NCBI GenBank assembly: GCA_043803225.1
Contig: JAZDKF010000026.1
Span: forward strand, 2,250-66,249
DNA length: 64,000 nucleotides
Direction of reading: 5' to 3'
Source: Candidatus Beckwithbacteria bacterium
GTDB lineage: Bacteria > Patescibacteriota > Microgenomatia > UBA1400 > CG1-02-47-37
In this document: positions 1-64,000 of the stretch, piece after piece
How the letters are laid out: each line of letters begins with the position of its first letter
Position numbering within the stretch: position 1 is the stretch's first letter
Translations under genes and position numbers: made by a program
The notes under the pieces: generated by a model
Seen by the model: the letters and a program-made list of their open reading frames with translations, nothing else
Told to the model about the DNA's origin: nothing
The model's database searches: none

Positions 1-186
1 GAACGGGTCCTGCCCGACTTTGCCGATAAAACTCACCGGCAAGCCCAACTTGGCCAAACCGGAAGCGGTATTTGCCGGGGCCCCGCCAAACTTTTTCAAA
101 AACCCTTCCGACTCTATCAAACTGCCCGTATTCATGGCAATCATGTCTATCAACAGCTCACCAAAACAAGTTATTTGTTGTTTCAT
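1..186 (-). CDS. PfkB-family carbohydrate kinase, N-terminal fragment running off the window start
   Basis: The minus-strand translation from the ATG at 186-184 reads MKQQITCFGELLIDMIAMNTGSLIESEGFLKKFGGAPANTASGLAKLGLPVSFIGKVGQDPF, which is a fructokinase/ribokinase-type N-terminus (GEaLiD...FGGAPANvA...G....FIGkVG.D.FG). It is absent from the ORF track because it is truncated by the window edge. Confidence 0.55.
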   Translation of the reverse strand, partial: MKQQITCFGELLIDMIAMNTGSLIESEGFLKKFGGAPANTASGLAKLGLPVSFIGKVGQDPF

Positions 187-1361
187 GACCGCAGCTGTTC
201 TTTTCTGATCAGAATCTGCTTAAAAATATTATTAACATCATGAAAATCTGCAAACTCAAAATATGGTTGGCCGGTTTTCTTGACTTCCTCGACAAACTTA
301 GTCCCTCCGAGCACAAAAATACCTGCAGAAATACCGTTAGCGACACCTTGTAAACAACCTTCGTCAGATAAACCGTCAATGCTTAATAAATTGGCTAAAT
401 TTGGTCTAGTTATTACCCGCCTGGCTGTCACCACTTCTTTATCAATCGCTGTTACATCAGTGTTTTGTAAACCAGCAATATCCAACAAGTGGTCTCTTTT
501 TTCAACCGGGATTTGATTGATGCAGCTGGTGACGATCACCCGGAAGTTAGCGGAAATAATTGACAGGGGAATCCCCAAAGCCTTTGTCTTTTCAAAGAAC
601 TCTTCTACTCCCGGACGAAACTCCAATGTTCCCCCTATTGTCCTATAGACATCTTCGAGTTTTAATAATGCCTCTCTGGCATATCTGGCCATTACATACG
701 GCAAAACTCCTCGGCCATGTTTTTTCATGAAGTTTTCAAACTGCATCGCATGGGGCAAGTTGTTTAAATAGTCATCAGCCTTAGTTAAGGTTTTATCAAA
801 GTCCAGGCTAAATTGGACTCCGTCAAAGCGTAAAAGCCTCATCGCCACCCTGTCTATCATTTGCTCAGTTTGGCTTTTTTGTTCCCCGCCTTGGCTGAAA
901 AACTGTTTGTCTGCCTCTAAGTTTTTCTCTCCCACTGTGTTTAGTATGGCTAAATTTTCTGGTGTAGTAGCAATTAATCGTGCTTCTTTTAAACCCACCT
1001 TATAAGCATCAACCTGTCCCAACATTTGTTCCAGATGAATCAGGGCCGGACCATATACTTCAGGATAATCCGATCGCATCGCCGCCATCCATTCCTCGTC
1101 AGCCTTTTTATTCGTTTCATAAGTAAAATACACGGCTTTAATTTCCTCTAATAATTTGTAGTACTTATCTCCAGGCTCAGGGAATTTTGGAAGCTGTAGT
1201 TTATTACCAAAGTTATCTTTTTTTAATATATCAGCAGCCTGATTCCTTTCCTGTTTGGTTAACTCTCTTATATTTTTATTATCTAAAAAAGCAAACGGAT
1301 TAGTCATTTCACCCCCGACTGGAACCTTACTTCCCTTTTCACTTGCTACATCGTTCATCAT
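183..1361 (-). CDS. HAD-superfamily hydrolase domain protein with an N-terminal domain of unknown function
   Basis: 392-aa ORF. It carries a HAD motif I-like sequence (LDFDKTLT) in the middle of the protein. Its stop overlaps the start of the downstream PfkB kinase gene as ATGA. Confidence 0.4.
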   Translation of the reverse strand: MMNDVASEKGSKVPVGGEMTNPFAFLDNKNIRELTKQERNQAADILKKDNFGNKLQLPKFPEPGDKYYKLLEEIKAVYFTYETNKKADEEWMAAMRSDYPEVYGPALIHLEQMLGQVDAYKVGLKEARLIATTPENLAILNTVGEKNLEADKQFFSQGGEQKSQTEQMIDRVAMRLLRFDGVQFSLDFDKTLTKADDYLNNLPHAMQFENFMKKHGRGVLPYVMARYAREALLKLEDVYRTIGGTLEFRPGVEEFFEKTKALGIPLSIISANFRVIVTSCINQIPVEKRDHLLDIAGLQNTDVTAIDKEVVTARRVITRPNLANLLSIDGLSDEGCLQGVANGISAGIFVLGGTKFVEEVKKTGQPYFEFADFHDVNNIFKQILIRKEQLRS

Positions 1362-1422
1362 TGGTTTCTCTGTTATTGTCAGATTCCCGCATTATACACA
1401 ATATATGTATCTCTTTGTCAAG

Positions 1423-1493
1423 TTGCCGGACCAGGATTCGAACCTAGAACAAAGGCTTCAAAGGCCTCTGTGATGCCATTTCACCATCCGGCA
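1423..1493 (-). tRNA. tRNA-Gln(UUG)
   Basis: Hand-folded cloverleaf of 71 nt. Acceptor stem is UGCCGGA/UCCGGCA with a U1-A72 pair as in E. coli tRNA-Gln. D-stem is GUGA/UCAC. Anticodon stem is GAGGC/GCCUU with loop CUUUGAA (anticodon UUG). T-arm is CUAGG-UUCGAAU-CCUGG. CCA is not encoded. Confidence 0.85.
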
Positions 1494-1499
1494 ATAGTC

Positions 1500-2750
1500 T
1501 TATTTTACCATGACCGCTTCTTTTATTCTCTTCACCGCCTCAATTAACGACTCCAAACTGCCGGCAATCGAAATTCTAATATACTCATCTTTTTCTTGAG
1601 CTAATCTTTTCCCAAAATGCTGTCTTGCTAGCACTGCCACGCCTCGTTTGCCTTTTTTGTCATAAGTCAATAAATACTGTCTCATTGCTTCTGAATCTTT
1701 TAACTTTAACTTTTTACATGCTTCCGTTACATTAACAAATAAGTAAAAAGAGCCGAGCGGACTATAGCATTTAATTCCTTCTATTTGATTCAGCGCTTTA
1801 ACAATCACGTCTCGCTTCTTTCGGTAAAGTTTAATTTCCTTCTGCGCTTCGAGCTGATTTTTGCCTAACACCGCTTCAGCCGCTCTCATGCAGGGAACGG
1901 GTAGATTAGACCAGAAATTAATCGCGAACGTGGTAAATTTGGCGCTAAAATCTTTAATCTTCGAAGCGGCAAAGCCTAATCGCAGTCCGGTCATTGCATA
2001 AGTTTTGGAAAAGCCGTCTAAAATAACCGTCCGTTCGGCCATGCCCGGCTGACTGACAATACTATCTGTCACCTTAAACTTATTTCCTTTATAACTGATT
2101 TCTTTTAAGCTATCTCCAAAAGCTATCCGGGAATAAATTTCATCGGCTAAAATATAAAAATCATATTTTTTAGCCAGTTTAGCTATTTCTGCTAGATCAT
2201 TTTTTTCCAACACTCCGCCGGTTGGATTAGATGGGGAGTTTAAAATCAACAGTTTGGTTTGCCGACTCACCAATTTTCTTAAATCATTAATCTCAAACTT
2301 AAAACCATTTGATTCTTTTAGTAGAATCGGTCTGGCTTTAGCCCCGGTAAAATTAACCATTGATTCATAAATCGGGTAGCCCGGGGTCGGATAAATTACT
2401 TCTTCGCCTCTATTAACCAAAATAAACATGGTGCCGCCGATAACTGGTTTGCCTCCTGGCGCCATAACAATATCTTGGGCCTGATAGCTTATTTTTCGGG
2501 TAACGGTTAAATATTTGGCGATTGCTTCTCTTAAACTATCGATTCCGGCTGAAGCCGTATAATGGGTTTCATGATTATTCACTGACTCAATCATGGCTTT
2601 GGTCGCGGCTTTGGCAATATTGCCGCTTGGTTCCCCGATATTTACCTTAACAATGTCATAGCCTTGTTTTTCCAAAGCTGCAATCTGCGGTCCGATTGCA
2701 AATGCATTTTCTGTACCTATCTTCTCAAAAACTTTTGATCCTGCTTTCAT
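1500..2750 (-). CDS. PLP-dependent aminotransferase, class I/II (aspartate/LL-DAP aminotransferase-like)
   Basis: 416 aa. Contains the fold-type I motifs NPSNPTG and FSKTYAMTGLRLGF, the latter holding the PLP-binding lysine. Confidence 0.8.
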   Translation of the reverse strand: MKAGSKVFEKIGTENAFAIGPQIAALEKQGYDIVKVNIGEPSGNIAKAATKAMIESVNNHETHYTASAGIDSLREAIAKYLTVTRKISYQAQDIVMAPGGKPVIGGTMFILVNRGEEVIYPTPGYPIYESMVNFTGAKARPILLKESNGFKFEINDLRKLVSRQTKLLILNSPSNPTGGVLEKNDLAEIAKLAKKYDFYILADEIYSRIAFGDSLKEISYKGNKFKVTDSIVSQPGMAERTVILDGFSKTYAMTGLRLGFAASKIKDFSAKFTTFAINFWSNLPVPCMRAAEAVLGKNQLEAQKEIKLYRKKRDVIVKALNQIEGIKCYSPLGSFYLFVNVTEACKKLKLKDSEAMRQYLLTYDKKGKRGVAVLARQHFGKRLAQEKDEYIRISIAGSLESLIEAVKRIKEAVMVK

Positions 2751-2756
2751 ATTAAA

Positions 2757-4757
2757 TTACTCCTTTAAACTCGTAATAACTTTTTTGGCAATAAATTCTG
2801 CACTTAATTTAAAGGCTTTCATTAATTCCCAAGATCCGCCGCTTTCCCCAAACTTATCCTCAACTCCGATCATTGCCATCTTTACCGGCTTGGATAAACA
2901 GGCTGTCATAATTACCCCGGCAACCAAATTACCCAAACCGCCTTTTTGGTGTTCTTCGGCGGTGACAATCAACTTGGTCTCTTGACCTGCTTTAATAATC
3001 GTCTTTTTATCTAAGGGTTTCAGTGTGTGTAAATTTATTACTCTGACTTTTATCTTAAACTCAGTTTCTAAAATCCAGGCCGCCCGCATTGCTTCGGCCA
3101 ATTCCGGTCCGCAGCTGATCAGAGTTACCTTTTCCTGCTCATTTTTATATTTAGACCCTAAAATTGTCTCAAACGCGTCAATAAAATTATTCTTAATTCC
3201 TCTAAACCTAATAACATTTGCCTGACCAAATACTAGAGGTGTTTTTTTGGTCGTTAAAATCGGCGTTGCTTCTCTGGCAAATCTGATATATTTTGGGCCC
3301 TTAACTTTAAACAGTAAATATTCTGTCAGTCTTTCTGTCTCAATTGAATCACACGGAACCGCTAAATTCATGTTCGGTAAAATTCCGACTACGGAAAACT
3401 CTTCTAAAGATTGGTGCGTCGCTCCGTCGGCACCGACCGAAACCCCGCCGTGCGCCCCGCCGAACATCACATTCAAATTGCCATAACAAATCGAAGTTCT
3501 CATCTGGTCAGCGTTTCTTTGCGAACAAAATACGCCATAAGTACCCAATACCGGCAATTTCCCTTCTCTGGCCAGTCCTCCGGCCACGGTAGTGGCGCTT
3601 TGTTCCGCAATTCCCATCGACAACCAGCGGTTTTTTCGGTCTTCAAATCCCTCATGAAATTTTGAAATCTGGATTGAATCAGAAATATCCAGACCCAAAC
3701 ACACTACTCGTTTATCGCCGCCTCGCTTCGCCAATGTTTTGCCAAAACCAAATCGGGTTGGTTCCATCTGCACTTTCATGGTTTCTCCATTGTTCCACCA
3801 ATAATCCCGTTTAAATTTCGGAACGCTTTTATTAATTAAAACCGTGGCCTTTTCCTGAAATTTTCTGGCTTTTTCTTTAAATTCAATCGGGTTTAACTCC
3901 TTATTAAGCTTTAATTCTTTCAGAGACTTTTCCAGTTCTTCATCATTTGGAGCCTTACCGTGCCACCCGGCCACATTTTCCATAAAGCTAACCCCTTTGC
4001 CTTTTATCGTTCTAAATACAATTGCCGCTGGTTTACCCTGAACTGCTTTTGCTTTTTCAAATGTGGTTAAAATCTCTTCCAGGTTATGGCCGTTAACCTT
4101 AAACACTTTAAATCCAAAACTAGTTAATTTTTCATTTAACCAGTCCAGTTTCATGACTGTTTCGGTATTGCCGTCAATCTGCAAATAATTTCTATCGATG
4201 CAAACAATTAAGTTATCTAAATTATAATGAGCCGCCTCCATCGCTGCTTCCCACATAGAACCTTCGGCCCACTCACCATCGCCGGTAATTGTATAAATTT
4301 TATGAGTTTGCTTGTTTAATTTAGCTGCTAAAGCCATTCCTACGGCTAAACTCAATCCTTGACCCAGTGATCCGGTGGAAACTTCCACACCCTTAACTTT
4401 TAACCAATGGGGATGACCTTGAAACTTAGAGCCAAATTTTCTAAGTAGTGCCGTCTCTTCAATCGGAAAGTATCCGGACATTCCTAAAGCGGTATACAAA
4501 GCCGGAGCCTTATGGCCGGCTGACCAAACCACTCTATCTCTATTTTTCCAATTAGGGTCTTTCGGATCGTGATGGAGCACAGACAAATATAAGGCTGCTG
4601 CAACATCCATCACTGACAATGATCCGCCGGAATGCCCGCTGCCGGCACAACTTATAGCTGTAAGACAATAACCCCTCATTCTGTTAGCTGTTTCCTTAAG
4701 TTTGCCTATCGAATACCGAACTCTTACCTTACCTGTCTTTGAATCTATGATTGCCAT
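2757..4757 (-). CDS. tkt: transketolase
   Basis: 666 aa. The N-terminal thiamine-diphosphate-binding motif GHSGGSLSVMDV is present, and the protein is full-length with the pyrimidine-binding and C-terminal domains. Confidence 0.9.
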   Translation of the reverse strand: MAIIDSKTGKVRVRYSIGKLKETANRMRGYCLTAISCAGSGHSGGSLSVMDVAAALYLSVLHHDPKDPNWKNRDRVVWSAGHKAPALYTALGMSGYFPIEETALLRKFGSKFQGHPHWLKVKGVEVSTGSLGQGLSLAVGMALAAKLNKQTHKIYTITGDGEWAEGSMWEAAMEAAHYNLDNLIVCIDRNYLQIDGNTETVMKLDWLNEKLTSFGFKVFKVNGHNLEEILTTFEKAKAVQGKPAAIVFRTIKGKGVSFMENVAGWHGKAPNDEELEKSLKELKLNKELNPIEFKEKARKFQEKATVLINKSVPKFKRDYWWNNGETMKVQMEPTRFGFGKTLAKRGGDKRVVCLGLDISDSIQISKFHEGFEDRKNRWLSMGIAEQSATTVAGGLAREGKLPVLGTYGVFCSQRNADQMRTSICYGNLNVMFGGAHGGVSVGADGATHQSLEEFSVVGILPNMNLAVPCDSIETERLTEYLLFKVKGPKYIRFAREATPILTTKKTPLVFGQANVIRFRGIKNNFIDAFETILGSKYKNEQEKVTLISCGPELAEAMRAAWILETEFKIKVRVINLHTLKPLDKKTIIKAGQETKLIVTAEEHQKGGLGNLVAGVIMTACLSKPVKMAMIGVEDKFGESGGSWELMKAFKLSAEFIAKKVITSLKE

Positions 4758-4815
4758 AGTTTAAGGATTTTTCCAGTGTCTCATTAAACCCTTATTCTGT
4801 CAAGCAATAATTTTG

Positions 4816-4888
4816 AGCGGGAAACGGGATTTGAACCCGCGACCTTCTCGTTGGCAACGAGACGCTCTACCAGCTGAGCTACTCCCGC
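4816..4888 (-). tRNA. tRNA-Gly(GCC)
   Basis: 73 nt. Acceptor GCGGGAG/UUCCCGC, D-arm GCUC..GAGC, anticodon stem UCUCG/CGAGA with loop UUGCCAA, T-arm GCGGG-UUCAAAU-CCCGU, discriminator U. Confidence 0.9.
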
Positions 4889-4898
4889 ACTACTGCAT

Positions 4899-5147
4899 TC
4901 AATTTCTGTATTTTACCAAATTTTCTTTTTTTATTCTTGACCAACCTTTAATCTCTCTTTCTCTCTTTAAAGCTTCAATTCTTGAATTAAAGCTTTCTTT
5001 ATGAACTAGCTGAACCGGTAGCTTCCCTCTAATTGACTTCGCTCCTCTCTTTCCAAAATTATGTTCCCAGATTCTTTTCTCAATATTAGCTGTACTCCCT
5101 GTATAAAAAGTTCCATCCTTACATTGAACAATATAAACATAAAACAT
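4899..5147 (-). CDS. GIY-YIG nuclease family protein (UPF0213/YhbQ-like)
   Basis: 82 aa, beginning MFYVYIVQCKDGTFYTGSTANIEKRIWEHN, which is a GIY-YIG motif. It sits inside the tRNA array. Confidence 0.75.
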   Translation of the reverse strand: MFYVYIVQCKDGTFYTGSTANIEKRIWEHNFGKRGAKSIRGKLPVQLVHKESFNSRIEALKREREIKGWSRIKKENLVKYRN

Positions 5148-5213
5148 TTTGTGTGCCTTTACTTCTCAAACCAATGTGCCCCGCACTGAGGCCGACGTAA
5201 CCGTCGGCCGAAG

Positions 5214-5286
5214 TGGCAAGGATTGGAATCGGACCAATATCTGACGTTTTTCAGACGCCCGCCGTGACCAACTTGGCTACCTTGCC
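5214..5286 (-). tRNA. tRNA-Phe(GAA)
   Basis: 73 nt. Acceptor GGCAAGG/CCUUGCC, anticodon stem GGCGU/ACGUC with loop CUGAAAA, T-arm AUUGG-UCCGAUU-CCAAU, discriminator A. Confidence 0.85.
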
Positions 5287-5315
5287 GTTTGTGCTCCGCA
5301 CCGAGCGAAGCGAGG

Positions 5316-5388
5316 TGACCGCTGCAGGGATTGAACCTGCGACCCTTGCGATGTAAACGCAATGCTCTACCAGCTGAGCTAAGCGGTC
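5316..5388 (-). tRNA. tRNA-Val(UAC)
   Basis: 73 nt. Acceptor GACCGCU/AGCGGUC, D-arm GCUC-AGCUGGUA-GAGC, anticodon stem UUGCG/CGCAA with loop UUUACAU, T-arm GCAGG-UUCAAUC-CCUGC. Confidence 0.9.
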
Positions 5389-5428
5389 TAATTTTAACAC
5401 AAATGTGCTTGCACTGAACGCAGCGAAG

Positions 5429-5510
5429 TGCCGGGAACAGGACTTGAACCTGCACGCCTTTCGGCATACGCACCTCAAGCGTACGTGTATACCAGTTTCA
5501 CCATCCCGGC
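5429..5510 (-). tRNA. tRNA-Leu(GAG)
   Basis: 82-nt type II tRNA. Acceptor GCCGGGA/UCCCGGC, anticodon stem UACGC/GCGUA with loop UUGAGGU, long variable arm, T-arm GCAGG-UUCAAGU-CCUGU. Confidence 0.88.
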
Positions 5511-5570
5511 TGGTATCATCTATTCTACCAGAACTTTACCAATATCCTAAACCCTGCTATAACTTAAACC

Positions 5571-6122
5571 ATGAAATCACTTACTAATCGGGAACTGGCT
5601 CTCACGGCTGCTTTAGCCGCAATTTCTGCTGTCCTTCAGCTGATTCACTTCGGTTATCAATCACCTCAATGGGGGATGTGGCTTGATTTAGTGGCTGTCT
5701 CCTGGCTGATCGCTTTTTTTCTCTTTGGTTTTAAATCCGCCCTCTATGTTTCGCTTACCGGGGCTCTAGTTATTACTTTATTTGCCCCTGATACTTGGCT
5801 GGGCGCTTCAATGAAGTGGTTAGCTACAACTCCAATGTGGTTATCTCTTGCCTGGTTTTCAAACAAAAAATATTTAAAACTTAAAAATCTTATTCTGCCT
5901 CTGATTATTGGTTTAATCCTTCGCTCGTTGATCATTGTTCCAGTCAACTACTTTTATGCTATTCCTATCTGGACTGGCATGCCCGCAGCTGTAGCGATTA
6001 AAGTTATTCCCTGGTACATCATTGTCGGATTTAATACTATTCAGGGCCTTACCGATGTTCTCCTGGCTTGGACAATTGTTTTTCGCTTCCGTTTAAACCG
6101 TTTTGCCAGTGATCGATCATGA
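5571..6122 (+). CDS. ECF transporter S (substrate-capture) component, substrate unknown
   Basis: 183-aa polytopic membrane protein. It lies immediately upstream of, and overlaps, the EcfA and EcfT genes. Confidence 0.55.
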   Translation: MKSLTNRELALTAALAAISAVLQLIHFGYQSPQWGMWLDLVAVSWLIAFFLFGFKSALYVSLTGALVITLFAPDTWLGASMKWLATTPMWLSLAWFSNKKYLKLKNLILPLIIGLILRSLIIVPVNYFYAIPIWTGMPAAVAIKVIPWYIIVGFNTIQGLTDVLLAWTIVFRFRLNRFASDRS

Positions 6123-6844
6123 AAATTGGTCTATCTCTTTCCCAGGTTTCTTTTGCCTATCAGAAAAATAAACCTGTCCTAAAATCAATTTCTCTGGAAA
6201 TTAAGCCAACTAGTTTTTTAGCCATTAGCGGTAATAATGGTTCCGGCAAATCCACTTTATCTTTGTTATTAAACGGCCTGATACCTAACCAAATTCAAGG
6301 CGATTTTTCCGGACAAGTTTTAGTTGACGGAGTTAGCACCGCTGCCAAACCAGTCAGCTTTTTTGCTTCTAAAGTCGGCTTAGTCTTTCAAAATCCGGAC
6401 TTTTCTATCTTTAACCTGACTGTCCAAGAAGAATTGCTGTTTGGCTTAACCAACTTAAAACTCTCACACCCGGAGCAGCGAATCAACCATGCCTTAAAAC
6501 AGGTCAGAATGGCTTCATTTCTTAAAATAGACCCTCAAACCTTAAGTTATGGCCAAAAGCAAAAAATCTGCTTGGCCGCTGTCTTGGCTTTAAATCCCGA
6601 CTACTTAGTCCTGGACGAGCCCACCTCAATGCTCGATCACCGCAGCAGCGTTGAACTTTATCAAATCCTAACCAGGCTGAATCAACAAGGAAAAACTATT
6701 ATTGTGGTCGAACACCATCTGGATCTAATTAAAACCTACACTCAGCAAACCTTAATCTTAGATCAGGGGAAAATTGCCGCTTTTGGTCTAACTAAATCAA
6801 TTCTAGCTAAAACTAAACTCTTAAATACTCTTGGCCTGATTTAA
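6119..6844 (+). CDS. energy-coupling factor transporter ATPase (EcfA/CbiO-like)
   Basis: 241 aa. Walker A motif GNNGSGKST, ABC signature LSYGQKQ, Walker B motif LVLDEPTS. Confidence 0.85.
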   Translation: MKIGLSLSQVSFAYQKNKPVLKSISLEIKPTSFLAISGNNGSGKSTLSLLLNGLIPNQIQGDFSGQVLVDGVSTAAKPVSFFASKVGLVFQNPDFSIFNLTVQEELLFGLTNLKLSHPEQRINHALKQVRMASFLKIDPQTLSYGQKQKICLAAVLALNPDYLVLDEPTSMLDHRSSVELYQILTRLNQQGKTIIVVEHHLDLIKTYTQQTLILDQGKIAAFGLTKSILAKTKLLNTLGLI

Positions 6845-6845
6845 T

Positions 6846-7367
6846 ATGTTCCCATTAATTTTACTCTTGGCTTTTTCCACTATTTTAATCTTTATCCGAT
6901 CCTGGCAGCTGCTGCTTTTTATTTTTGTGATTCTGATCGGAATAATCAGCCTTAAACAGTCAGTCTTTAAACGCTTAAAACCTTTACTTTTTACCCTTAT
7001 CTTGCTATTTCTCTTTCAACTGCTTTTAAATCAGACTCAGACCGTTTCTGTTCGGCTCACCCAAATGATTACTGCCGGCTTAAAAATTGTTAACTTAAGT
7101 TTATTGGTCTTTTACTACACTTCGACTCACTCTCCGGCTCAAATTAGTCAGGCTTTTTCTTTTCTGCCTGCTTCCGGCCGGCTGATTCTCACCATGACTT
7201 TTTCTCTAATTCCTCTGATTTTTAAAGAAGCTAAAACCATTCTGGTTTTACAAAAATCCCGCGGCTACCGCAGCCGCAATCCCTTGCCAATAATTATTCC
7301 CTTGCTTCACCGTACCTTCAAACGCTCTGAACAAATTGCTCTGTCTCTAACCAGCCGGGGATACTAA
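6846..7367 (+). CDS. ECF transporter transmembrane T component (EcfT/CbiQ-like, short)
   Basis: 173-aa membrane protein with a C-terminal Arg-rich coupling region (KSRGYRSRNP...SLTSRGY). Confidence 0.6.
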   Translation: MFPLILLLAFSTILIFIRSWQLLLFIFVILIGIISLKQSVFKRLKPLLFTLILLFLFQLLLNQTQTVSVRLTQMITAGLKIVNLSLLVFYYTSTHSPAQISQAFSFLPASGRLILTMTFSLIPLIFKEAKTILVLQKSRGYRSRNPLPIIIPLLHRTFKRSEQIALSLTSRGY

Positions 7368-7372
7368 AAAAT

Positions 7373-7945
7373 CTATTTTTGTCTTTTAATTACCACACCG
7401 TAATATTGAGGAAAATCATTATAATCAGGGCTTGGGGGAATATCGGGAATTATCTTAACCGTACAATTTTGAATCTGTAAAGGTAAATTAGGAATGTTAC
7501 GACTATTAATTGTGACGTATAAATTTCCACTAGGTTTAAGTTGTTTAGCTAAATAAGTTAAAGAGTCTGTTGGATGAAGCATAGTTGCCCCAATAAATAT
7601 AATTGTGTCAAATAATTGATTAGGATTATTGTCAAAATAGGTTCCATAGCTTGTCCCATCAATTTTCATGGAAATTTGATAATTTTTATTAAAAACATCA
7701 ATTATCGGTATTGCTAATGACTTAGCCGTACCGATTAAAGTTAAACTTTGAATAGATCCATCAATAATTTTAGGTTCCAATAAAGCAACTTCTTCTAACC
7801 AATCTCCGGCACCAATAATCATCACCTCTCCACTAGCTTTAATATCTAGAGGTTTTATATGGTTTTGAAAATCTGTAAATGGAGGAAATCCAATAGAGCG
7901 AAGGCGGGAAACAATACTAGTAAGCGGTAGAGGTATTTCTGTCAT
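7373..7945 (-). CDS. class I SAM-dependent methyltransferase-like protein
   Basis: The start was trimmed to the ATG at 7945 because the upstream part of the ORF-track ORF overlaps tRNA-Leu(CAG). It contains MTase-like motifs (EVMIIGAGDW; FDTIIF...LKPSGNLYV). Confidence 0.4.
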   Translation of the reverse strand: MTEIPLPLTSIVSRLRSIGFPPFTDFQNHIKPLDIKASGEVMIIGAGDWLEEVALLEPKIIDGSIQSLTLIGTAKSLAIPIIDVFNKNYQISMKIDGTSYGTYFDNNPNQLFDTIIFIGATMLHPTDSLTYLAKQLKPSGNLYVTINSRNIPNLPLQIQNCTVKIIPDIPPSPDYNDFPQYYGVVIKRQK

Positions 7946-7947
7946 TG

Positions 7948-8029
7948 TGCCGATGGCGGGACTCGAACCCACATACCTTGCGGCACACGCCCCTGAAGCG
8001 TGCGTGTCTACCAATTTCACCACATCGGC
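7948..8029 (-). tRNA. tRNA-Leu(CAG)
   Basis: 82 nt. Acceptor GCCGAUG/CAUCGGC, anticodon stem CACGC/GCGUG with loop UUCAGGG, long variable arm, T-loop UUCGAGU. Confidence 0.88.
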
Positions 8030-8089
8030 CCTCATCAGCCTTTGGCTGAACTTGATTTATAGTTTAACATATGGGAAAGTAATATCCAG

Positions 8090-8674
8090 ATGAAATCGAT
8101 TTTCGCTATCTTATCATGGCTTTCTGCAACTGGAGTAACTTTAATAATTACTCTGGCGGTTTATGCTAATCTTGACCAAATTACCCAGCCATCGCTAAGA
8201 CCAAAAATTGAGTATGCCCAATCTGATTCGATTACCTCCAGAGCCGTACTGCCTGAAGTTTTGGGCGCTTTTACTTACTCGGTTAAATCTGACGATGCTA
8301 TTCCGGAAATCATTAAATCATACTTAAAACAATATAACTCGCCCTTACTGCCTTATGCTGATTATATTGTGACTTCTTCTCGCCGTTATTATATTGATCC
8401 GCGCTTGATTGTCGCCATTGCCCAACAGGAATCAAATTTATGTAAAAAAATTCCCTCTGATTCTCATAACTGCTGGGGCTGGGGAATTCATTCTCAGGGA
8501 ACACTTAAATTTTCAACTTACAAAGAAGCTATCGATACAGTTACTCAAGGATTGGCTCAAAACTATCTTGGAAAAGGTTTAATTACTCCTGAGGAAATTA
8601 TGGGCATTTATACGCCGCTGTCAGATGGCTCCTGGGCTAGGGGAGTTCAACAGTTTCTGGATGAAATGAATTAA
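8090..8674 (+). CDS. secreted lysozyme-like / lytic transglycosylase (SLT)-domain protein
   Basis: Has an N-terminal TM/signal segment. The motif IVAIAQQESNL is an SLT-type catalytic Glu-Ser motif. Confidence 0.55.
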   Translation: MKSIFAILSWLSATGVTLIITLAVYANLDQITQPSLRPKIEYAQSDSITSRAVLPEVLGAFTYSVKSDDAIPEIIKSYLKQYNSPLLPYADYIVTSSRRYYIDPRLIVAIAQQESNLCKKIPSDSHNCWGWGIHSQGTLKFSTYKEAIDTVTQGLAQNYLGKGLITPEEIMGIYTPLSDGSWARGVQQFLDEMN

Positions 8675-8773
8675 CCTCTAATATAAATTATTTTACCCAA
8701 AAAAAATCCATCAGTGTGCCCGGTGAGGCATTACCGACGGATCTAAAAAGGATATTAGCATAAGTCTTATAAT

Positions 8774-9898
8774 ATGTCAAGTAGTATAGTTATAGGTAAA
8801 ATAATTGCTTTAATTTTAAAAATTTTTTCTTCCCGCGGCGGAACTGCCCTCCCGGGTTTAATTGCTTTAAAACTTAACCCAAGTTTAATTAATCAAATTA
8901 TTAAGAAAAACCAACTTTTTTCTATTATCATAACCGGTACCAATGGTAAAACCACTACCTGCCGGCTTTTAGGAAATATTCTTAAAACATCTGGTTTAAA
9001 CTATATTCATAATCGTAGTGGTTCAAATCTGCTTCGGGGTATTGCCTCTACTTTAATTAATCAAACTAATATTCAGGGAAAACTTAAAGCCAAATATGCA
9101 ATCTGGGAGGTTGACGAAGCTGCTGTCAAAACTGCTATTTCTCAAGTTCAGCCTAAAATTGTTCTTTTTAATAATTTAAGCCGGGATCAGTTAGACCGCT
9201 ATGGCGAACTTGATGCTGTAATTCACTCCTGGCAGTCTGGCATCAACTCTTTACCTTCAACCAGCCTGGTTTTCATTAATCAGCTTGATCCTCGTTTGAA
9301 AAATCTTCGAGCCAAAAACTTAAAACCTTTTGGCCAAACCCTTAATTCTGGTCAGTTCTTTCAGGCTAATCTTCAAGCCGCAACTGCAATCGCTCAAGTT
9401 CTTAAAATCAACTCAAATAAAATTTCTAAAGCTGTTAAAGATTTTAAACCGGCTTTTGGTCGGGGAGAAGTCTTTACTTTTAGAAAACGCCAGATTCGAC
9501 TGACTCTGGTTAAAAATCCTTCAGGGTTTAATGCGGTTCTTGATTGGCTAAGAAATCAAAACTATTTAGACCAGCCTCTTCTCCTAATCTTAAACGATTG
9601 TCTGGCAGACGGCACTGATGTTTCCTGGATCTGGGATGTTAATCTAGAAATTCTCCAAAACCGTTCTCAGCCAATTATTATTGCCGGCCTTCGCTCTTTT
9701 GATCTGGCTTTAAGGCTTAAATATGCCGGCGTTAATCCAAATCTGCTTCAAGTTCAACCTTCAATTTCCCATGCCTGGAATGACTTGATCGCTTTAAAAG
9801 GCCCAGTTGCAAACATCCTGCCTACCTATACTGCCATGCTCGAGTTAAGGCATTTTTTAAGTCGCCAAAAAATTATTCATCCCAGCTGGCAGGATTAA
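8774..9898 (+). CDS. murT: lipid II isoglutaminyl synthase subunit MurT (Mur-ligase family)
   Basis: Contains the Mur ligase P-loop ITGTNGKTTT and a C-terminal DUF1727-like region. It is immediately followed by gatD. Confidence 0.75.
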   Translation: MSSSIVIGKIIALILKIFSSRGGTALPGLIALKLNPSLINQIIKKNQLFSIIITGTNGKTTTCRLLGNILKTSGLNYIHNRSGSNLLRGIASTLINQTNIQGKLKAKYAIWEVDEAAVKTAISQVQPKIVLFNNLSRDQLDRYGELDAVIHSWQSGINSLPSTSLVFINQLDPRLKNLRAKNLKPFGQTLNSGQFFQANLQAATAIAQVLKINSNKISKAVKDFKPAFGRGEVFTFRKRQIRLTLVKNPSGFNAVLDWLRNQNYLDQPLLLILNDCLADGTDVSWIWDVNLEILQNRSQPIIIAGLRSFDLALRLKYAGVNPNLLQVQPSISHAWNDLIALKGPVANILPTYTAMLELRHFLSRQKIIHPSWQD

Positions 9899-9899
9899 T

Positions 9900-10619
9900 A
9901 TGGAATTGATTTTAGCCCATCTTTATCCCAAATTAATGAATATCTACGGGGATCAAGGCAATGTCATTGCTCTAAAATATCGCTGCCAACAACGTCAAAT
10001 TAAACTGATAGTTAAACCAATTGAAATTAACACTTCTTTGCCTTCAGGCAGCTTTGATCTCTTGTTTGCCGGAGGCGGTCAGGATCAACAACAAGCCTTA
10101 ATCAGCCAAGATCTAATCTCTCGAAAAAAAGTTTTAACCCAAGCTTTAAATCACCAAATTCCCATGCTGACTATCTGCGGCAGTTACCAACTCTTTGGCG
10201 CATATTTTAAGCCTTTTAATGGTCCCAAACTTTTGGGTTTAAACTTATTTGATGCCTATACCCAAGCATCCAGAAATAGAAAAATTGGCAACATTATTGT
10301 TGATTCTAATTTTGGCAAGCTTGTTGGCTTTGAAAACCATTCAGGCAACACTTTTTTATCCGGTTCAACCAAACCACTGGGCCGGGTTATTAAAGGCTTT
10401 GGTAATAATGGCCAGGATAAAACCGAAGGGGCGATTAAACAAAATCTTTTCGGCTGTTATCTTCATGGCTCGCTGCTGCCAAAAAATCCGGTTTTTTGTG
10501 ATTTTTTAATTAAAACCGCGCTTGAAAACAAATACCAATCAGTTAAACTTGAAGCCTTGTCTAATGAATTGGAAATTCAGGCTCGCCAACAGGCTTATCC
10601 TCTGGTAAAATACTTGTAA
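9900..10619 (+). CDS. gatD: lipid II isoglutaminyl synthase glutaminase subunit GatD (CobB/CobQ-like GATase)
   Basis: N-terminus LYPKLMNIYGDQGNVIALKYR matches the GatD family. A catalytic Cys is present in the TICGSYQ context. Confidence 0.75.
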   Translation: MELILAHLYPKLMNIYGDQGNVIALKYRCQQRQIKLIVKPIEINTSLPSGSFDLLFAGGGQDQQQALISQDLISRKKVLTQALNHQIPMLTICGSYQLFGAYFKPFNGPKLLGLNLFDAYTQASRNRKIGNIIVDSNFGKLVGFENHSGNTFLSGSTKPLGRVIKGFGNNGQDKTEGAIKQNLFGCYLHGSLLPKNPVFCDFLIKTALENKYQSVKLEALSNELEIQARQQAYPLVKYL

Positions 10620-10628
10620 TCTTCTTTT

Positions 10629-10711
10629 GCCAGGGTGGTGAAATGGTAGACACGCAGGATTTAGGATCCTGTAACCGCAAGGTTGTGGAGGTTCAACTCC
10701 TCTCCCTGGCA
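10629..10711 (+). tRNA. tRNA-Leu(UAG)
   Basis: 83 nt. Acceptor GCCAGGG/CCCUGGC, anticodon stem CAGGA/UCCUG with loop UUUAGGA, long variable arm, T-arm GGAGG-UUCAACU-CCUCU. Confidence 0.88.
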
Positions 10712-10742
10712 CTTCGCTTGGCTCAGTGCAAGCACATAAACT

Positions 10743-11858
10743 ATGTTAAATTTTTTAAAAAACTTAAACAACAACTTAAATTTATTTTCGGCTTTAGCCA
10801 AGAAGCTTAAATCACTGGTTGTCTGGCTGAAAAAAAGAAAGCTGTTTACCATATTTTTAATAATCGTAATTTTTAGCTTGTCTTTTTTCGGTTATAAAAA
10901 ATTTGGGCCCCATAATTTAAACGACCGGTATGAATTCGGTCAAGTTATCCGTCAGGATATCACCAAAACCATTTCTGCTTCTGGCAAAATCAAGTCTCAA
11001 ACTCAAGTTGATTTAAAATTTCAAACTTCCGGTCAGCTTGCCTGGATTGGAGTTAAAGAAGGCGATTATGTTAGAAAGTGGCAGGCGCTTGCCAGCCTGG
11101 ATCTTCGTCAGCTGCAAAAAACCTTGGAAAAATACTTGCTTGATTACTCTAAAGAAAGAAACGACTGGGATGAAGATAAATTAATTACTTATCGTGACAC
11201 GGTTATAACCGATACCTTAAAACGTTTAATCGAAAAAAACCAGTTTGACCTGCAAAAAGCTGTTTTGGATGTTGAACTTCAAGACATCTCCTTAAAGTAT
11301 GCCACTTTAATTACTCCAATCAGCGGTATTGTTACCCATATCGATATCCCGGTTGCTGGCATCAACATTACTCCTGCAACCGCGGTTTTTACTGTCGCTG
11401 ACCCGGATCAGCTTGTTTTTGAAACAATTATTGACGAAGTTGACATTGGCCAGCTGACAGTTGGCCAAACTGCTCAACTGGTATTAGATGCGTATCCGAA
11501 CGAAACCATCAATCTGACTCTTGATTCAATTGATTTTACTAGTACCTTGGACACCTCTGGCAGTACTGTCTTTTTAGTAAAATTTAATCTCCTAAACACC
11601 CCTGAAAAAAAGTTCAAACTCGGAATGAATGGAGAAGTCACTATTACGGTTGCTCAAAAATCAGCTGTTTTAGCTATCCCTTTAACCGCGGTGATTGAAG
11701 ACGACCAAACCACAGTTCAAATGATTAACAATAAACAAATCATCAGTCAACCAATTACTTTAGGCATAACCAATGATGAATTTGTTGAAGTTACTTCTGG
11801 ATTAACTGAAAATCAAACCATTATTATCGGTCAAAAAGCTAAAAAATCTTTTGAATGA
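10743..11858 (+). CDS. HlyD/MacA-family periplasmic adaptor (efflux membrane fusion protein)
   Basis: N-terminal TM segment, coiled-coil regions and a beta-barrel domain. Its stop overlaps the next gene. Confidence 0.75.
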   Translation: MLNFLKNLNNNLNLFSALAKKLKSLVVWLKKRKLFTIFLIIVIFSLSFFGYKKFGPHNLNDRYEFGQVIRQDITKTISASGKIKSQTQVDLKFQTSGQLAWIGVKEGDYVRKWQALASLDLRQLQKTLEKYLLDYSKERNDWDEDKLITYRDTVITDTLKRLIEKNQFDLQKAVLDVELQDISLKYATLITPISGIVTHIDIPVAGINITPATAVFTVADPDQLVFETIIDEVDIGQLTVGQTAQLVLDAYPNETINLTLDSIDFTSTLDTSGSTVFLVKFNLLNTPEKKFKLGMNGEVTITVAQKSAVLAIPLTAVIEDDQTTVQMINNKQIISQPITLGITNDEFVEVTSGLTENQTIIIGQKAKKSFE

Positions 11859-12544
11859 CTCAACCGCTAATTCAGCTTGATCAAGTCTGTAAAACCTATT
11901 ATCTGGGCAGCGAAGCAGTTAAAGCCATTTGCAACCTCTCCCTAAAAATTTTTTCTCAGGAATATATAAGTATTTTAGGTAGCTCGGGTTGTGGCAAGTC
12001 TACTTTGATGTATTTAATCGGTTTGCTGGAAACTCCATCTCAAGGAAAAGTCTATTTAAACAACTGCGATATTAGTCAACTTAATGACTTTGAACTTTCC
12101 AAGTTAAGAAATGAGTCCATTGGTTTTATTTTCCAATCATTTAATTTAATTAATAAATACACTGTTTTAGAAAATGTCATGCTGCCGGCTAAATACTCCA
12201 AAATCAAACTTAAATTCAACCCTCAAACTAGAGCTCTGGATTTATTAAAAAAATTTAAAATCCTGGACCGGAAAGACTTTTTTCCCAATAAAATTTCCGG
12301 AGGCCAACAGCAGCGTGTCGCCATCGCCAGAGCCTTAATGATGAATCCGAAAATTATTCTAGCTGATGAACCAACCGGCAACTTAGACAGCCAAACCGGT
12401 AAAGACATTCTTAATTTAATCGATAACTTAAATCAGGAATTTAACACTACGGTTATCACCGTTACCCACGATAGATTCGTGGCTAAAAGAGCTCAACGCC
12501 AGATCTATCTTAAAGACGGCCGGGTAACAAAAAAATATTTATGA
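11855..12544 (+). CDS. ABC transporter ATP-binding protein (MacB/LolD/FtsE-like)
   Basis: Walker A motif [12 protein letters not shown] signature [15 protein letters not shown], Walker B motif [11 protein letters not shown]. Confidence 0.88.
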
Positions 12545-13752
12545 AGTTCCATCAAACTCTAGATTCGTTCCAAACCGCCATGGCGACTTTTAAGCGTAAT
12601 AAAGTCCGAACCATTTTAACCTCTTTGGGAATTATGATCGGCGTCTTATCTGTCGTTTTGCTAATCGCTTTAGGTTTGGGCTTAAAAAATTATTTAAAAC
12701 AGCAGTTTGAAAGTCTTGGTTCTAATTTAATTATCGTTTTCCCTGGTAATGTTTTTAATCAGGAAGCTGGCGCCGGCGGTGGTTTTGGTCCCGGTTTTGC
12801 CGGTGGCGCCGACTTTGACGAAAAAGACTACCTCAGCTTAAAAAAAATTCCTGAAGCCGATTACGTTGTTCCGATCTACTTCAAAAGCTCTGCTATCGAG
12901 TATCAAAACGAAAAATACTTAGGTTATATCCAAGGTGCCAACGAAGCTGTTTTTAGTCTTTTAAATTTAAAACCAATCACTGGCAGATTATTTACCCGAA
13001 CTGATGTTCAAAAACGTTCTAAAGTCGGTTTGCTCGGTTATGCTTTAGCCTCAAAACTCTTTATGAACCCTGAAAAGGCCATAGGAAAAACTGTTAAAGT
13101 CGGAAATCTTAGAATCATAATTATCGGCGTTTTAGAGAAAAAAGGCGATCGGGAAATGGATAATGGCTTAGTTATTCCCTACAAAACTACCTTTGGCACT
13201 CTTAATCCGGATAAAACCTTTTTCACCATTTACTTAGGCACTAATGATGAAACCAAAGTTGAAATCTTAAAAGCTAAAGCTAAAGCCGTTTTGTTAAAAC
13301 GCTACGAAGATGACGAGTTTTCTGTTACCGAACAAACTGAAATTCTTACTACTGTCAATCAAATTTTTGCTATTGTCAATGCTATTCTGGTCGCCATCGG
13401 TTCAATTTCGCTCTTAGTCGGCGGTATCGGTATTATGAATATTATGTACGCGACTGTTACCGAAAGAACTAAAGAAGTTGGTATTCGTCGTAGTTTAGGC
13501 GCTACTCAAAAAGACATCTTAACTCAATTTCTATCCGAAGCAGTAATCTTATCTGTTTTTGGCGGTTTTATCGGTTTACTTTTAGCCGCTCTTATTGTTT
13601 TGGGTATTCATTCATTTTTTCCCGCTTCTATCAATCTGATCTCCGTGGTTCTGGCTTTTTCTGTCTCGACTATTATCGGTATCTTTTTTGGTGTCTTTCC
13701 TGCCAGACGGGCGGCTCAACTCACTCCGATTGAAGCCATTCGTTACGAATAA
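12541..13752 (+). CDS. ABC transporter permease (FtsX/MacB-type)
   Basis: 403 aa with a single N-terminal TM segment, a large periplasmic domain and a C-terminal FtsX-like four-TM bundle. Confidence 0.8.
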   Translation: MKFHQTLDSFQTAMATFKRNKVRTILTSLGIMIGVLSVVLLIALGLGLKNYLKQQFESLGSNLIIVFPGNVFNQEAGAGGGFGPGFAGGADFDEKDYLSLKKIPEADYVVPIYFKSSAIEYQNEKYLGYIQGANEAVFSLLNLKPITGRLFTRTDVQKRSKVGLLGYALASKLFMNPEKAIGKTVKVGNLRIIIIGVLEKKGDREMDNGLVIPYKTTFGTLNPDKTFFTIYLGTNDETKVEILKAKAKAVLLKRYEDDEFSVTEQTEILTTVNQIFAIVNAILVAIGSISLLVGGIGIMNIMYATVTERTKEVGIRRSLGATQKDILTQFLSEAVILSVFGGFIGLLLAALIVLGIHSFFPASINLISVVLAFSVSTIIGIFFGVFPARRAAQLTPIEAIRYE

Positions 13753-13778
13753 ATTACCAAATCTGCTATAATCCCGTT

Positions 13779-14657
13779 ATGACTAAATCTGTTGATGCCG
13801 CTAAATTAACCTGGTTACCGAAAAAAACTTTTCAACTGGAATTTTCCGTTCCCTGGGATCAGGTAAAAAAAACCTATGATCAGGTTTTAAATCAACTGAC
13901 CAAAACTGCTAAAATTGAAGGTTTCCGGCCTGGTAAAGCTCCAAAAGACATGGTCGAAAAATCTATAGATAAGGGTAAACTCTATGGCGAAGTCATTAAC
14001 CAACTCTTACCTCTCTCTTATGCCCAAGCCATTTCCCAGCATCAAATAAAACCAGCTGTTTCACCTAAAATTACGATTATTAAAGCTGAAGAAAATCAAC
14101 CCTGGCAATTTAAGGCCGTCAGTTGCGAACTGCCGGAATTTAAACTAGGCGATTATACTGCTAGTGCTAAGGGCGCTTTGGCTAAATCAAAACTCTGGAC
14201 TCCGGACAAAGGCGACCCGACTAAAAAACAAGACAAAGAATTAACAGCCACTCAAAAATTAAATCTTATCAGCCAAGCTCTGATTACTGATACTAAAATT
14301 GAACTTCCGGATCTGTTAATCGAAACCGAAACTAATCGGTTACTTGCTAAATTATTGGATCAAATTCAAAAACTAGGACTAACCATTGACCAATATGCCG
14401 CTTCAAACAATAAAACCATAGATCAGCTAAAGACCGAATACCATTTAACTGCCGAAAACACCTTAAAACTGGAGCTGATTCTTCAAGCCATTGCTCAAGA
14501 TAAAAAATTCAAAGTTGAAGACAAAGACATTGATGCTTTAATTAATGCCAGTGGTGACGAAAAAGTGAAAAAACAGCTTCAATCTCCATCCGAACGTGCT
14601 TATCTTGCTTCTATCTTAAAAAAACGCCAAGCCATTGACTACCTGCTTAGCTTATAG
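13779..14657 (+). CDS. tig: trigger factor (short form, ribosome-binding N domain plus C domain; PPIase domain apparently absent)
   Basis: Contains the TF signature EGFRPGKAPK. At 292 aa it is about 140 aa shorter than canonical trigger factor. Confidence 0.75.
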   Translation: MTKSVDAAKLTWLPKKTFQLEFSVPWDQVKKTYDQVLNQLTKTAKIEGFRPGKAPKDMVEKSIDKGKLYGEVINQLLPLSYAQAISQHQIKPAVSPKITIIKAEENQPWQFKAVSCELPEFKLGDYTASAKGALAKSKLWTPDKGDPTKKQDKELTATQKLNLISQALITDTKIELPDLLIETETNRLLAKLLDQIQKLGLTIDQYAASNNKTIDQLKTEYHLTAENTLKLELILQAIAQDKKFKVEDKDIDALINASGDEKVKKQLQSPSERAYLASILKKRQAIDYLLSL

Positions 14658-14707
14658 TAAAATTCTTAAATTATTAGCTATTACATTTGCCTGCCTAAAT
14701 TTCAGGC

Positions 14708-15274
14708 ATGACTACCAATAAAATGGATCCATTCCAAACTTCAAAAAAGAAAAAATCAGCGCCTAAGTACCAAAACTTTCTTGAGGCTTTTAAGGATATT
14801 GGAACGGCTAAAACTGCTTCCAATCAATCTTCCTCTGATGAATTCTTTAATTTTGAGGAGTTTTTAAATCAACAAGAGCAAAAAATTAGAAATCAGGAGC
14901 GTACCCGTTTTGAAGCTATTAGACGAGAAGAACAGGTAATTTTTTCCCGCGAACAAAACCAAGTAAAAACTCAAATTGAAACCATCCAGGTTCAAATTAA
15001 AGAACTCGTTAAAGAGCAAGTCGGTTTAATGGAAGAGATTGATAAAACTGCTTTTCAGGCTGTAGTTAATCCTGGGAAGTATCATCAAAATTTCTTTGAA
15101 CGCTTACTTCATTTAATTAAACTGGCGCGGAAAAAAGTGGTTGAATCGCGAACTTGGTTGCAGATGCATAATCACCGTAGTCAATGTAAGTCTGCTTACT
15201 GGCAAGGGGTTAAAAAAGGTGGTACCAGCTTTATGCTGTCATCCGACCGAACCGTGGCTACCCAATCCGGCTAG
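14708..15274 (+). CDS. hypothetical coiled-coil protein
   Basis: 188-aa ORF with charged, helical composition and no recognisable motif. Confidence 0.35.
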   Translation: MTTNKMDPFQTSKKKKSAPKYQNFLEAFKDIGTAKTASNQSSSDEFFNFEEFLNQQEQKIRNQERTRFEAIRREEQVIFSREQNQVKTQIETIQVQIKELVKEQVGLMEEIDKTAFQAVVNPGKYHQNFFERLLHLIKLARKKVVESRTWLQMHNHRSQCKSAYWQGVKKGGTSFMLSSDRTVATQSG

Positions 15275-15412
15275 ACGAAATTACTGTTGATCTTTCTTTT
15301 TTCTCTAATTATATCTACAAGTTTTGTATCTATTGACTTTATTTTTATAATTTTATTTTAAGCGTCTGGTATTACCTGTCAAGATTTGGTAAAATTTACT
15401 ATATATAATAAA

Positions 15413-15487
15413 GGACGGTTAGCTCAGCTGGTTCAGAGCGCTTCATTGACATTGAAGAGGTCACAGGTTCAAATCCTGTATCGTCCA
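15413..15487 (+). tRNA. tRNA-Val(GAC)
   Basis: 75 nt. Acceptor GGACGGU/AUCGUCC, D-arm GCUC..GAGC, anticodon stem CUUCA/UGAAG with loop UUGACAU, T-arm ACAGG-UUCAAAU-CCUGU. Confidence 0.88.
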
Positions 15488-15490
15488 CTT

Positions 15491-17257
15491 ATGAAACAAA
15501 ACTTACTTGCCTTAAGGCATACCTGCGAACATGTTCTGCATCAGGCCATGACTGACCTGTATCCCGGTTTGCTCCGGGCGATGGGACCGGCTACCGATGA
15601 TGGTTTTTATCATGATTTTGATTATCACCAGAAAATTACTGATTTAGACTTCCCCAAAATCGAAGCCAGGATGCAGGCGCTGATCCGGGCTGACTTGCCT
15701 CTTGTTCGCCAAATAATCACTTACGATCAGGCTAAAAAAATCTTTGCCCGTAATCCTTATAAATTAGACTGGCTGGAGCGGATTAAACAAAAAGGTGAAA
15801 AGATCATCATTTACACCACCGGCAAACCTGGTGAGCCTCAAGCCGATGTTGATCTTTGTTCCGGACCGCATGTTAAATCAACCGGTGAAATTAAAGCCTT
15901 TAAACTTTTATCTGTTGCCGGCGCTTATTGGCATGGCGATGAAAAAAATAAAATGCTTACAAGGATTTACGGAACGGCTTTTTACTCCCAGCAAGAACTA
16001 GTGGAGCATTTGCACAATCTGGAAGAAGCCAAAAAACGCGATCACCGGCTTTTAGGCAAAAACCTGGATTTATTTGTTTTTTCCGATTTGATTGGTAAAG
16101 GTTTACCCATATTAACTGCCAAAGGCGCCACGATCAGAAGGGAACTAGAACGTTTTACTGTTGACGAAGAAATAAAACGCGGCTATCAGCATGTTTATAC
16201 TCCGGTTCTGGCCAAAACTGAACTTTATAAAACCTCCGGCCATTATCCCTATTATAAAGACACCATGTATCCGACCATGAAAGTCGACGATGAAGAACTG
16301 ATTTTAAGACCGATGACCTGTCCGCACCACTTCTGTCTCTATAACTCCCATCCCAGAAGCTATAAAGACCTTCCCTTCAGAATTGCCGAGTTGGCTCCCC
16401 AATTCCGTTATGAAAAAAGCGGCGAATTAAGCGGTCTGATGCGTGTTCGCACCTTTTGTTTAGCTGATGCCCATATTATGGTTACTAAACAACAAGCAAC
16501 CGCCGAAATTAAATCTGTGCTTGAATTAATCGATTTTATTAATCAAACTCTGGGGCTTAAGAAGGGGACTGATTACCGCTACCGGCTGTCTTTAGGTGAT
16601 CGAACCGATAAGAAAAAATATTACCAAGACAATCAGGCCTGGGATGAAGCCGAAGGAATTTTACGCCAGGTTTTAATCTCTACTAAAGCTCCGTTTTTTG
16701 AAGCCGCTAACGAAGCCGCTTTTTACGGGCCAAAAATCGACGTCCAGATAAAAAATATTGCTGGTAAAGAAGAAACCGCCTTTACTGTTCAATATGATTT
16801 TGTCATGCCCAAACGCTTTAAAATGACTTATACCAATAAGCAAGGCCGGCCTGAAGAACCGATTGTCATCCACCGTTCGTCTATCGGCGCCTTTGAACGC
16901 ACCATGGCTTTTTTAATTGAACACTATAACGGTAATTTCCCTACCTGGCTGGCTCCAGTTCAGGTAAAAATCTTACCCATCTCTGATAAATACTTAGTTT
17001 ATGCTCAATCAGTTTTTAAGGCATTATCTCAAGCTCACATCCGCGCTGAACTGGATGACCACAATGAATCTCTGGGAGCTAAAATCCGGGATGCTCAAAA
17101 AGAAAAAGTTAAGTATATGTTAATTGTTGGCGAGAAAGAAGCCAAATCAAAAACCGTTAGTATCCGTAATCGTGACGGTAAAGATCTTCAATCCAAACCG
17201 CTTGACCAATTTATTAATTCAATCCGCCGGGAAATTGATCAAAAACTAATTAACTGA
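15491..17257 (+). CDS. thrS: threonine--tRNA ligase (lacks N-terminal TGS domain)
   Basis: The start was moved to the ATG at 15491 because the upstream part of the ORF-track ORF is the tRNA-Val gene. It has the editing-domain HxxxH motif HTCEHVLH and a class II core. Confidence 0.88.
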   Translation: MKQNLLALRHTCEHVLHQAMTDLYPGLLRAMGPATDDGFYHDFDYHQKITDLDFPKIEARMQALIRADLPLVRQIITYDQAKKIFARNPYKLDWLERIKQKGEKIIIYTTGKPGEPQADVDLCSGPHVKSTGEIKAFKLLSVAGAYWHGDEKNKMLTRIYGTAFYSQQELVEHLHNLEEAKKRDHRLLGKNLDLFVFSDLIGKGLPILTAKGATIRRELERFTVDEEIKRGYQHVYTPVLAKTELYKTSGHYPYYKDTMYPTMKVDDEELILRPMTCPHHFCLYNSHPRSYKDLPFRIAELAPQFRYEKSGELSGLMRVRTFCLADAHIMVTKQQATAEIKSVLELIDFINQTLGLKKGTDYRYRLSLGDRTDKKKYYQDNQAWDEAEGILRQVLISTKAPFFEAANEAAFYGPKIDVQIKNIAGKEETAFTVQYDFVMPKRFKMTYTNKQGRPEEPIVIHRSSIGAFERTMAFLIEHYNGNFPTWLAPVQVKILPISDKYLVYAQSVFKALSQAHIRAELDDHNESLGAKIRDAQKEKVKYMLIVGEKEAKSKTVSIRNRDGKDLQSKPLDQFINSIRREIDQKLIN

Positions 17258-17275
17258 TACAATTCTCCTATCTAT

Positions 17276-17830
17276 ATGCAAAAATATTACAAACTCAACC
17301 AATATATTGTCGCTGCCGAACTCCGGGTGGTTGGACCGGATGAAAAACAGATCGGCGTCATGACCCGCGATGAAGCCATCTTTAAAGCCCGCCAGATGGG
17401 TATGGACTTAATCTTAGTCGCTGATAAAGCCAAACCGCCGGTGGCCAGAATTATTGATTTCAATAAATTTAAATATTTACAGGCGCAAAAGGAAAAAGAA
17501 GGCAAGAAAAAAACAGTTCGGACTGATACTAAAGAAGTGAGAATCACTCCCTTTATTGCTCAAGGGGACTTTCAGACTAGAATGAAACAAGTTAAAAAGT
17601 TTTTGGAACAAGGCCATAAAGTTAAATTAACGGTTAAGTTTACCGGCCGCCAGATTTCCCGCAAAGAATTTGGTGAACAACTCCTCCACAAATCTTGTCA
17701 AGAAGTGGTAGAATATGGAACGCAAGAGTCTCAACCCAAATGGCAAGGCAAACTTTTATGGGTAACTTTGGCTCCGATTAAAAATAAAAAAATGAAAAAT
17801 GAAAAAGAAAAACAAGGTCATCAAACTTAA
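17276..17830 (+). CDS. infC: translation initiation factor IF-3
   Basis: Contains RVVGPDEKQIGVM..ARQMGMDLILVA and the C-domain sequence VKLTVKFTGRQIS. Confidence 0.88.
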   Translation: MQKYYKLNQYIVAAELRVVGPDEKQIGVMTRDEAIFKARQMGMDLILVADKAKPPVARIIDFNKFKYLQAQKEKEGKKKTVRTDTKEVRITPFIAQGDFQTRMKQVKKFLEQGHKVKLTVKFTGRQISRKEFGEQLLHKSCQEVVEYGTQESQPKWQGKLLWVTLAPIKNKKMKNEKEKQGHQT

Positions 17831-18008
17831 AAGACGAACTTCAGTTACCAAACGGTTTCGTCTCACTGCTGGCGGCAAAGTCATGCGTCGCGGTTCTCAA
17901 AACCGGCACTTAAAACACAATCGTAGTAAAAAAAACACCCGGCGCAGTAATGTTCCTAAATCTGTTAATAATTATATGGCCATAAAAATCAAAAAAATGT
18001 TAGCTTAA
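17799..18008 (+). CDS. rpmI: 50S ribosomal protein L35
   Basis: Sequence is MKKKNKVIKLKRRTSVTKRFRLTAGGKVMRRGS..., a basic L35 pattern. Confidence 0.8.
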   Translation: MKKKNKVIKLKRRTSVTKRFRLTAGGKVMRRGSQNRHLKHNRSKKNTRRSNVPKSVNNYMAIKIKKMLA

Positions 18009-18011
18009 TAT

Positions 18012-18347
18012 ATGCGCGTCAAAACCGGCATCGTCCGTCACCGAAAACACAAAAAAATCTTGAGCTTAACCAAAGGCTATCGGATGTCCAAAAACCGGTT
18101 GATCAAAGTGGCTAAAGAAGCCAGCCTTCATGCCGGTCAATATGCTTATCACGGTCGCCGCTTAAGAAAACGCAACTTCCGCACTCTTTGGATTCAGCGG
18201 ATTAACGCCGCCTTAACTGATACTGATATGAAATACTCCCGCTTTATTAAAACTCTCAAAGATAAAAAAATTATTCTTGACCGGAAAATTTTAGCCGATT
18301 TAGCTGTTAAAGATCCGGATACTTTTAAGTTCATCTGTGGAATCTAA
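18012..18347 (+). CDS. rplT: 50S ribosomal protein L20
   Basis: Begins MRVKTGIVRHRKHKKIL...AYHGRRLRKRNFRTLWIQRINAA. Confidence 0.9.
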   Translation: MRVKTGIVRHRKHKKILSLTKGYRMSKNRLIKVAKEASLHAGQYAYHGRRLRKRNFRTLWIQRINAALTDTDMKYSRFIKTLKDKKIILDRKILADLAVKDPDTFKFICGI

Positions 18348-19365
18348 ACTTTTGAATCTCAAAAATCAGGCATTGGCTTTAATCGATCAAGCCGAAGATA
18401 AGCGTGAGCTGGATCGTTTAAAACTCGATTTATTGGGCCGCCAGGGACAAATCAACCAGATTTTAAAAGACATTCCTAAGCTCGAACCAGAACAGAAACA
18501 AAAACTTGGCCGTTTGGCCAACGAAATCAAAAACACTATTACTCAAGCAATCAATATTAAAGCTCAAGCCTTAAGTCATGCCCCTCAAATAGACTGGCTC
18601 GATGTTACCGCCCCTGGCAAAAACTTTCCTCTAGGCCATCTCCATCCTATTTCTCAAGCGATTAAAGAAATTACTCAAATCTTTACCCAAATTGGCTTTA
18701 CCCGAGTTCGTTATCCGGAAGTAGATTGGGAGTGGTATGTTTTTGAAGCTTTAAATATGCCTGCCAACCACCCGGCCCGGGATGAATGGGAAACCATTTT
18801 TATTGACCAACCTCCTAATTCTAAGCTTGGCCAAATGGTCTTAACCACCCACACTTCCAATGGCCAAGTCCGGGAAATGAAACGAGTTAAACAGCCGCCG
18901 ATCAGAATGCTTAATTTAGGCAAGTGCTACCGCCGCCAGCAAGATGCCACTCATTGCATTATGTTCCACCAGTTTGAAGGTTTAGTCGTTGACAAAAACA
19001 TCAGCATTCCCCACCTTAAAGGTACTCTTGATTACTTTGGCTCCCAGTTTTACGGTCCTAAGATTAAATCCAGAATCCGGCCTTTCCACTTTCAATTTAC
19101 CGAACCATCTTTTGAAGTTGACTTTACCTGCACCAGCTGCAAAGGCAAAGGCTGCCGCTTCTGCAAATCAGGCTGGGTTGAAGTTGGCGGTGCCGGCATG
19201 GTTCATCCGGATGTTTTAACCGCTGGGGAAATTGATCCAAAAGTTTATTCAGGTTTTGCCTTCGGTTGGGGAGTCGAACGGGTCTTACGCCTTAAACCAG
19301 GTTTAAATATTGATGACATCCGTCTGCTTTATTCATCCAATTTAGAATTTTTAAATCAATTTTAA
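18337..19365 (+). CDS. pheS: phenylalanine--tRNA ligase alpha subunit
   Basis: Class II core motifs including FQFTEPSFEVD and GWGVERV. Confidence 0.9.
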   Translation: MESKLLNLKNQALALIDQAEDKRELDRLKLDLLGRQGQINQILKDIPKLEPEQKQKLGRLANEIKNTITQAINIKAQALSHAPQIDWLDVTAPGKNFPLGHLHPISQAIKEITQIFTQIGFTRVRYPEVDWEWYVFEALNMPANHPARDEWETIFIDQPPNSKLGQMVLTTHTSNGQVREMKRVKQPPIRMLNLGKCYRRQQDATHCIMFHQFEGLVVDKNISIPHLKGTLDYFGSQFYGPKIKSRIRPFHFQFTEPSFEVDFTCTSCKGKGCRFCKSGWVEVGGAGMVHPDVLTAGEIDPKVYSGFAFGWGVERVLRLKPGLNIDDIRLLYSSNLEFLNQF

Positions 19366-19367
19366 CT

Positions 19368-21305
19368 ATGAATTTAAAGTTTACCCATTCCTGGCTTTCC
19401 GACTTTCTTTCTACCGATGCCTCTCCTAAACAAATAGCTGAGTGTCTGTCTCTTTGCGGTCCTTCAGTCGAAAAACTTACTCAAATAAAAAATGATTATC
19501 TTTATGAACTGGAAGTGACTACCAACCGTATCGACATGATGAGCGTCTTCGGTATTGCCCGTGAAGCCATGGCTATTCTTCCTCAGTTTGGCTTTAAAGC
19601 CAAACTCTTTCTGCCTGAACTAGCCAAACTAAACTCTCTTAAAAAATCCTTACCGATTAAAATTATTGATAAACAGTCCGCCTGCCGCCGGATTTTAGCT
19701 ATTGTTCTAGATAATGTATCGGTTAAACCCTCATCGCCAAAAATTAAAGCTCGATTAGAAGCCGCCGGAATCCGCTCATTGAATAATCTGGTTGATGTCA
19801 CTAACTATGTCATGACTGAAATCGGTCATCCGACTCATGTTTTTGACTATGACCGACTTCAAACCAAAACTTTAGTCCTCCGTTACTCCCAAAAAGGCGA
19901 GAAAATCACTTCCCTTGAAAATAAAACCTATGCCTTGCCCGGCGATGACATAGTGATTGACGATGGTACCGGCCGGATTATCGACCTTCCCGGGATTATC
20001 GGTACCAGCAATAGTGTTGTAACTGATTCCACTAAAAGAATTTTATTCTTTCTGGAAACTAATGATGCTGTCAAAATCAGACGAACCTCAATGAACTTAG
20101 GCATCCGGACTCTTGCCGCTACTTATAATGAAAAGTGGGTTGATCCGGAAACCGCTCTAACCGCTTTAAAACGGGGAATTCATCTATTCCAAACTTTGGC
20201 TAATGCCCGGATTGCATCGTCGATAATCGATCTTTATCCCCAGCCAATCAAGCCTAAATCTGTCTCAGTTTCTCAACAACTAATCTCAAACCGGTTAGGC
20301 ATTGACTTAACTTCAATCCAGATAATAAATATTCTTAACTCTTTAGGCTTTGAGGTCAATTGCCAACCAAAAACTAAACTTTATTTAATTAAAGTACCGG
20401 CTAATCGGGAAAAAGACATCAACCTTCCTGAAGATATTATTGAAGAAGTTGCCCGGATTTATGGCTATCACCGCCTTCCCAGCTTTATCATGCCCACCGC
20501 TATTCCGACTAACTATCCGGCCACGGATTTCAACCTCGAATACCAACTTAAAACCTGGCTGGCTGGAATTGGGCTAAATGAACTTTATACTAACTCCTTA
20601 ATTTCTGAAACCCTGGCTCTTCAATCAGGCTATAAACTATCACAACACTTAAAAATAAAAAACGCCCTTTCAACCGATTGGCTTTATCTTCGCCGATCAT
20701 TGATTCCCTCCCATCAGCAAGCCTTAAATTCTCATCAACCCACCGACTTTCTGGGATTTTTCGAAATCGCCAATATTTATCAACCTCAAACAAACAAACT
20801 TCCTCTTGAAACTCTTCAATTAATTATTAGTTCAAATAAATCTTACTCTGTTCTCAAAGGCATCCTGGACTTTTTATTTAATAAACTTCATCTTGAAGTT
20901 GAGTTTAAACCCGAAGGAGAAAAAGCCCTTATCTATTACCGCCTGATTTTATTGGGCTCTGTCAACCAAGAGGCTGCTGTTTTGAACCTGGAACCCCTTC
21001 TTGCCTCAGCTAACATCTATCCAACTTATAAACCTGTCTCAGATTTTCCCCCGATTTTCGAAGACCTCACCTTTACTTTGCCTTTAAAAACTTATCTGGG
21101 TTCGGTAATTAAAGCGATTAAATCAGTTCATTCCTTAATTAAAACCGTTAATCTTAACCAGATCTACCATCAAAATTTTACTTTTAATCTCACTTATCAA
21201 TCTCTTGTAAAACCTTTAACCGATCAGAAAATTTCTCCCATCCGCCAAAAAATCGTTACTCTTTTATCCAAACAATTCAAAGCCAAACTCGTCGGCAAAA
21301 TCTAA
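19368..21305 (+). CDS. pheT: phenylalanine--tRNA ligase beta subunit (short form, 645 aa)
   Basis: Lies immediately after pheS. Has B3/B4 and B5 domain-like regions. Confidence 0.8.
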   Translation: MNLKFTHSWLSDFLSTDASPKQIAECLSLCGPSVEKLTQIKNDYLYELEVTTNRIDMMSVFGIAREAMAILPQFGFKAKLFLPELAKLNSLKKSLPIKIIDKQSACRRILAIVLDNVSVKPSSPKIKARLEAAGIRSLNNLVDVTNYVMTEIGHPTHVFDYDRLQTKTLVLRYSQKGEKITSLENKTYALPGDDIVIDDGTGRIIDLPGIIGTSNSVVTDSTKRILFFLETNDAVKIRRTSMNLGIRTLAATYNEKWVDPETALTALKRGIHLFQTLANARIASSIIDLYPQPIKPKSVSVSQQLISNRLGIDLTSIQIINILNSLGFEVNCQPKTKLYLIKVPANREKDINLPEDIIEEVARIYGYHRLPSFIMPTAIPTNYPATDFNLEYQLKTWLAGIGLNELYTNSLISETLALQSGYKLSQHLKIKNALSTDWLYLRRSLIPSHQQALNSHQPTDFLGFFEIANIYQPQTNKLPLETLQLIISSNKSYSVLKGILDFLFNKLHLEVEFKPEGEKALIYYRLILLGSVNQEAAVLNLEPLLASANIYPTYKPVSDFPPIFEDLTFTLPLKTYLGSVIKAIKSVHSLIKTVNLNQIYHQNFTFNLTYQSLVKPLTDQKISPIRQKIVTLLSKQFKAKLVGKI

Positions 21306-23938
21306 GGAGACGGTGATGGGGAAATTAACGGAGAAGGGGAAGGCGATGGTGACGGCGACGGACTTGGCGCCCAATCCCAGACTTGATTCATTCCGATCCT
21401 TATTTCCCGTTCACCCGAATTTCCGGTTTCATCTTCAGCCCGAACCTTTAAAGTATAACTACCTGTACCTAAAGGCTGGGTATATTCATAAGGCTTTTGG
21501 GTTAATTCTTTCTTCTTGACTCCGTCAACAAAAAACTCAACTTTCTTTATCACTTTGTTAGCCGTAATTTTAGCGCTGAATTCAAACTCATCATTGTCAA
21601 TCTGGCTTTTATCTCCCGGACTGGTAATTTCTACATATACTTCATTTGATTCCCCGCAGTATTCCCGAGGATATTTGTATTTACTGTCGCTTTGTTCATT
21701 AATCCAGGCATCAATGCCCTCCTGCCATCGATTCCGGCTGCCTCCGGCCGGATCATCAGCCTTAAGCACCACGAATTCCTTTTCATCATAATCACCCTTA
21801 GCTACCAATGTCACTGAAGCCAGTTTATCCTGGCCTTTACACAGTTTTAACTTAGTATGAATCGGGTCAGCTGTCGACGGCTCCGTGCCTTTAATATAAA
21901 ACTCACTTCTGGACGGCCAGCTGTCATGAGCCGGATAGCCGGAAATTATATCCACATCCAAACTAATTATTCCTTTCGGTACCGCCCAGTCTTGAATTGG
22001 TTGTTTTACCAAAGCTTCTAAAATTATCCTTCTCCAGATCGGCGAGGCTCCGGAAATACCGGAAGCGACTGTTTTCATCGGTGTGTTATCATTATTGCCT
22101 ACCCAAGTCCCGACAATAATCCCCGGCGTCCAGCCAATTGCCCAGTTGTCCCGTTGGTCATTAGTGGTGCCGGTTTTAACTGCCACTGACCGGCCGGAAA
22201 TATTCAACAAGCTATTTACTCCAAAAGTAATCAATCTGGCATTGTTATCCGCTAAAATATCTGAGATTAAAAACGCTTCTTCTTCAGACAGTACCCGTTG
22301 TCTGGTCATTGATCTAGACTCTTCCAATACTTTGCCATCAGCATCTTCAACTTTTAAAATGCTGATCGGCTCCACTTTCAAACCAGTGTTGGCAAAAGCA
22401 CTGTAAGCCGATACCATATCGATTAGTTTGACTTCGCCTCCGCCTAAAGTCACTGACAAGCCAAACCGGTTCACATTTTCCTGGGTAGGCTCTAAAGTCG
22501 TTAAACCCATCTGATAAGCCGTACTCAGCATATCTTTTACTCCCACCAACTGCAGCAATTTTACTGCCGGAATGTTTAACGAACTGCCTAAAGCATACCT
22601 TAACTGCACCGGACCATGAAACTTGCCGTCATAGTTCTTTGGTTTATACTCAGGCAAATTCACTCCTCCGGGAAACTCAGTTAACACATCAGCCAACATG
22701 GTCGCCGGTGAATATCCTTCCTTAAAAGCCGTCACATAAGTTATTGGTTTAATCGCTGACCCAGGTTGTCGCAGCGATAAAGTCACATTGACCTTGCCGT
22801 CATAATCTTCTGCCGAATAGTTTTTAGATCCGACCATGGTTAAGATCTCTCCTGTTTGCGGATCCACTACTAAAGCCGCTCCGTTAGTAATCTGGATCGA
22901 CTCTACTTTAGCAATCTCCTCAGTCACTATTTCCTGGGCTTTTTCCTGCAGCTCCCAATCCAGAGTCGTCGTCACCCTTAAGCCTCCTTGTTCTACCAGT
23001 CTTTCCCCATATCTGTCAATTAATTTCTGTTTTACATACATCACAAAGTGCGGCGCTTTAAAACTCGAGCCTTCGGCCGCAAACTGAACTGTTTCCAGAT
23101 CGGCTATCGCCTGTTTCTCCTGATCCTTGACTATATAGCCATCTTCCCGCATCCGCCTTAAGACTGCTTCGGTTCGATCTTTATAAGCTTGACTGTCAGT
23201 CCCAAAAGGCGAGTAAAGGCTGGGCGCTTGGGGCAATCCGGCTAAAATCGCTGACTCAACTAAATTTAATTCACTCACTTTTTTGCCAAAATATGTTTCT
23301 GCCGCCGCCTCTACTCCCCAGGCAGTCCCGCCGTAAGGAGACTCGTTTAAATACATTTGTAAAATTTCATCTTTAGTATACTTTTTCTCTATCTGAACCG
23401 ACAGCACAAACTCTTTAATCTTCCGGCTGACTGCCCGCTGCTGAGTTAATAAAGTATTTTTTACCAACTGCTGGGTTAAAGTTGATCCGCCGGCTAAACG
23501 TTTGAACCTGAACACGGTATTAAACATTGCCCTGACCCAGCCTAACGGATCAAATCCCTGATGAGAATAGAAATTCTTATCTTCAATCGCAATCGTTGCC
23601 TGTCTTAAAGTTTCCGGGATTTGGTTTAACTCAACCGGAGTTCTGCGTTGATCAGCAAACACATCGTAAAGCAATTCGCCGTTCCGGTCAAAAATCTTGG
23701 TGGAAAATCCTTCACGTCTCACCACTTGATCCGGTCGGGGTAAATCTCGGGAATACCAGGCAAAAGCAATTACCCCAAACAAGCTCATGAATAACAATCC
23801 AAAAAAAGCCACTACTGCCAGTAAACGGATTAAATCCGCCCTGGATCTCACTCGATATTTACTGGAAAATTCTTTTAGTTTGTAAACGCGTCTCCGCCAA
23901 GTTCTTTGCCAATTTGCCATAAATATAATATACTGCAT
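21302..23938 (-). CDS. class A penicillin-binding protein (bifunctional glycosyltransferase/transpeptidase) with C-terminal extension ending in a (Pro-Ser)n tail
   Basis: N-terminal TM segment and GT51 motifs (EDKNFYSHQGFD; RLAGGSTLTQQ). The transpeptidase domain has SAIKP (SxxK) and KTGT motifs. The C-terminus is PSPSPSPSPSPSPLISPSPSP. Confidence 0.88.
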   Translation of the reverse strand: MQYIIFMANWQRTWRRRVYKLKEFSSKYRVRSRADLIRLLAVVAFFGLLFMSLFGVIAFAWYSRDLPRPDQVVRREGFSTKIFDRNGELLYDVFADQRRTPVELNQIPETLRQATIAIEDKNFYSHQGFDPLGWVRAMFNTVFRFKRLAGGSTLTQQLVKNTLLTQQRAVSRKIKEFVLSVQIEKKYTKDEILQMYLNESPYGGTAWGVEAAAETYFGKKVSELNLVESAILAGLPQAPSLYSPFGTDSQAYKDRTEAVLRRMREDGYIVKDQEKQAIADLETVQFAAEGSSFKAPHFVMYVKQKLIDRYGERLVEQGGLRVTTTLDWELQEKAQEIVTEEIAKVESIQITNGAALVVDPQTGEILTMVGSKNYSAEDYDGKVNVTLSLRQPGSAIKPITYVTAFKEGYSPATMLADVLTEFPGGVNLPEYKPKNYDGKFHGPVQLRYALGSSLNIPAVKLLQLVGVKDMLSTAYQMGLTTLEPTQENVNRFGLSVTLGGGEVKLIDMVSAYSAFANTGLKVEPISILKVEDADGKVLEESRSMTRQRVLSEEEAFLISDILADNNARLITFGVNSLLNISGRSVAVKTGTTNDQRDNWAIGWTPGIIVGTWVGNNDNTPMKTVASGISGASPIWRRIILEALVKQPIQDWAVPKGIISLDVDIISGYPAHDSWPSRSEFYIKGTEPSTADPIHTKLKLCKGQDKLASVTLVAKGDYDEKEFVVLKADDPAGGSRNRWQEGIDAWINEQSDSKYKYPREYCGESNEVYVEITSPGDKSQIDNDEFEFSAKITANKVIKKVEFFVDGVKKKELTQKPYEYTQPLGTGSYTLKVRAEDETGNSGEREIRIGMNQVWDWAPSPSPSPSPSPSPLISPSPSP

Positions 23939-23946
23939 TTCAACTT

Positions 23947-24561
23947 ATGAACAAAGAACATAAATTGGATCTTCTTTTAGCTACCTATATTACCGCCATT
24001 GTTGCAGCTGAACTCTTAGGTAGCAAAATTTTTCAAGTCAGTTTTATAAAAGCCTCTGTCGGTATCTTTGTTTTGCCGATTACTTTTACTATCAATGACA
24101 TCGTTACTGAAGTATATGGGAAAAAAAGAGCCAGAAGTTTCATCAAAGCCGGCCTCTATGTTCTAATCGGCTTAGCTGGCTATACTTTAATTTCGATTAA
24201 ACTCCCTCCAGCTAACAGATTTTTACCCTTTCACTCTGCCTATATTGAAATTTTCTCCAAATCTTTACGTATTACCCTTGCCAGCATCACTGCTTTCTTT
24301 TTAAGTGAACGCTTAGACGTCTATATCTTTTCTAAAATCCGTCAGCGTCTCGGCAAAAAGAAACTTTGGTTAAGAAATAACCTCTCAAACTTTCTCGGCC
24401 AACTCTTTGACACGGTTGTATTTATGTTTCTCGCCTTTTACTCAATTGGCAGTTTTAACTTTATTCTGGCTCTCATTTGGCCTTACTGGCTGCTAAAGTG
24501 TACTATGTCAATCATTGAAACTCCGTTTACCTACTTAGGTGTTAAGTGGCTCAAAAAATGA
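23947..24561 (+). CDS. queuosine-precursor transporter (YhhQ/DUF165 family)
   Basis: Six predicted TM segments. The N-terminus SVGIFVLPITFTINDIVTEVYGKKRAR matches the YhhQ family. Confidence 0.65.
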   Translation: MNKEHKLDLLLATYITAIVAAELLGSKIFQVSFIKASVGIFVLPITFTINDIVTEVYGKKRARSFIKAGLYVLIGLAGYTLISIKLPPANRFLPFHSAYIEIFSKSLRITLASITAFFLSERLDVYIFSKIRQRLGKKKLWLRNNLSNFLGQLFDTVVFMFLAFYSIGSFNFILALIWPYWLLKCTMSIIETPFTYLGVKWLKK

Positions 24562-25304
24562 ACTTAAATTCAATAAAAACCTCGCTGGTTAAACCCAAAG
24601 ACGACCTATTCCTGCTTATTAAACGTTCGATTAAATCTATTCCGGAAAACTCAGTTCTGGCGATAACTTCAAAAATCTTTTCTTACTCCCAAAACCGCCT
24701 GGTAAAGAAAATTACCGCAGAAAAGAGCGAAAAACACAACCTGGTTAGGCAGGAAGCTGATTTCTATTTAGATCCTAGCCTGTCCCAATACGATACCATG
24801 TTAACCATAAAAAACAATATTTTAGCTGTCAATGCCGGTATTGATGAGTCAAACGCCGCTAATTTTTATTTGTTGTGGCCTAAAAACCTTCAATCAGCTA
24901 CCAATCAACTCTGGATCAAACTGCGTCGTTATTATCAGCTTAAAAATTTTGGTTTGATTATCACCGACAGTAAAACCACGCCTTTAAAATGGGGCGTTAC
25001 CGGCACCTGTATTGCCCATTGCGGCTTTGCCGCTCTAAATGACTATCGCGGCCGGCCTGACTTGTTTGGCCGCAAAATGAAAATGACTCAGGTTAATGTT
25101 GCCGAAGCCTTAGCCGTTGTTGCTGTTTATGAGATGGGGGAGACTAATCAATCAACCCCGCTTTGTCTGATACAAAGTATTCCCTTTATTAAATTTTCCT
25201 CTCAGCCGCCGACCAAAAAAGAACTGTTCTCTTTAAAAATTTCTCTTGAAGACGACGTTTACGCTCCGCTTTTAACATCAGTCAGCTGGAAAAATACTCG
25301 TTGA
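24546..25304 (+). CDS. CofE-like gamma-glutamyl ligase family protein (F420-0:gamma-glutamyl ligase / putative folate-metabolism ligase fold)
   Basis: Contains the NAGIDESN motif characteristic of CofE-family ligases. Confidence 0.5.
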   Translation: MAQKMNLNSIKTSLVKPKDDLFLLIKRSIKSIPENSVLAITSKIFSYSQNRLVKKITAEKSEKHNLVRQEADFYLDPSLSQYDTMLTIKNNILAVNAGIDESNAANFYLLWPKNLQSATNQLWIKLRRYYQLKNFGLIITDSKTTPLKWGVTGTCIAHCGFAALNDYRGRPDLFGRKMKMTQVNVAEALAVVAVYEMGETNQSTPLCLIQSIPFIKFSSQPPTKKELFSLKISLEDDVYAPLLTSVSWKNTR

Positions 25305-25329
25305 AAAATATCAAAACCTGTGGTATAAT
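25301..25329 (+). promoter_or_regulatory. sigma70-type promoter with extended -10
   Basis: TTGAAA at 25301-25306, a 17-nt spacer, then TGgTATAAT at 25321-25329. It drives the T-box leader. Confidence 0.6.
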
Positions 25330-25335
25330 CAGGCT

Positions 25336-25596
25336 TATTGAAAATTTAACAAAGCGTTAAAAGGAGAACTTTTACACTCCGTCAGCAGAACCGACAAAAT
25401 CGGTTACGGGAGTTCCCGTTACAGAACTAGCGTGTGTCACATTAGCAACCGAGCACGTCAACATGAAGAATTAATTCATTGGTTGACCCGCACTCTTGCG
25501 GGTTTTTATATGGATTAGTTGAATCAAGGTGGTACCGTCTTCTTCCTTGAAGACCCTTGAATGTTCCAATTATTTTGGGATATTCAAGGGTTTTTT
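25336..25596 (+). promoter_or_regulatory. T-box riboswitch leader (tRNA-sensing antiterminator/terminator)
   Basis: Conserved T-box sequence AAUCAAGGUGGUACCG at 25521-25536. The antiterminator is helix A1 UCAAGG(25524-29)/CCUUGA(25555-60), the canonical 7-nt bulge UGGUACC (25530-36), and helix A2 GUCUUC/GAAGAC. A mutually exclusive terminator CCCUUGAAU...AUUCAAGGG (25554-25589) is followed by UUUUUU. A stem III-like hairpin sits at 25488-25507. Confidence 0.8.
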
Positions 25597-25610
25597 ATTA
25601 ACAAATTATC

Positions 25611-25737
25611 AAACTGCCAAGGGTCGCCTTAGGCGACGACTGGTCACGCCGGGACCAATTTTATTAATTAAATTTTAATTTTATTCCGAGCGCTAAAATC
25701 ACCAGTCGGTCGAATTAATCCTCGACCTCTTGGCAGA
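25611..25737 (+). promoter_or_regulatory. unclassified structured 5'-leader element (nested helices) between the T-box terminator and the start codon
   Basis: Closing helix CUGCCAAG(25611-18)/CUUGGCAG(25730-37). Inside are hairpin GUCGCC-UUAG-GGCGAC, helix GACUGGU/ACCAGUC around an AU-rich loop, and hairpin GGUCGA-AUUAAUCC-UCGACC. The RBS AAGGA follows at about 25751. Confidence 0.35.
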
Positions 25738-25764
25738 AAATAATTTATTAATTAAGGAAAAAAT

Positions 25765-26697
25765 ATGACTTTACCTGAAACTCCAAATCAAGTTGGTGAA
25801 GAATTCGCTGCCGGATTAAGGGAAAGTAGCGGTTATGATCAAACTCAAATCCTGATTGAAACAGAAGGAATTACCTCTGAAGTTTTAAACCGAACCCCGC
25901 CGGTGGGATTAAATCTGCGTTTATTAGTTGAAATGCCCATCATGAACGAACTTAAGAAAGAGTTTAAGGAACGGCCAATTCTTGCGGCTATTTTAGGAAT
26001 TGCTATCCCTGACGGAGTTCCGGACTTTCAGCTCTTCTTAAAAACTGCTTTTAATAGTTGCTGGAGTAGTCTTTTTGTCCTGGATATCGATTCTGTTATC
26101 CTTGATGAAGTCAATAGACTGGAACTTCCTGGAGTTATTACTAGAGAAACTGATGCCCGTTTAACTCAAATAGAAACAGATACTTTAGATATAGTTCTTA
26201 TGGACCACCTGGGAAATTGTTGCCCTCCTGTAATTGATAGGCAAATTCAGCAAGAAGCCCATAGAATCCTCAGACCAGGAGGAATAGCTATCGTTAACAT
26301 CACAACATCCGAACTACTTAATCTATCACTGGGAAGAAAAAAACTTCCCTTTAGCCAAGTTAGAGATATCATGGGGAATGACGGAATAAAATCCCTGCAA
26401 ACAGAAATTTATGACTTAGCCCAGTTAAACAGAAAATTTAATACTAATTTTGATTTTATTTTGAGAGGACCTATTCTGGAAATTGAACAGGATTGTCCGG
26501 AGAGCGTGGTAATTTTTGGGGAAAATGAAATCGGTCATGGGGAATGGTTCCGACCGTTAAACGATCATCTGAAGCAATGGAAAACTACATGGGATTGGGA
26601 TTTTGATATCTTAGAAATTAAATCTAGGGAAGGGAATGATAGTCATAACCCGCCATTAAGATGTTTTCGTCATAATATTGTTTTAAGAAAAATATGA
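25765..26697 (+). CDS. hypothetical protein, possible SAM-dependent methyltransferase fold
   Basis: 310 aa. The motif ILRPGGIAIV resembles MTase motif post-II. First gene downstream of the T-box. Confidence 0.35.
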   Translation: MTLPETPNQVGEEFAAGLRESSGYDQTQILIETEGITSEVLNRTPPVGLNLRLLVEMPIMNELKKEFKERPILAAILGIAIPDGVPDFQLFLKTAFNSCWSSLFVLDIDSVILDEVNRLELPGVITRETDARLTQIETDTLDIVLMDHLGNCCPPVIDRQIQQEAHRILRPGGIAIVNITTSELLNLSLGRKKLPFSQVRDIMGNDGIKSLQTEIYDLAQLNRKFNTNFDFILRGPILEIEQDCPESVVIFGENEIGHGEWFRPLNDHLKQWKTTWDWDFDILEIKSREGNDSHNPPLRCFRHNIVLRKI

Positions 26698-27695
26698 TCA
26701 ATCTTCAACCTTTAATTACCCCAATAATTTTATCTACTACTATGGCTCAAAAAAATCCGGAGCAAGGTGGTTACGGCCGCGTAGATAACCCTACTAGATT
26801 AGCTCTCGAAAAAAAATTAGCTAAACTTGAAAAAGCCAGATTTGCTCTGGCATTTTCCTCAGGATCTGCCGCAATTACTAATATTTTAGCAATATTAAAA
26901 TCTGGAGACGAAATTATTTGCCACCAAGAAGTTTATGAAGGCACTTTAAGGCTCTTGACAAAGGTTTTTTCTAAATTTGGCGTAAAAGTTAAATTAACCG
27001 ACATTTGTAAATTAAAATCGGTTGGTAATAAAACAAGAATAATTTGGTTCGAAAATATTACTAATCCAACCCTACAAATTCTTGATGTTAAACAAATCTG
27101 CCGAAAACTTAAACAAAAAAAATTACTATTTGTCGTTGACAACACCTTTGCCACGCCCGTTTTCCAAAATCCACTCTTATCAGGTGCTGACATTGTTATT
27201 CATAGTTTAACTAAATTTATTAATGGCCATCATGATGTTACTGCCGGAGCCATCATGTTAAACAACAGAAAATTATTTGATCAACTAAAATTTTTACAAC
27301 ATACTGTCGGCGCTATACCATCTCCCTTTGATTGCTTCTTAATTCAAAGAAGTTTGGAAACCTTAATTATCAGAATGAAACAGCATCAAGCCAATGCTCA
27401 AAAAGTTACTGATTTTTTAAAAACCGACTCTCATATTTTCAGAATTTCTTTTCCTGGATTTTCCGGAGTTGTCTCCTTTTGGATAAAAGGCGGAAAGCAA
27501 AAAACCCTGAAATTTCTCGCCAGACTAAAACATATTAAAATCGCCCATAGTCTTGGTGGAACTGAATCAACCATTTTACATCCTGCCTCAATGATGAATC
27601 TATCTGTTCCCATGGAGGATAACTTAGTCCGGCTTTCTGTTGGTTTAGAAGATTCAAATCTAATCATTAATGACTTAAAGCTGGCTTTGCGCTAA
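26694..27695 (+). CDS. Cys/Met-metabolism PLP-dependent enzyme (cystathionine gamma-synthase/lyase family, short 333 aa)
   Basis: Contains the conserved PLP-lysine region HSLTKFINGHHDVTAGAI (S-x-T-K) and the FALAFSSGSAA region. Confidence 0.7.
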   Translation: MINLQPLITPIILSTTMAQKNPEQGGYGRVDNPTRLALEKKLAKLEKARFALAFSSGSAAITNILAILKSGDEIICHQEVYEGTLRLLTKVFSKFGVKVKLTDICKLKSVGNKTRIIWFENITNPTLQILDVKQICRKLKQKKLLFVVDNTFATPVFQNPLLSGADIVIHSLTKFINGHHDVTAGAIMLNNRKLFDQLKFLQHTVGAIPSPFDCFLIQRSLETLIIRMKQHQANAQKVTDFLKTDSHIFRISFPGFSGVVSFWIKGGKQKTLKFLARLKHIKIAHSLGGTESTILHPASMMNLSVPMEDNLVRLSVGLEDSNLIINDLKLALR

Positions 27696-27704
27696 AATAA
27701 ATTT

Positions 27705-28823
27705 ATGCTAACTATCGATGAAGTTTTAACTAGGGGAGTTGAGCAAGTATTGCCTAGCCGTGAAGGTTTAAAAAAACTGATGCAAATTAAAAAAATTCGG
27801 CTTTACCTGGGGATTGATCCCACGGCAACAAAATTACACCTGGGCCATACGGTTATGCTCCGCAAACTCCAGCAGTTTGCTGATTTAGGCCATGAAGCCA
27901 TTCTCTTATTCGGTACCGGAACAGTTTTAGTTGGAGATCCGTCTCAAAGAGACAAGGGCAGAAAATTAATTACTCAACCAGAAATTGACGACAATATAAA
28001 AACCTGGAAACAACAAGTTGAACCGATTATTGATTTTAAGAAAGTTAAAATTAAATATAACGGCGATTGGCTTTTGAAACTGGGACTAAAAGAAATAATT
28101 CAAATTGCTTCCAAAGTTTCTGCCATTCAGTTATTTAAACGAGATATGTTTCAAAAACGCTTAAAGCTCGGAGATACTGTCTGGTTTCATGAAACCCTAT
28201 ATCCGCTTTTGCAAGGTTATGACTCAGTTGCTATGAATGTTGATCTGGAACTGGGCGGAACTGATCAAACTTTCAATATGTTAATCGGCCGGGAACTGCA
28301 AGCCAAAATAAATCACCATGAAAAATTCGTTTTAACCGGCAAAATGATTATGGGAACAGACGGCCAGCAAATGAGTAAAACTTCCAACAACTGTATCTGG
28401 CTTACTGATACTGCAAAGGATATGTTTGGAAAACTAATGTCTATTCGTGACGAACTTATACCGAATTATTGGGAATTTTTTACTGATAAATCAATGCCAA
28501 TAGGGAATCCGTTAACAGTTAAAAAACAACTGGCTCTGGAAATTACCAGCCAGTACCATGGTGATTCGGGCGCCCTTGCCGCTCAAATTAACTTTGAAAC
28601 CACTTTTCAAAAAAAAGCACCGGAATTTAAGCAAACTGTCAAGCAGGGGAGTAATCTAGTTGAAACCATCGCCAAGATCGCCGGCAGCAACTCTGAAGCT
28701 AAAAGATTAATTCGTGATGGAGCAGTAGACATCAACAACATAACTGTAAAAGATATTAACGCTGGAACGGCGGTAGGAGATAAAATAAAAATCGGGAAAA
28801 AAGTTTTCAGAACGATTATATGA
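27705..28823 (+). CDS. tyrS: tyrosine--tRNA ligase (with C-terminal S4-like domain)
   Basis: Class I HIGH motif (GIDPTATKLHLGH), KMSKS-like QQMSKTS, and a C-terminal S4 domain. Confidence 0.8.
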   Translation: MLTIDEVLTRGVEQVLPSREGLKKLMQIKKIRLYLGIDPTATKLHLGHTVMLRKLQQFADLGHEAILLFGTGTVLVGDPSQRDKGRKLITQPEIDDNIKTWKQQVEPIIDFKKVKIKYNGDWLLKLGLKEIIQIASKVSAIQLFKRDMFQKRLKLGDTVWFHETLYPLLQGYDSVAMNVDLELGGTDQTFNMLIGRELQAKINHHEKFVLTGKMIMGTDGQQMSKTSNNCIWLTDTAKDMFGKLMSIRDELIPNYWEFFTDKSMPIGNPLTVKKQLALEITSQYHGDSGALAAQINFETTFQKKAPEFKQTVKQGSNLVETIAKIAGSNSEAKRLIRDGAVDINNITVKDINAGTAVGDKIKIGKKVFRTII

Positions 28824-28924
28824 GACTATCAAAAAAACAACGACGCTTATTTACTATCCTGGTCGCCATCGCCAGTTTAAGTCTGTTAATCGGTTCATTA
28901 CTGCCGCTGTTTTATGCTTTCTAA
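28820..28924 (+). CDS. possible small hydrophobic protein (34 aa)
   Basis: The ATG overlaps the tyrS stop as ATATGA. Sequence is MRLSKKQRRLFTILVAIASLSLLIGSLLPLFYAF*, a basic N-terminus followed by a single TM helix. It overlaps the annotated recG start and is too short for the ORF track. Confidence 0.25.
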   Translation: MRLSKKQRRLFTILVAIASLSLLIGSLLPLFYAF

Positions 28925-30860
28925 CATTCCGTTTGTCGGTCCGGCATACGCCTTGCGCCTTAATAAATTAAACATTTCCACTCCTCAAGATTTACTTAAT
29001 CACTACCCGGCCCGCTACCAAGATTTAACCCACTCAGCTATCGGTACTATTGTTTCCAGCCGCAATCTCTATACCCGCTCCGGCAAAACCCTGCAAAAAA
29101 TCATTATTCAAACCAAAACTTCCAATCAAGAACTGACTTTTTTTAATCAACCTTTTTTAATTAAAACCTTAACTCCCGGCACAAAAATTAGTTTTGTCGG
29201 TAATGATTATGAAATCATCAAAGGCCAAGAACTTATCCACACCAATCGTTTGGTGCCTGTCTACCCGGAAACCGCTGGCGTTTCCTCCAAATGGCTTCGT
29301 TCTCGCATCTATTATCTTTTAAATAATCAACCTTTACCTAATGATTGGCTGCCTCAATCTATTAAAACTAAGTACCAACTTATTAATTTAGATAAAGCCT
29401 TGCACCAAATCCACTTTCCCCAAAACCAAACCCAAATCGATCAGGCAACCAAGCGCCTGAGTTTCAATGAACTCTTTTTACTTCAACTCGAAGCTCGGGA
29501 AAGAAAAAAAGCCTGGCAAAAAAAATCTTTAAGCCATCAGCTTTCAGTTAACCAGGAAAAAGTTCTTAAGTTGATTGCTTCTCTGCCGTTTACTTTAACT
29601 GCCGGCCAAAACCGCTGCTTGAAAGAAATCTTGACTGATTTAAAAAAGCCTGTTCCTATGAATCGTTTGCTTCAGGGAGAAGTCGGCTCCGGTAAAACTG
29701 TTATTGCCGCCATCGCCGGCTACGTATCTTATCTTAACGGCCTGGATACGATCTTGATGGCCCCGACCGAGATATTAGCCAATCAGCACTTTCAGACTTT
29801 AAAGACTATTCTTAAACCAGTAGGCCTTAAAATAGAACTAATTACCGCTTCCCAAAAACCTAAAAAAAACCTCTCCGCTAATCTTTACGTTGGCACCCAC
29901 GCCCTTTTACATCGGCCTTTAAATTTATCTAAAGTTGGTCTAGTGGTAATTGATGAACAGCATCGATTTGGCGTGGCTCAACGGGCTCAACTAGTCGCCC
30001 AGTCCAAACTTATTCCTCATCTGCTAACCATGACCGCGACCCCGATTCCCCGAACCATTGCCCTGACTCTGTATTCTGATTTAGATCTGTCTGTTCTTGA
30101 TGAAATGCCTGAAGGCCGGCAAACCATTACTACTTGGGTTGTGCCGCAAACAAAACGCTTATCTGCCTATCATTGGATTGAATCGGAAATACTCGCTCAT
30201 AATTCTCAGGCATTTATCGTTTGTCCTTTAATTGAACCTTCAGAAAAAGAAGCTTTGCAGGATATAAAGGCCGTAACTCAAGAATTCAATCAATTAAACT
30301 CAATCTTTAATAAATTAAAATTGGGTTTAATTCATGGTAGGTTAAAAAATAAAGCTAAAAATGATCTCTTGGCTAAATTCCAGGCCAACAAGCTTAATAT
30401 TTTAGTCGCCACGCCGGTGATCGAAGTCGGCATTGATATTCCTAATGCTTCAATTATGGTCATTGAAAATGCTGATCGCTTTGGCCTCGCCCAACTCCAT
30501 CAGCTTCGAGGTCGAATTGGTAGAAATAATCAAAAATCATACTGTTTAATCTTTACTCAAAATTCAAACCCTAAAGTCTTGTCTAGATTAAAACAACTTG
30601 AAATTCTTAATCAAGGCCAAAAATTGGCTGAGTTGGATTTAAAGCTTCGCGGACCCGGTGATCTTTACGGTTTAAAACAACATGGATTCCTTCAATTAAA
30701 ACTCGCCAGTTTGACAGATCAAGCTTTAATCAGTCAAGTTAACCAGGCAGTCAGTAGCTTGAAAATATTACCAAAACAGCTTACAATTCACTTATATGCC
30801 TCCTCAACCAAAACGGAAAATATCATCCAGACGCCAAGGCAAACGCCGCGCCGCGATTAA
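28914..30860 (+). CDS. recG: ATP-dependent DNA helicase RecG (short form)
   Basis: SF2 helicase motifs GEVGSGKT and VIDEQHRFGV (DEQH), with an N-terminal wedge-like domain. Confidence 0.85.
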   Translation: MLSNIPFVGPAYALRLNKLNISTPQDLLNHYPARYQDLTHSAIGTIVSSRNLYTRSGKTLQKIIIQTKTSNQELTFFNQPFLIKTLTPGTKISFVGNDYEIIKGQELIHTNRLVPVYPETAGVSSKWLRSRIYYLLNNQPLPNDWLPQSIKTKYQLINLDKALHQIHFPQNQTQIDQATKRLSFNELFLLQLEARERKKAWQKKSLSHQLSVNQEKVLKLIASLPFTLTAGQNRCLKEILTDLKKPVPMNRLLQGEVGSGKTVIAAIAGYVSYLNGLDTILMAPTEILANQHFQTLKTILKPVGLKIELITASQKPKKNLSANLYVGTHALLHRPLNLSKVGLVVIDEQHRFGVAQRAQLVAQSKLIPHLLTMTATPIPRTIALTLYSDLDLSVLDEMPEGRQTITTWVVPQTKRLSAYHWIESEILAHNSQAFIVCPLIEPSEKEALQDIKAVTQEFNQLNSIFNKLKLGLIHGRLKNKAKNDLLAKFQANKLNILVATPVIEVGIDIPNASIMVIENADRFGLAQLHQLRGRIGRNNQKSYCLIFTQNSNPKVLSRLKQLEILNQGQKLAELDLKLRGPGDLYGLKQHGFLQLKLASLTDQALISQVNQAVSSLKILPKQLTIHLYASSTKTENIIQTPRQTPRRD

Positions 30861-30948
30861 ACTGGCAAAACCTAACGTTCTTAAATGTCCTCACTGCCAT
30901 CAAGATAAGTTGTCTCATCAACTTTGCTCAAACTGCAAACAGTATTAA
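30796..30948 (+). CDS. rpmF: 50S ribosomal protein L32 (not in the ORF track, 50 aa)
   Basis: Hand translation gives MPPQPKRKISSRRQGKRRAAIKLAKPNVLKCPHCHQDKLSHQLCSNCKQY*. It has the basic N-terminus and the C-x2-C...C-x2-C zinc ribbon typical of L32, as in B. subtilis ...[21 protein letters not shown]. It overlaps the recG 3' end by 65 nt in another frame. Confidence 0.75.
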   Translation: MPPQPKRKISSRRQGKRRAAIKLAKPNVLKCPHCHQDKLSHQLCSNCKQY

Positions 30949-31271
30949 TGAAGTCTAAATTTGACCCGCGCCACCTTAAACGTATTAATTGCTTTAAGCA
31001 ACTCTTTGCCAAAAGTTTTAAAAATAGAAAGTTTGACCCGGAAACTGATAAACTAATTTCTCAAAATGCTCCTGATTGGCCGGTTAATAAATTAAATAAA
31101 GTTGATCTGGCTATCCTTCGTCTGGCTATTAATGAAATGAAAAATCAACCCCAAACTCCGCCTAAAGTAATTATCGACGAAGCTATTGAGCTGGGTAAAA
31201 CCTTTGGCAGTGCCAAAACCGCCCCTTTTATTAATGGTGTTTTAGGCGCTATTATTAAAAAACAGCCATGA
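30948..31271 (+). CDS. nusB: transcription antitermination factor NusB
   Basis: C-terminal region DLAILRLAINEM...VIIDEAIELGKTFGSAKTAPFINGVLGAI is the NusB signature. The start was moved to the ATG at 30948, which overlaps the rpmF stop as TAATG. The ORF-track start at 30924 lies inside rpmF. Confidence 0.75.
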   Translation: MKSKFDPRHLKRINCFKQLFAKSFKNRKFDPETDKLISQNAPDWPVNKLNKVDLAILRLAINEMKNQPQTPPKVIIDEAIELGKTFGSAKTAPFINGVLGAIIKKQP

Positions 31272-31930
31272 AAACACTTCCCTTAACTTTTAAAAATCCT
31301 GATCTTCTGAGTATGGCTTTAACTCATCGATCCGCTTTAAATGAGAAAAAGGGAAGTAGGCAGTCCAACGAACGGCTTGAATTTTTAGGTGACGCTGTCT
31401 TAGAACTAATCGTTTCTCACTATCTCTTCCAACGCTTTCCGAAAGAACCAGAAGGTCAACTTACCCAAAAACGTTCCCTTATTGTTCAAACCAAAACTTT
31501 GGCTACGGCTGCCAAACGTTTACATCTTGGCGAAAATTTAATCATGTCACGGGGCGAAAAAAAAGCCGGCGGCGCGGCTAATATCAGCTTACTCGCTAAT
31601 ACTTTTGAAGCTCTGCTTGGGGCTATTTACTTGGATCGAGGGTTAAAAAAAACTATTGATTTTCTCTATCAAAACTTGCTTAATCAACTTAACGACCTAG
31701 TTATTCAAGCCGAAGTTCATGACTTTAAAAGCGAACTTCAGGAAACTTGGCAAAAACAATTTAAATTGGCACCGAAATATCAGCTAGTCAAGACTTTTGG
31801 TCCGGACCACGCCAAAACTTTTGTGGTTAAAGTACTTTTAAAAAACCAGGTTAAAGGCGAGGGAAAAGGTCAATCAAAACAAGCCGCTCAGCAAGCAGCC
31901 GCTAAAATCGCTCTTGAGAAAATTAACTAA
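31268..31930 (+). CDS. rnc: ribonuclease III
   Basis: RNase III signature ERLEFLGDAVLEL plus a C-terminal dsRBD. Confidence 0.9.
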   Translation: MKTLPLTFKNPDLLSMALTHRSALNEKKGSRQSNERLEFLGDAVLELIVSHYLFQRFPKEPEGQLTQKRSLIVQTKTLATAAKRLHLGENLIMSRGEKKAGGAANISLLANTFEALLGAIYLDRGLKKTIDFLYQNLLNQLNDLVIQAEVHDFKSELQETWQKQFKLAPKYQLVKTFGPDHAKTFVVKVLLKNQVKGEGKGQSKQAAQQAAAKIALEKIN

Positions 31931-31948
31931 TTCTGCTACTATTCTCCT

Positions 31949-32185
31949 ATGCTGAAAATCAAATTAACCAGAACTGGCAAAAAAGGTTATCCGACTTATA
32001 AAATTGTGGTCAACGAGGCTCGTGACAAACGAGATGGCAAGTATCTTGATCTAATCGGAACCTACAACCCCAACACCCAGCCTCACACGCTTCAATTTGA
32101 TCAGAAAAAACTTTTATTTTGGATTTCCCAAGGCGCCAAACCAACCTTAACTGTCAGCCGCTTAACCAAAATCAAGCATGCTTAA
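31949..32185 (+). CDS. rpsP: 30S ribosomal protein S16
   Basis: Begins MLKIKLTRTGKKGYPTYKIVV. Confidence 0.88.
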   Translation: MLKIKLTRTGKKGYPTYKIVVNEARDKRDGKYLDLIGTYNPNTQPHTLQFDQKKLLFWISQGAKPTLTVSRLTKIKHA

Positions 32186-32471
32186 CCTCACCAAGTATCT
32201 CGTCACTAATCTCGTTGATAATCCTGAAGCAGTCGTCGTTGCAGAAAACGTCGATGAATCCGGCACTCATTTAATTTCTATCACTGTTGATCCAACTGAT
32301 ATGGGAAAAATTATCGGCAAAGGCGGTAAAATCATCAACGCCATAAGAGAACTGATTAAAGTCAAAGCCATAAAACAAGGTCTTAGAGTTCGGGTGATGC
32401 TGACCGATCAACACCAAACAAATCCGCCTTTCCCGTCTGAGCCGACGGCAACACTGATTGAAACTGAGTAA
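32178..32471 (+). CDS. KH-domain RNA-binding protein (YlqC/UPF0109-like)
   Basis: Has the GKIIGKGGKIINAIRELI GxxG KH motif and the conserved position after rpsP. Confidence 0.75.
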   Translation: MLNLTKYLVTNLVDNPEAVVVAENVDESGTHLISITVDPTDMGKIIGKGGKIINAIRELIKVKAIKQGLRVRVMLTDQHQTNPPFPSEPTATLIETE

Positions 32472-33120
32472 AATTAAACAGTTTATTCAGCACCATCTCT
32501 TCACCTTTAGATAACAATTTTACCGGCTGGCTAATACTGCCTAATGTTGTCGGCGCCGCTTGATAGTAAGCTGACACATCAATCGACGCTAGCACTAAAG
32601 TTGCCTGATCTTCAAACAAAGGATTAGTTTTAATCGCTAAACCTACGTTATCAATTCTCATTATTGGAGCTGTACTCTCTAATTCCTTTAAAAACTCTAT
32701 AATCTTATTAAAATTGCCGCCCACTTCAAATCCAAAACTAATATCTAGCAATTTACTGCTGGACTTGAGTTTGTCTTTGCTGATTTTTTCTTCTTCAACC
32801 GTTAACTCACCTGGCCTGAGTGCTACCCCTCCAAAAGTTAAACCATGCTTTCGGGCTAAATTAGATAAACTCGATAAAATTTGAACTACTGGTTTTTGCG
32901 ACGGAAAGACTACTTCCATCTTAGTCGCTCTTTCTTTAATTAATTGTTTATCGATACCTTGTAATACCTGAACTTTTGTCTCCAAACTAGCCAAATCTGC
33001 TTTTAGTTTTCGATTTACCGCTAAACGCTGATTTAATCGGCTTAATACCGGACCAAAAACAATAAAACTTAAAATAACCGCTACCGCTATGGCTACTGAT
33101 AACTTATAGTTTTTATTCAT
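32383..33120 (-). CDS. pilO: type IV pilus assembly protein PilO-like
   Basis: N-terminal TM segment plus coiled coil. It is the third gene of a pilM-pilN-pilO run. Confidence 0.6.
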   Translation of the reverse strand: MNKNYKLSVAIAVAVILSFIVFGPVLSRLNQRLAVNRKLKADLASLETKVQVLQGIDKQLIKERATKMEVVFPSQKPVVQILSSLSNLARKHGLTFGGVALRPGELTVEEEKISKDKLKSSSKLLDISFGFEVGGNFNKIIEFLKELESTAPIMRIDNVGLAIKTNPLFEDQATLVLASIDVSAYYQAAPTTLGSISQPVKLLSKGEEMVLNKLFNFTQFQSVLPSAQTGKADLFGVDRSASPEL

Positions 33121-33668
33121 TCGGCTGCTCCAAATCCTAAAGTTAGAAATATACTGAAATTTATTTCAGCCTTGTTATTAAAACTAATCCTTTGTACCCC
33201 TGCTTCTATAATTCTGGCTTGGCCGGCTGTCGGTTCCTTAATTCGCCTGATCAATTCATATAATTTTGGCCAACTGGGCACATTTCCTGATAAAGAAATA
33301 GTTCCATTTTCATTTACTTTAAACCCTTTTAAACTAGTTCCGTCTGGTATCAAACTGAAAATAGCTTCGGCTATCCGCTGATGTTTTTCCTGTTGCTTTA
33401 ATAAATCTTCAAAAGCTGTTATCTTGCTGACTAAAAAAACCTGTTTGCTCTCAACATCTTCTAATTGAGTTATTTGATTTTTTGCTTGAGAAGTCTTTTG
33501 CTCTAGACTTTTGTTAAGCATATTAATTCCAATTCCATAAGCTGATAATCCGGCTATTAAAAGTGCCAGAACAATCCAACCAATTACCACCAACTTCCAC
33601 GCCAATCTCTTTAACTTTTGTTTATCTCTAACTTTTTTTATTTTTTCACTGAGTAAATTTAAATCCAT
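33117..33668 (-). CDS. pilN: type IV pilus assembly protein PilN-like
   Basis: 183 aa. Short cytoplasmic N-terminus, a TM segment (LVVIGWIVLALLIAGL) and a periplasmic coiled coil. Follows pilM. Confidence 0.65.
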   Translation of the reverse strand: MDLNLLSEKIKKVRDKQKLKRLAWKLVVIGWIVLALLIAGLSAYGIGINMLNKSLEQKTSQAKNQITQLEDVESKQVFLVSKITAFEDLLKQQEKHQRIAEAIFSLIPDGTSLKGFKVNENGTISLSGNVPSWPKLYELIRRIKEPTAGQARIIEAGVQRISFNNKAEINFSIFLTLGFGAAE

Positions 33669-33669
33669 T

Positions 33670-34662
33670 TTATATCAACCCTTTTAAAGCCAGTCCGGTT
33701 ACTGTCGCCAGTTGAGGGTTGCTCACCGCCGCAATCTTTTGTTTAAAATCATTATTTTTAATAAACCGGGTAAACGGATCACCCACCACTACTTCTACGT
33801 TTAATTTAGAGGTTAAATAAGCTCCAAGTCCTGGCAACAATCCGCCGCCGCCAGTTAAAATTAGCTCTTCAATTGGCTTGTTAAAATTTTGCTGTTGTAA
33901 AAACATAACCGCTTTATTAATCTGATCAACAATCTCGTCTATCACCGGAGACAGAACTTTGGCTACCTTACCTTCCATTAATTCCTTATTTACCCCATAG
34001 GTCTTTTTATATTCTTCAGCCTGATCAACTGGTAAGTTTAATTCGTTCATTAAACTTTTAGTCAAGGCTCCGCCGCCGACATTAATAGCATAAGTAAACA
34101 ACGATAACCCTTTATTCAGAATCATTAAATCAGTCGTTTGATAACCGAAACTAACAATTGCCTGAGTTTTGCTTTCATCGCCAAATACTCGTTTCAAGCT
34201 GAACAGTTCGGTTTCCAAACTTTTAGGGATTAACTCTGCCTGATCAATTAAATGCATTAAACTGTCAATTTTGGTCCTAGGGACCGCAATTAAAAGTACT
34301 TTCATTAACTTTTCGTTTTCTCCTTCTCTAAATCCTAATACCTGATGATGAAGCTCAACTTCATTTAAAGGGATCGGAATATACTGCTCGGCTTCAAATT
34401 GAATCGAGGAAGCTAGTTCCGTATCAGTTAACTGCGGTGTTTCAATAATTTTTGTAAAGACTTCACTTTCTGCCAAGGCTAAATTAACCTCTACCGCTCC
34501 CCTTATACCCGCTTCTTTAACTGCCTGCTGAATCGAAATTGCCAAGTTCTTTGGATCACTATTAACCACTGCCACCTTTGCCACCTTAAACTCATGATTG
34601 CTTTTCTCTGCTTGTAATACTTTTATCTGAGTTGAACCGATATCTAAACCAAAAAAAGACAT
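33670..34662 (-). CDS. pilM: type IV pilus assembly ATPase-fold protein PilM
   Basis: Actin-like fold N-terminus MSFFGLDIGSTQIKV. Length 330 aa. Confidence 0.8.
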   Translation of the reverse strand: MSFFGLDIGSTQIKVLQAEKSNHEFKVAKVAVVNSDPKNLAISIQQAVKEAGIRGAVEVNLALAESEVFTKIIETPQLTDTELASSIQFEAEQYIPIPLNEVELHHQVLGFREGENEKLMKVLLIAVPRTKIDSLMHLIDQAELIPKSLETELFSLKRVFGDESKTQAIVSFGYQTTDLMILNKGLSLFTYAINVGGGALTKSLMNELNLPVDQAEEYKKTYGVNKELMEGKVAKVLSPVIDEIVDQINKAVMFLQQQNFNKPIEELILTGGGGLLPGLGAYLTSKLNVEVVVGDPFTRFIKNNDFKQKIAAVSNPQLATVTGLALKGLI

Positions 34663-34676
34663 GGGCAGAGCCTTTC

Positions 34677-35465
34677 TTATTGCATTATATTAGTTCCGGA
34701 AAATAAAACAAAGTCAAATATTGCCGGCACCGCCGAAACTGATCGGCTAACTTGAATTGCCTTAGATTCCAAAGTCGGAGATTGAGCTGATGAATCAATT
34801 ATATAGGTTTGAACCGGCAGATTCGTCCCTGTAACTCGTATTGTTGCTTGATTATATAACGGTCTTATCCTGACCCGTTCATCATTTGGTCCTACCGCTA
34901 AGCTATACTTTTTTAAATAACCGTCTTCACCGTCACTGACACCAACCCTGGTTAAACCATTTTCAGCGTCTAAATTACAGGCATTAATCGCTGTCCGCTG
35001 GACATTTCCGTTAACATCAATCACGCTAATTAACAATGACGCTGGCGCTCCGCCGCTGACTCCATTACAGCTCTCTTCTGGATTTTCCAGTTCATTACTG
35101 CTTTCCACCCAGTTAATCGTTAATGTGTCGGCTCCGCCTAACACCACCTCAGCCACATCATTTTCTCTGACTATTGTTTCTACAAAACTTGCTTCCTCAA
35201 CCGAATAATCAACTTCGATATTGTCAACAGACATGCTACTGCTTCCGCCTATCAAAAGCAAACCGCTTAAATTCGTTAATGCTTCTTCAATGCCGGCTTC
35301 AGCCGCATTAAACGCCCGGACCGATTCTTCGCTGTGGCCGGTAATTTGCACATCAGTAATTGACTGAGAAATTATCGACAATCCAAATCCTAAAGCCACT
35401 GCCACCACTAAAAGCACTATTAGCACTGCCTGTCCTTGTTGGTAAATTTTTTTCTGCCAGTTCAT
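34677..35465 (-). CDS. PilX-like pilus assembly/minor pilin-associated protein
   Basis: The N-terminus QQGQAVLIVLLVVAVALGFGLSIIS resembles a PilX_N hydrophobic segment. Confidence 0.45.
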   Translation of the reverse strand: MNWQKKIYQQGQAVLIVLLVVAVALGFGLSIISQSITDVQITGHSEESVRAFNAAEAGIEEALTNLSGLLLIGGSSSMSVDNIEVDYSVEEASFVETIVRENDVAEVVLGGADTLTINWVESSNELENPEESCNGVSGGAPASLLISVIDVNGNVQRTAINACNLDAENGLTRVGVSDGEDGYLKKYSLAVGPNDERVRIRPLYNQATIRVTGTNLPVQTYIIDSSAQSPTLESKAIQVSRSVSAVPAIFDFVLFSGTNIMQ

Positions 35466-35485
35466 CCTGATTTAATAGTACGACA

Positions 35486-35968
35486 TCAATACTGTCTTGT
35501 CGAGACCGAAGTCGCAAAACTCTGATTCAGCTTTTCCTGAACCTGATGAGCGTCTTCATCTCCGGCAATTAAACTAAATCTGATTGTCACAATCTGATTA
35601 CCTACTTGGCCGTTATAACAATTAAAGCTTCCCGCAGTTAAATCAGCCACCGGCCCGGTTAAAAAACTGCTGTCCGAAGCGACCCGTTCACCTGACAAAT
35701 CATAAAGAATCGTGGCTCCATCAGTCCGATTCACTGTTAGCTGATCATTGTCACAAACAACACTTTCTGCCGCTCTAATCTCTTGCGCCATTGTCTTGAT
35801 CGCAAAGTCACCGTTTTGTCTGACTGCCTGAATCAATTGCGCCTTGCTCCCGCCACTAAAACTGGCCATAAACACGCTGATTAAAGTTATACTGAACAAA
35901 ACCATTATTCCCGACACCACCACCAACTCAATTAAAGTAAAACCTGAAATTTTTCTTATCTTTCCCAT
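35486..35968 (-). CDS. prepilin-type minor pilin
   Basis: Class III signal peptide MGKIRKISG|FTLIELVVV, which is the G-FTLIE prepilin cleavage/methylation motif. Confidence 0.8.
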   Translation of the reverse strand: MGKIRKISGFTLIELVVVSGIMVLFSITLISVFMASFSGGSKAQLIQAVRQNGDFAIKTMAQEIRAAESVVCDNDQLTVNRTDGATILYDLSGERVASDSSFLTGPVADLTAGSFNCYNGQVGNQIVTIRFSLIAGDEDAHQVQEKLNQSFATSVSTRQY

Positions 35969-36414
35969 AAAGACAAACTAGTTTGCTGAACAGCGTTATA
36001 TCTTTGACTGCCTTCCTGCCAGCTTACTGTAACTATGACAGTAGCGGTATTGCTGCCGGTATCAGTTATTCTCACACACCGTTTAAAAAAATCATCAATA
36101 TTATTGGTTTCAGGGCAAATGGCGCTTAAACTACTTTCCACTGTCCAACCCTTGGCTAAGTCGTATTCCGAACCGGCCTTAGCCAACAATTCTGTCCAGC
36201 TTAAATCCCGGTAAGTCCGAATCAACTCCACACCTTCCTGAGCAAAACCGACGGCTTTAGTTCTGTCTTTGGCCAGTCGGCTGTTTTTAACTGATAAAGA
36301 AATTAAAGCCAACACCGCCGTCAGCAATAAAGCCATCATTCCGACGGCGACAATTACCTCAACCAAACTTTGACCTGGATTTTTACGGGGTCGAATCGTA
36401 ACAACACTTGTCAT
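35956..36414 (-). CDS. prepilin-type minor pilin (PilV-like)
   Basis: N-terminus ...NPG|QSLVEVIVAVGMMALL is a prepilin-like hydrophobic segment. Confidence 0.6.
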   Translation of the reverse strand: MTSVVTIRPRKNPGQSLVEVIVAVGMMALLLTAVLALISLSVKNSRLAKDRTKAVGFAQEGVELIRTYRDLSWTELLAKAGSEYDLAKGWTVESSLSAICPETNNIDDFFKRCVRITDTGSNTATVIVTVSWQEGSQRYNAVQQTSLSLWER

Positions 36415-36981
36415 TTAGTACCCCCCTGGTCTACCTATGGGCGAGGGTGATGGCGAAGGCGAGGGTGAAACTAAATCCGGACTGGAAGATGGCAATGGTG
36501 AATCTAAAACCGTCTCACTTCTGATTACTCCGCTTGGTTCAATTACTACTTGATAAGAATAACTCAAACCGATTTTGCTTAAATAAATTGTCTGAGCACC
36601 GTCCACATCAGATCTTAGATTATTAAACCTTAATGATTCAGGCCAGGGAGCTGTAAAAATAACCTCGTTATCTAAAGTCCAGCTAACCGCCGTAGTCACC
36701 TTGCCTTCACAGAGCGGCGACACTGAATAGCTGTCTTCAGCTACATAACTTACTTCATAGCCTAAAAACTTATCCGCTGTCGTACATTCAGCCGGCTTTT
36801 CTCCAGCTAGAGCTCTTTGCTGGAAAAGACGCAAGTTGGTTTGAAAACTGATTCCGGCCTGTTTTACTTGCTGTTTGCCACTGATGCTTCGGTAGGCGAC
36901 TATGCCTCCTGAAAATAACACTCCGCTGATCACGGCTACAACCATTAATTCGATTAAAGAAAACCCTGGCATTTGTCTCAT
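36415..36981 (-). CDS. prepilin-type pilin with C-terminal (Pro-Ser)n tail
   Basis: Leader MRQMPG|FSLIELMVV. I chose the start at 36981, which gives a 6-aa leader and no overlap with the upstream gene; the ORF-track start at 37005 is the alternative. The C-terminus is ...SPLPSSSPDLVSPSPSPSPSPIGRPGGY. Confidence 0.75.
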   Translation of the reverse strand: MRQMPGFSLIELMVVAVISGVLFSGGIVAYRSISGKQQVKQAGISFQTNLRLFQQRALAGEKPAECTTADKFLGYEVSYVAEDSYSVSPLCEGKVTTAVSWTLDNEVIFTAPWPESLRFNNLRSDVDGAQTIYLSKIGLSYSYQVVIEPSGVIRSETVLDSPLPSSSPDLVSPSPSPSPSPIGRPGGY

Positions 36982-36982
36982 C

Positions 36983-37408
36983 TTATAGTGGGCTGCTAAC
37001 CTCATAATTGCATCCTGCCTCGCTACAACCTGCTACAGCTGAATCATCACTCTTAGCTAGCTCTAAATAGGCAGCTAAAATATAAGTTGATCCGTCAGAA
37101 CTGTAAACATAGCTATTTCCTTCTAATGGATCACCTGGCATCTCTCCAAGATAAGTCACTCCGCCGGCGGCTAAACTTTCACCCGCATCTGGAAATTGCG
37201 CTGTAGTTGGGTATACATCCTGATCAGTTCGATAAAGTTCTAAAGCCGCTCTAACCTGCTGTAGATCGCCTTGCCGTCTGCCGTCTCTGGCTTTTTGATT
37301 AGCTACCCTAAAACTAGTCGTCCCAATGGTAGTTAAAACCGCAATAATCGTCACTGTTACTAACATCTCGATAAAAGTAAAGCCTGATTTTGCTTTTAAC
37401 TTTTTCAT
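36983..37408 (-). CDS. type IV pilin / GspG-like pseudopilin
   Basis: Leader MKKLKAKSG|FTFIEMLVTV. The region KARDGRRQGDLQQVRAALELY is typical of GspG/major pilin. Confidence 0.8.
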   Translation of the reverse strand: MKKLKAKSGFTFIEMLVTVTIIAVLTTIGTTSFRVANQKARDGRRQGDLQQVRAALELYRTDQDVYPTTAQFPDAGESLAAGGVTYLGEMPGDPLEGNSYVYSSDGSTYILAAYLELAKSDDSAVAGCSEAGCNYEVSSPL

Positions 37409-37821
37409 TGTTGGCTATAAACACAAAAATCTTGATTAGGATTATCAGTCTCCCATTCTCCATCGCTTTCCAGATCAATACAAAACTGATACGCATCACT
37501 GGTCATACTAACAGCAAGATAATCAGATCCGTCTTTCGGATCTACCGGTATCTCTTGCATCGTCACTGTTGTTCCATCAACACAAGTTAGAACTTCACCC
37601 CAGGTTATATCCGGATACTCATTATCTATCGCATAGCATTCTTCCATGGCCTTTTGGACCGCTTTCATATCAGCTTGCCTGCGCGAATCCCGGCCCCTTT
37701 TTTGCGCCGTTGAAAAACTAACCGATCCTATTCCCAGTAAAATCCCAATAATTGAAATAGTTACCAATAACTCTAATAAAGTAAAACCTTTAGATACCAC
37801 TGCCATATTGTTTCTCCCCAT
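37405..37821 (-). CDS. type IV pilin / GspG-like pseudopilin
   Basis: Leader ...SKG|FTLLELLVTISIIGILLGI followed by KRGRDSRRQADMKAVQKAMEEC. Confidence 0.8.
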   Translation of the reverse strand: MGRNNMAVVSKGFTLLELLVTISIIGILLGIGSVSFSTAQKRGRDSRRQADMKAVQKAMEECYAIDNEYPDITWGEVLTCVDGTTVTMQEIPVDPKDGSDYLAVSMTSDAYQFCIDLESDGEWETDNPNQDFCVYSQQ

Positions 37822-38555
37822 AATTTTGCCGCTAACATCGCCAGTAATAAAAATGGTCCAAAAGCGATTCTGTCCTTAAGCTTTTTCTTGCCTCTTATTA
37901 TTAGTATCACACCCACAACTGCACCTGTCAAGAAAGCAATCAAGTAGGCTACCAGAATTTTCGGCCAACCTAAAACTAGGCCTAAAAGCACTGCCAGTTT
38001 TATATCCCCAAAACCCATGCCTTTTTTCTTAGTCAATAAATATAAAGAGTAAATAAAGATAAACGAACCTAAAGCCGTCCAAATCACTTGCCATTGTCCG
38101 GAGAAGGGGAGTCGAAGCAAGGCCAAACCAATTAAGGGATATAAAATCTCATCTGGAATTAACATATACTTTAAATCAAAAATAATAATTCCTATTGATC
38201 CGGAAAATAAAATCAGCCAGTAAATCAGCAAAGCCAGACTGTAAAACCCCTCCCAGCTGTTAAAAAAATTAAAGTTCACTGACAACAGCCAATAAACCCA
38301 GACAAATTCAATTCCTATCAACAATTCTGTTAACGGGTATTCAACCGGAATCTTGCGCTGGCACTTACGGCATCTGCCTTTTAAAATTAAAAATGACAGT
38401 AAAGGAATATTGTCATACCAGCCAATTTTTGCCTGGCACTGATCACAGTGAGACCGGCCGGTGATAAACGATTCTCCCTTTTTAATTCGATAAACCATTA
38501 CGTTTAGAAAACTTCCCACCGCCAAACCTAAAACAAACAAAATCAGATACGTCAT
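37773..38555 (-). CDS. pilD: prepilin peptidase (A24 family, PilD)
   Basis: The cytoplasmic Cys cluster CDQCQAKI...CRKCQRKI follows an eight-TM protein body. Confidence 0.85.
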   Translation of the reverse strand: MTYLILFVLGLAVGSFLNVMVYRIKKGESFITGRSHCDQCQAKIGWYDNIPLLSFLILKGRCRKCQRKIPVEYPLTELLIGIEFVWVYWLLSVNFNFFNSWEGFYSLALLIYWLILFSGSIGIIIFDLKYMLIPDEILYPLIGLALLRLPFSGQWQVIWTALGSFIFIYSLYLLTKKKGMGFGDIKLAVLLGLVLGWPKILVAYLIAFLTGAVVGVILIIRGKKKLKDRIAFGPFLLLAMLAAKLWGETIWQWYLKVLLY

Positions 38556-38573
38556 TCTCTAAATATATCATAT

Positions 38574-38595
38574 CTTCCACCTCTAAGGTGGAAAG
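38574..38595. repeat. REP-like palindromic element, copy 1 (cttccacc-tctaa-ggtggaag)
   Basis: Near-perfect hairpin 45 nt upstream of the RAYT gene start. The same core sequence recurs at 39147-39169. Confidence 0.7.
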
Positions 38596-38618
38596 TTGAT
38601 ATGCTATGATTAAGTATT

Positions 38619-39281
38619 ATGCCCGGTAGACTAATTCCCTTAGTTACCAATGAAATCTATCATGTTTTTAATAAAGGTATTTCTTCTCAAATAGTATTTG
38701 CTGATAAATCTGATTATCAAAGAGCAGAGGATTCTCTTCTTTATTACAAGCACGCCAAACCGCCAATCAAATATTCACGATTATTTTCTATACATAAAGA
38801 CTCTCGAAACGACTTGATTAAACAGTTGGAAAAAGAAAAAAATAATTTAGTTGATCTAATTACATATTGCTTTATGCCAAATCATTTTCATCTTTTATTA
38901 AAACAACTTGTTGATAATGGTATTTCACAATATTTAAGTAATTATTCTAATAGTTATACCCGTTATTTTAATACCAAGCATGAAAGATTAGGACCATTAT
39001 TCCAAGGCAAATTTAAAGCTGTCCATATTGAAAACAATGAACAATTACTGCACGTTTCCAGATACATCCATCTTAATCCCTACTCTTCTTCAATTATCGG
39101 TTCAACCGAACAATTAAAAACTTATCCATACTCATCCTTATATAAACTTTCCACCTCTAAGGTGGAAAGTAATATTATAATAAATCAATTTAAAAATATT
39201 AACGAATACTATAAATTTATAATCGACCAAGCCGATTACCAAAAACAACTCCAAAATATTAAAAAACTTACCTTGGAATAA
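38619..39281 (+). mobile_element. REP-associated tyrosine transposase (RAYT; IS200/IS605 Y1 HUH transposase family)
   Basis: HUH motif CFMPNHFHLLL and the catalytic-Tyr region SRYIHLNPY (YxxxNP). It is flanked by, and partly contains, copies of a 22-23-nt palindrome, and it interrupts the T4P gene cluster. Confidence 0.75.
39147..39169. repeat. REP-like palindromic element, copy 2 (ctttccacc-tctaa-ggtggaaag, 9-bp perfect stem)
   Basis: The same palindrome as at 38574-38595, here inside the 3' part of the RAYT ORF where it encodes ...KLSTSKVES.... Confidence 0.7.
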
Positions 39282-39285
39282 CTAA

Positions 39286-39309
39286 AAACCCCTCGTTGCC
39301 GAGGGGTTT
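39286..39309. terminator. bidirectional intrinsic terminator between RAYT (+) and a pilin gene (-)
   Basis: aaaaa-CCCCTCG-ttgc-CGAGGGG-ttt: a 7-bp GC-rich stem with an A-tract 5' and a T-tract 3'. Confidence 0.6.
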
Positions 39310-39330
39310 AAACTAACCTTTAAATCAAAT

Positions 39331-40041
39331 TTACTCTTCAGGAATACAGACAAAAGCCGCTAAGGTAACATCAGTCCAATCCGGTGTTTCTGTACTCGGC
39401 CAAGGAGCAATTGCCGAAGGGATAGCATCTTCACCTGTTCCTACCCAAGTCAATTGTTTCAGTTTGGTTGTATCTGCACCAGAGGTTGGATCAGTATCAT
39501 CAAAAGTATCTCGGGTGGCTTTTGATTGCGGCATAAAACAAATACTCACTGAAGGATCACCTTCTAATTTCACTACAAACAACTTATCTGCCGTCGGTAA
39601 AGTCGGAAAGACTTTAAAGTAATTTCTTTTGGCAAACTGAGACTTTAATTCCTGAGTCTCAATCAAATATCCATAGTGATTCACTCCGCCGGCATCTACT
39701 TCAGCTAAACACCCGGAAGCATCGCTATTTTCAGCTATGCCTGTAGTTACGTCACCACCGACTGCAGTACACACCCCAACTCCAACCATACGGGCATTAC
39801 CGTAAAAAGCCGCATCGGTACTCTCAGCATAATCAGCATAGTTATTCCAGGGAAACTTTAAATTTGAAGCAAAATAACGGTCTAAGGCGCTGATCAACTG
39901 CGACGCATCCGCCCGCTTGCTCGCATCTCTGGCTTTATTAATCTGTTCAATCGGGTTAATTGCTGATAGTACGGCTACTGCTAAAATTCCAATCAAGGTA
40001 ATTACCACTAACAACTCAATTAAGGTAAAGCCTTTCTTCAT
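39331..40041 (-). CDS. type IV pilin (large pilin subunit, 236 aa; candidate major pilin)
   Basis: The start was trimmed to the ATG at 40041, giving leader MKKG|FTLIELLVVITLIGILAVAVL. The ORF-track N-terminal extension lacks a prepilin leader. Confidence 0.8.
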   Translation of the reverse strand: MKKGFTLIELLVVITLIGILAVAVLSAINPIEQINKARDASKRADASQLISALDRYFASNLKFPWNNYADYAESTDAAFYGNARMVGVGVCTAVGGDVTTGIAENSDASGCLAEVDAGGVNHYGYLIETQELKSQFAKRNYFKVFPTLPTADKLFVVKLEGDPSVSICFMPQSKATRDTFDDTDPTSGADTTKLKQLTWVGTGEDAIPSAIAPWPSTETPDWTDVTLAAFVCIPEE

Positions 40042-40054
40042 AAACACACCTCCG

Positions 40055-41260
40055 TTAAAACTGGCTGGTAAGATTGTAAATGGGCAGGATAATGGCAATT
40101 ACCAGAAATGCCACACCTATACCTAGTACTATCATCATAAGTGGCTCAATTGCCGTTGTCAAGCCTTTGATTGCCTGTTCTGACTCGGTCTCAAAATAGC
40201 CGGAAACATTGAACAATACTTCGTCAACTTTCCCGGTTTCTTCGCCCACGGCAATCATTTGGGCAACAATCGGTGGAAAGTGTTCAAACTGTCCAATTGC
40301 CGCGGCTAAAGGAATGCCTTTTTCCACATCCTTGGCCGCTTGCTTAATTGACTTGCTGAATAAATAATTATCCGCTGCTCCAGCCACAATCTCCAAAGCT
40401 TCAACAATCGAAATCCCTGACTCAACTAATAAAGCCAGTGTCCGGGTAATCTCAGTTAAAATTATCTTGGTTTTTAACTTACCGATTATCGGCATCTTTA
40501 AAATATACTGGTCATACTTGGCTCTTCCCCCAGGCGTCTTCTGCCACTGCCAAAAACTATAACTACCCCCGATTAGCAATAATAGCTGAAAATACCAACT
40601 CTTTACCATAAAGTTAGATAAACCAATTAATATCTTCGTCATTCCCGGCAGATCAGCTCCAAATTCGTCATAAAGCGAAGTAATTTTCGGGATTACAAAT
40701 ACCATCATTATTACTGCCACGGCAATCATGGCTACGCTGATTATCAGCGGATAAATTAAAGCATTCTTGGTTTTGGCCCTGAACTCTGCTTGTTTTTCCA
40801 TATTCGTGGCTAACCTTATTAGCACCTTTTCTAACACCCCCGCCGCTTCGCCCGATTGAATTAAGGATAAATAAACTTTATTAAAAACCTGCTCATGCTT
40901 GCTTAAAGCCTTAAAAAAAGAATTGCCCCCTTCCACTTCTCTTAATACCTCATCAACGATTACTCCCATACCCACACCTGATTGGTACTTTAAAATTGCT
41001 AAAGCCTGAGCCAAGGGTAAACCCGCATTCACCATCGTCGCCAGCTGTCGGGTAAAATGAACCACATGGTCATTTTTAATCTTTTTAAAACTATTCAGCC
41101 ACTTCATCCAACCCGGGACCACTTCAATCTTTTCCAAATCAATAATAAATAATCCTTTCTGCCTTAAAATACTCTGGGCTTGGATTAAATTAACCGCCTC
41201 CACTATTCCTTTTAATTTTCGGTTTTCTTTATTAGTCGCGCAGTAATTATACTTTTCCAT
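40055..41260 (-). CDS. pilC: type IV pilus inner-membrane platform protein PilC (GspF family)
   Basis: 401 aa with two GspF repeats and polytopic TM segments. Confidence 0.85.
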   Translation of the reverse strand: MEKYNYCATNKENRKLKGIVEAVNLIQAQSILRQKGLFIIDLEKIEVVPGWMKWLNSFKKIKNDHVVHFTRQLATMVNAGLPLAQALAILKYQSGVGMGVIVDEVLREVEGGNSFFKALSKHEQVFNKVYLSLIQSGEAAGVLEKVLIRLATNMEKQAEFRAKTKNALIYPLIISVAMIAVAVIMMVFVIPKITSLYDEFGADLPGMTKILIGLSNFMVKSWYFQLLLLIGGSYSFWQWQKTPGGRAKYDQYILKMPIIGKLKTKIILTEITRTLALLVESGISIVEALEIVAGAADNYLFSKSIKQAAKDVEKGIPLAAAIGQFEHFPPIVAQMIAVGEETGKVDEVLFNVSGYFETESEQAIKGLTTAIEPLMMIVLGIGVAFLVIAIILPIYNLTSQF

Positions 41261-41265
41261 AAACT

Positions 41266-42321
41266 TTATCTGCTCTTAATTAAGCGGAGTAAAGAATTAG
41301 GATCCAAACAGTATTCCTGAGCTGTCTTAAAATCAATCTTCCCCGCTATAATCTGCTTTGCCAAATCTTGTTCCAAAGAATGCATCCCTACATCACCTGA
41401 AGTCTGAATCACATTATTTAATAAATGTGACTTACCTTCCCGGATACTGGTCTTAACCGCATTGGTCCCTAGTAAAACTTCGGTCGCCGCCACCCGGCCA
41501 CCGCCGATTGCCGGAACCAGTCTCTGAGCCATTACCACTGACAAAGTGCTGGACAACTGTATCCGAATCTGGCCTTGCTGATGTTCTGGAAACACATCCA
41601 CAATCCGGTCAACAGTTTGGGCCGCACTATTAGTGTGTAGTGTCGCTAGCACCAGATGGCCGGTTTCCGCCACGGTTAATGCTGCCGCGATTGTCTCATA
41701 ATCCCGCATTTCTCCGACTAAAACTACATCCGGGTCTTCTCTTAAAGCTGATCGTAGCGCCACTGTCCAGGAATGAGTATCGCCATGCATCTCTCTTTGG
41801 GAAATAATACTTTTAATCGGTTTATAAATATACTCGATTGGATCTTCAATCGTTAAAATATGGTCTGCCCGGTTCTGGTTAATTTGGTTAATTATTGCCG
41901 CTAAACTGGTGCTCTTTCCATGTCCGGTCGGACCGGTCACTAACACTAGTCCTTGCTTTAACTCCGCCACTTCCAAGCAAATTTTAGGTAAGTTTAACTC
42001 CTCAATTGATCTGATTTTATCGCTGATTAACCGTAAAGCCGCTGCCATGCTGCCCTGTTGAAAATAAACATTTACCCTGAACCGGCCCAGTTCGCCAAAA
42101 GCCACGGAAAAATCCAGCTCTTTATTAACCAAAAACTTGTCCTTTTGCTGTGGAGTCAATAATGGAAAAATCAAATCCTTAGCTTTCGACTCTGTTAAAA
42201 TCTCTTTGTCCACTGGTTTTAACTCACCGTCAATCCTTAAGTGCGGCGGTGATCCGACTGTCAAATGCAAGTCAGAAGCTTGAGCTTCAATTGTTTTTTT
42301 AAGCAATTCTTTAATATCCAT
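41266..42321 (-). CDS. pilT: type IV pilus retraction ATPase PilT
   Basis: 351 aa. Walker A motif GPTGHGKST and a PilT-family Asp box/His box. The size is typical of PilT. Confidence 0.8.
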   Translation of the reverse strand: MDIKELLKKTIEAQASDLHLTVGSPPHLRIDGELKPVDKEILTESKAKDLIFPLLTPQQKDKFLVNKELDFSVAFGELGRFRVNVYFQQGSMAAALRLISDKIRSIEELNLPKICLEVAELKQGLVLVTGPTGHGKSTSLAAIINQINQNRADHILTIEDPIEYIYKPIKSIISQREMHGDTHSWTVALRSALREDPDVVLVGEMRDYETIAAALTVAETGHLVLATLHTNSAAQTVDRIVDVFPEHQQGQIRIQLSSTLSVVMAQRLVPAIGGGRVAATEVLLGTNAVKTSIREGKSHLLNNVIQTSGDVGMHSLEQDLAKQIIAGKIDFKTAQEYCLDPNSLLRLIKSR

Positions 42322-42325
42322 AAAC

Positions 42326-44077
42326 TTAACTTTCTGCTACTCTAAGGACTTCCTCTAAAGTAGTCAATCCTTCTAATGTTTTAATATAACCGTCTTGCTT
42401 CATATCAATCATACCATTAGCTTTAGCTTCAGCTTCGATCTTCGAAGAAGGGGAGTGCTCTAAAATCAGCCGCCCGATCTTTTCTGTTACTGGCAAAACC
42501 TCAAAAATTCCGATTCTGCCTGAATAACCGGTACCGTTACACTCCGAACACTTTTTGCCTCGGTAAAACAAAATTTTATTAAGCTTCCGACTGCTCATAA
42601 AACTAGTAAGCAAAGGTCCTAATATTTTTTTAACATCGGCCAACACTGACTCAACTGGCTCATAAGACTCCTTACAATGTTCACAGACTTTTCGGCAGAC
42701 CCGCTGGCCGACTACTGAAGTCATTGACGATGCCAATAAAAACGGTTCCATGTCCATATCTAACAGCCGGGGTAATGCTCCTGAAGCACTATTCGTATGT
42801 AAAGTTGAAAAAACTAAGTGACCGGTTAACGACGCTTGAATCGCCAACTCAGCTGTTTCTTTGTCTCGAATCTCACCCACCATGATAATGTTTGGATCCT
42901 GACGTAAAAATGATCTTAAACCCGAAGAAAAAGTTAAGCCTGCTTGGGGATTAATCTGCACCTGAGTAATTCCGGCAATTTGATACTCCACCGGATCTTC
43001 CAAAGTCATAATATTTACCCTTGGGGTATTAATCATGGTTAAAAGTGAATAAAGCGTGGTAGTTTTGCCTGATCCGGTCGGACCGGTAACTAAAACAATC
43101 CCGTGCGGTACCCGAATGGCAGCTTGCAAATTAGTTAATGCCCGGCCCCTAAGCCCCAACTCTGACAGTTCTGGTACATGAATTGCTTTCTGCAACAACC
43201 GCATCACTATTTTCTCCCCATGAACCGAGGGTAGAGAAGACACCCTTAAATCAACTTCTTCTTCATTAGCCTTGAAACTAAACCTGCCATCCTGCGGGAT
43301 TCGTTTTTCATCAATCTTCATATGCGACAAAATCTTAATCCGGCTAATCACACTGTCATGAACACTGCGCGGTAAAATCAGTTTCTCGTATAAAATTCCG
43401 TCAATCCTGTACCGAACTCGAGTCTTTTCTTCTAAAGGTTCAATGTGGACATCACTGGCTTTGGCTTTAATTGCAAACTCAAGAATTGTTGATACGATCT
43501 TAGCCACTGGCGCTTCTCTGATCACCCCGCCTGCCAGATCATCAACCACCATTTTTTTAGCCTGGATTACATTAGTCTCTTTCAAAGCCTCAGTTACTTC
43601 AGAAGATAAGCTTTGAGAATACCTTTCTCTTATCTGTTTTATTAACTTGCTGGCCTCACCTAAAAATGGCTGCAGCCTCATTCCTGTCTTTGTCTCAATA
43701 AACTCCAAAGCCTGTAAATCAATCGGATTGGCCATGACAATTGATAAAGTCTTTTTCTCCCGATCCAAAGCAAAAGGCAGCACTAGGTATTTTTCCGCGA
43801 CTGCTTCAGGCAGTAAATTCAAAGCTTCAGGTGAAGTACTGGCCGCCGACACATCCATATAAGGTACTTTTAAAATCTCCGCCTTTGCCTGGGCAATCAC
43901 TGCCTCTGGCACCAAGTTATGCTTGACTAACAACTCTTCTGCCGATAAAGACGTCCCTAATAACTCACTCGAGATCCTTTCATGATCTTCCCGATTAATC
44001 TTTTCTAATTTAAGCAATAAATCCAAAAGCTGGCTGTCTTGGGCAGGCATATTAAAATTATTATATACTACTAACAA
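42326..44077 (-). CDS. pilB: type IV pilus assembly ATPase PilB (GspE family)
   Basis: 583 aa. Has an N-terminal GSPII domain, Walker A motif GPTGSGKTTT, and a tetracysteine motif CEHC...CSEC. Confidence 0.88.
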   Translation of the reverse strand: MLVVYNNFNMPAQDSQLLDLLLKLEKINREDHERISSELLGTSLSAEELLVKHNLVPEAVIAQAKAEILKVPYMDVSAASTSPEALNLLPEAVAEKYLVLPFALDREKKTLSIVMANPIDLQALEFIETKTGMRLQPFLGEASKLIKQIRERYSQSLSSEVTEALKETNVIQAKKMVVDDLAGGVIREAPVAKIVSTILEFAIKAKASDVHIEPLEEKTRVRYRIDGILYEKLILPRSVHDSVISRIKILSHMKIDEKRIPQDGRFSFKANEEEVDLRVSSLPSVHGEKIVMRLLQKAIHVPELSELGLRGRALTNLQAAIRVPHGIVLVTGPTGSGKTTTLYSLLTMINTPRVNIMTLEDPVEYQIAGITQVQINPQAGLTFSSGLRSFLRQDPNIIMVGEIRDKETAELAIQASLTGHLVFSTLHTNSASGALPRLLDMDMEPFLLASSMTSVVGQRVCRKVCEHCKESYEPVESVLADVKKILGPLLTSFMSSRKLNKILFYRGKKCSECNGTGYSGRIGIFEVLPVTEKIGRLILEHSPSSKIEAEAKANGMIDMKQDGYIKTLEGLTTLEEVLRVAES

Positions 44078-44760
44078 TGCTTCACGCCATCCTTATTACC
44101 AGTCAGGATCAAAATCAAGCTCTAAAACTGGCTCAAACTCTAAGTAACAATAAGCTTGAGCCGCAGCCAGATTTATTAATTTTAACTTCCTCCACTTCTA
44201 TTGGCATTGATCAGGTTAAATCTCTGGAAAAATTCTTAAACCAAAAACCTTACCAAAATCCCCAAAAAATTGTCCTGATACCTCAGGCCTCAATCTTAAC
44301 CTTACCCGCCCAGCAAGCCTTGCTAAAAACTCTGGAAGAACCGCCGGCCCACTCCCTGATTATTTTAATTGCTCCTCATCAAAAAACTCTCTTGCCCACG
44401 ATTATTTCCCGTTGTGAACTTCACTCAATTCAAGTCAGTTCTGACCTAACTTTGCAGTTTATTCAAACTCAAAAGGCTATCTATAATCATCTAATCAAAG
44501 CTAATTTAGGCCAAAGAATTAATTTTATTGCCGATTACGCCAGCACTAAAATTATCGCTATTGAGTTTTGCCAGCAACAACTTAAATTTCTTCGCCAGCA
44601 ACTGCTGGTAAAACCAGATAAAAATCTCCTTTCAATCCTTTCCGATTTTAACCTTGCAATTAACCGTCTAAACCATAATCTTAATCCCAAACTTTGCTTA
44701 GAACAGCTCGTCTTCCACTATCCTAATTCTAATAAAACTGATAAAATAGATTCAGGTTGA
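44077..44760 (+). CDS. holB: DNA polymerase III delta' subunit-like clamp-loader protein (short)
   Basis: Clamp-loader signature QALLKTLEEPP. At 227 aa it is shorter than canonical HolB. Confidence 0.6.
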   Translation: MLHAILITSQDQNQALKLAQTLSNNKLEPQPDLLILTSSTSIGIDQVKSLEKFLNQKPYQNPQKIVLIPQASILTLPAQQALLKTLEEPPAHSLIILIAPHQKTLLPTIISRCELHSIQVSSDLTLQFIQTQKAIYNHLIKANLGQRINFIADYASTKIIAIEFCQQQLKFLRQQLLVKPDKNLLSILSDFNLAINRLNHNLNPKLCLEQLVFHYPNSNKTDKIDSG

Positions 44761-48782
<4,022 letters not shown>

Positions 48783-48783
48783 T

Positions 48784-51336
48784 ATGAATATCGGTAAACT
48801 CCAATCTGTGGAAATCACCACGGAGATGAAAAAAAGTTATCTGGACTATGCCATGAGCGTTATTGTCGCCCGGGCTTTACCGGATATTCGGGATGGTCTT
48901 AAGCCAGTTCATCGCCGCATCCTCTACGCCATGAAAGAACAGGGAATTACTCATGCTTCGGCTTATAAAAAATCTGCCCGTGTGGTTGGGGAAGTTTTAG
49001 GTAAATACCATCCTCATGGCGATATGGCTGTTTATGATGCCATGGTCCGAATGGCCCAGGATTTTTCTCTACGTTACCCGCTAGTTGACGGCCATGGAAA
49101 TTTTGGTTCAGTGGATGGTGACTCACCTGCCGCCATGCGTTACACCGAAGTAAGAATGGCTAAAATTACCGATGAACTATTAAACGAACTTAATGAAGAT
49201 ACTGTAGATTTTATCGACAACTTCGATGGTTCACTCAAAGAGCCAACCGTCATGCCTGCTAAATTGCCAAACTTGCTCCTCATGGGGGCAGACGGTATCG
49301 CTGTGGGTATGGCCACTAAAATTCCCCCTCATAACTTAGGCGAAATTATTGATACCATTAAAGTTGTAATTAAAAAAACTAAAACTGTTACTCATGAAAA
49401 CCGGCCCAAAAACATTATTGACCCGGAATTAATTGACCCGTTAATTCTTGCCGGCAGTTTGGAATCAGAAATTACCTCTTCACAGCTAATGGCTACTCTG
49501 CCTGGTCCGGACTTTCCTACCGGCGGGATTATTTACGACACTACTAACATTGAACAAATGTATACCACCGGCAAAGGCAGTATTATTGTTCGGGGCAAAA
49601 CTAATATTGTTGAGGGGAAAAATAACTTTAAAATTCTGGTAACTGAACTTCCTTACCAGGTCAATAAATCCCGTCTGATTGCTAAAATTGCTGACCTGGC
49701 TAGGAATAAAAGGATTAACGGTATTAGAGACATTCGGGATGAGTCCGATCGAACTGGTCTGCAAATTGCCATCGAACTGAAAAAAGAAGCTAAGCCTAAA
49801 GCGGTTTTAAATAACCTTTTCAAACACACTGAACTTCAGACCAGTTTTCCCGCCAACTTAGTGGCCTTGGTCGATAATACCCCGCAGCTTTGCAACCTGC
49901 GCCAAATTCTCCTAGAATACTTGCGCCATCGTCAGCAGGTAGTCATCCGCCGGACTCAGTTTGAACTTAAAGCCGCCAAATTAAAAGCTCATATTTTAGA
50001 AGGCTTAAAAATTGCCTTAGATAACTTGGATGCAGTTATCGCCACTATTAAAAAATCCCAAGATGCTGATATCGCCAAACTCAACTTAATGAAAAAGTTT
50101 AAGTTGTCTGAAATTCAAGCCCAAGCTATTTTAGACATGCAGCTTCGCCGGCTTGCAGCTCTGGAAAGACAGAAAATCGAAGCTGAGTATGAAGCTATTC
50201 TTAAAACTATTAAAAACTTAACTGCTCTTTTGATCACTCCGGGAAAAATTATCGAAACTATCGGTCAAGAATTAACCGAACTAAAATCCAAGTATGCTGA
50301 CGCCCGCCGAACCAAGATTATTAAATCTTCTTTAAAACAATTTTCCGAAGAAGATCTCGAACCTGAAGAAGCCTGTTTAGTCACTATGACCGCTACTGGT
50401 TATATTAAACGTATGCCGCAAAATACCTACCGGTCCCAACGCCGCGGCGGTAAGGGTGTTACCGGCATGACTACTAAAGAAGAAGATGAAGTCACTCGAA
50501 TCTTTTCGGCTAATACCCATGACACTCTGTTGATTTTTACTGATCAAGGCCGGGTTTTCCGCCTTAAAGTCTTTGAAATCCCTCAGACTTCCCGCCAAGC
50601 TAAAGGCCAAGCCATAATTAACTTGATCAATATTAGCTCCAATGAAAAAATCATGTCTGTTCTTAACTTGGCAAAAGACGATCTGGAAAAAGGCTACCTG
50701 CTAATGGTTACTCATCAGGGAGTTATCAAGAAAACCGCCACCAGTCTTTACTCTAACATCCGCACCAACGGTATTATTGCCATTAAACTCGATCAAGATG
50801 ACCAGCTGGCCTGGGTTAAACAAACCTCTGGTAAAGATCATATCCTTTTAGTTTCCCATAATGGTATGTCTGTCCGCTTTAATGAAACTGACGCCCGCCC
50901 GATCGGCCGCTCTAGCCGCGGCATCCGCGGCATCCGCTTAAATCCTGACGATTATGTGGTCGGCATGGCTGTTTTTAATCCCGACCGTAAAAAAGTCAAA
51001 GGTAAACGCAAATTCTTCCAAGACCTTTTAGTCGTCATGGAAAAGGGTTTAGGTAAACGAACTGAAATTCACGAATATCCTTTGCAGAAACGCGGCGGTA
51101 AAGGCGTTAAAGTCGCCCAAATCACTGATAAAACCGGCAAGATTGTCTCGGCTCATATGGTCACTGAAAAAATTGAAACCCTGATCGTTACTTCAAAAAA
51201 AGCCCAAGTAATCAAACTTCCCTTAAAAAACATTAAACGGATTGGCCGTTCCACCCAAGGTGTTATCTTAATGAGATTCGCCAAAGCCGCTGACTCGGTT
51301 GCCGCCGTCGCTTTGCTGGAAAAACCAGAAGAATAG
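48784..51336 (+). CDS. gyrA: DNA gyrase subunit A
   Basis: The start was set to the ATG at 48784, immediately after the hppA stop. The active-site region [10 protein letters not shown] holds the catalytic Tyr, and the C-terminal beta-pinwheel repeats are present. Confidence 0.88.
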
Positions 51337-51338
51337 CT

Positions 51339-52301
51339 TTATTTATTTCCTGAGTGATACTTTTGATATAACTCTTTTAAATGCTGATTGGTTACATGAG
51401 TATAAATCTGCGTTGTCGCAATATTTTTATGTCCCAACATTTCCTGGACTGCCCGGATATCTGCTCCGGCCATTAACAAGTCGGTTGCATAGCTATGCCT
51501 TAAACCGTGCGGGGTAATCTTTACCGGAATCCTGGCCAAATTAATATATTTCTTTACAATCCTCTGCACTGATCGGGGAGTCAACCTCATTTTTTCACCT
51601 TGGCTGGCTTCGCTTTTGACTCCGCCGAAGTGGATAAACATCGGCCGGAAATCATCTTCCCGTTTGTTTAAATATCGTTTTAGCCACTCTTTAGCCCGTT
51701 TGCTTAAAAACACCACCCGCTGCCGGCCGCCTTTGCCGATCACTCCAAACTCGCCCCGGTTCAAATCGATCTCTTCCCGATTCAGCTTAACCAGTTCCGA
51801 AACCCGCAGTCCCGTTGAAAACAGCATCTCCAATACCGCCTTATCTCTTAACTGAGATAACTTGGAAATTCCTACGCTGCCTAAAAGTCTCTCTACTTGT
51901 TCTGTGTTTAAAAACTTTAATGATTTACTCTCGGTTTTTGGCAGTTCAATCTTTTCCGGTGCCAGGCAGCTAACATCCCGTTTAATTAAATACTTTAAAA
52001 ACGATCTCAGGCAAATCACATGATAAGCTTGGGTGGCTCGGCTTAGTGTTTCACCTCGTGGTGTTTGCATTCTGGCCAAAAACACCCGATACCTGGTCAC
52101 CATATCTAAACTTAACTTTCTTATCTGAAACTTTTCTTCCATTTGTTTAGTCCACTTGAGGAAACGGATCAAATAATGACGGTAATTTCTGACCGTCAAC
52201 CTTGAACAGTTGCGTTCAATTTCCAGATATTCTAAAAACTCCTCGATATACCTCATGAGCTCATCTTCGCTTTTTCTTAGTATTTTCTCATTAGCACTCA
52301 T
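51339..52301 (-). CDS. tyrosine site-specific recombinase, XerC/XerD family
   Basis: C-terminal catalytic motif HGLRHSYATDLLMAGADIRAVQEMLGHKNIATTQIYTHV (R..H..R..Y). Confidence 0.85.
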   Translation of the reverse strand: MSANEKILRKSEDELMRYIEEFLEYLEIERNCSRLTVRNYRHYLIRFLKWTKQMEEKFQIRKLSLDMVTRYRVFLARMQTPRGETLSRATQAYHVICLRSFLKYLIKRDVSCLAPEKIELPKTESKSLKFLNTEQVERLLGSVGISKLSQLRDKAVLEMLFSTGLRVSELVKLNREEIDLNRGEFGVIGKGGRQRVVFLSKRAKEWLKRYLNKREDDFRPMFIHFGGVKSEASQGEKMRLTPRSVQRIVKKYINLARIPVKITPHGLRHSYATDLLMAGADIRAVQEMLGHKNIATTQIYTHVTNQHLKELYQKYHSGNK

Positions 52302-53293
52302 TATCTTTACCTGCCAATATGTGGATAAAGAGGGGATAGCTTGCTATATCAACCCTTTTACCTCATTAATTTTTAGAAACTATAAGACAGCTTTGTGGAT
52401 AAATTTTTTATAATTTCCTAAGTAATTATCTAAATAGATTTTTCTGTTTATAGCATAACAGTTAGGCAACTAAGCGTCAATAATGTGCGACATTAACTTA
52501 AAAGGTCAGTTCCGCATGGATTACTAAAACTGAAGCCTGGTTTTATTGCCAAACTGACTATAACTTCTTAAATAGTCGCATTTTTCTTGAAGAAAACCTC
52601 ACCAAATCGCGTTTAAGGCCTTTATTTAATACGAGCTGATAAAAGTATAGCTTGATTTTGGAAAAAATAGGAAATAATAAATTTCCGCAGCTAAATGTTA
52701 TATTTATTAACAGTAGGTAAGTCTTTGATCCTTTCGGTCTAGTTTCGGAAAATTATAAAAACTGCTTAACTCAATAAATAGAGGATCTTTGCAAATAGTA
52801 ATTAGAATAAATTAAAAAAATTCCCAATCCACGGATAATTTTATAAAATGTACTAACTCGACCGCCTCCCCTTGGAACTCAGGAAGATAGTCGCAAAAGA
52901 TACATTGTGCGACATGATATCAACCCGAATAAAGCCCTAACCTACTTTAATCTCTTTACTCTTCTAGCAGGGAGCGGTTCACAACTGATATATCATCTTT
53001 ACTCATCTTTGCCTGGTTTCTAGCCTATCTAACCTAAACTTCAATCTAAATCTTTTTTTATACATCAACCCTTCCCTTAAGTTATCCACATATATATCAA
53101 ACCATTACAAAAAAAAGATTGATTTAGCAATCTAATTAAATGAATAACAGAAGAAAGCATCTGTTATAAATCATATTTCGTGAAAATATTTCAAAGATTT
53201 TGTGAAAACTTTCCTACTTATTATAGGATATAAAAACTATAGGACCTATAATCTTTTCCTCACTCCTCTACTTCTAAGCTTCTATCTAAAAAA
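52302..53293. promoter_or_regulatory. AT-rich ORF-free region with DnaA-box cluster (candidate oriC / DnaA-regulated region)
   Basis: Three perfect TTATCCACA 9-mers lie at 52319-52327 (-), 52393-52401 (-) and 53081-53089 (+), plus one imperfect box (TTATCCGTG, about 52827-52835). The region has several A/T tracts and no ORF of 60 aa or more on the expected strand. Confidence 0.4.
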
Positions 53294-54058
53294 TTACCAT
53301 TGGGCTAGAAAAAAGGTTAAGCCAAAAACTAAACCCCCAACCCATAAATACTCGCTAATCGTTTTTTTAAATAACCTTCCTGAAAGCCGGTTTTGCACCA
53401 GCCCTAACCCGACATACAAACCAGTGACTACAAATAAAGAAGCCATGGTAATTGTTACCGGCCAAAAACTGATCATAAACGCTAAACCTGCCAATCCCCA
53501 ACTTAGTCCCAAACTGTTATACCATTCTTCCTGTCTGACTTTTTCATCTAAATTTACACTCCAAAGTCCCTGTAAAATTAACGGCAGACTGGTCACTCCA
53601 ACGATTAACCCATTCCACCAGGGAGAAAATCGAAACGAAAACATTGTATCCCAGAGAAAAAAAGCCACAATTAAAGTCAATAAAAATCCGACCGCGTGGG
53701 CTGCTCGAAGCAGTTGGATAGTCCTGATTGCTGCTACTGAAAAAATATTTTCAGTTAAAAGCAAAGCGTACATACCGACTCCAAACACACTAAGAATCAC
53801 TAATCGGCTCAACAACCTGACCGGCAACAAAAAGTAAAATAAAGCCACCGCGACTGGATAAAAAACCGGCAGGATCAAAACCATAAACCACTCAATTCCT
53901 TTTAAATCGTCAAATAACGCCCAGGCAGATAAACCATAAGCCACTCCTGCCAAAAGCCCGATAGCCTGATATCTGACTTCAATCTCAATTGATTGAATTG
54001 CCAATAAACCAAAACTTAAAATCGTGGAAACAATAACTAACCTTAGCCTTTTTGTCAT
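53294..54058 (-). CDS. hypothetical polytopic membrane protein
   Basis: 254 aa with about eight hydrophobic helices. The overlapping plus-strand ORF 53202..53837 is rejected as antisense. Confidence 0.45.
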   Translation of the reverse strand: MTKRLRLVIVSTILSFGLLAIQSIEIEVRYQAIGLLAGVAYGLSAWALFDDLKGIEWFMVLILPVFYPVAVALFYFLLPVRLLSRLVILSVFGVGMYALLLTENIFSVAAIRTIQLLRAAHAVGFLLTLIVAFFLWDTMFSFRFSPWWNGLIVGVTSLPLILQGLWSVNLDEKVRQEEWYNSLGLSWGLAGLAFMISFWPVTITMASLFVVTGLYVGLGLVQNRLSGRLFKKTISEYLWVGGLVFGLTFFLAQW

Positions 54059-54762
54059 AAATTAGTATAAATCGCTTGGACATCATCCAGATCATCCAAT
54101 GTCTCGACAAAGTTTTCTACCTTTAGCTTCGCCTCTTCTTCAAGATTCATTCTGGTTTTTGGAACATAGACCAAATTAGCCTCTAAAATTGAACCGCCGT
54201 TAGCTTCAATCTTAGTTTTCACTTCACTTAGTTGGTTAGGGGCAATCAAGACTTCAACCGCATTTTCTCTCTCGCAAACATCATCTGCGCCTAAATCAAT
54301 CAGTTCCAGCATTTGCTCATCCACCTGAGGTTTCTTCGCCACCGCTAATAAGCCTTTTTTATCAAATAAAAAGGCGGCTGAACCAGGTTGACCCAGACTT
54401 CCCCCACCCTTTTCAAAAATCTTTTTAATCTCGTTGACTGTCCGATTTTTATTATCAGTTAGGACTTCAACCATTATGGCTGTCTGAGCCGGCCCAAATC
54501 CCTCATAAACTGCCTCCATAAAACCCTGGTCCCCGACTCCGTTGCCTTTTTCAATTGCCCGATCAATATTCACCTTCGGCATATTAACTTGTCTGGCTTT
54601 TTCTACAGCTAACCTTAATTTAAAATTACTGTCTAAATCCGGTCCTCCATCTCTGCAGGCAACCGTAATCGCTCTAACCAGCTTAGTAAAGATTTGACCG
54701 CGTTTATGATCAGTCGCTTCCTTTTTATGCTTTATCGTTGACCACTTTGAATGACCTGACAT
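54055..54762 (-). CDS. YebC/PmpR-family DNA-binding transcriptional regulator
   Basis: Begins MSGHSKWSTIKHKKEATDHKRGQIFTKLVRAITVA. Confidence 0.88.
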   Translation of the reverse strand: MSGHSKWSTIKHKKEATDHKRGQIFTKLVRAITVACRDGGPDLDSNFKLRLAVEKARQVNMPKVNIDRAIEKGNGVGDQGFMEAVYEGFGPAQTAIMVEVLTDNKNRTVNEIKKIFEKGGGSLGQPGSAAFLFDKKGLLAVAKKPQVDEQMLELIDLGADDVCERENAVEVLIAPNQLSEVKTKIEANGGSILEANLVYVPKTRMNLEEEAKLKVENFVETLDDLDDVQAIYTNL

Positions 54763-54783
54763 AGCCTAATTGTAACACTCCCG

Positions 54784-55653
54784 TTAGAGTTTCGTATAGT
54801 CTTGTCCCACAATAATAACTATATCAGACCTATATTCAAATGTATCACCCACCTCAATAGTATTAATATTTAATCCTTGACTCAAATTCTTTACTGTTAA
54901 CGAAGTTTTTAGCTTTTGATTAGCGACTATAATCTGCGAATCTTCCTGCTCAAGAGTATTACTGATCAACCTAACCTCGATTCCTAAATTACTTGCCAAC
55001 CGGCTAACATTAGCAGCGACTCCATCTGCTCCGCTGGCATTTAACACGGCTACACTTAAACCTTCTTCAGCTAGTTGTTGATTAAAAATCTGTTCATGAA
55101 CGATCTGATCGAGAATTGACTGATTCACCCGAAAAATTTTAGTCTGGTCTCGCAAAAACTCCGGTTGCCAAGCTAAACTCTTTTCTAAATCAACTTTTCT
55201 CTTAACTGTGGCCGTAAACTTTTCAAACCATAATAGTCTGATCTTATCCCACCAGGTTAAATTAGTTCGCTTATCAATCTGCCAACCGGAAATTGATACC
55301 CCCAGTAAATCTTGAACTGATCTAGTTAGGATTATCCCGGGTTTTTTTTCCAATTGTCCTAATTGAGCTACCTTGCCCAAACGGTACTCTCCAAAACCAA
55401 AACCAACTTTAACCATAGTTTCCGCTGGAATTAATAATTGGATTAACTTTTTTTCCTTCAGGCTGACTAACTTAACCTTAACTATCTGATCTTGCTCTAC
55501 CACTCCAAACCAAATCTGATCATTCCACTGACTTTGGTTAATGCCTCGGACCAACCAAACAACCAATAATATTAATAAAGTTAAACCAAAAAAACTAATT
55601 ACCAGCCTTTTCCAGCCGGTTGCTTTTTGGTCTCTTTTATTAAAGCGGTTCAT
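54784..55653 (-). CDS. membrane-anchored protein with LytR_C-like C-terminal domain
   Basis: N-terminal TM segment. The C-terminus AVLNASGADGVAANVSRLASNLGIEV resembles a LytR C-terminal domain. Confidence 0.35.
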   Translation of the reverse strand: MNRFNKRDQKATGWKRLVISFFGLTLLILLVVWLVRGINQSQWNDQIWFGVVEQDQIVKVKLVSLKEKKLIQLLIPAETMVKVGFGFGEYRLGKVAQLGQLEKKPGIILTRSVQDLLGVSISGWQIDKRTNLTWWDKIRLLWFEKFTATVKRKVDLEKSLAWQPEFLRDQTKIFRVNQSILDQIVHEQIFNQQLAEEGLSVAVLNASGADGVAANVSRLASNLGIEVRLISNTLEQEDSQIIVANQKLKTSLTVKNLSQGLNINTIEVGDTFEYRSDIVIIVGQDYTKL

Positions 55654-55663
55654 TATTGAATTA

Positions 55664-56356
55664 TCAGTCTTTTGTTAATTTATCGAGCACTCCCTGTAAA
55701 TCGACTGCTAACTCTGTCTTAAACTGCTGTTGTTGGCCAGAAATAGGATGTATCAGGCATAATTCCTTAGCTTGGAGAAATAATCTGGGGCACCACTGGC
55801 GGTCAGCTCGACTAGTCTTCCGGCCTGCATACCATTCATCTGCCACTAATGGATAGCCTAGATGTTTTAAATGAACTCGAATCTGATGGGTTCGGCCGGT
55901 TTTCGGTTTTACGGCCAATAAACTTAAAGCTTGACCTTGGTAACAATAATAATCTAGTACTTGATACTTAGTCTTTGCCTCTCTTCCGCCAACAAACACT
56001 CCAAATCGTTTCCGATTAAAAGGATTTCTGTTTATTGGCGCATTTATTTCCCCTTCTTTTGGTTTAACCAGGCCATGGACTAAACACCAGTAAGTTTTTT
56101 GCACTGTTCGATCCTTAAACTGTTTTTGCAATGCCTGCATTGTGCTTTCAGTTTTAGCCACCACTAACAACCCACTGGTCTCCTTATCTAAACGATGAAC
56201 TATTCCTGCCCGGTCAAGTTTAATCTTTTTAAGTTTAATCAACCAATCCTGTAAGGTTACCATTCCTTTAGTTGTCTCGGCTTGATTTATAATCATTCCC
56301 GCCGGTTTGTCGACTACTAACAGCGTTTTATCTTCAAAAACTATGATTGGCTCCAT
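55664..56356 (-). CDS. RluA-family pseudouridine synthase
   Basis: Catalytic motif HRLDKETSGLLVVAKT. Confidence 0.85.
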   Translation of the reverse strand: MEPIIVFEDKTLLVVDKPAGMIINQAETTKGMVTLQDWLIKLKKIKLDRAGIVHRLDKETSGLLVVAKTESTMQALQKQFKDRTVQKTYWCLVHGLVKPKEGEINAPINRNPFNRKRFGVFVGGREAKTKYQVLDYYCYQGQALSLLAVKPKTGRTHQIRVHLKHLGYPLVADEWYAGRKTSRADRQWCPRLFLQAKELCLIHPISGQQQQFKTELAVDLQGVLDKLTKD

Positions 56357-56708
56357 AGATCAAACTATACATTAAGCTTAAGACTCCGGCTACAATAAAA
56401 CCATCGCCAAGATTAAAAACCGGTAATAATGGCAAAGATATATAGTCCACCACTCCCCCTCTTAAAATTCTGTCCAACCAGTTGCTTAATCCTCCGCTAA
56501 TAATTAAACTCACTGTCCAAGAAAATTTAAACTTAATTCCAAACCAAATTAATACTCCCAAAGTAATTATCAACCAAAACCACTGCCAATGACTACCCCA
56601 ACCAAAGGCGATTCCCTGATTTAATTGAAAAAATCCCCGATAAATTACCCACTGCTTTAATCCTTGATCAAACAGAATTAACCAAAGAATTCTCCTAAAC
56701 TTAGGCAT
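56334..56708 (-). CDS. lspA: lipoprotein signal peptidase (signal peptidase II), short form
   Basis: Motifs NQGIAFGWG, GGLSNWLDR and VVDYISLPLLPVFNLGDGFI. Confidence 0.8.
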   Translation of the reverse strand: MPKFRRILWLILFDQGLKQWVIYRGFFQLNQGIAFGWGSHWQWFWLIITLGVLIWFGIKFKFSWTVSLIISGGLSNWLDRILRGGVVDYISLPLLPVFNLGDGFIVAGVLSLMYSLIYGANHSF

Positions 56709-57075
56709 TATCCTTTATCTTTTTAGCACACTCAATGCAATGAGTCGCCGTGGCATCGATTGCCAATCGATCAGTGTCAATCAACTTATGGCAACCTTCA
56801 CAAATTCCAAATCTTCCCACTTTAATCTTAGTTAAGGTTTTTCGAATTCTTATTAAAGTTTTTTCTACTTCAAGTTTAAGCGCTGAAATGCGATCGTGGC
56901 CAGCTTCTTCTTTGGCTTCAGTATCAACCGCTGCATTATCATTTACCCGGTCCTGATCTGTAAACGGATCTTCTTTTTCCAATTCAAATTTTCGTCTTTT
57001 TAACTTTTTCTCCTCTTTTTGCAAATATGTTTTTAACGGATTTAATATCGGTAAAGGAAATTTAATTCTGGACAT
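56701..57075 (-). CDS. TraR/DksA-family C4 zinc-finger protein
   Basis: C-terminal CEGCHKLIDTDRLAIDATATHCIECAK (C-x2-C-x17-C-x2-C). Confidence 0.7.
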   Translation of the reverse strand: MSRIKFPLPILNPLKTYLQKEEKKLKRRKFELEKEDPFTDQDRVNDNAAVDTEAKEEAGHDRISALKLEVEKTLIRIRKTLTKIKVGRFGICEGCHKLIDTDRLAIDATATHCIECAKKIKDNA

Positions 57076-57097
57076 ACTCTCTTATTTTAGCTAATAA

Positions 57098-57868
57098 CTA
57101 CTTAAAATCAAAGCCGAGTTTTTTTCGCTTAAGCTTTAAACGCCGGAAAGTCTTTATTTTTTCTTCAGCTCTATCTTTTTTAAATAAAGTCGCTAAGCGG
57201 CCCGAACGTTCTAAAAGTAAACTTATGCCTAAACCGATTAATCCGCCTCCAAGCCAAACAGTTCCGCCTTTGAGTCCTAACTGTAATCCTCCGAAGCTCA
57301 ATAAATATGCCGCTGCTAAAAAACCAGGCTTAGCTTCAGTTAAACTGCCTTTATACCAGCTAAAACTGCGATACTTTTTATTCCAAAAAACCAACAGCCG
57401 GTAAATTATCACCAAACCTAAAACCCAAATCAGCTCCCAAGGTAATTGCCATTTGCCGACTGCTAAAAATTGGCCGATCCGGCCAAAAATTTCTACAATC
57501 AATTGGCTGAAAACCGTTACTTCTAATACCTGCCAAAATGACCAACGTTTCTTCAAAATCCAGAAAATTATGGTCGCCCAAAAACCTATAAACGCACCCT
57601 CATAAGCTAATCCAGGAAATTTGGTTATAAAAATAATCTTATACCAGTTATTATATTGTTCCCAATGAGCCAATACCTGCCAGGCTCTGGCACAAAAAAA
57701 ACTTACCATTCCACCCAGCAACCATCCATCCACCAATCCCTCTTCATCTACGCCTTCTTCTTTGCCTTTTTGCCATAAACTAAAACCGCCGAAAAACACT
57801 CCCAGTAACATTAATACCCCAAAAGAATGAATCGCTATTGGTCCGATTGAAACTAAAGTTGGCCACAT
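57098..57868 (-). CDS. lgt: prolipoprotein diacylglyceryl transferase-like membrane protein
   Basis: The start was trimmed to MWPTLVSIGPIAIHSFGV. It has an FGRIGQF segment resembling the Lgt signature. It shares an operon context with lspA. Confidence 0.55.
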   Translation of the reverse strand: MWPTLVSIGPIAIHSFGVLMLLGVFFGGFSLWQKGKEEGVDEEGLVDGWLLGGMVSFFCARAWQVLAHWEQYNNWYKIIFITKFPGLAYEGAFIGFWATIIFWILKKRWSFWQVLEVTVFSQLIVEIFGRIGQFLAVGKWQLPWELIWVLGLVIIYRLLVFWNKKYRSFSWYKGSLTEAKPGFLAAAYLLSFGGLQLGLKGGTVWLGGGLIGLGISLLLERSGRLATLFKKDRAEEKIKTFRRLKLKRKKLGFDFK

Positions 57869-57902
57869 ATACTCAATAGTATAACATGCTATACTAAACT
57901 TC

Positions 57903-58340
57903 ATGCTCGCTGCATCACACGCTTTAATTGGCGCCGCAATTGCCACCACTGTTCCCGATCCTTGGCTGGGATTTCCCTTAGCAATCTTAAGTCATTTTCT
58001 CATTGACCTTTTCCCCCACTGGGATGCTCACACTCGTCACACCAACAGAACTAAACCGGTTATTATCGTTATTTCTCTGACTGACGCCTTTATTGGTTTT
58101 TTCCTGGGCTGGTTAATTTTCTCCTCTTCCGTGAACCAATCTTACTTATTTACGATGATGTTTATTTCCCAATTACCCGATTGGATTGAAGCTCCTTACC
58201 ATGTCTTTGATTGGCATTTTTTCCCATTTTCTTCCATTAAAAATCTCCAAAGCCGGCTCCACTTTAAACTTAACTGGCCCTGGGGATTATACTCTCAAGT
58301 TATTCTCGTAATTATTATCGTTCTTCTCGCTAGGCTCTAG
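57903..58340 (+). CDS. hypothetical membrane protein
   Basis: 145 aa with three or four TM helices and His-rich segments. Confidence 0.35.
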   Translation: MLAASHALIGAAIATTVPDPWLGFPLAILSHFLIDLFPHWDAHTRHTNRTKPVIIVISLTDAFIGFFLGWLIFSSSVNQSYLFTMMFISQLPDWIEAPYHVFDWHFFPFSSIKNLQSRLHFKLNWPWGLYSQVILVIIIVLLARL

Positions 58341-58887
58341 CCACATAACTAGCGTCACGCGTATCCACCACTATCTTTTCACCCTGCTTAATAAACAATG
58401 GCACTTTAATATTTAAGCCGTTTTCCAAAGTTGCTGGTTTATAAATATTCGCTACGCTATTGCCTTTTTCACCCGGATCTGTCTGCTTAACTGTTAAAGT
58501 TAACTTGGCCGGCAGTTCTAAAGCCAGCGCTGTTTCTTCCCAATATAAAACTTGGACTTCCACACCATCAGACAAGTACTGCTTTTGTTCTTTAATCAAC
58601 TCATTATCAATCTCTACTTGCTCATAACTGACCGGATCCATAAATATACTGTTATTAGCATCAGAATATAAATACTGCATCTTTTTCCGTTTCAGTTGAA
58701 TATCCGCCACACTATTCCCGCTACTGAAAGTTTTTACTGTTACTGATTGGGTAATTAAGTTTTTGACTCTGACTTTAATCGTCGCATTCCCCCGCCCCAT
58801 TTTGGTAAATTCATACTTTAAAACCAGGTAAGGCTGGCCGTCCAGTTCAAAAGCAACGCCGTTTCGTAACTGATTGACATTAAGCAT
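58330..58887 (-). CDS. efp: elongation factor P
   Basis: Contains NQLRNGVAFELDGQPYLVLKYEFTKMGRGNATIKVRVKNLITQ. Confidence 0.9.
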   Translation of the reverse strand: MLNVNQLRNGVAFELDGQPYLVLKYEFTKMGRGNATIKVRVKNLITQSVTVKTFSSGNSVADIQLKRKKMQYLYSDANNSIFMDPVSYEQVEIDNELIKEQKQYLSDGVEVQVLYWEETALALELPAKLTLTVKQTDPGEKGNSVANIYKPATLENGLNIKVPLFIKQGEKIVVDTRDASYVARA

Positions 58888-58932
58888 ATGGTAGAATTAT
58901 AGCAGGCTTGCCCTGAGGAGCAAGCAACGAAG

Positions 58933-59016
58933 GGCGCGGTGTTGAAACTGGTAGACAAGCATGACTCAAAATCATGTGGAGGCAACTCCATGTGGGTTCG
59001 ATTCCCTCCCGCGCCA
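58933..59016 (+). tRNA. tRNA-Leu(CAA)
   Basis: 84-nt type II tRNA. Acceptor GGCGCGG/CCGCGCC, anticodon stem CAUGA/UCAUG with loop CUCAAAA, variable arm GGAG..CUCC, T-loop UUCGAUU. There is one U-U mismatch in the T-stem. Confidence 0.75.
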
Positions 59017-59023
59017 CAAAAGT

Positions 59024-60340
59024 CTATTCTCTTCTCTTTTTATCCACCCCGTAAAACTTGATTCGATCTCCTCTGAAACGCAGGTTAATTGTGGCCAATG
59101 GTCCGTTTCTATGTTTGGCTAATGTTAGCTTACAGTTTTCCAAATCGTTTTCATCTTCATGAAATAAAAACATGACCACATCGGCATCCTGTTCGATCCC
59201 GCCTGACTCTCTTAAATCAGCCAATTGTGGTTTAGGATTGCCTCGGTGCTCCACTGCCCGGGAAAGCTGAGATAAGGCTAAAACCGGAATTTTTAACTCT
59301 CTGGCTAAGTTTTTCAGCCCCATAGAAACTTCAGATATTTCCTGAACCCGGTTTTCTAAATTACGCGAATGGGCCAATTGTAAATAATCAACCACAATTA
59401 ACTTAACATTGTTTTCCACCTGCAGCCGTCTGGCTTTAGTCCGCATCTCCATTATCGACATTCCCGGTGTGTCATCAACATACAAAGGCGCTTCGGCCAA
59501 CTCTCCCATGGCATCAGATAGTTTGGTAAAATCCTGTTCGTTCAACTTCCCGGTTTTTAACTTCCAGGCATCAATATCTGCCTGAGATACCAATAGTCTG
59601 TCAACTAACTCCTCTTGGCTCATCTCTAAGGAGAAAAACCCTACCGGAATCTTGTACTTTACCGAAGCCTGTTGAGCTATATTTAAAGCCAAACTGGTCT
59701 TCCCCATTCCCGGCCTGGCCGCCAAAATAATTAAATTGCTTTGTTGTAATCCTGCCAACACATTATCTAAATCATAAAAGCCTGTCGGTACTCCCCTCAT
59801 CCCTCCGGCTTGCTTATGCAACTCGTCTAACCGGTCAAACGACTCGGCTAAAGCATCTTTAATATGAATAAAGTTTCTTGACAAATGCTGTTGGGATAAA
59901 GAAAAAATTCCTTTTTCTGCCTTGTCTAAGAGTTTATCTAAAGGCGCATTCTCGTCAAACGAGTCTTCCACTAACCGAGACGCTTGTGCAATCAACTCTC
60001 TTTTTGTGCCTAAATTTCTAATTATCTTAGCGTAGTTTAAAGCATGGGCGCTGGTCGGCACCCGATTAACTAATTCCGACAGATAAGCCGCTCCGCCGAT
60101 TTTCTTTAAAGTTTTTTTACTTCTTAATTTTTCCGCCACTGTCACCACATCTACTGGCTCCCGCTCCTCATACAAATCTCTGATTGCCTCAAAAATTAAT
60201 CCGTTTCTCTCCTGATAAAAATGTTCCCGTCTTAAAAACTCAGCTACCTCTACCACCGCATCTTTATCAATCAGTAATGCTCCTAATACTGACTGTTCCG
60301 CTTCGTCGCTATGGGGCGGGATTCGCATTGTTTTAGCCAT
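59024..60340 (-). CDS. dnaB: replicative DNA helicase DnaB
   Basis: The N-terminal sequence IPPHSDEAEQSVLGALLID is a DnaB signature. Walker A motif GMGKT sits in a RecA-like C-domain. Confidence 0.9.
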   Translation of the reverse strand: MAKTMRIPPHSDEAEQSVLGALLIDKDAVVEVAEFLRREHFYQERNGLIFEAIRDLYEEREPVDVVTVAEKLRSKKTLKKIGGAAYLSELVNRVPTSAHALNYAKIIRNLGTKRELIAQASRLVEDSFDENAPLDKLLDKAEKGIFSLSQQHLSRNFIHIKDALAESFDRLDELHKQAGGMRGVPTGFYDLDNVLAGLQQSNLIILAARPGMGKTSLALNIAQQASVKYKIPVGFFSLEMSQEELVDRLLVSQADIDAWKLKTGKLNEQDFTKLSDAMGELAEAPLYVDDTPGMSIMEMRTKARRLQVENNVKLIVVDYLQLAHSRNLENRVQEISEVSMGLKNLARELKIPVLALSQLSRAVEHRGNPKPQLADLRESGGIEQDADVVMFLFHEDENDLENCKLTLAKHRNGPLATINLRFRGDRIKFYGVDKKRRE

Positions 60341-60346
60341 AGATTT

Positions 60347-60832
60347 TTACTTTCCGGTTAATATTACCAACTCTGTCTCTTCAGGCAAGCTTAATTTATT
60401 TAAAGTCAACTTAGCTTCCTTTCTTGGTTCCAGCTCAATCTGTCTGATAAACTCATCTAATTTTGCTTTATCCTGATTATCTATCGGTATGACTATCGAC
60501 GGCTTAATCTGTTTAACTAATTCAACTGCTTGAGGCGAAACTAATAATAAATCTACGCCGTCTAGCCAATCCAGTTGTTTCTCGCTTAACTTTGATTTAG
60601 ATTGGCCCAAATAAGCTACCCTGATCTCGTCCAAATCATAAGTATATAGTGTTTGGCCGTCATCGCTCTTAAATCCGGCTATAATTACCCCTTTTACCTC
60701 ATACTCGCCCGGTCCATTGATAATCATCGGCTCAGCCGCAGATTCAATCACCGTCTTGCTTTGACTGATCTTCACCTTTACCTCTTTATGTTTCAACTGG
60801 TACTCAAAATTGCCTAAATATGATACTTCCAT
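60347..60832 (-). CDS. hypothetical protein
   Basis: 161-aa ORF immediately downstream of dnaB with no recognised motif. Confidence 0.35.
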   Translation of the reverse strand: MEVSYLGNFEYQLKHKEVKVKISQSKTVIESAAEPMIINGPGEYEVKGVIIAGFKSDDGQTLYTYDLDEIRVAYLGQSKSKLSEKQLDWLDGVDLLLVSPQAVELVKQIKPSIVIPIDNQDKAKLDEFIRQIELEPRKEAKLTLNKLSLPEETELVILTGK

Positions 60833-60882
60833 AAACTCTAATTTATCACAGACACCCCCTCCTTGACAATCAAAATCTTATA

Positions 60883-61341
60883 GTGCTATATTGCCGGAGT
60901 CCTATGAAAAAAGAAGTTTCTATCGCAATTGTCATCGGGCTGCTGATTGGTTTAATTATTACCTTAGGAATTTCTACAGCTAACAAAGCCTTAAATCAGC
61001 AAAAAACCAAGCAGACCGATTCAACCGGATCTGCAGTTCAATTTGACGGCACTAACAGCCATCAACAAAAATACCTTTCTATTACTTCTCATGAACCCTT
61101 TGATTTAATTAATCAAAGTGAAATTACTCTTTCCGGTATTGCCTGGCCGGATGCAGTCGTGGCTTTAATTTCAGAAAATTATACGCAAATAACCCAGGCT
61201 GATAAAGATGGAGTTTTTGCTTTTAAGTTTAATTTAATTAAGGGTTATAACGAAATTTCCATTATTGCCACTGACGAATCTCAAACCAGCCAAACCCAAA
61301 ACTTAGTGCTAACTTACTCGACTTCAAAAATTGAATTATGA
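60883..61341 (+). CDS. hypothetical secreted/membrane-anchored protein
   Basis: N-terminal TM/signal segment, Ser/Thr/Gln-rich composition. Confidence 0.35.
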   Translation: MLYCRSPMKKEVSIAIVIGLLIGLIITLGISTANKALNQQKTKQTDSTGSAVQFDGTNSHQQKYLSITSHEPFDLINQSEITLSGIAWPDAVVALISENYTQITQADKDGVFAFKFNLIKGYNEISIIATDESQTSQTQNLVLTYSTSKIEL

Positions 61342-62066
61342 AAAAAATTATTATTCTGATATTGTTAATCCTCGCTTTTCCGGCTTTTATCAATGCCCAG
61401 GAAGCCACTGATTCATCGTTAACCGATAAAATTAAGGAACGTCTCGAAAAAACTGCCGAAGAAGGTTTAGATACTATTAAAGAAGAATTAACCGCTAAAG
61501 CCAAATCTCCTAAAAGGAAAGCCTATATTGGCTCAATTACCGCGATTAATGCCAATCAAATTACTTTGAGCTATAAAAATCAAACTTTCATTGTGGTTGT
61601 TCCGGACGAAACCGAGATTGTTCAATCTTTCGGTCAAAAAGTCTTAACCCTTACCGATTTAGAAATTAACGACTACCTAATTGCCTTAGGTTTTGTTCAG
61701 CCTGATCAAAACCAGCTTGAAACCAGAAAGATTACCGTGATCAGCACTCCTCAAGACGCTTTGAATCACCAATTGCTTTCCGGACAAATTGAAGAAGTTG
61801 ATGGCAATAAAATTGTTATCACCGGTAAAACCTTAAACTTAACTGGAAAAACAAATCTTGAAATTGTCGGGATTGCCAATCCCAGCGTAGAAAAACTGGA
61901 ATTAAAAGATTATCTTTTTGCCATCGTCCTTATCGATAAAAACGGTGATATCGATGCAGTTAAAAATGTTCTGGTTATCCCCGGTAAAAACAATCCGGCC
62001 GCCATGACTCCCACCAACGCTACACAGTCAGCCCTCCCTGCTACTGATTCTGCTACAATAGAGTAA
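61338..62066 (+). CDS. hypothetical secreted protein
   Basis: Signal peptide MKKIIILILLILAFPAFINAQ. Its start is coupled to the upstream gene as ATGA. Confidence 0.4.
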   Translation: MKKIIILILLILAFPAFINAQEATDSSLTDKIKERLEKTAEEGLDTIKEELTAKAKSPKRKAYIGSITAINANQITLSYKNQTFIVVVPDETEIVQSFGQKVLTLTDLEINDYLIALGFVQPDQNQLETRKITVISTPQDALNHQLLSGQIEEVDGNKIVITGKTLNLTGKTNLEIVGIANPSVEKLELKDYLFAIVLIDKNGDIDAVKNVLVIPGKNNPAAMTPTNATQSALPATDSATIE

Positions 62067-62327
62067 ATGGATGATTTGTATCGGGCTATTTTAACTCTTA
62101 AAACTCCCCTGGAAGTCGCTGCTTTCTGGCGTGATTTATTAACTTTAAAAGAAATTAAGATTTTCGCTAAACGTTTTGAGATGGCTAAACTTCTCTATCA
62201 AGGTCTACCCTATGCTCAAATTGCCAAAAAGCTTAAAGTTTCCACTACTACCGTTACCCGTACCGCCCATTGGCTTCATCACGGCAAAGGCGGCTATCGG
62301 TTGGTTCTTTCCCGCTTGACAAAGTAA
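62067..62327 (+). CDS. YerC/YecD-family TrpR-like helix-turn-helix protein
   Basis: The conserved block YAQIAKKLKVSTTTVTRTAHWLHHGKGGY matches the YerC/YecD family. Confidence 0.7.
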   Translation: MDDLYRAILTLKTPLEVAAFWRDLLTLKEIKIFAKRFEMAKLLYQGLPYAQIAKKLKVSTTTVTRTAHWLHHGKGGYRLVLSRLTK

Positions 62328-62459
62328 TTTTTTATGTTATATTACCGTATTAACACGTTAATATATGAACAAATTAAACTCTTTATTATCTAATCATCAA
62401 GCTCTCGCATCGCGGGGGCAAACTTTGCCGTAGTAATTTAATAAATTATTTATTTTACT

Positions 62460-62483
62460 CCCCCGCATAAAGCGGGGGTTTTT
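62460..62483 (+). terminator. intrinsic terminator-like hairpin (CCCCCGC-auaaa-GCGGGGG-UUUUU) ending 4 nt before the next ATG
   Basis: 7-bp GC stem plus T-tract. The upstream copy of CGCGGGGG at 62411-62418 could form an alternative pairing. Confidence 0.5.
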
Positions 62484-62487
62484 ATTT

Positions 62488-63639
62488 ATGCAAACAGAAA
62501 TATATAATTCACTATTTGATCCTTCGAAAAGAATTCGCGCGGAATCACAAAAATGGAATATCGGTTCAGATGCTAAACCAATTGAAAAATCTTTTTCAAT
62601 TTCTGATCCAAGAATTTCCAGGGCCAGTCAATTTCCCAAAAACTACAGTTCAGTAATTGGTGGACTTTGCTCAATTTTTACTGGAGACTTAGAAAAAAAA
62701 TTAGATAAGTCGGCAGTTAGTTTAATTCGTATGGATCAAATTGTTGAAGCCGTTGGGACAGCTAACGATAAACCTGCCTTTATAATTATTGAAGATTCAT
62801 TTTTTGAAAAACTAACTGGAATTGATCAATTAGAATTTAAACAACAAGGTATAGAAGCTTCAAAACGAATTGAAAAATGGTTAAAAATAATTAACCCCTC
62901 TTTAACTAATTTATATTTTTCTTTTACTTCTGATGTTTCATTAGACAAGGGTTTAAAAGACTTAGTTAATTATTTTTCAACAGATGTTTTAAAGAATCCC
63001 AATTTCTCAAAAATAGGCGCCGCTCCAGTTTTAATGATGTACACGGGGTTTTGGCCTCAATTATTAAATCAATTAGGTTACATCTCCTCTTCTGATATTG
63101 TCTGTATAGAACCCATTGATCACTTTGTAGATGATCGCCTATTACCAGATAATTTATCCTCCGCATATTCTAATTTTTTAAACTGGCTTGAGAAAAACCC
63201 TTACGGAGTCGAAAAATCAGCTAATGCCAACTTTGGGATTGCTGGTTTTCAAGAATCAATCACTATAGACGGGACTCAAAAAAGATCAAGATTATCTCCT
63301 TACCCTGATGTTCCAAATACCCAAAACTGGAAAAATTGGATTGAGAATAATTTAATAGATAATTTAGGATCATTTCCATTTCCTCTAAAAAACAGTCCAA
63401 TATTTATATCTGGCGTTAACTATGGCATGAACAATACAGAAATATATCAATCACTGCAAAATCTTGTAAATTTAGAAAGTTCATATTATCAAATTAAAAA
63501 AGATACTCCCAAGGAACAGAAAAGTTCAACCTGGGCTGATAAAATTAAACAAAAATTCATCACCGAAGCTGAAAACGACATCTTAACGATTTGTGACAAT
63601 ACCGGAAATATCCTTGAACAAATTTTAGGAGAGATATGA
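62488..63639 (+). CDS. hypothetical protein (383 aa, no recognised motif)
   Basis: Long ORF with Asn/Ser-rich, low-GC composition. Confidence 0.4.
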   Translation: MQTEIYNSLFDPSKRIRAESQKWNIGSDAKPIEKSFSISDPRISRASQFPKNYSSVIGGLCSIFTGDLEKKLDKSAVSLIRMDQIVEAVGTANDKPAFIIIEDSFFEKLTGIDQLEFKQQGIEASKRIEKWLKIINPSLTNLYFSFTSDVSLDKGLKDLVNYFSTDVLKNPNFSKIGAAPVLMMYTGFWPQLLNQLGYISSSDIVCIEPIDHFVDDRLLPDNLSSAYSNFLNWLEKNPYGVEKSANANFGIAGFQESITIDGTQKRSRLSPYPDVPNTQNWKNWIENNLIDNLGSFPFPLKNSPIFISGVNYGMNNTEIYQSLQNLVNLESSYYQIKKDTPKEQKSSTWADKIKQKFITEAENDILTICDNTGNILEQILGEI

Positions 63640-64000
63640 AGTTATTAACCAAAAAAATACTAAATGACTTATTAATTGGATCAACTTTTTATGGTACAGG
63701 AGGAGGAGGAGATCCCTTGTTAGCTAAAAAAATCTATCAGTCTTTACCAAAAGATCAACCAATTAAACTCAAGTCAATTAAAAAATTTAAAGCTGAAGAC
63801 CTATTTATTACAACTTATACCATTGGAGGTTTATCTCAAATACCAATAAAACGAACTATTATTAATAAAGCTCAATTAATCTATCAACAATATTTATGTA
63901 AAAATATTTCTGGAATAATTCCCGTTGAAATCGGTCCTCTATCATTAGCTCTAGCAATTAATTTAGCTTCTAAGCTTAACCTGCCATTAGTTGACGCTGA
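63637..64000 (+). CDS. DUF917-like protein, N-terminal fragment running off the window end
   Basis: Begins MKLLTKKILNDLLIGSTFYGTGGGGDP..., a G-T-G-G-G-G-D-P motif reminiscent of the DUF917 family. The start overlaps the preceding gene as ATGA. Confidence 0.35.

Follow-up and report, generated by a model that had tools for sequence, protein, structure and literature searches.

According to a review (PMC7583486), T-box riboswitches that act on transcription need a long Stem I platform, and variants with a short Stem I need an S-turn in Stem II. Where an ultrashort Stem I has been described to date, the T-boxes are translational (PMC7583486). Native gene regulation in the Candidate Phyla Radiation (CPR) has been called virtually unknown (2024 perspective, PMC11665869), and our literature search found no paper linking T-boxes with CPR or Patescibacteria, and nothing relevant on a T-box upstream of a tRNA gene. 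The locus described here lies in a 64,000-nucleotide stretch of DNA (the window) from Ca. Beckwithbacteria, an ultrasmall bacterium of the Patescibacteria > Microgenomates (CPR). Its closest described relatives are the class I T-boxes (RF00230; prototype Bacillus subtilis tyrS, specifier UAC), with which it shares the core, the 7-nt UGGNACC bulge, mutually exclusive antiterminator and terminator, the IIA/B pseudoknot with F-box, Stem III, the UAC codon, a tyrS target and an upstream sigma-70-type promoter. It differs from them in having no distal Stem I (AG bulge, distal loop), no S-turn and only a degenerate K-turn, in carrying an extra linker hairpin and a terminator-like hairpin in Stem III, and in its host, which is a CPR bacterium and not a member of the Firmicutes.

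We assign window positions 25301-25596 (+), hereafter the window leader, to a tyrosine-specific T-box riboswitch that acts by transcription attenuation and controls an MT-like gene, a PLP-enzyme gene and tyrS, possibly together with recG; we put the probability of this reading at about 0.85. The leader's anatomy, conservation, covariation, selection and tyrosine context are matters of observation. Related loci are designated by L-numbers. The genes downstream are as follows.

25765-26697, + strand: first gene, MT-like, 310 aa, class-I SAM-methyltransferase fold; Shine-Dalgarno AAGGA at 25754-58
26694-27695, + strand: second gene, Cys/Met-metabolism PLP-dependent enzyme, 333 aa (PF01053, 339 bits)
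27705-28823, + strand: tyrS, bacterial-type tyrosyl-tRNA synthetase, 372 aa (TIGR00234, 289.9 bits against a cutoff of 113.8; PF00579)

An earlier note on this DNA had read these genes as methyltransferase-like, Cys/Met PLP enzyme and tyrS, and the fold match, PF01053 and TIGR00234 support it on each. Pfam returns no match for the window's MT-like protein. Its AlphaFold model (pLDDT 91.5) resembles METTL6 and other SAM methyltransferases in Foldseek (E ~1e-10), and the fold is assigned from this. Relatives occur only in Patescibacteria-type metagenome-assembled genomes (MAGs), and an NCBI protein of Ca. Beckwithbacteria matches it at 100% identity, so that the suspicion of a CPR-like genome was well founded. 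The PLP enzyme falls under all NCBIfam equivalog cutoffs; its gene comes after the MT-like gene wherever the sequence of a locus extends far enough. No ATG lies between 25597 and 25764 in the window.

The promoter, T-box core and termination signals are arranged as listed here.

25301-25329, + strand: sigma-70-type promoter (-35 TTGAAA 25301-25306, 17-nt spacer, extended -10 TGgTATAAT 25321-25329)
25522-25560, + strand: T-box sequence and antiterminator, core identical or almost so in 32 related leaders, A2 covarying
25522-25537, + strand: T-box motif AAUCAAGGUGGUACCG, exact core
25524-25529 / 25555-25560, + strand: antiterminator helix A1, UCAAGG / CCUUGA, from the fold
25530-25536, + strand: antiterminator bulge of 7 nt, UGGUACC, in which UGGU 25530-33 is the predicted pairing partner of the tRNA 3' ACCA
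25537-25542 / 25549-25554, + strand: antiterminator helix A2, GUCUUC / GAAGAC, from the fold
25552-25596, + strand: intrinsic terminator, a stem of ~18-20 bp at 25552-25592 plus U6 at 25591-25596

The promoter matches the consensus at 11/12 positions and has the extended -10 TG; equivalent promoters stand at the same distance from the T-box in L020, L021, L067, L028 and L060. For the 12-mer AAGGTGGTACCG, with one mismatch or none, the chance expectation is 0.15 occurrences in the window. The antiterminator, complete with A1, bulge and A2, is the MFE fold of a 40-mer (-12.7 kcal/mol). The terminator is much stronger (-27.7 kcal/mol, z = -8.9); the 5' arm of its stem takes in the 3' strands of both antiterminator helices (25552-25560), CCUUGA being common to the terminator and A1. 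In a set of 32 leaders (29 distinct sequences), conservation extends to the UGGUA(C/U/A)C bulge and to A1, and A2 shows covariation. The earlier note had proposed a T-box transcription attenuator at this place, with a strong sigma70 promoter, the conserved motif, an antiterminator with the UGGUACC bulge and an overlapping terminator. Promoter, core, folds and RF00230 alignment agree with that proposal in every one of these elements; its main features were located exactly or within 1-2 nt, and the bulge and antiterminator are indeed kept in orthologous leaders. Other candidate T-boxes were discarded. A one-mismatch core at 15216 sits inside a 188-aa ORF (14708-15274) with no surrounding T-box structure, a permissive Rfam scan of the whole 64-kb window gave no T-box match besides the one at 25348, and the further exact core present in L001 (position 1607) is part of an 873-aa ORF encoded on the opposite strand.

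Apart from tRNAs, RF00230 gives the only significant Rfam match in the window, running end-to-end over model positions 1-219, and the T-box core segment aligns with high posterior probability. At 32.8 bits (E = 1.5e-5 for the local scan, 0.0016 for the whole window), the match falls short of the gathering score of 93 bits. An RF00230 search had been proposed in the earlier note; the window copy does not reach the threshold, but its full-length orthologs do. In the alignment, 11 nt stand in for 75 positions of the distal Stem I, in keeping with the unusually short Stem I that had been remarked on before, and it is because these ~75 positions, plus parts of Stem II, are deleted that the window leader scores so low. 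Long-form orthologous leaders upstream of the same operon lie above the gathering score (L014 101.2, L004 94.7, L010 94.1 and L041 102.8 bits); L001 reaches 87.5 bits and the short-form L021 46.4 bits. The low score is not decisive against a T-box, since the deficit comes from the deleted Stem I/II parts and full-length orthologs pass. The curated Rfam threshold systematically misses the short-form subclass (32.8, 46.4 bits), and T-box censuses consequently undercount it.

Upstream of the core, the leader contains the following parts.

25354-25386, + strand: truncated Stem I, with pairs GC 25354-55 / GC 25385-86
25356-62 and 25381-84, + strand: degenerate K-turn strands of Stem I
25363-66 / 25377-80, + strand: 4-bp helix of Stem I, GGAG / CUCC, covarying (GGAG/CUCC vs AGAG/CUCU)
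25367-76, + strand: Stem I terminal loop of 10 nt, AACUUUUACA, its ending ..UUACA invariant in 6 leaders
25373-25375, + strand: specifier codon UAC (Tyr) with purine A25376 next to it, both at the 3' end of the Stem I loop
25389-25405, + strand: reduced Stem II, a 6-bp hairpin AACCGA/UCGGUU with loop CAAAA 25395-99
25406-25428, + strand: Stem IIA/B pseudoknot with F-box, from the RF00230 alignment
25406-10 / 25415-19, + strand: helix IIA, ACGGG / CCCGU
25411-14 / 25425-28, + strand: helix IIB, IIA loop AGUU / AACU
25415-24, + strand: F-box-like CCCGUUACAG
25431-25457, + strand: clade-specific linker hairpin CGUG-UGUCAC...CCGAG-CACG
25469-25520, + strand: Stem III (-12.6 kcal/mol, z = -5.5), outer helix 25469-79 / 25510-20
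25486-25503, + strand: GC-rich hairpin within Stem III, then U5 25503-07, resembling a terminator or pause signal

This reduced architecture is common to six full-length leaders: the window leader, L020, L021, L067, L028 and L060. The helices of the 5' domain were parsed explicitly because the MAFFT alignment shifted the Stem I columns. The elbow-binding platform (AG bulge, distal loop) is absent from all six, and its sequences (AGAGA...GGUUGGUGCAAG) are present in long-form orthologs. Similarly, the S-turn of Stem II (GAA/AGUA) is missing from the window leader's hairpin at 25389-25405; long-form relatives carry GAA...AGUA. Canonical K-turns (GA ... GGA) occur in L067, L028 and L060 and a partial one in L021; in L020 and the window leader the K-turn is degenerate (window strands GUUAAAA / GUCA). 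Compensatory changes across the six affect Stem I, Stem II, IIB and the linker hairpin. Stem II has four variable pairs, all compensated, around an invariant CAAAA loop, and IIB occurs as AGUU/AACU, UGCG/CGCA, AAUU/AAUU and UACG/CGUU. The linker hairpin, which RF00230 treats as an insertion, is found in long-form leaders too; its stem covaries (CGUG/CACG, UGCG/CGCA, ACCAU/AUGGU), with conserved UGUCAC and closing GAG (ACAGAG in other leaders). The combination of a hairpin and a U-run in Stem III recurs in 25/29 related T-box leaders.

Judged from these alignments, the window leader is a member of a derived, conserved Microgenomates (CPR) subclass. The distal platform of Stem I and the S-turn of Stem II have been lost from this subclass, and the Stem IIA/B pseudoknot, linker hairpin, Stem III and discriminator are kept. 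The leader may instead be a decaying, non-responsive relic, with a terminator that is constitutive and partly leaky, or bypassed. The absence of platform and S-turn, the degenerate K-turn of the window leader and L020, and the low RF00230 score are all consistent with decay, and the lost modules are held to be required (PMC7583486). However, six leaders keep the reduced form, even though the neighbouring gene has diverged to as little as 43-58% amino-acid identity in some pairs. The 5' domain and discriminator of the window leader are 74-83% identical to those of L067, L028 or L060, and the adjacent gene is only 38-47% identical at third codon positions and 62-70% at positions 1+2 in the same comparisons; leader conservation thus exceeds that of codon positions 1+2 in the diverged pairs. 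Compensatory changes are seen in all the helices that remain, promoter and terminator are both intact, and the specifier loop, CAAAA loop and UGGUACC bulge are invariant, a retention not expected of a relic. Decay is therefore an unlikely explanation. Covariation and strong purifying selection argue instead that the reduced architecture is functional.

The same comparisons point to tyrosine as the amino acid sensed and to UAC 25373-25375 as the specifier. This codon aligns to the RF00230 specifier position in full-length long-form orthologs and is invariant in all T-box leaders inspected (as UACA in the six short-form leaders), so that ortholog comparison pinned the specifier as had been anticipated. 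It is complementary to the GUA anticodon of the relatives' tRNA-Tyr genes, and the UGGU bulge matches their discriminator A73, in line with the earlier prediction of a cognate tRNA with discriminator A. The genomic context is likewise one of tyrosine. A T-box is present in 26/26 loci with bacterial-type tyrS and upstream sequence available, and tRNA-Tyr(GUA, A73) lies directly behind the T-box terminator in 11 related loci, which points to joint control of tRNA and synthetase levels in many members; no tRNA-Tyr was called in the 64-kb window itself. Of 16 sister loci with archaeal-type TyrRS, 15 carry Tyr-run leader-peptide attenuators in the same place, and T-box and leader peptide stand in series in L058 and in the L038/L041/L049 group. 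We had considered that the T-box accompanies tyrS and is missing wherever tyrS is missing. This was rejected: the loci without bacterial-type tyrS carry the archaeal-type enzyme (NF006330, 365-381 bits against a cutoff of 220), which the tyrS tblastn query missed. The weakness of the UAC:GUA duplex, which has one G-C pair only, counts against the T-box reading.

The earlier note had left the specificity between Tyr and Met and had listed three UAC-A. Tyrosine stands, with its invariant UAC, tyrS and tRNA-Tyr, and methionine does not. The first UAC-A is real, at 25373-25376 rather than 25372, while that given for 25403 is UAC-G at 25405-25408. As specifiers, the UAC at 25405 belongs to the Stem II/IIA junction and that at 25420 to the F-box, and both were rejected. 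The hairpin 25411-25428, likened to an ultrashort Stem I, is a genuine pairing, but it forms helix IIB of the pseudoknot and encloses the F-box CCGUUA. The AUG assigned to a hairpin loop and offered as a specifier is found instead in the purine-rich 5' flank of Stem III (25463-25465), and it is not conserved.

Two other specificities were weighed. Read one base later, the specifier would be ACN (window ACA 25374-25376), to be matched by a tRNA-Thr that would have to carry A73 to fit the UGGU bulge. Among the orthologs, UAC is followed by any of A, C, U and G, with ACC, ACU or ACG at the equivalent position in long-form relatives, and ACN is therefore a threonine codon in every leader. Even so, threonine is very improbable: the operon has no threonine-related gene, the RF00230 specifier columns hold UAC and not ACN, the embedded tRNA is Tyr(GUA), the sister-locus regulators are Tyr-codon leader peptides, and a free wobble position in the specifier would be unusual. 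Sensing of tRNA-Met through AUG 25463-25465 would fit the Cys/Met-metabolism PLP enzyme of the operon, and tRNA-Met also has discriminator A73, making the UGGU bulge compatible with it; but this AUG is outside Stem I, in the stretch that separates the linker hairpin from Stem III, is replaced by AAU or other bases in L067, L028, L060, L021 and L020, and stands in a context that is all Tyr (tyrS, embedded tRNA-Tyr, Tyr leader peptides), so that methionine can hardly be entertained.

For the tyrosine T-box, the following mechanism is proposed. Transcription would start a few nt past the -10 element (25324-25329) and by default would stop as the strong terminator at 25552-25596 forms. When uncharged tRNA-Tyr(GUA) accumulates, its anticodon would pair with UAC 25373-25375 in the terminal loop of the truncated Stem I, and UGGU 25530-25533 in the T-box bulge would pair with its free A73-C-C-A terminus. 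The weaker antiterminator (25524-25560) would thereby be stabilised, and RNA polymerase would read into the junction RNA described below and the genes, raising TyrRS; charged tRNA-Tyr would be unable to stabilise the antiterminator. We infer this tRNA binding and read-through from the leader's architecture. The invariant CAAAA loop of Stem II, the linker hairpin or both may compensate for the lost contacts, and the terminator-like hairpin in Stem III may act as a pause that gives time for tRNA binding; that hairpin could also cause some constitutive termination. Translational regulation by Shine-Dalgarno sequestration would follow the precedent of the actinobacterial T-boxes, ultrashort Stem I having so far been described in translational T-boxes (PMC7583486), but it has next to no likelihood here, for the helix competing with the antiterminator is an ~18-20-bp stem followed by U6, and this terminator lies ~160 nt upstream of the Shine-Dalgarno sequence (25754-58), which stays unpaired in the downstream leader fold.

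Between the terminator and the first gene, the read-through leader contains a further structured element.

25614-25736, + strand: junction RNA in the read-through leader (fold z = -5.9; covariation)
25614-21 / 25729-36, + strand: P1
25622-37, + strand: P2 hairpin
25638-44 / 25701-07, + strand: P3a
25647-54 / 25684-92, + strand: P3b, with conserved GUCACGC and GCG.AAA flanks
25708-27, + strand: P4 hairpin

The junction RNA is conserved with covariation in L020, L021, L063, L064 and L065, and it occupies the slot of the relatives' tRNA-Tyr. No Rfam match with E < 5 lies consistently over it in four homologs, and there is none for the window copy. It resembles a tRNA only by its four-helix topology and position; ARAGORN and RF00005 were negative and there is no GGUUCGAAUCC-type T-loop, so it was rejected as a tRNA. 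Descent from tRNA-Tyr was also set aside, as it has no sequence support and the slot is empty in the nearest outgroups, L067 and L066. Degenerate tRNA-like elements are carried by L005 and L017. Its core is found in this leader only, which excludes a repeated or mobile element. A riboswitch reading was likewise rejected for want of an obvious expression platform: the element is not followed by a terminator and does not sequester the Shine-Dalgarno sequence.

A broader, three-part reading joins a natural minimal transcriptional T-box, a CPR-wide tyrosine regulon and a junction RNA that descends from or replaces a tRNA; we advance it tentatively, and taken as a whole it is more doubtful than credible. 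First, tRNA-Tyr would be decoded by a 4-bp Stem I, a 6-bp Stem II and the IIA/B pseudoknot, with neither platform nor S-turn, and the binding kinetics would be rescued by the linker hairpin and the pause/terminator hairpin of Stem III. Second, the ancestral T-box would have driven the gene of its own ligand, with tRNA-Tyr inside the leader. Third, the junction RNA would either signal processing or provide a second regulatory checkpoint for the Tyr-linked methyltransferase-fold/PLP pair. The tyrosine-specific T-box would itself mark that pair as tyrosine-linked, a functional lead for two uncharacterised CPR proteins.

The tyrosine T-box would extend this mode of regulation to the Candidate Phyla Radiation, and its short form would contradict the rule of an obligatory platform in transcriptional T-boxes and of an obligatory S-turn in those with a short Stem I (PMC7583486). 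Its conservation and the selection acting on it make the reduced form a natural minimal scaffold for asking how little RNA can read tRNA identity and charge during transcription. The actinobacterial ultrashort-Stem-I ileS T-boxes (class II; Mycobacterium tuberculosis and Nocardia farcinica structures; PMC7583486) likewise have a short Stem I hairpin with the specifier effectively in its terminal loop, no elbow platform, and a IIA/B pseudoknot. They work by Shine-Dalgarno sequestration, however, and rely on a long Stem II with S-turn and on a K-turn, whereas the window leader has a terminator, and its Stem II is a hairpin of only 6 bp closed by the loop CAAAA. In evolution, Stem I was shortened here independently of the actinobacterial T-boxes, since long-Stem-I orthologs exist within the same CPR operon family.

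T-boxes of the glyQS type, which have no Stem II domain, show that a transcriptional T-box works with a reduced middle domain and, having no S-turn, that this motif is optional in the family. They retain the full Stem I platform and a strong GGC:GCC duplex; the window leader has no platform and the weak UAC:GUA. Within the operon family, the same genes are found behind three tyrosine-sensing layouts, a T-box alone, a Tyr leader peptide alone, or the two in series, which makes the family a compact natural system for studying attenuator exchange. In E. coli, pheST is an aminoacyl-tRNA synthetase operon controlled by leader-peptide attenuation. The likeness to it is one of the sister loci and not of the window: short ORFs rich in cognate codons, alternative hairpins, and a terminator before the synthetase operon. 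In contrast to pheST, the sister loci are built around Tyr, and some of them place the leader peptide and a T-box one after the other.

The leader upstream of the methyltransferase-like gene carries a T-box riboswitch with a predicted specificity for tyrosine. The promoter, the T-box motif, the antiterminator with its bulge and the overlapping terminator are present as described in the earlier note, both in the sequence and in the folds; the T-box finding is real and its interpretation is supported. The features of the locus are as follows.

25301-25329, + strand: promoter-like site, TTGAAA, 17 nt, TGgTATAAT; 11/12 consensus positions, extended -10
25486-25507, + strand: GC hairpin and U-run inside Stem III, -12.6 kcal/mol
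25522-25537, + strand: T-box motif AAUCAAGGUGGUACCG (sequence)
bulge at 25530-25536, + strand: antiterminator, A1 UCAAGG/CCUUGA, 7-nt bulge UGGUACC, A2 GUCUUC/GAAGAC (fold)
25614-25736, + strand: four-helix junction RNA between terminator and Shine-Dalgarno, fold z = -5.9
25765-26697, + strand: first gene, 310-aa ORF, no Pfam match
26694-27695, + strand: Cys/Met-metabolism PLP enzyme, PF01053, 339 bits
27705-28823, + strand: tyrS, TIGR00234, 289.9 bits against a cutoff of 113.8
downstream of tyrS: recG

The antiterminator is canonical (-12.7 kcal/mol with 25521-25560 folded alone). The terminator is an extended stem of ~18-20 bp followed by U6 (-27.7 kcal/mol, z = -8.9 for 25550-25598), and the folds place CCUUGA in both the terminator and antiterminator helix A1. 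At the curated threshold, an Rfam scan of the window returns nine tRNAs and nothing else. The RF00230 (T-box) search proposed earlier finds the element only with permissive filters: the match at 25348-25551 scores 32.8 bits and covers the model in full (positions 1-219), with E = 1.5e-5 in a local scan and 0.0016 over the whole window, where it is the sole non-tRNA match. The low score arises because the element has 11 nt where the model has 75 positions of distal Stem I. Full-length relatives do pass the gathering score, with 101.2, 94.7, 94.1 and 102.8 bits for loci L014, L004, L010 and L041, respectively.

These relatives belong to a comparison set of 68 loci (19 from genomes, 41 from metagenomes and eight via exact protein look-up), and it is the orthologous leaders that settle both T-box identity and specificity. 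In the four high-scoring relatives, UAC fills the specifier columns of the RF00230 alignments (GAAAUAC followed by C, U or G), and it is invariant in all T-box leaders inspected, long and short. A T-box occurs in 26/26 loci that have a bacterial-type tyrS and upstream sequence to inspect. The GUA anticodon of the relatives' tRNA-Tyr complements UAC, and A73-CCA complements UGGU of the bulge. The choice between tyrosine and methionine, previously left open, thus falls to tyrosine, given the invariant UAC, tyrS, tRNA-Tyr(GUA) and the tyrosine leader peptides of relatives. A specifier shifted by one base, ACN (Thr), is formally possible and finds no contextual support. The tRNA-Met specifier AUG (25463) is rejected, as it lies in the 5' flank of Stem III and varies among orthologs. 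The earlier UAC-A site is real, though its position is 25373-76, slightly off the first coordinate; a second, placed at 25403, is in fact UAC-G at 25405. The hairpin at 25411-25428, once likened to an ultrashort Stem I, is helix IIB of the pseudoknot.

Relatives with another synthetase point to the same amino acid. At loci that seemed by tblastn to lack tyrS, the third gene in fact encodes a TyrRS of archaeal/eukaryal type (NF006330, 365-381 bits against a cutoff of 220). The leader at 15/16 such loci encodes one or two short tyrosine-run peptides, for example MNKQFLTRQVSYYYHQLLYGGGAV and MKPVASTYYYPHALLRD, each followed by an intrinsic terminator, and the competing 2:3 and 3:4 pairings expected for attenuation are found. 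Tandem or single peptides replace the T-box at L003 3574-3960, L009 3716-3950, L012 3424-3990 and L013 3610-3940, and in L042, L018, L051-L053 and others; the consensus is ..Q.SYYYxQLLYGG.. or, in a second type, ..TYYYP.., each with antiterminator/terminator alternatives. T-box and peptide stand in series in L058 and in the L038/L041/L049 group. With T-boxes accompanying bacterial-type tyrS and leader peptides accompanying archaeal/eukaryal-type TyrRS, the operon is predicted to be tyrosine-regulated across the clade through two unrelated attenuation mechanisms.

Six full-length leaders share the reduced architecture: that of the window and those of L020, L021, L067, L028 and L060, whose first-gene proteins are about 80% (L020, L021), 57%, 48% and 38% identical to that of the window. 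In Stem I, 4-5 bp (GGAG/CUCC or AGAG/CUCU) close the loop AAyUyUUACA. Stem II is a 6-bp helix with 4/4 variable pairs compensated and an invariant CAAAA cap; the GAA/AGUA S-turn of long-form relatives' Stem II is absent. Stem IIA is ACGGG/CCCGU, and helix IIB covaries (AGUU/AACU, UGCG/CGCA, AAUU/AAUU, UACG/CGUU). The linker hairpin has a covarying stem and conserved UGUCAC...ACAGAG (CCGAG in the window). The K-turn, canonical in L067, L028 and L060, is degenerate in the window and L020. The antiterminators of 32 leaders combine a freely covarying A2 with a fixed A1 and bulge. Within Stem III, 25/29 related T-box leaders have a GC-rich hairpin with U5-U7 behind it, which resembles an intrinsic terminator and in most cases precedes the T-box core by 12-22 nt. 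It may serve as a programmed pause site or as an initial point of termination.

Compared with L067, L028 or L060, the window's leader is conserved more strongly than the adjoining coding sequence: the 5' domain is 74-82% and the discriminator 81-83% identical, versus 38-47% for third codon positions and 62-70% for positions 1+2 of the adjacent gene. In a crude NJ tree of first-gene proteins, the window's subclade groups with L067 and the long-form L066 is their sister, so the Stem I truncation is derived within the clade. L058 shortened its Stem I independently (AGGAG-AUAUACC-CUCCU). Separately, the promoter and T-box leaders of L028 (2780-3125) and L060 (60-392), from the same metagenome (Ga0114923), are nearly identical, but the proteins of their first genes differ right from the start codon, a pattern that points to recombination where leader meets gene or to a pair of paralogous operons.

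In the slot between terminator and first gene, 11 loci have tRNA-Tyr, five have degenerate tRNA-like elements, four have a tyrosine leader peptide and 13 have no identified element. The tRNA-Tyr(GUA) genes have discriminator A73 (ARAGORN; Rfam where searched) and include the following.

L002 3865-3953; L004 3877-3963; L010 3843-3931; L024 3384-3473; L026 1010-1096
L030 3374-3462; L056 594-679; L059 1162-1247; L050 3339-3426; L055 3336-3422

In compact slots the tRNA begins about 4-13 nt past the U-run, which leaves no space for a separate promoter; a few loci have longer inserts. Judged from this arrangement, the gene for the T-box's own ligand appears to be transcribed under T-box control in these relatives. 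Our search of one literature library for a tRNA gene inside a T-box leader found no precedent, which is not proof of novelty. The degenerate elements (L001 3874-3962; L005 about 3895-3965, L006, L031; L017 about 3823-3915) combine a remodelled anticodon arm with a retained GGUUCGAAUCC T-arm and acceptor stem (GCUGAGG/CCUCAGC-A-CC). The anticodon arm of L005 bears a tetraloop; in L001, where the loop is CGGUUAG, the call is 'Asn GUU' despite a class II body.

In the window the same slot is occupied by the junction RNA, with homologs at L020 3860-3972, L021 1595-1708, L064 122-236, L063 1-97 and L065 1-112. It forms a three- or four-way junction, P2 being found only in the window and possibly L065. 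In the alignment 81% of cells are paired, versus 25-47% with slid partners; eight pairs change on both sides, versus 1-2 in slid controls, and 0/500 shuffles reach the covariation score. It matches no Rfam family, yields no call by tRNA detection and occurs in the window and fetched loci only in this leader of the subclade. It lacks its own terminator and leaves the Shine-Dalgarno sequence unmasked. It may signal processing, confer stability, bind a protein or act as a second sensor, and descent from a slot tRNA is possible. L063 (122-367) and L064 (228-488) have an extra 81-86-aa ORF without Pfam match between this RNA and the methyltransferase-like gene, which the window lacks.

The 310-aa product of the first gene has a 100% identical counterpart at NCBI, from a Candidatus Beckwithbacteria MAG (Patescibacteria group > Microgenomates group), confirming the suspected CPR-like genome, and 72/72 homologs come from metagenomes or Patescibacteria-type MAGs. 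AlphaFold, given 31 homologs, models it with confidence (pLDDT 91.5), and Foldseek matches the model to class-I SAM methyltransferases including METTL6 (E about 1e-10), so the label "methyltransferase-like" was correct. The protein has invariant motifs DHxGNCCPP, GHGEWFR and DSHxPPLxCxRH. The methyltransferase-fold and PLP genes (25765-27695) are adjacent in all 62 loci and always lie behind a tyrosine-specific attenuator, even without tyrS within 3.5 kb (L041, L049); this suggests a tyrosine-linked function. No terminator was detected between tyrS and recG. Immediately upstream of the promoter (23947-25304) are Vut_1/YhhQ-type (queuosine-precursor) transporter and F420-0:gamma-glutamyl-ligase-like genes, the stop codon of the latter overlapping the -35 box. 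In many bacteria tRNA-Tyr is queuosine-modified, and the adjacency may or may not be meaningful.

The promoter, a specifier and bulge complementary to tRNA-Tyr, and an antiterminator and a terminator that form as alternatives and rank in energy as usual are in place, as are conservation, covariation, selection and tyrosine-specific context. Uncharged tRNA-Tyr would bind by anticodon-specifier and 3'-end-bulge pairing and stabilise the antiterminator. Fast tRNA capture in transcriptional T-boxes needs the Stem I platform (PMC7583486), yet the reduced subclass has an intrinsic terminator and neither platform nor S-turn. The linker hairpin specific to the clade, together with the invariant A-rich loop of Stem II, may stand in for the lost contacts, and the Stem III hairpin with its U-run may compensate as a pause.

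Several things make the locus of interest: a minimal, conserved transcriptional T-box from CPR, set in an operon family whose tyrosine attenuators are interchangeable; relatives in which a T-box apparently controls a tRNA-Tyr gene; and, in the leader, a structured RNA that is unclassified. We found no paper on T-boxes in CPR or Patescibacteria in the one library searched, an absence that does not prove novelty. The element is proposed to work like the B. subtilis tyrS T-box. Discriminator, specifier, pseudoknot and orthology place it in the T-box family; it lacks the platform and the S-turn and scores below the gathering threshold. Its likeness to the actinobacterial ultrashort class is confined to Stem I: it has a different Stem II, and the output is transcription rather than translation. 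The shortening of Stem I in this subclass is independent of that class.

Follow-up and report, generated by a model that had tools for sequence, protein, structure and literature searches.

The window analysed here is a 64-kb stretch of an 86.8-kb contig from the NCBI metagenome-assembled genome (MAG) of an uncultured Candidatus Beckwithbacteria (CPR) bacterium. A pilus locus at 32383-44077 (proteins MFH0943146-59) encodes PilB, PilT, PilC, a 236-aa pilin, PilD, five further prepilins, a PilX-like protein and PilM/N/O (Table 1). An earlier sequence-only reading had listed the same content, gene for gene; all the ORFs lie where it placed them. Its description of one minus-strand locus applies to the pilus genes, but it overlooked a plus-strand IS200/RAYT-like gene that separates the pilin gene from pilD. 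PilT, PilM, the prepilin peptidase and a T2SS-F protein had already been named in the automated annotation of the MAG.

The genes from pilB to the pilin are closely spaced or overlap, as are those from pilD to pilO, which is consistent with two operons. Since the transposase insertion parts the pilin gene from pilD, the downstream ten-gene block would need a putative promoter of its own. The window also holds Gram-positive-type wall genes (MurT/GatD, PBP1 and LytR_C). Outer-membrane families, secretin included, are absent from the 64 kb, as the sequence-only reading had it for the secretin, and a scan of the approximately 60 other window ORFs found no secretin, ComEC, ComEA or DprA domains. 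The envelope is probably monoderm-like.

Table 1. Features of the pilus locus, with coordinates in the window and scores in bits unless marked as E values
Feature	Position	Strand	Description
pilB, extension ATPase	42326..44077	-	583 aa from TTG start; T2SSE 433 and MshEN N-domain
pilT, retraction ATPase	41266..42321	-	351 aa; TIGR01420 454.8 (cut-off 319.1)
pilC, inner-membrane platform protein	40055..41260	-	401 aa; two T2SSF domains, 202
Sigma-70-like promoter match, best of locus	40134..40162	-	TTGACA-17-TATGAT, 11/12 matches; about 90 nt upstream of pilin ATG
Candidate major pilin	39331..40041	-	236 aa, leader MKKG|FTLIE; N_methyl 31 and TIGR02532
Intrinsic-terminator-like hairpin	39286..39309	-	10-bp stem, minus-strand T-run; directly past pilin stop codon; top-ranked terminator-like site
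IS200/RAYT-like Y1 (HUH) transposase gene	38619..39281	+	220 aa; PF01797 35.7; NF047646 44 (below cut-off 80)
Hairpin copy 1 (CTTCCACCTCTAAGGTGGAAA)	38574..38594	+	in 63-nt divergent spacer between pilD and transposase gene
Hairpin copy 2 (TTTCCACCTCTAAGGTGGAAA)	39148..39168	+	within transposase ORF, about codon 177
pilD, prepilin peptidase/N-methyltransferase	37773..38555	-	260 aa; A24_N_bact 115 and Peptidase_A24 67
Small pilin	37405..37821	-	138 aa, G|FTLLE; N_methyl 29; TIGR01710 37 (cut-off 88.85); four Cys
Small pilin with T2SSG-fold domain	36983..37408	-	141 aa, G|FTFIE; PF08334 24.6 (cut-off 21); TIGR01710 44.5 (cut-off 88.85)
GspH/FimU-like minor pilin	36415..37005	-	196 aa, G|FSLIE; TIGR01708 GspH E = 2e-10, residues 14-159
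GspI/PilV-like minor pilin	35956..36414	-	152 aa, G|QSLVE; XpsI 27 and PilV 18, both sub-cut-off and N-terminal only
Minor pilin, GspJ/PilW position	35486..35968	-	160 aa, G|FTLIE; N_methyl 18
PilX/GspK-like protein	34677..35465	-	262 aa, without E+5; PilX_N 20.7 (cut-off 25.5); GspK N-terminus E = 0.002
pilM, actin-like cytoplasmic alignment protein	33670..34662	-	330 aa; PF11104 165; TIGR01175 189 (cut-off 133)
pilN-like bitopic protein	33117..33668	-	183 aa; identity from positional-orthologue profile
pilO-like protein	32383..33120	-	245 aa; PF04350 21.1 (cut-off 22)

Core components and prepilins

The more likely start of pilB is the ATG at 44050, nine codons downstream of the TTG. The protein has both Walker motifs (Walker A is GPTGSGKTT, at residue 332) as well as the Asp and His boxes, and its translation contains cysteine pairs (CEHC...CSEC). 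It scores under both equivalog cut-offs (PilB model, 557 vs 676; GspE model, 564 vs 630), and is called PilB rather than GspE because of its N-terminal match, its genomic context and the PDB ranking, in which full-length PilF/PilB come first (429-436 bits, vs 371 bits for GspE). PilT is not a second PilB paralogue, a possibility that the sequence-only reading had raised. Its TIGR01420 score is above cut-off, and it matches PilT structures over the full length (2gsz, 2ewv, 6ojx and 3jvu; E = 1e-94 to 6e-99), a PilU structure at 2e-79, and PilB at 1e-29 through the ATPase core only. It, too, has Walker A and B motifs and the Asp and His boxes, together with an AIRNLIRE-type motif (AVKTSIRE at residue 288). 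PilC scores 330-340 bits with the GspF and PilC models, and PilD has CDQC at residue 37, CRKC at 62 and GFGD at 181-184. PilN and PilO are weakly recognisable from single sequences. For PilN, the single sequence has no pilus-family match among the family models, and a profile of 20 positional orthologues has M. xanthus PilN as its top match (3jc8; E = 1e-3, residues 3-146), which hints at PilN. A profile of 21 PilO orthologues matches PilO of M. xanthus (3jc8; E = 2e-13) and of P. aeruginosa (2rjz; 9e-7).

Class III signal peptides are found in six ORFs. The sequence-only reading had given the leaders of the five consecutive prepilins as G|F(T/S)LIE; these are class III leaders indeed, but the motif is not literal for all, as five of the six fit G|F(T/S)(L/F)(I/L)E and the GspI/PilV-like pilin has G|QSLVE. 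That reading had also allowed that the leaders could be spurious. Judged by their sequence features they are real: the prepilins match N_methyl/TIGR02532, have G-1 and E+5, and each contains an even number of cysteines. A six-frame leader scan of the whole window returned, apart from the six genes, only two hits, internal to the DnaB and PilC genes. The six leaders thus all lie in one locus, a clustering far beyond chance.

In the 138-aa pilin, the likeness to GspG is restricted to the N-terminal half. The GspH/FimU-like pilin ends in a tail rich in Ser and Pro. The GspI/PilV-like pilin has positional orthologues in 34 loci, and their profile has no significant match in the PDB. For the 160-aa pilin, a profile of 24 orthologues matches pilin N-termini with E down to 3e-8, and its placing as GspJ/PilW follows gene order. 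The PilX-like protein has PF14341 in many of its 145 homologues. Its AF2 model (pLDDT 88.5) consists of a helix (residues 3-68) and a beta-sandwich, and its fold weakly resembles jelly-roll/cupin, CBM6 and adhesin domains.

If the ATG at 40041 is taken as the start codon (MKKGFTLIE), the candidate major pilin has 236 residues, the length given in the sequence-only reading; called mechanically from a TTG, the ORF has 255. Full-length alignment of its 1149 homologues, a large family in Microgenomates, shows four invariant cysteines and an invariant C-terminal C-x-P-E. In the AF2 model (pLDDT 90), residues 7-60 form a long N-terminal helix that leads into a mixed head, and the profile matches the T4a pilins Geobacter PilA-N, Neisseria PilE and S. 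sanguinis PilE1. The gene is flanked by a promoter-like site, which by its match to the consensus may serve as a promoter, and by a terminator-like site. We infer that this is the major pilin; its gene has the best sites of both kinds in the locus.

Recurrence of the locus and related systems

Dozens of genomes, from Microgenomates and from other CPR groups, share the order gyrB-holB / pilB-T-C-pilin-pilD-minor pilins-pilX-pilMNO / KH-rpsP-rnc, and the flanking gyrB-holB is present at 62 of 65 loci. Six is the modal number of prepilin ORFs (14 of 32 loci), and most related CPR pilus loci have two small GspG-like pilins in the same position. The locus is therefore real but ordinary. In CPR, type IV pilus (T4P) genes are enriched, co-localised and without PilQ (PMC6744442), and the Microgenomates genome Ch65 has just one T4P locus, which lacks pilQ (Kadnikov et al., 2020, PMC7143001). 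The locus type, the absence of PilQ and, in Saccharibacteria, an essential role in twitching motility are thus known from publications (PMC6744442, PMC7143001, PMC9894109, PMC10633639, PMC12206443). The type of system does not differ essentially from the Ch65 locus or the CPR-wide T4P module (Meheust et al., 2019, PMC6744442), which share the component list in a single locus and for which adhesion, twitching and DNA uptake have been proposed; Beckwithbacteria is a further carrier genome.

The experimental counterpart is T4P locus one of Saccharibacteria (T4P-1 of Nanosynbacter lyticus TM7x; T4P1 of S. epibionticum), which likewise groups pilB/T/C/D, pilM/N/O and at least five pilins and has no secretin. 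In S. epibionticum the T4P genes are essential (PMC10633639). TM7x has two pili, of which locus one is proposed to build one; its thick pilus is essential and takes part in twitching motility (PMC12206443). TM7x PilX1, which lacks a PilD site and contains a beta-jelly-roll domain (PMC12206443), resembles the PilX-like protein here. However, the two loci belong to different CPR classes. The order gyrB-holB / pilB-pilT-pilC-pilin-pilD is also found in contigs labelled Saccharibacteria, but their PilT is just 57-60% identical to PilT here, and the labels are not reliable. TM7x pilins are reported to have little in common with other Patescibacteria pilins beyond N-terminal features (PMC12206443), and the candidate major pilin here is of the Microgenomates family. 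The Beckwithbacteria locus also differs in its inserted transposase gene, and its pilus is predicted from the genes.

Diderm type IVa pili (P. aeruginosa, M. xanthus, Neisseria) share both ATPases, PilC, PilD, PilMNO, short-leader pilins with F+1 and E+5, and core minor pilins in H-I-J-K order, but PilQ, PilP, TsaP and PilY1 were not detected in the window. Gram-positive type IV pili (Clostridium, Streptococcus sanguinis) also lack a secretin, have pilB/C/D/M/N/O/T clustered with several pilins, and have tandem small pilins. However, they are distant in sequence, and the gene order and flanking housekeeping genes here are CPR-specific.

The proposed pilus machine and its role

Family or motif evidence for every core component, the six class III signal peptides and the CPR-wide synteny together indicate, with a probability of about 0.9, a single-membrane (secretin-less) type IVa-like pilus machine typical of CPR/Patescibacteria. 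The sequence-only reading had proposed a complete retractile pilus of this kind, with PilB and PilT, in a reduced-genome bacterium, and every test run supports it. By analogy with characterised type IVa pili, PilD would cut the short leaders of the six prepilins after Gly-1 and methylate the new N-termini. A PilB hexamer on the PilC platform, held by the PilM-PilN-PilO alignment complex, would then draw pilins from the membrane into a filament made mostly of the 236-aa pilin. The GspH-like, GspI/PilV-like and third minor pilins and the PilX/GspK-like protein without a leader site, encoded in that order, may form a priming or tip complex, and the two small GspG-like pilins may be extra minor or alternative subunits. 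With PilT in place of PilB at the base, the filament would be depolymerised and retracted. The most likely role, extrapolated from Saccharibacteria T4P locus one, is surface or host-cell attachment together with twitching motility.

In other bacteria, DNA is taken up by retractile, PilT-containing type IVa pili, and the pilus here may in addition capture DNA for a ComEC pathway. A pilus that chiefly feeds a ComEC channel, for transformation or nucleotide scavenging and not for attachment or motility, is unlikely. ComEC and DprA are usual in CPR genomes, with T4P as the proposed partner (PMC6744442), but comEC, comEA and dprA were not found in the 64-kb window, and none of the equivalog cut-offs for ComGA, ComGB and ComGC is reached. 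Saccharibacteria are naturally transformable via ComEC; however, in S. epibionticum comEC is dispensable while the T4P genes are not, so that their essential role there is other than competence (PMC10633639). The thin pilus of TM7x (T4P-2) is reported to aid host binding and not competence (PMC12206443).

The sequence-only reading had also suggested, from the tandem GspG-like pilins, a hybrid type II secretion/competence pseudopilus. Such a short, protein-secreting piston in place of a long surface pilus is very improbable. The two kinds of system are homologous in their ATPase, in the platform protein and peptidase, and in pseudopilin fold, Gsp models are the top NCBIfam matches for several components (GspG, GspH, GspF, GspE, and GspM for PilO), some pilins are best named, though below threshold, by the GspG, GspH and GspK models, and the 141-aa pilin exceeds the Pfam T2SSG cut-off. 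However, every Gsp equivalog score is under its cut-off, including both GspG scores, GspD, GspC and GspL were not found in the window, and the same small pilins are standard in the CPR pilus locus. A true PilT, a PilB closer to full-length PilB/PilF than to GspE, and PilM/N/O of the type IVa kind also argue for a pilus. Pili have been seen in Saccharibacteria and genetically tied to a locus of the same gene content (PMC12206443).

The inserted transposase gene

The plus-strand gene, with HUH and RYIHLNP motifs, is not a pilus component. It expands the spacer between the pilin gene and pilD to 775 nt, vs 13-114 nt in relatives without it, but that the insertion uncoupled or silenced part of a decaying system is scarcely credible: it is intergenic, each of the 15 pilus ORFs has its full length and its motifs intact, and the pilin gene-transposase-pilD arrangement is kept in four relatives (L002, L053, L101 and L105; transposase identity 49-84%), which argues that the insertion is old and tolerated. 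A 21-nt hairpin occurs in two copies (Table 1), with 0 matches expected by chance. Its 19-nt core is found in at least 120 metagenome contigs. Pairs with the same spacing, 568-574 nt, also occur in metagenome contigs.

Machinery encoded by the locus

The best-supported reading of the pilus locus, from the proteins it is predicted to encode, is a secretin-less machine of the T4aP type. The gene features of T4aP are present in the window, namely a PilB/GspE-class ATPase, PilT, a platform protein, an A24 peptidase, class III leaders and PilM-N-O, and they support the retractile type IV pilus system proposed in the sequence-only reading. The ORF listing also reproduces exactly the earlier map of the pilus genes at 32383-44077 (-), in which, however, the plus-strand transposase gene had been overlooked (Table). 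Ten proteins of the locus are identical to entries in the range MFH0943146-59 (locus tags V1810_0316x-). In NCBI, the 236-aa pilin has a 100% identical counterpart encoded by a Candidatus Beckwithbacteria MAG, on an 86,799-bp contig. The public automated annotation names PilT, PilM, the prepilin peptidase, a T2SS-F protein and the transposase, and records as hypothetical three proteins to which our analysis gives PilN, PilO and PilX-type roles.

Table. Features of the pilus locus and hairpins associated with transposase genes (window coordinates, except in the last row)
Feature	Coordinates	Strand	Basis or remark
PilB	42326-44077	-	T2SSE 433 bits; N-terminal MshEN 58 bits
PilT	41266-42321	-	TIGR01420 454.8 bits, cut-off 319.1
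PilC platform protein	40055-41260	-	two T2SSF (PF00482) domains, 202 bits
236-aa pilin	39331-40041	-	MKKG/FTLIE (slash, cleavage site)
Y1/HUH IS200/RAYT-like transposase, 220 aa	38619-39281	+	PF01797 35.7 bits, cut-off 23
Hairpin copy 1	38574-38594	+	25 nt upstream of transposase start; 19-39 nt upstream of pilD start codon
Hairpin copy 2	39148-39168	+	inside transposase ORF, about codon 177
PilD	37773-38555	-	A24_N_bact PF06750 115 bits; Peptidase_A24 PF01478 67 bits
Small pilin, 138 aa	37405-37821	-	G/FTLLE
Small pilin, 141 aa	36983-37408	-	G/FTFIE
GspH-like minor pilin	36415-37005	-	G/FSLIE; GspH E=2e-10
GspI/PilV-like minor pilin	35956-36414	-	G/QSLVE
Third minor pilin	35486-35968	-	G/FTLIE
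PilX-like (GspK/PilX)	34677-35465	-	PilX_N below threshold; no Glu+5
PilM	33670-34662	-	TIGR01175 189 bits, cut-off 133
Hairpins in relatives L001 and L005	L001 7574-7598; L005 2983-3009, 3667-3701		shared loop TTGGA

The two ATPases are distinguishable by their closest structural relatives. In PDB, the better matches of PilB are PilF/PilB, which align over the full length at 429-436 bits; GspE reaches 371 bits and aligns from residue 87 only. Its score of 557 is below the NCBIfam TIGR02538 equivalog cut-off of 676, and the GspE equivalog cut-off is likewise missed. CEHC...CSEC cysteine pairs are present. PilT, which would have been misnamed had it been a PilB paralog lacking PilT motifs, is a true PilT by its TIGR01420 score, PDB ranking and motifs. 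The PilT proteins of Aquifex, Geobacter and Pseudomonas match it over the full length with E values of 1e-94 to 6e-99, ahead of PilU (2e-79) and of PilB, which matches through the ATPase core only (about 1e-29). The motifs comprise a Walker A (GPTGHGKST), an Asp box (EDPIE), a Walker B (VVLVGEMR), a His box (TLHTN) and AVKTSIRE, an AIRNLIRE-type motif of which variants are found in PilT orthologues of related loci.

PilD has CxxC twice and GFGD, and is predicted to be a prepilin peptidase with a Cys-rich N-terminal methyltransferase region. Single-sequence searches of Pfam and NCBIfam recognize PilN and PilO poorly, and profiles were built for them from the ORFs coming after pilM in related loci. 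The PilO profile finds the PilO proteins of M. xanthus (2e-13) and P. aeruginosa (9e-7) in PDB; the top match of the PilN profile is M. xanthus PilN (E=1e-3, residues 3-146), which supports the call weakly. A PilM-PilN-PilO alignment subcomplex appears to be encoded. In the proposed mechanism, PilD would mature the prepilins, PilB, PilC and PilM/N/O would build the filament onto a tip complex of minor pilins, and PilT would retract it.

The alternative raised earlier, a hybrid T2SS/competence pseudopilus, is not supported: it fails every defining T2SS feature tested. No matches to GspD, GspC or GspL were found in the window, PilT is present, and the scores stay below the cut-offs for the GspG equivalog (44.5 and 37 bits against 88.85) and for GspM (23 against 60). 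A ComG pseudopilus fares no better, with ComGA at 266 (cut-off 300), ComGB at 145 (240) and ComGC at most at 26 (75). A competence-only system was rejected, as the ComG equivalogs are missed and ComEC, ComEA and DprA are absent from the window. A decaying locus can be dismissed, as no pilus ORF is disrupted and relatives have kept the arrangement with the transposase gene.

In diderm T4aP the outer-membrane secretin PilQ is a defining component, whereas the locus in the window is without it. Pfam searches of about 60 ORFs of the 64-kb window detected none of the domains Secretin, Competence (ComEC), ComEA-type and DprA, so the earlier claim that PilQ is missing holds for the window. This agrees with the published norm across CPR, where PilQ is absent (PMC6744442). 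The neighbours in the window are housekeeping genes, including MurT/GatD, a class A PBP, LytR_C, Lgt and LspA, a set that fits a Gram-positive-like wall. The MurT/GatD pair, for iso-glutamine amidation of peptidoglycan, lies at 8774-10619 (+). MurT/GatD is typical of Gram-positive bacteria, and the pair would support a monoderm-type wall.

Pilins and pilin-like proteins

The prepilin N-methylation motif is found in six ORFs, with leaders of 4-14 residues, Glu at +5 in all six, and Phe (5/6) or Gln (1/6) at +1. When all 64 kb were scanned in six frames, the leader motif was found in these six ORFs and in two irrelevant places, inside DnaB and PilC. The cluster is therefore not due to chance, and the leaders reported earlier are real rather than spurious. 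The cysteine count is two or four in every pilin.

The 236-aa pilin is the candidate major pilin. Its family has 1149 matches at E<=1e-5, and the full-length alignment (A1) shows C91, C111, C168 and C232 as well as a C-terminal C-x-P-E, here CIPEE, to be invariant. Most homologues have an extra cysteine pair, which the 236-aa pilin and its closest relatives have lost. In the AF2 model (pLDDT 90), residues 7-60 form a helix that is followed by a mixed alpha/beta head. The profile of the protein matches T4a pilins across the N-terminal 60-100 residues. A Foldseek search of PDB with the whole model gave no significant match; gonococcal pilin came first (E=0.72), with C. difficile PilA1 at rank 40. 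Of the sigma-70-like sites in the locus, the best, TTGACA-17-TATGAT at 40162-40134 (-), is about 90 nt upstream of the pilin gene, and the best terminator-like hairpin is directly 3' of its stop codon at 39309-39286 (-); both are consensus matches only. Sites bracketing the gene in this manner would fit the role of a highly expressed major subunit.

In one relative (L047), an insert of about 4.7 kb separates the major pilin gene from pilD. Its ORFs, at 12855-14864 (+) and 14761-16998 (-) of L047, code for a protein O-mannosyltransferase of the TMEM260-like/PMT_2 kind that has TPR repeats (79.5 bits) and for a YfhO-like membrane protein; they are candidate pilin O-glycosylation genes. The same slot has an insert in L011, L023, L038, L043, L048, L053, L055, L057 and L069; the loci with the 4.7-kb insert are from Gottesmanbacteria and other Microgenomates. 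The O-mannosyltransferase and YfhO-like genes are absent from the window.

Downstream of the two small pilins, the gene order is GspH-like, GspI/PilV-like, third minor pilin and GspK/PilX-like. An H-I-J-K type of succession is the canonical order of core minor pilins. Of these four calls, the GspH-like one alone has decent sequence support. The PilX-like protein has 145 database homologues, many with PF14341, and its AF2 model (pLDDT 88.5), a 66-residue helix plus a beta-sandwich, weakly resembles jelly-roll/cupin, CBM6 and adhesin domains. Its family profile finds among PDB sequences only weak matches to the gamma-adaptin appendage (E=0.004), and the GspI/PilV-like profile finds nothing significant in PDB. 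The calls of GspI, GspJ and GspK are therefore based on gene order and on resemblance at the N terminus, with the AF2 model as a further basis for PilX. At its C-terminal end the GspH-like pilin has a tail rich in Ser and Pro, PLPSSSPDLVSPSPSPSPSPIGRPGGY, encoded at 36415-36500 (-). The tail is probably lineage-specific, because the lengths of the orthologues vary (149-337 aa), and might serve as a linker or as a region for glycosylation.

Conservation and likely roles

A scan seeded with PilT, in which each GTDB species was represented by a single genome, gave 80 loci, with those from Beckwithbacteria ranking best (72-81% identity); several record labels in the set are clearly unreliable, such as 'uncultured Pseudomonadales'. 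The conserved order is gyrB-holB, followed by pilB-pilT-pilC-pilin-pilD-small pilins-GspH-like-GspI-like-third pilin-PilX-like-pilM-N-O, and then KH-rpsP-rnc. The full order is common to Beckwithbacteria (loci L003 and L014), Chisholmbacteria, Gottesmanbacteria, Woesebacteria and other Microgenomates. The pilB-to-pilD core with the gyrB-holB flank is also found in Dojkabacteria, WWE3, CPR3, Nomurabacteria and contigs labelled Saccharibacteria. In 62 of the 65 loci with enough upstream DNA, holB and gyrB are upstream, and six is the most frequent number of prepilin ORFs (14 of 32 loci spanning pilC to pilM). Because its order, flanks and prepilin count match those of relatives, the locus in the window is a conserved CPR locus in its standard form, and throughout Microgenomates conservation is strong for the locus as well as for its chromosomal surroundings.

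At the borders, the pilB and holB starts are back to back (44050-44077), overlapping by 1 nt if pilB begins at TTG and lying 26 nt apart if it begins at ATG, so the promoter of each must be within the coding sequence of its neighbour. At the other end, pilO (-) and the KH-domain gene (+) converge, with 89 nt shared by their 3' ends (32383-32471). Farther away, just after gyrA, is a XerC/D-like tyrosine recombinase gene (Phage_integrase with a SAM-like N-domain; 51339-52301, -).

Locus one of TM7x, a member of Saccharibacteria, has the same gene content and was proposed to build one of two pili; the essential thick pilus of TM7x is involved in twitching motility (PMC12206443). In S. epibionticum, the T4P genes are essential, and comEC, which has a role in transformation, is dispensable (PMC10633639). 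Host attachment is mediated by pili (PMC9894109). Because of these roles in Saccharibacteria, attachment and twitching would be the most likely roles of the pilus in the window; DNA capture is possible. The locus is thus one more well-preserved example of a machine thought to underlie host attachment by ultrasmall CPR bacteria. The existence of such a system, its composition, lack of a secretin and likely roles are already published; it is a typical CPR locus and opens no new question. The hairpin family described below and the pilin-adjacent glycosyltransferase genes are possibly more worth following.

Transposase gene and hairpins between pilin and pilD

The pilin-pilD gap is 775 nt in the window, compared to 13-114 nt in Beckwithbacteria relatives without the transposase gene, and the slot holds a transposase gene in at least three lineages. 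The protein has the motifs NHFHLL and RYIHLNP, and scores 44 bits against the NCBIfam RAYT equivalog (cut-off 80). Its HUH, Tyr and hairpin features point to a Y1 transposase that is of the IS200/IS605 type or REP-associated. A 21-nt palindrome, TTTCCACCTCTAAGGTGGAAA, is present in two direct copies at the gene and nowhere else in the window. At least 120 metagenome contigs contain the exact 19-nt core of the hairpin, often nested within a longer inverted repeat; in 28 of them it is accompanied by a RAYT homologue (33-84% identity), and in 92 it is solo.

Together, the transposase and hairpins look like a REP/RAYT- (REPIN-) type or IS200-like system in CPR; no paper that connects Patescibacteria to RAYT or REPIN turned up in a literature search. 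This analysis found no link of the transposase or hairpin to pilus function, relative to which they are a side observation. It is very improbable, in our estimate, that the transposase belongs to a vertically inherited, stably pilus-linked CPR system of the REP/RAYT type whose hairpin could influence expression of the pilin or of the pilD-minor-pilin-pilMNO block.

In two other CPR genomes, L001 and L005, related RAYT genes are between gyrB and holB and are flanked by a different hairpin family. The stems differ in a compensatory fashion between the two genomes, CTGCAGGG versus CTACAAGG, and because they covary, a functional constraint on this hairpin is suggested.

Follow-up and report, generated by a model that had tools for sequence, protein, structure and literature searches.

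The systems closest to the one described here are those that pair a RAYT (TnpA-REP) protein with REP sequences, the so-called REPtrons, reportedly set out by Nunvar in 2010, Bertels and Rainey in 2011, Ton-Hoang in 2012 and Messing in 2012. Work on these RAYT/REP systems has so far dealt mainly with Proteobacteria and Cyanobacteria. The Rickettsia palindromic elements, 100-150 bp in length, offer a further point of reference; no transposase is known to be associated with them. Canonical REPs carry a 5' GT[AG]G tag, and atypical, untagged structures have been accepted for subclasses 2.6 and 3 (PMC6006769). Subclass 2.1 of the TnpA-Y1 proteins corresponds to the TIRYT family and to Bertels Group 1 (Quentin et al. 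2018, PMC6006769; Di Nocera et al. 2013, PMC3733652), and among the flanking repeats of TIRYT genes are self-complementary ones that form part of small repeat families (PMC3733652). In other taxa, REPs are also found in frame, both inside tnpA-REP genes (subclass 2.4) and inside other genes (PMC6006769, PMC3733652). The locus examined here lies in a 64-kb stretch of Candidatus Beckwithbacteria DNA, the whole of which we call the window. It is probably best explained as a Y1/HUH protein of the RAYT/TIRYT kind with its cognate hairpins, a REPtron-like module that entered the spacer between pilin and pilD in an ancestor and has since been inherited vertically.

The Y1 gene (38619..39281, + strand) is read directly as an open reading frame for a 220-aa protein homologous to class-2 Y1/HUH single-strand DNA endonucleases and transposases, and it bears the CFMPNHFHLLL and YIHLNP motifs that an earlier note, made from the sequence, had recognized. 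The product is identical to NCBI MFH0943156.1, labelled 'transposase' in a Candidatus Beckwithbacteria MAG. The search with PF01797 proposed in that note bore out its assignment, with Y1_Tnp scoring 35.7 bits (cut-off 23) over residues 65-151; the same domain was matched in 27 of 27 aligned family members. Among 6905 homologues retrieved with the window protein, the best are full-length (220-225 aa), and this 220-225-aa family is large and occurs throughout the CPR (Microgenomates-type) bacteria. Within the HUH motif N88-H89-F90-H91 (NHFH; codons at 38880..38891, +), residues N88, H89 and H91 are invariant across the 27-sequence alignment, as is the whole of Y149 to P154 (39063..39080, +), the catalytic-tyrosine motif with the class-2 signature Y---NP. 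The Y149 codon occupies 39063-39065, and the AlphaFold model (pLDDT 88.8, pTM 0.85; one of five models confident) places this residue in a helix spanning positions 140-156. Because phmmer found no match to the window protein in the PDB, and the family profile gave marginal matches there to solved Y1 enzymes (E = 0.014-0.07), we relied on fold comparison. Foldseek ranked 4er8_A first in the PDB (E = 1.9e-7, TM 0.68), the structure of E. coli TnpA-REP in complex with a REP hairpin; the TnpA transposases of ISDra2 and IS608 came next (E about 1e-4). Motifs and modelled fold together support placement of the protein in the Y1/HUH superfamily, in class 2 by its Y---NP signature. It thereby shares with RAYT/TnpA-REP proteins the Y1/HUH core, the class-2 motif and a best structural match to 4ER8. 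Unlike them, it falls below the cut-off of the NCBIfam equivalog NF047646 REP_Tyr_transpos (44.1 against 80 bits), and it is 13% identical to the E. coli protein of 4ER8 in the structural alignment.

A further departure from RAYT/TnpA-REP proteins is the extra conserved C-terminal tail of the window family, about 45 residues long. In the window protein its conserved part comprises residues 185-220 (39171..39278, +), predicted to form three helices at 185-188, 194-202 and 205-219, a block with pLDDT 78-92 in the AlphaFold model. Residues F191, K192, Y197, F200, D203, A205, D206, Y207, Q208, L211, I214 and K215 are kept family-wide in the alignment, and a Pfam search of the 27 members at E up to 5 matched Y1_Tnp alone, with no domain in the tail. 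The open reading frame runs on for 111 nt beyond the internal hairpin described below, into this conserved sequence. The suspicion that the C-terminus might be a recent read-through or remnant does not hold: the 36 residues following the palindrome are conserved and modelled as high-confidence helices, and on both counts the tail is to be taken as a genuine part of the protein rather than read-through.

By its motifs the window protein appears closest to subclass 2.1 (TIRYT). In a comparison by eye with Table 1 of PMC6006769, the subclass pattern of NH[YF]H, FQ and Y[IV]HLNP finds its counterparts in NHFH at 88-91, in F128-Q129 within GPLFQGKFK, and in YIHLNP. Subclass 2.1 proteins likewise possess an added C-terminal domain (median length 238 aa, against 220 aa here), and Bertels Group 1, with about 12 flanking-repeat occurrences per replicon, shares the low genomic repeat frequency of the present system. 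The likeness has its limits: subclass 2.1 was reported without REP-like sequences beside the gene (PMC6006769), its C-terminal domain resembles helix-turn-helix Pfams (Bac_DnaA_C, HTH_23, HTH_28), none of which was detected in the window family, and the TIRYT inverted-repeat motif GGGGWSAS is absent here, the flanks being TTCCACC-type hairpins. CPR bacteria go unmentioned in the subclass 2.1/TIRYT study.

The repeat itself is exact. The 21-mer TTCCACCTCTAAGGTGGAAAG has precisely two + strand occurrences, at 38575-38595 and 39149-39169, within a direct repeat of 22 nt (38575-38596 and 39149-39170) with a spacing of 574 nt; the same palindrome had indeed been noticed earlier both upstream of the gene and inside its 3' coding region. 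No third copy exists in the 64-kb window, even when 3 mismatches are allowed, and any match at all arose in 0 of 100 shuffles. The true hairpin has an 8-bp stem and a 3-nt loop, TTCCACCT-CTA-AGGTGGAA, and no other 8-bp hairpin recurs in the window. The upstream copy (38575..38596; the perfect 8-bp stem and loop followed by AGT) sits in the 63-nt spacer between the divergent pilD and Y1 genes, beginning 44-45 nt before the Y1 ATG. The internal copy (39146..39170; ACTTTCCACCT-CTA-AGGTGGAAAGT) has an 11-bp stem and lies in frame; together with the preceding lysine codon it encodes KLSTSKVES (codons 176-184), in the variable loop that joins the catalytic core to the C-terminal helices, and the AlphaFold model renders residues 177-184 as coil at the surface. 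Folded as single-stranded DNA, the two copies reach -9.9 kcal/mol (z -6.3) and -11.3 kcal/mol (z about -6.4), respectively. Rfam recognizes no family at either palindrome, its matches in the window being 9 tRNAs only. As a separate observation, the CCACCTC and AAGGTGG segments of the hairpin resemble anti-Shine-Dalgarno and Shine-Dalgarno sequences; the upstream copy is unlikely to serve as a ribosome-binding site, because its end lies 23 nt before the ATG, too far for that function.

Set beside the REPs of RAYT systems, the window hairpin differs in lacking GTAG and in having a near-perfect stem of 8-11 bp with a 3-nt loop. Its 5' flanks are ATATC and AAACT, with no GTAG/CGTC tag at the hairpin foot. 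Elsewhere the 5' flanks are mostly CTG, CTA or an 'arm' sequence (consensus aaatacCcaAGGTGgCg.a.cta); in non-Beckwith genomes this arm accompanies 62 of 86 copies, and it is absent from both copies in the window. The internal copy recalls subclass 2.4, in which a cognate palindrome is also found in frame in the gene of the enzyme itself, in a peripheral variable region and without disruption. The REPs of that subclass are long or 'double-foot' elements tagged with GT[AG]G, unlike the hairpin here, and the window copy falls after the Y motif and before the C-terminal tail.

The gene positions agree with the placement proposed earlier, with the Y1 gene on the strand opposite to that of pilD and of the pilin, pilC, pilT and pilB genes between which it stands. 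On one side lies the divergent pilD (37773..38555, -), whose 100%-identical match is annotated as prepilin peptidase and carries Pfam PF01478 and PF06750; on the other lies the convergent pilin gene (39331..40098, -), the first of the pilin, pilC, pilT and pilB genes that extend over 39331-44077 (-). The pilin translation contains KKGFTLIELLVV, its listed start is probably too far upstream, and the equivalent genes of orthologous loci match PF07963 N_methyl. A candidate extended -10 element for the Y1 gene, TGCTATGAT (38602..38610, +), directly follows the upstream palindrome and precedes the ATG by 8 nt. A consensus promoter scan found no + strand promoter at 38602-38610; orthologues carry TGCTATAAT at this site, including the locus L080, which is without the upstream palindrome. 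On the minus strand, a promoter-like site for pilD (38567..38594, -), TTTCCA and TATGAT separated by a 16-nt spacer, is a consensus match only (9/12), and the -35 hexamer of this putative promoter falls inside the upstream palindrome. Between the converging Y1 and pilin genes is a GC-rich hairpin, AAACCCCTCG-TTGC-CGAGGGGTTT (39286..39309; 10-bp stem, -11.4 kcal/mol), which had been read as a bidirectional terminator. The hairpin is real; as to direction, the terminator scan scores the minus (pilin) strand only, and the plus-strand T-run is weak (GGGGTTTAAAC). In L080 and in another orthologous locus, L087, the place of this GC-rich hairpin, immediately past the stop codon, is taken by a copy of the REP-like palindrome.

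The order pilD, Y1, pilin, pilC, pilT, pilB is kept in seven distinct orthologous loci, in which the Y1 proteins are 70-84% identical, with dN/dS of 0.05-0.15 and dS ranging from 0.7 to saturation. Such constancy of order and of selection contradicts the idea of a recent insertion. As with RAYT/TnpA-REP genes, the pattern is that of a single-copy, vertically inherited gene under purifying selection, in the style of a housekeeping gene, and within the window the Y1 gene is indeed present once. The proposal that the gene divided the pilus locus is made plausible by a synteny comparison with relatives whose pilin-pilD loci are empty (L147 and L148), one strand carrying both pilin and pilD there, at a distance of 23 or 121 nt. 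Arrival of the Y1 gene thus appears to have split a pilin-pilD operon in one sub-clade of Beckwithbacteria. No close homologue of the Y1 protein was found on plasmids or phages, the best being at most 35% identical.

In the Beckwith clade, the hairpin sites are upstream of the gene, internal to it and/or just after its stop codon. An upstream-type copy stands 19-45 nt before the ATG in most of the orthologous loci; none is found in L080, where the Y1 gene is nonetheless intact. The internal hairpin occupies the same codon position in 7 of 7 distinct orthologues and is nucleotide-identical in six of them, being loop-flipped in the seventh. Elsewhere in the same orthologues, nucleotide invariance extends to 18 of 109 codons for invariant residues. 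The hairpin is constrained at the DNA level. The orientation of the loop relative to the gene (CTA or TAG) is mixed across lineages, with no clear rule.

Beyond the Y1 loci, the 19-nt core recurs in 86 exact copies on 76 stretches of 24 assemblies, where about 4 would be expected by chance (our own estimate, over 596 Gb); this excess, together with the shuffle control given above, excludes a chance origin of the repeat. The 24 assemblies, judged to be CPR genomes by gene content or record title, hold 1-15 exact copies each, and the three titled Beckwithbacteria hold 1-4. These numbers are low beside those of classical REP groups, with flanking 16-mers at typically 57 and 140 per replicon. In metagenomes, the 25-mer was found in 67 exact copies on 56 contigs, of which about 23 accompany Y1 genes and about 44 are spread over roughly 25 further, distinct sites. 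As the genome and metagenome scans were confined to exact matches, the invariance apparent in them is inflated; unbiased evidence comes from the orthologue comparison and from by-catch counts in 542 kb of related loci, which contained 86 exact copies, none with one mismatch and 3 with two. Around 38 of 88 copies fall within reading frames of 80 aa or more, among them AroA, MurC and the AroK-AroE linker, and in relatives the hairpin often lies in frame within housekeeping genes, a presence in unrelated housekeeping proteins that it shares with intragenic REPs and with the Rickettsia palindromic elements. Identity of the core across deeply diverged lineages sets it apart from the REPs of RAYT systems. 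Two features are unusual: a core that scarcely changes between lineages even though synonymous sites have saturated, and in-frame copies in housekeeping genes. Conveyance by phage or plasmid as a reason for this cross-lineage identity was considered and is unsupported: the hairpin core had no match in IMG/VR, and mobile homologues of the protein do not exceed the identity stated above.

The association between repeat and enzyme also extends beyond the orthologues. Among homologues at 47-57% identity, the Y1 gene lies between two copies of the core, 754-781 nt apart, and homologues at or above 47% identity share the TTCCACC core. More distant proteins have other repeats: a paralogue in L080 (33% identity) is flanked on both sides by a different palindrome, CCTGCAGGGT-cca-ACCCTGCAGG, and the homologues of L027 (44%), L049 (37%) and L075 (40%) have other flanking repeats again. 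In this small sample, each Y1 subfamily has its own repeat family. Bracketing of the gene by a short palindrome with further copies strewn across related genomes, and a separate flanking repeat for each more distant homologue, are both traits of RAYT/TnpA-REP systems, and they support the palindrome as a REP-like repeat cognate to the Y1 gene. Of the earlier claim of a RAYT with its cognate REPs, borne out for the most part, what stands is that the core is dispersed in relatives and flanks the orthologous genes; what does not is a dispersed set within the window, and the failed equivalog cut-off and missing GTAG likewise weigh against the classical label. Since the window holds just two gene-associated copies in 64 kb, the dispersed repeat population is demonstrated for relatives only.

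An explanation that dispenses with the enzyme makes the palindrome a regulatory or structural signal of the host (an operator, for instance, a hairpin stabilizing or terminating transcripts, or a site for a nucleoid protein), to which the Y1 gene is adjacent by chance. Between lineages whose Y1 proteins share only about 50% identity the core hardly varies, as is more usual for a site bound by protein than for a repeat in decay; many copies classed as intergenic with a crude ORF criterion are situated where genes diverge (promoter regions) or converge (terminator regions); promoter-like elements overlap the upstream copy; and in L080 and L087 a copy has taken the place of the terminator hairpin. 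The copies in AroA, MurC and the AroK-AroE linker would nonetheless be odd for transcription signals, the Y1 gene is bracketed by copies in several distant lineages and by different repeats where its homologues are more distant, and the number per assembly is too small for a global signal of the kind of a DNA uptake sequence. We consider this explanation improbable. A role as DNA uptake sequence in particular, an idea arising from the pilus context, was rejected on density. Such sequences occur at roughly one per kb.

A broader scheme, to which we would grant a similarly small chance, regards hairpin and Y1 protein as an ancient partnership spanning one entire CPR radiation, in which the enzyme might maintain the hairpins letter-perfect wherever they stand, housekeeping proteins and its own gene included, by correction or re-copying in place of ordinary selection, the upstream and internal copies serving self-control through autoregulation or excision of the 574-nt segment. 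Self-control might also be sufficient by itself to keep the hairpins, the protein binding the hairpin in DNA or mRNA to repress its own gene, or excising the 574-nt segment that encodes the catalytic core. An internal copy whose nucleotides stay the same in six of seven orthologues, although synonymous divergence is saturated, would suit this, as would the direct arrangement of the two copies, whose loops point the same way within any one genome (L089 has both flipped), and the contact of the upstream copy with the likely -10 element. It seems quite unlikely, for the gene of L080 is intact without an upstream copy, copies in other genes are equally invariant, so that no gene-specific role is needed, and the agreement in loop orientation comes from a very small number of genomes. 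Recent transposition of an autonomous IS200/IS605-type element into the pilus cluster, the left and right ends of the element being formed by the two hairpins, is already largely refuted and hardly credible: it would account for the Y1_Tnp domain, for two like hairpins on the same strand bracketing most of the gene 574 nt apart, and for the empty pilin-pilD junction of relatives, but the second hairpin is within an ORF whose next 36 residues are conserved family-wide, the motif is Y---NP rather than the Y---Q of IS200, the protein has 220 aa against the core-only length of about 150 aa, and the gene, with no adjacent tnpB, no second copy in the window and no close plasmid or phage homologue, has kept a fixed chromosomal position through seven diverged loci at the low dN/dS given above.

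Returning to a REPtron-like module as the likely explanation, the following course of events can be envisaged. The Y1 gene and its hairpin would have entered the short pilin-pilD spacer in the ancestor of a Beckwithbacteria sub-clade and then been passed on vertically under strong purifying selection, with one hairpin copy lodged in what may be the shared promoter region of pilD and Y1, a second in frame in a predicted surface loop of the enzyme and, in some orthologues, a third immediately past the stop codon. If it works as E. coli TnpA-REP and IS608 TnpA do, the protein may bind the hairpin extruded on single-stranded DNA; recognition of subterminal hairpins on single-stranded DNA by the IS200/IS605 enzymes (IS608, ISDra2), which have the same Y1/HUH fold, is the mechanistic model borrowed here. 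Cleavage beside the hairpin would then proceed through Tyr149, with a metal held by H89 and H91, and rejoining of strands could copy or move the hairpin to new sites. Only sites that tolerate a hairpin would retain one, whether between genes or in protein loops that it enters in frame. We only infer the catalytic activity, the site of cleavage, mobilization by the window protein and a regulatory role of the upstream hairpin. Half-site duplications, examined as a possible footprint of cleavage, were 3.3-fold enriched (10 cases), too weak a signal to be adopted.

We regard the locus as a further instance of an already known type of system, whose description in this bacterial group we did not find in the literature; in the open-access literature, no paper linked RAYT/REP systems to CPR/Patescibacteria. 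It is a compact case, in which uncultured, ultrasmall bacteria with genomes of about 1 Mb combine a 220-aa enzyme, a perfect hairpin of 19-25 nt and a handful of sites. That essential enzymes, and the gene of the nuclease itself, tolerate such a hairpin in frame, with a core remaining identical while synonymous sites saturate, makes the constancy of REPs more directly testable, as the outcome either of selection for binding or of enzyme-driven homogenization. For annotation, the bare label 'transposase' is misleading, as the gene behaves like a fixed, conserved host gene. A last observation concerns two of the loci with other flanking repeats: in L075 and L027, a copy of the window-type hairpin lies about 2 kb from the Y1 gene.

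The ORF at 38619-39281 (+) encodes a 220-aa protein that matches the Pfam Y1_Tnp profile at 35.7 bits (cut-off 23), as the earlier note had anticipated. Its HUH motif NHFH (residues 88-91, inside CFMPNHFHLLL) and tyrosine motif YIHLNP (residues 149-154) can be read directly from the sequence, and the HUH histidines, Y149 and IHLNP are invariant or nearly so in an alignment of 27 sequences. A homology search returned 6905 matches, the best 120 of which are all full-length, mostly 220-225 aa, with Beckwith-, Levy-, Gottesman- and Shapirobacteria as named sources; an identical protein, NCBI MFH0943156.1, is labelled 'transposase' in a Candidatus Beckwithbacteria MAG. By sequence alone, matches in the PDB were marginal. 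An AlphaFold model from the 27-sequence alignment (pLDDT 88.8, pTM 0.85; only one run in five was confident) found as its best match 4er8_A, the E. coli TnpA-REP with bound REP hairpin (E = 1.9e-7, TM 0.68), with the ISDra2 and IS608 transposases ranking lower. Quentin et al. 2018 (PMC6006769) place proteins with the Y---NP motif in class 2, the TnpA-REP-like proteins, and assign the set NH[YF]H, FQ and Y[IV]HLNP to subclass 2.1 (= TIRYT, Bertels Group 1). The window protein, with NHFH, FQ and YIHLNP, is a class-2 TnpA-Y1, and by motifs subclass 2.1/TIRYT is closest; the motifs are alike, whereas here the repeats are hairpins and a helix-turn-helix domain is not detectable. Its proposed identity as a REP-associated tyrosine transposase (RAYT) thus stands as regards class-2 motifs and fold, but not in the narrower sense of an equivalog of E. 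coli RayT, since the score with the NCBIfam equivalog model for these transposases, 44 bits, falls short of the required 80.

The palindrome associated with this gene is represented by a 21-mer, TTCCACCTCTAAGGTGGAAAG, present in two exact copies at 38575 and 39149, each on the + strand, and forming an exact direct repeat of 22 nt at a spacing of 574 nt. No third copy was found in the 64-kb window at up to three mismatches, and the 21-mer appeared in 0/100 shuffled sequences. Its structure, TTCCACCT-CTA-AGGTGGAA, comprises an 8-bp stem and a 3-nt loop, the stem being lengthened to 11 bp in the internal copy (39146-39170); folded as single-stranded DNA, the two copies reach -9.9 and -11.3 kcal/mol (z ~ -6.4), and no other 8-bp hairpin recurs in the window. 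Because ORF, motifs, repeat and hairpin were all re-found in place, the coordinates and description in the earlier note are correct. Its further suggestion, that the C-terminus is a recent read-through or remnant, is refuted. The internal copy lies 3' of the Y motif and encodes KLSTSKVES at the sole stretch where aligned family members differ in length as well as in sequence; 36 conserved residues follow in the 27 sequences, with a C-terminal series (F191, K192, Y197, F200, D203, A205, D206, Y207, Q208, L211, I214, K215) that is invariant or nearly so. In the model, residues 177-184 form a coil with short helices on either side, and the tail is helical at 185-188, 194-202 and 205-219.

Seven distinct orthologues (70-84% protein identity) all lie between pilD and pilin, pilC, pilT and pilB, opposite in orientation to the pil genes as in the window. 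The palindrome occupies the same codon position in 7/7, ~530 nt past the ATG, and most also possess the upstream copy. One locus, L080, is missing that copy and has one directly 3' of the stop codon, while L087 has three (upstream, internal and post-stop). These orthologues were recovered via the protein, not via the palindrome, and their codon comparison is without ascertainment bias. The nine palindrome codons (AAA CTT TCC ACC TCT AAG GTG GAA AGT) are identical in 6/7, the seventh having a loop-flipped palindrome and an upstream copy likewise flipped; outside the palindrome, only 18 of 109 invariant-residue codons are nucleotide-invariant. This shows a constraint or homogenisation that targets the palindrome DNA itself and not the encoded peptide.

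A scan for the exact 19-nt core in GTDB (one genome per species, 596 Gb, source genome not included) yielded 86 copies in 76 stretches of 24 assemblies, with 1 to 15 per assembly, against ~4 expected by chance in our estimate. The recurrence elsewhere predicted for a REP family is thereby borne out in relatives. Titles of core-bearing records name Levy-, Gottesman-, Beckwith-, Shapiro- and Blackburnbacteria, Paceibacterota and 'Patescibacteria group'. Gammaproteobacteria or Pseudomonadales appear in the titles of several 'binchicken' records that nevertheless contain the same CPR-type (Patescibacteria) loci (L002-L005, L013, L018, L026, L055 and others from CAZIZQ01, CAYZZG01, CAZYIC01 and CAYICL01); L055, for example, shows the Beckwith-type pilD-Y1 arrangement at 80% protein identity. 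The taxonomy of these titles looks wrong. In metagenomes, a 25-mer typical of the Beckwith clade gave 67 exact copies on 56 contigs. Of these, ~23 are at Y1 genes, and the remaining ~44 are spread over some 25 further distinct sites, several of which reappear in related genomes although their flanks have diverged.

In homologues at 47-57% identity, the whole gene lies between two palindrome copies 754-781 nt apart, the upstream one ~40-60 nt from the ATG and the other ~25-45 nt past the stop codon. Some orthologous loci, L080 (14018-14665, 5 kb away) and L081 (12623-13270), have an additional Y1 paralogue of 215 aa (33% identity) after the delta' gene, with a different palindrome, CCTGCAGGGT-cca-ACCCTGCAGG, on each side. 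This paralogue is missing in L082 and in the window, where the equivalent site is ~44760-44797, between the DNA polymerase III delta' gene and gyrB. Y1 homologues at 44%, 40% and 37% identity have further, other flanking repeats. On a handful of loci, each Y1 subfamily is therefore paired with its own repeat, the pattern by which REPtrons and TIRtrons are defined (PMC6006769, PMC3733652), and the palindrome is, by its genomic distribution, a dispersed and putatively cognate repeat in relatives.

Related loci totalling 542 kb contain 86 exact cores, three cores with two mismatches and no core with a single mismatch; the core scan returned exact matches only, and the invariance across genomes is partly due to such searching, by-catch copies in the same loci being 10 exact and 3 degenerate. 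Identity of the core across lineages whose enzymes are only ~50% identical is an uncommon feature. A more variable 5' 'arm' (consensus aaatacCcaAGGTGgCg.a.cta) adjoins 62/86 copies, outside the Beckwith clade, and none at the window copies; nine copies have an arm on each side and thus a longer hairpin. In L006, L004, L020, L024 and L003, a perfect TTGACA stands in the arm by the upstream palindrome, in the stretch 20-60 nt ahead of the Y1 start codon and ~16-17 nt before a -10-like box, and for this reason the repeat unit may supply the Y1 promoter outside the Beckwith clade.

At several sites the TTCCACC palindrome is immediately adjacent to members of another palindrome family, CCTACAAGG...CCTTGTAGG with its variants (L025 ~1165-1200, L038 ~3715-3745, L092, L111/L114, L112/L124/L130), an arrangement that suggests clusters of unlike REP-type elements and may be likened to the mosaic REP clusters of enterobacteria. 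Partial tandem duplications of the half-palindrome (TTCCACC or GGTGGAA) also adjoin full copies (L016 3083-3125; L020 4365-4410 and 5165-5215; L024 7222-7262; L059 7181-7225; L144 ~10951-11000). Half-sites are enriched 3.3-fold in the 45 nt around full copies compared with other positions (10 cases), and may have been left behind by cleavage and rejoining or by slippage during replication.

About 38 of 88 palindrome copies fall in ORFs of at least 80 aa, although such ORF-based genic/intergenic calls are crude, and genic copies use only four stop-free core frames, yielding STSKVE, STLEVE, FHLRGG or PPLRW. In-frame hosts, read from translations with no profile search, include AroA, GatB, CCA-adding enzyme, an AroK-AroE linker, MurC and an M24 peptidase; genes with an in-frame core lie at L001 5861-7018, L057 923-2077, L058 6593-7900, L026 5157-6677, L066 5329-6525, L021 401-1672 and L056 6143-6811. 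A glutamine amidotransferase-like protein (L019) shows a net gain of 9 aa over its window orthologue (9882-10592) and AroK-AroE a net gain of 5 aa over an orthologue without the element, while in AroA the element replaces a ~15-aa native loop with net length unchanged. Intragenic REPs have precedents, both in Di Nocera et al. 2013 (PMC3733652) and among the palindromic elements of Rickettsia; the large share of in-frame genic copies is uncommon.

An IS200/IS605 element was ruled out by the Y---NP motif (not Y---Q), fixed position and single copy, as well as by the lack of a tnpB gene and by a coding sequence that runs past the second hairpin. By motifs, predicted fold and genomic arrangement, the Y1 gene and palindrome would instead work like a REPtron, a Y1 gene bracketed by its own repeats. 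In a putative mechanism modelled on TnpA-REP and IS608 TnpA, the protein would recognise the hairpin in single-stranded DNA and cut beside it through Tyr149, with a metal held by H89 and H91; rejoining of strands would then duplicate or relocate the hairpin, which would survive only at sites where its insertion is tolerated. Among open-access papers we found none that connects REP or RAYT systems to CPR/Patescibacteria, and we rate this pair as a further member of a known REP/RAYT-type kind.

Pairwise comparisons of the orthologues gave dN/dS values of 0.05-0.15 and dS values that range from 0.67 up to saturation. In L147 (pilD 62% identical) pilin and pilD are co-directional and 23 nt apart, and in L148 (pilD 50% identical) the gap is 121 nt; neither junction contains a Y1 gene or the palindrome. 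Conserved loci, low dN/dS and empty junctions together argue that the module entered, or was lost from, a once-contiguous pilin-pilD junction long ago, with vertical inheritance since. The proposed splitting of the pilus cluster into two transcription units is supported by the empty junctions; a recent insertion is not. The core was not found in 2.9 million viral contigs, and the best plasmid and phage homologues of the Y1 protein are at most 35% identical. Contigs end 68 nt past the Y1 stop codon in L077, 149 nt past it in L089/L090, and ~230-300 nt upstream of the gene in L084/L086; strain-level pilin variation or the repeat itself are possible causes of breaks at Y1 or the adjacent pilin in independent assemblies.

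The upstream copy (38575-38596) occupies most of the 63-nt divergent region between pilD and Y1. It is followed by a TGCTATGAT element 8 nt before the Y1 ATG (TGCTATAAT in orthologues), and the -35 hexamer of a weak match to a pilD promoter falls within the palindrome; the Y1 gene might conceivably regulate itself, or transcription of pilD and the minor pilin genes might be affected. The GC-rich hairpin at 39286-39309, previously described as a bidirectional terminator, scores as one for the pilin gene, but on the Y1 side is without a good T-run. The pilin ORF as listed (39331-40098, -) has a TTG start and shares 44 nt with the end of pilC; as the prepilin leader MKKGFTLIELLVV begins 19 codons downstream, the true start is probably the ATG at ~40041. 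Elsewhere in the window, a GC-rich perfect hairpin at 5190-5209, GGCCGACG-TAAC-CGTCGGCC, lies just downstream of tRNA-Phe within a series of four tRNA genes on the minus strand (4815-5510), and is probably a terminator or processing signal.

Follow-up and report, generated by a model that had tools for sequence, protein, structure and literature searches.

A dif site normally marks the place where replication ends, and DnaA boxes the place where it starts. The locus described here appears to hold both, which raises the question of what happens there. It is a non-coding gap at 52302-53293 of a 64-kb stretch (hereafter the window) of a genome of Candidatus Beckwithbacteria, which belong to the Microgenomates within the CPR, lying between a recombinase gene, xer, and a gene for a DUF5656 membrane protein. 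A reading made from the sequence alone (hereafter the sequence-only reading) had proposed the gap as a candidate origin of replication (oriC), and we followed up this proposal computationally in the window and in related loci.

Results

The gap between xer and DUF5656 is non-coding

The xer-DUF5656 gap is the largest intergenic, ORF-free interval of the window; the two next-largest gaps contain tRNAs. On its left stands xer (51339..52301, minus strand), a single XerC/XerD/XerA-like tyrosine recombinase gene matching the Pfam Phage_integrase family and a SAM-like N-domain, and on its right it is bounded by the 3' end of the DUF5656 gene (53294..54058, minus strand), which is syntenic in related loci. 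To the left, holB (DNA polymerase III delta'-type), gyrB, an H+-pyrophosphatase gene and gyrA lie on the plus strand and are followed by xer on the minus strand; to the right, DUF5656, yebC, a LytR_C gene, a pseudouridine synthase gene, lspA, a dksA-like gene, lgt, efp and dnaB are all on the minus strand. GyrB lies at 44797-46761, GyrA at 48757-51336 and DnaB at 59024-60340, in agreement with the sequence-only reading, which had gyrB and gyrA upstream, dnaB downstream and a Xer recombinase adjoining. It had also noted the absence of dnaA from the window, and we found dnaA neither in these 64 kb nor in any related Microgenomates locus examined.

Two mechanically called ORFs touch the gap (52210-52413 and 53202-53837, both on the plus strand), and both overlap xer or DUF5656. 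A tblastx comparison with three relatives gave matches in all six frames; the gap therefore carries no coding signal, and a small conserved ORF is ruled out by the same spread of matches over all frames. Independent gene calls on related contigs likewise placed no gene in the gap. The earlier statement that it has no credible ORF is borne out on all three counts.

A gathering-threshold Rfam scan of the window and a permissive scan of the gap (E <= 1) gave no match in the gap, and the Rfam scans of the window, the gap and 15 related loci together returned tRNAs only. No tmRNA was found in the window by ARAGORN, and a tmRNA resume codon, suggested by AUAGUCGCA, was discarded, as the frames yield no plausible tag and there is no tRNA-like end. 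The window contains no match to parS with two or fewer mismatches; CGTGAAAA was considered and rejected as parS, since it resembles a parS half-site only.

The gap carries a conserved cluster of DnaA boxes next to AT-rich DNA

Three perfect TTATCCACA boxes are present in the gap. Box L1 (52320..52328, minus strand) is 19-27 nt upstream of the xer ATG, box L2 (52394..52402, minus strand) lies in the inferred xer leader, and box R (53082..53090, plus strand) lies 169 nt from the core site described below and 204 nt past the DUF5656 stop codon. The sequence-only reading had found all three, with coordinates each one base too low, and had judged their number highly non-random. This judgement holds: the only other copy in the 64 kb is at 29233, within a gene, 0.42 copies are expected per window, and four were reached in 0 of 100 shuffles. 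The relaxed pattern TTWTNCACA occurs at 3.0 per kb in the gap, as against 0.09 per kb window-wide. Measured by the usual mark of an oriC, at least three boxes fitting TTATNCACA, the gap has three perfect ones within 771 bp, and beyond these it shows no excess of near-consensus boxes. What had been taken for an imperfect box at about 52827 is CACGGATAA at 52830-52838, which is not credible as a box because its three mismatches fall at positions 7-9, the critical ACA end.

The A/T tracts reported for the gap are real, and when all 60-mers of the window are ranked by stability, 4 of the lowest 15 fall within it. An 85% A+T stretch at 52399..52458, third from the bottom of this ranking, abuts box L2 and is a candidate unwinding element; it is weakly conserved, being shortened in one close relative (L001) and less AT-rich in another (L321).

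All three boxes are perfect in the closest Beckwithbacteria relatives, L001 and L321, and a third relative, L324, has two perfect boxes and one mismatched. Box L1 is conserved in all three, and box L2 in L001 and L321, with one mismatch in L324. Box R or TTTTCCACA (TT[AT]TCCACA) is found at the same place and in the same orientation in most of the 20 syntenic Microgenomates gaps, perfect in 16 and with one mismatch in three more. In most lineages only one box is conserved. Box R lies beyond the 3' end of a gene and is therefore not a promoter element. The DnaA-box cluster is thus both non-random and evolutionarily conserved.

A dif-like site lies between the boxes

Between the two box groups, at 52890..52913 on the plus strand (28 bp with flanks, 52888-52915), we found a near-palindrome with conserved arms, GTCGCAAAA GATACA TTGTGCGAC. 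This dif-like core belongs to the best-conserved block of the gap (52882..52947, plus strand), made up of the core and a continuation to ...CAACCCGAATAAAGCCCTAACCT, with 90-91% blastn identity to L321 and L324. Its consensus is GTCGYAAAA-N6-TTGTRCGAC, and AT flanks that are partly symmetric extend it to an 11-6-11 architecture. The site is unique in the 64-kb window, and its reverse strand matches with two mismatches.

With at most two mismatches, the core site is present in 20 of 20 syntenic gaps, the arms being invariant and the 6-bp centre variable (GATACA, GTATTA, GGTATA, TGTATA and others); 132 distinct sequences, fetched by the arm pattern itself, show at least 25 different centres. At the Y/R positions of the arms, the 20 gaps have C-G in 11 cases, T.G in five, C.A in two and T-A in two. 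The two arms thus vary independently, which argues for a protein-binding site rather than an RNA stem, and on this ground the reading of the palindrome as an RNA hairpin was rejected. The site also occurs in at least 120 metagenome contigs, in many gene contexts, and is single-copy in 119 of the 120 listed. A separate scan of IMG/VR gave at least 120 further contigs with the site; one contig among the 120 listed there has a Xer-like gene of its own near the site.

Inverted arms around a variable centre and an adjacent Xer recombinase gene are features of dif sites. By sequence the core is not a canonical dif: its identity to E. coli dif (16/28) and B. subtilis dif (15/28) is not above chance, and seventy other 28-mers of the window score at least 16 against the E. 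coli sequence. We call the core dif-like on account of its architecture, context and use, not its sequence. The skew switch that marks a terminus is absent at the core site.

The recombinase gene has a predicted promoter with a Xer half-site

As judged from its protein matches, the gene beside the gap is a genuine Xer-family recombinase gene. Among NCBIfam models, XerC (254 bits) and XerD (249 bits) both score below cutoff, and XerA_Arch (235.9 against a cutoff of 220) is the sole model passed; the best PDB match is XerD, 1a0p (2.6e-42). No other Xer-like gene is present in the window. NCBI calls a 305-aa version of the product, 100% identical to a Beckwithbacteria MAG protein encoded on an 86.8-kb contig (P0001); looking up three window proteins and P0001 by exact sequence gave no match.

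The left 200 bp of the gap are predicted to be the xer promoter. A putative sigma-70-type promoter aimed at xer (TTGACG, 17 nt, TATGCT) lies at 52452..52480 on the minus strand, and directly upstream of its -35 element is a lone Xer-arm half-site (52481..52493, plus strand; TGTGCGAC at 52484-52491, then AT). The half-site has the palindrome's right arm only, with a 'centre' that differs from that of the full site. Among the 20 syntenic loci, nine have the same pairing, TTGAC[AGT]-17/18-TAnnnT beside a half-site, which sits 83-316 nt upstream of xer. We rejected the half-site as a prophage scar on account of its different centre and its conservation together with the -35 element. Since boxes L1 and L2 sit in the inferred leader of xer, these two left boxes may simply regulate that gene.

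The locus is syntenic and carries gap-specific motifs

The order gyrA, xer, gap, DUF5656, yebC is kept in at least 20 Microgenomates genomes (Beckwith-, Levy-, Gottesmanbacteria and others), among them the Beckwithbacteria MAG PCSQ01 (L001), whose GyrA is 79% identical to that of the window; the same locus is present in L321, a contig from Rifle groundwater whose Xer falls into the same 90% cluster as that of the window. The distance from xer to DUF5656 ranges from 0.6 to 6 kb, the larger gaps holding inserted ORFs. From inspection of their translations only, these ORFs (in L004, L007, L012, L023 and L025) appear miscellaneous and non-mobile.

We counted 8-mers in the gaps against a background of pooled whole loci (372 kb including the gaps, with each word's gap occurrences subtracted). 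TGTGCGAC occurred 28 times in gaps and twice in the remainder of the pooled loci, CGTGAAAA 25 times and once, CTATATCA 22 and five times, and TATCCACA 13 times and once. From left to right, the gap is laid out as the xer start, two minus-strand DnaA boxes (in close relatives), GTCAAnnnTTGTGCGAC, a variable spacer, and a CT-rich patch with the palindrome; a plus-strand TT[A/T]TCCACA follows about 170-270 nt past the palindrome in most loci (about 950 nt at most in a few), and after it come two CTATATCA, two CGTGAAAA 21-23 nt apart, TATAGG/CCTATA and a CT tract. The corresponding elements of the window are a TATATCAA(A/C)CC repeat, which includes the gap-specific word CTATATCA (53093..53106, plus strand; other copies at 52345, 52917 and 53061); a pair of ATTTYGTGAAAA motifs 22 nt apart (53175..53208, plus strand), the CGTGAAAA pair being spaced 21-23 nt in 15 loci; recurrent TATAGGA / CCTATAAT motifs in both orientations (53222..53252); and a pyrimidine (CT) tract that closes the module and recurs in most loci (53253..53275, plus strand). 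We rejected CGTGAAAA, CTATATCA and TATAGGA as weak DnaA boxes, as they do not fit the box consensus.

The DNA between the motifs cannot be aligned even at 79% GyrA identity, the distance from half-site to core being 166 nt in one case and 406 nt in the other. Some motifs change order between lineages, and TATAGG is found in both orientations. This shuffling argues for protein-binding sites rather than one RNA. A literature search by motif sequence returned unrelated primers only.

DnaA boxes track the core site across lineages

In this locus the DnaA boxes lie 170-570 bp from the dif-like core, two to its left and one to its right. The association extends to other gene contexts: across the 120 metagenome loci listed, TT[AT]TCCACA reaches a density of 0.317 per kb in the 600 bp around the site on either side and 0.031 per kb elsewhere, a tenfold difference. 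A box close to the site was found in 40 of these 120 loci, which represent no fewer than three gene contexts. The box stands 183-225 nt after the site in Microgenomates, 170-340 nt before it in a lineage in which the site lies in a murG/ftsQ context, again with CGTGAAAA-type motifs, and 11-26 nt after it in a third group. The side on which the box lies relative to the core is therefore inverted between the Microgenomates and murG/ftsQ lineages; read in the direction of the G-rich strand, both lineages have the box ahead of the site, though the polarity of the site is inverted.

Prophages of a related lineage use the core site

Evidence for the use of the core comes from the murG/ftsQ lineage, a CPR lineage other than that of the window. 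In 23 listed IMG/VR contigs that are chromosomal, small genes and a gene for a Zot-family ATPase come after the site (in L268, Pfam PF05707 with a score of 22.7 against a cutoff of 20.3). A second, hybrid site lies downstream in the same orientation in 10 of the 10 contigs long enough to contain it, at a distance of 3.1-5.9 kb from the intact site (5.1-5.9 kb in nine of the ten). It consists of a foreign left arm, the identical centre and TTGTGCGAC. The DNA past the hybrid site is the DNA found past the empty site in uninfected relatives: the translated (tblastx) identity of L239 to L151 is 100% over 561 nt, and a further match pairs L205 with L135. In these relatives of the other lineage, the Zot elements lack an integrase and show an attL/attR structure exactly at the core site, which leads us to regard the core palindrome as a Xer-type recombination target used by integrase-less prophages.

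Filamentous phages integrate at dif through the host Xer recombinases (PMC5666396, PMC7307601), and by analogy the pattern of the Zot elements is the signature of such integration. Like the integrative mobile elements exploiting Xer (IMEX), which include CTXphi, XacF1 (PMC5666396) and UPphi (PMC7307601), the Zot elements insert at a dif-type site without an integrase of their own. They are about 3-6 kb long, regenerate a full site on one side and leave a hybrid on the other, and some apparently form tandem arrays. IMEX use the host Xer, whereas for the Zot elements the host recombinase and the strand exchange are presumed by analogy.

GC skew keeps its sign and flanking genes converge

The sequence-only reading had looked to a switch in GC-skew sign at the gap, and this expectation failed: the window has negative skew to the left and to the right of the gap, and in every related locus GC skew and GC3 skew keep one sign across it. 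The window contains 16.85% G and 23.16% C (skew -0.158), and its skew is negative throughout, so that the cumulative curve falls monotonically. Referred to the plus strand, the GC3 skew of the four genes left of the gap ranges from -0.28 to -0.43 and that of the first four on its right from -0.27 to -0.36, irrespective of the coding strand. Skew is of the same sign across the gap in 19 syntenic Microgenomates loci (for example, -0.57 and -0.59 in L019), GC3 skew taken gene by gene has one sign on both sides in L321 and L324, and its sign is also unchanged across the site in L140, L172 and L181 of the murG/ftsQ lineage. In other lineages, the comparison across the site is confounded by coding-strand bias and short flanks.

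A skew of constant sign, taken alone, would refute a bidirectional origin at the gap and equally a classical terminus. This force is removed by published complete genomes of the order UBA1400, Ch65 (CP047901), Collierbacteria (MFAS01000001) and Beckwithbacteria (CP011210), in which cumulative skew decreases continuously and has no extremum (Kadnikov et al. 2020, PMC7143001). The skew of the window matches that of Beckwithbacteria CP011210 (G 20.66, C 28.26, skew -0.155; PMC7143001). Because complete genomes of the lineage show no switch anywhere (PMC7143001), the skew test is uninformative here and cannot decide between origin and terminus; a skew without a switch also means that it offers no positive evidence of initiation at the gap. 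The authors of that study proposed either that origin and terminus lie side by side or that theta replication is unidirectional, without locating the origin or the terminus (PMC7143001), and we found no follow-up to their proposal in the literature searched.

Gene direction was likewise considered. Of 62 ORFs in the window, 39 point at the locus and 29 are on the G-rich strand. In the window, as in most lineages, the genes on either side of the core site are directed towards it. The local gene orientation is terminus-like and counts against an origin.

Discussion

An oriC remains the leading reading of the gap only in the form of an origin co-located with dif. The candidate put forward by the sequence-only reading stands in that its box cluster is real and conserved and abuts AT-rich DNA; the skew switch that it looked for is absent, though that test cannot decide, and it had missed the dif-like site, the xer promoter and the terminus-like gene orientation. 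We consider the chances about even that the gap combines an origin with a dimer-resolution locus, which would fit the hypothesis that this lineage replicates unidirectionally. With DnaA boxes 170-570 bp from a dif-like core and a skew implying that origin and terminus coincide, such a locus is the most economical account, provided that skew reports replication.

Under this proposal, the core at 52890-52913 would be a dif-type site for the adjacent single Xer, and the boxes flanking it, the AT-rich DNA and the lineage-wide motifs would form a replication origin or part of one. DnaA would bind the boxes and open the adjacent AT-rich DNA. Since one strand of the chromosome is G-rich and the other C-rich over the entire circle, replication is assumed to be essentially unidirectional; if the G-rich strand leads, the fork would exit towards xer and gyrA and come back through dnaB, yebC and DUF5656. 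Replication would end where it began, and Xer would act on chromosome dimers at the core, resolving them in the DNA copied last. The left 200 bp would double as the xer promoter, with a Xer arm beside the -35 element and two DnaA boxes in the leader, so that xer expression may be tied to the occupancy of both Xer and DnaA.

The small number of boxes, the possibility that the left pair is only regulatory and the terminus-like convergence of genes all weigh against an origin, and they keep alive the most serious competitor, to which we assign a minor though substantial share of probability. It holds that the gap is a terminus or dif locus only, with the origin elsewhere, the boxes being regulatory or architectural and the monotonic skew having another cause. 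In detail, the left pair would control xer, and the right box and the other motifs would be accessory sequences of a Xer synapse or a DnaA sink. At cer and psi, sites for ArgR, PepA and ArcA are accessory sequences for the Xer synapse and lie on a fixed side; in most of the syntenic gaps, 170-500 bp separate the core from a box module on one side of it, as is typical of accessory sequences. The convergence of the flanking genes in the window and most lineages, with 39 of 62 ORFs facing the locus, fits a terminus, as do the placing of the left boxes between the xer promoter and its start codon, the wide conservation of one box alone, and a G-rich strand not enriched in genes, which would be odd for a leading strand. 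However, a classical terminus would be expected to show a plus-to-minus skew switch, and the strong skew (GC3 to about 0.6) keeps its sign in every locus. The module, unlike the fixed-side sequences of cer and psi, is on opposite sides of the asymmetric core in two lineages. Moreover, we know of no other mechanism for a genome-wide one-strand bias, and to our knowledge DnaA is not an accessory factor of Xer.

It is improbable that the gap is a DnaA titration or reactivation locus (datA- or DARS-like), which the sequence-only reading had named as its alternative, or purely a DnaA-controlled xer promoter, in either case with no part in initiation or termination. Three high-affinity boxes with no dnaA nearby, two of them in the xer leader, would suit such a function, but it leaves unexplained the conserved core, the other repeated motifs and the boxes that track the core in unrelated contexts, and the widely conserved box is the one outside the promoter. 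datA and DARS are defined by function, and only for E. coli and its close relatives, are IHF-dependent and cannot be recognised by a sequence definition beyond the enterobacteria; all that the gap has in common with them is a cluster of boxes.

Least probable by our estimate, and very unlikely, is an unannotated structured RNA with the motifs as its promoter and helices: the conserved motif orientation, a palindrome able to fold as a hairpin (in which GTCGTA variants give a G.U pair) and nearby CCCCT...AGGGG hairpins in some lineages would suit it, but there is no Rfam match in the window or 15 related loci and no tmRNA, the arms vary independently and include C.A combinations, motif order is shuffled with TATAGG in both orientations, the DNA between motifs is unalignable even between close relatives, and prophage attL/attR junctions fall exactly at the core site.

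The combined origin and dimer-resolution locus that we favour shares features with several known systems. As in the DnaA-dependent oriC of E. coli and B. subtilis, TTATCCACA boxes occur in both orientations with AT-rich DNA abutting, in a conserved non-coding interval among replication genes (gyrBA, dnaB, holB), and as in the bipartite origins of Helicobacter pylori, two box groups are split by a spacer. Unlike known oriC, the gap lacks a skew switch and a neighbouring dnaA or dnaN, and its boxes are few; the box groups flank a recombination site, and the genes around it converge rather than diverge. As in the single-Xer modules (XerS/difSL of streptococci, XerH/difH of Helicobacter and archaeal XerA/dif), one Xer gene stands beside a near-palindromic core with inverted arms, a 6-bp centre and A/T runs at the inner arm bases. 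The locus differs from these modules in its new arms (GTCGYAAAA / TTGTRCGAC), in the lack of a skew switch at the site, in a conserved extra half-site at the xer promoter and in DnaA boxes within 170-570 bp. A parallel in layout is offered by unidirectional theta replicons with a multimer-resolution site close by, such as the ColE1 ori with cer, where the origin and the Xer resolution site are likewise no more than a kilobase apart and replication finishes where it starts. ColE1 replicons, however, are plasmids of a few kb, primed by RNA II and independent of DnaA boxes, whereas a chromosome of about 1 Mb would be copied in the present case.

Origins and dif sites are themselves known kinds of element. 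A chromosomal locus joining the two, a dif-type consensus for CPR bacteria and prophages that use it are undescribed in the literature that we searched. We put forward tentatively, with somewhat more doubt than confidence, a general model in which Beckwithbacteria-type Microgenomates and at least one further CPR lineage, that with the murG/ftsQ context, start and end replication within one locus of about 1 kb, a single one-way fork copying about 1 Mb, with a Xer/dif site inside the origin and filamentous prophages inserting there. Some Microgenomates genomes have been known since 2020 to have one strand that is C-rich throughout, and unidirectional replication was proposed for them with neither origin nor terminus located (PMC7143001), and the locus gives that proposal a concrete coordinate. 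If the model is true, growth-rate estimates that assume bidirectional replication (iRep, PTR) would be invalid for these lineages. Whatever becomes of the origin, GTCGYAAAA-N6-TTGTRCGAC is a candidate dif consensus for CPR bacteria that can be searched for in thousands of fragmentary genomes and would mark candidate termini, and the same pattern also brings to light mobile elements directed at the site, integrase-less filamentous prophages among them.

Sequences beside the palindrome

Conservation around the dif-like palindrome extends beyond its core: the roughly 30 nt to its right in the window (52917-52947; ATATCAACCCGAATAAAGCCCTAACCT) are as conserved in the Beckwithbacteria relatives as the core site itself. 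In two further loci, L228 and L279, the palindrome is followed, at a distance of about 20 nt, by a near-canonical parS (TGTTTCACGTGAAAAT). This parS unites two short motifs, CCCTGTT and CGTGAAAA, which recur near the palindrome in other loci.

Composition and gene content of the window

Base composition across the whole window (1-64000; G 16.85%, C 23.16%) indicated a single strand that is C-rich throughout. Of the 62 long ORFs, 58 had a negative GC3 skew, whichever strand encoded them, and no enrichment of ORFs on the G-rich strand was observed in the window (29/62 long ORFs). DnaA boxes with up to two mismatches reached their peak density in the window at 58800-60000, over dnaB and tRNA-Leu, with 15 per kb-sized window, including TTATCCACC at 59040. 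Since this region contains no perfect box, the peak is probably due to chance.

Between gyrB and gyrA, we identified a membrane H+-pyrophosphatase gene (46758-48782; Pfam H_PPase, 835 bits), whose ends overlap the two gyrase genes by a few bases each. This insertion is common to several relatives (L001, L007, L011, L321 and L324), though not to every one. A 145-aa ORF on the plus strand (57903-58340) overlaps the start of lgt and the end of efp, both encoded on the opposite strand, and had no family match. It is probably a real gene, because a gene of 145-147 aa is called at the same position in L321 and L324.

The palindrome in other contigs

Contig L116 consists of a 2,398-bp unit repeated three times head-to-tail, with the palindrome in every copy (772-795, 3170-3193 and 5568-5591); the repeats may be a concatemeric assembly of a small circular plasmid or phage that would use the palindrome for multimer resolution. 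In L160, approximately 130 nt upstream of its site, a tandem trio of dif-like sites fits within about 150 nt.

At least 35 IMG/VR viral contigs (L203, L219, L240, L253, L318 and about 30 others) have a large-terminase gene (PHROG 38) at a distance of about 0.7 kb from the palindrome. Repeats of the form AACAGGGGT / ACCCCTGTT flank the palindrome in these contigs; they may act as arm-type or accessory sites for tailed phages sharing the palindrome as a target. The 839-aa terminase-like ORF of L219 (671-3187) contains an apparent inserted segment (CFVAGTHVLT ... VHNC) 3' of the ATPase/nuclease part, which resembles an intein.

In another CPR-like lineage, comparison of L239 with L151 revealed elements that encode Zot but no integrase and span about 3-6 kb (5.1-5.9 kb in most), integrated at the palindrome beside murG/ftsQ, with further cases in L205, L244, L265, L269, L301, L304, L307 and L314. 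Every such element carries one full and one hybrid site. Their flanks are swapped from contig to contig, thereby suggesting tandem arrays of different Zot elements.
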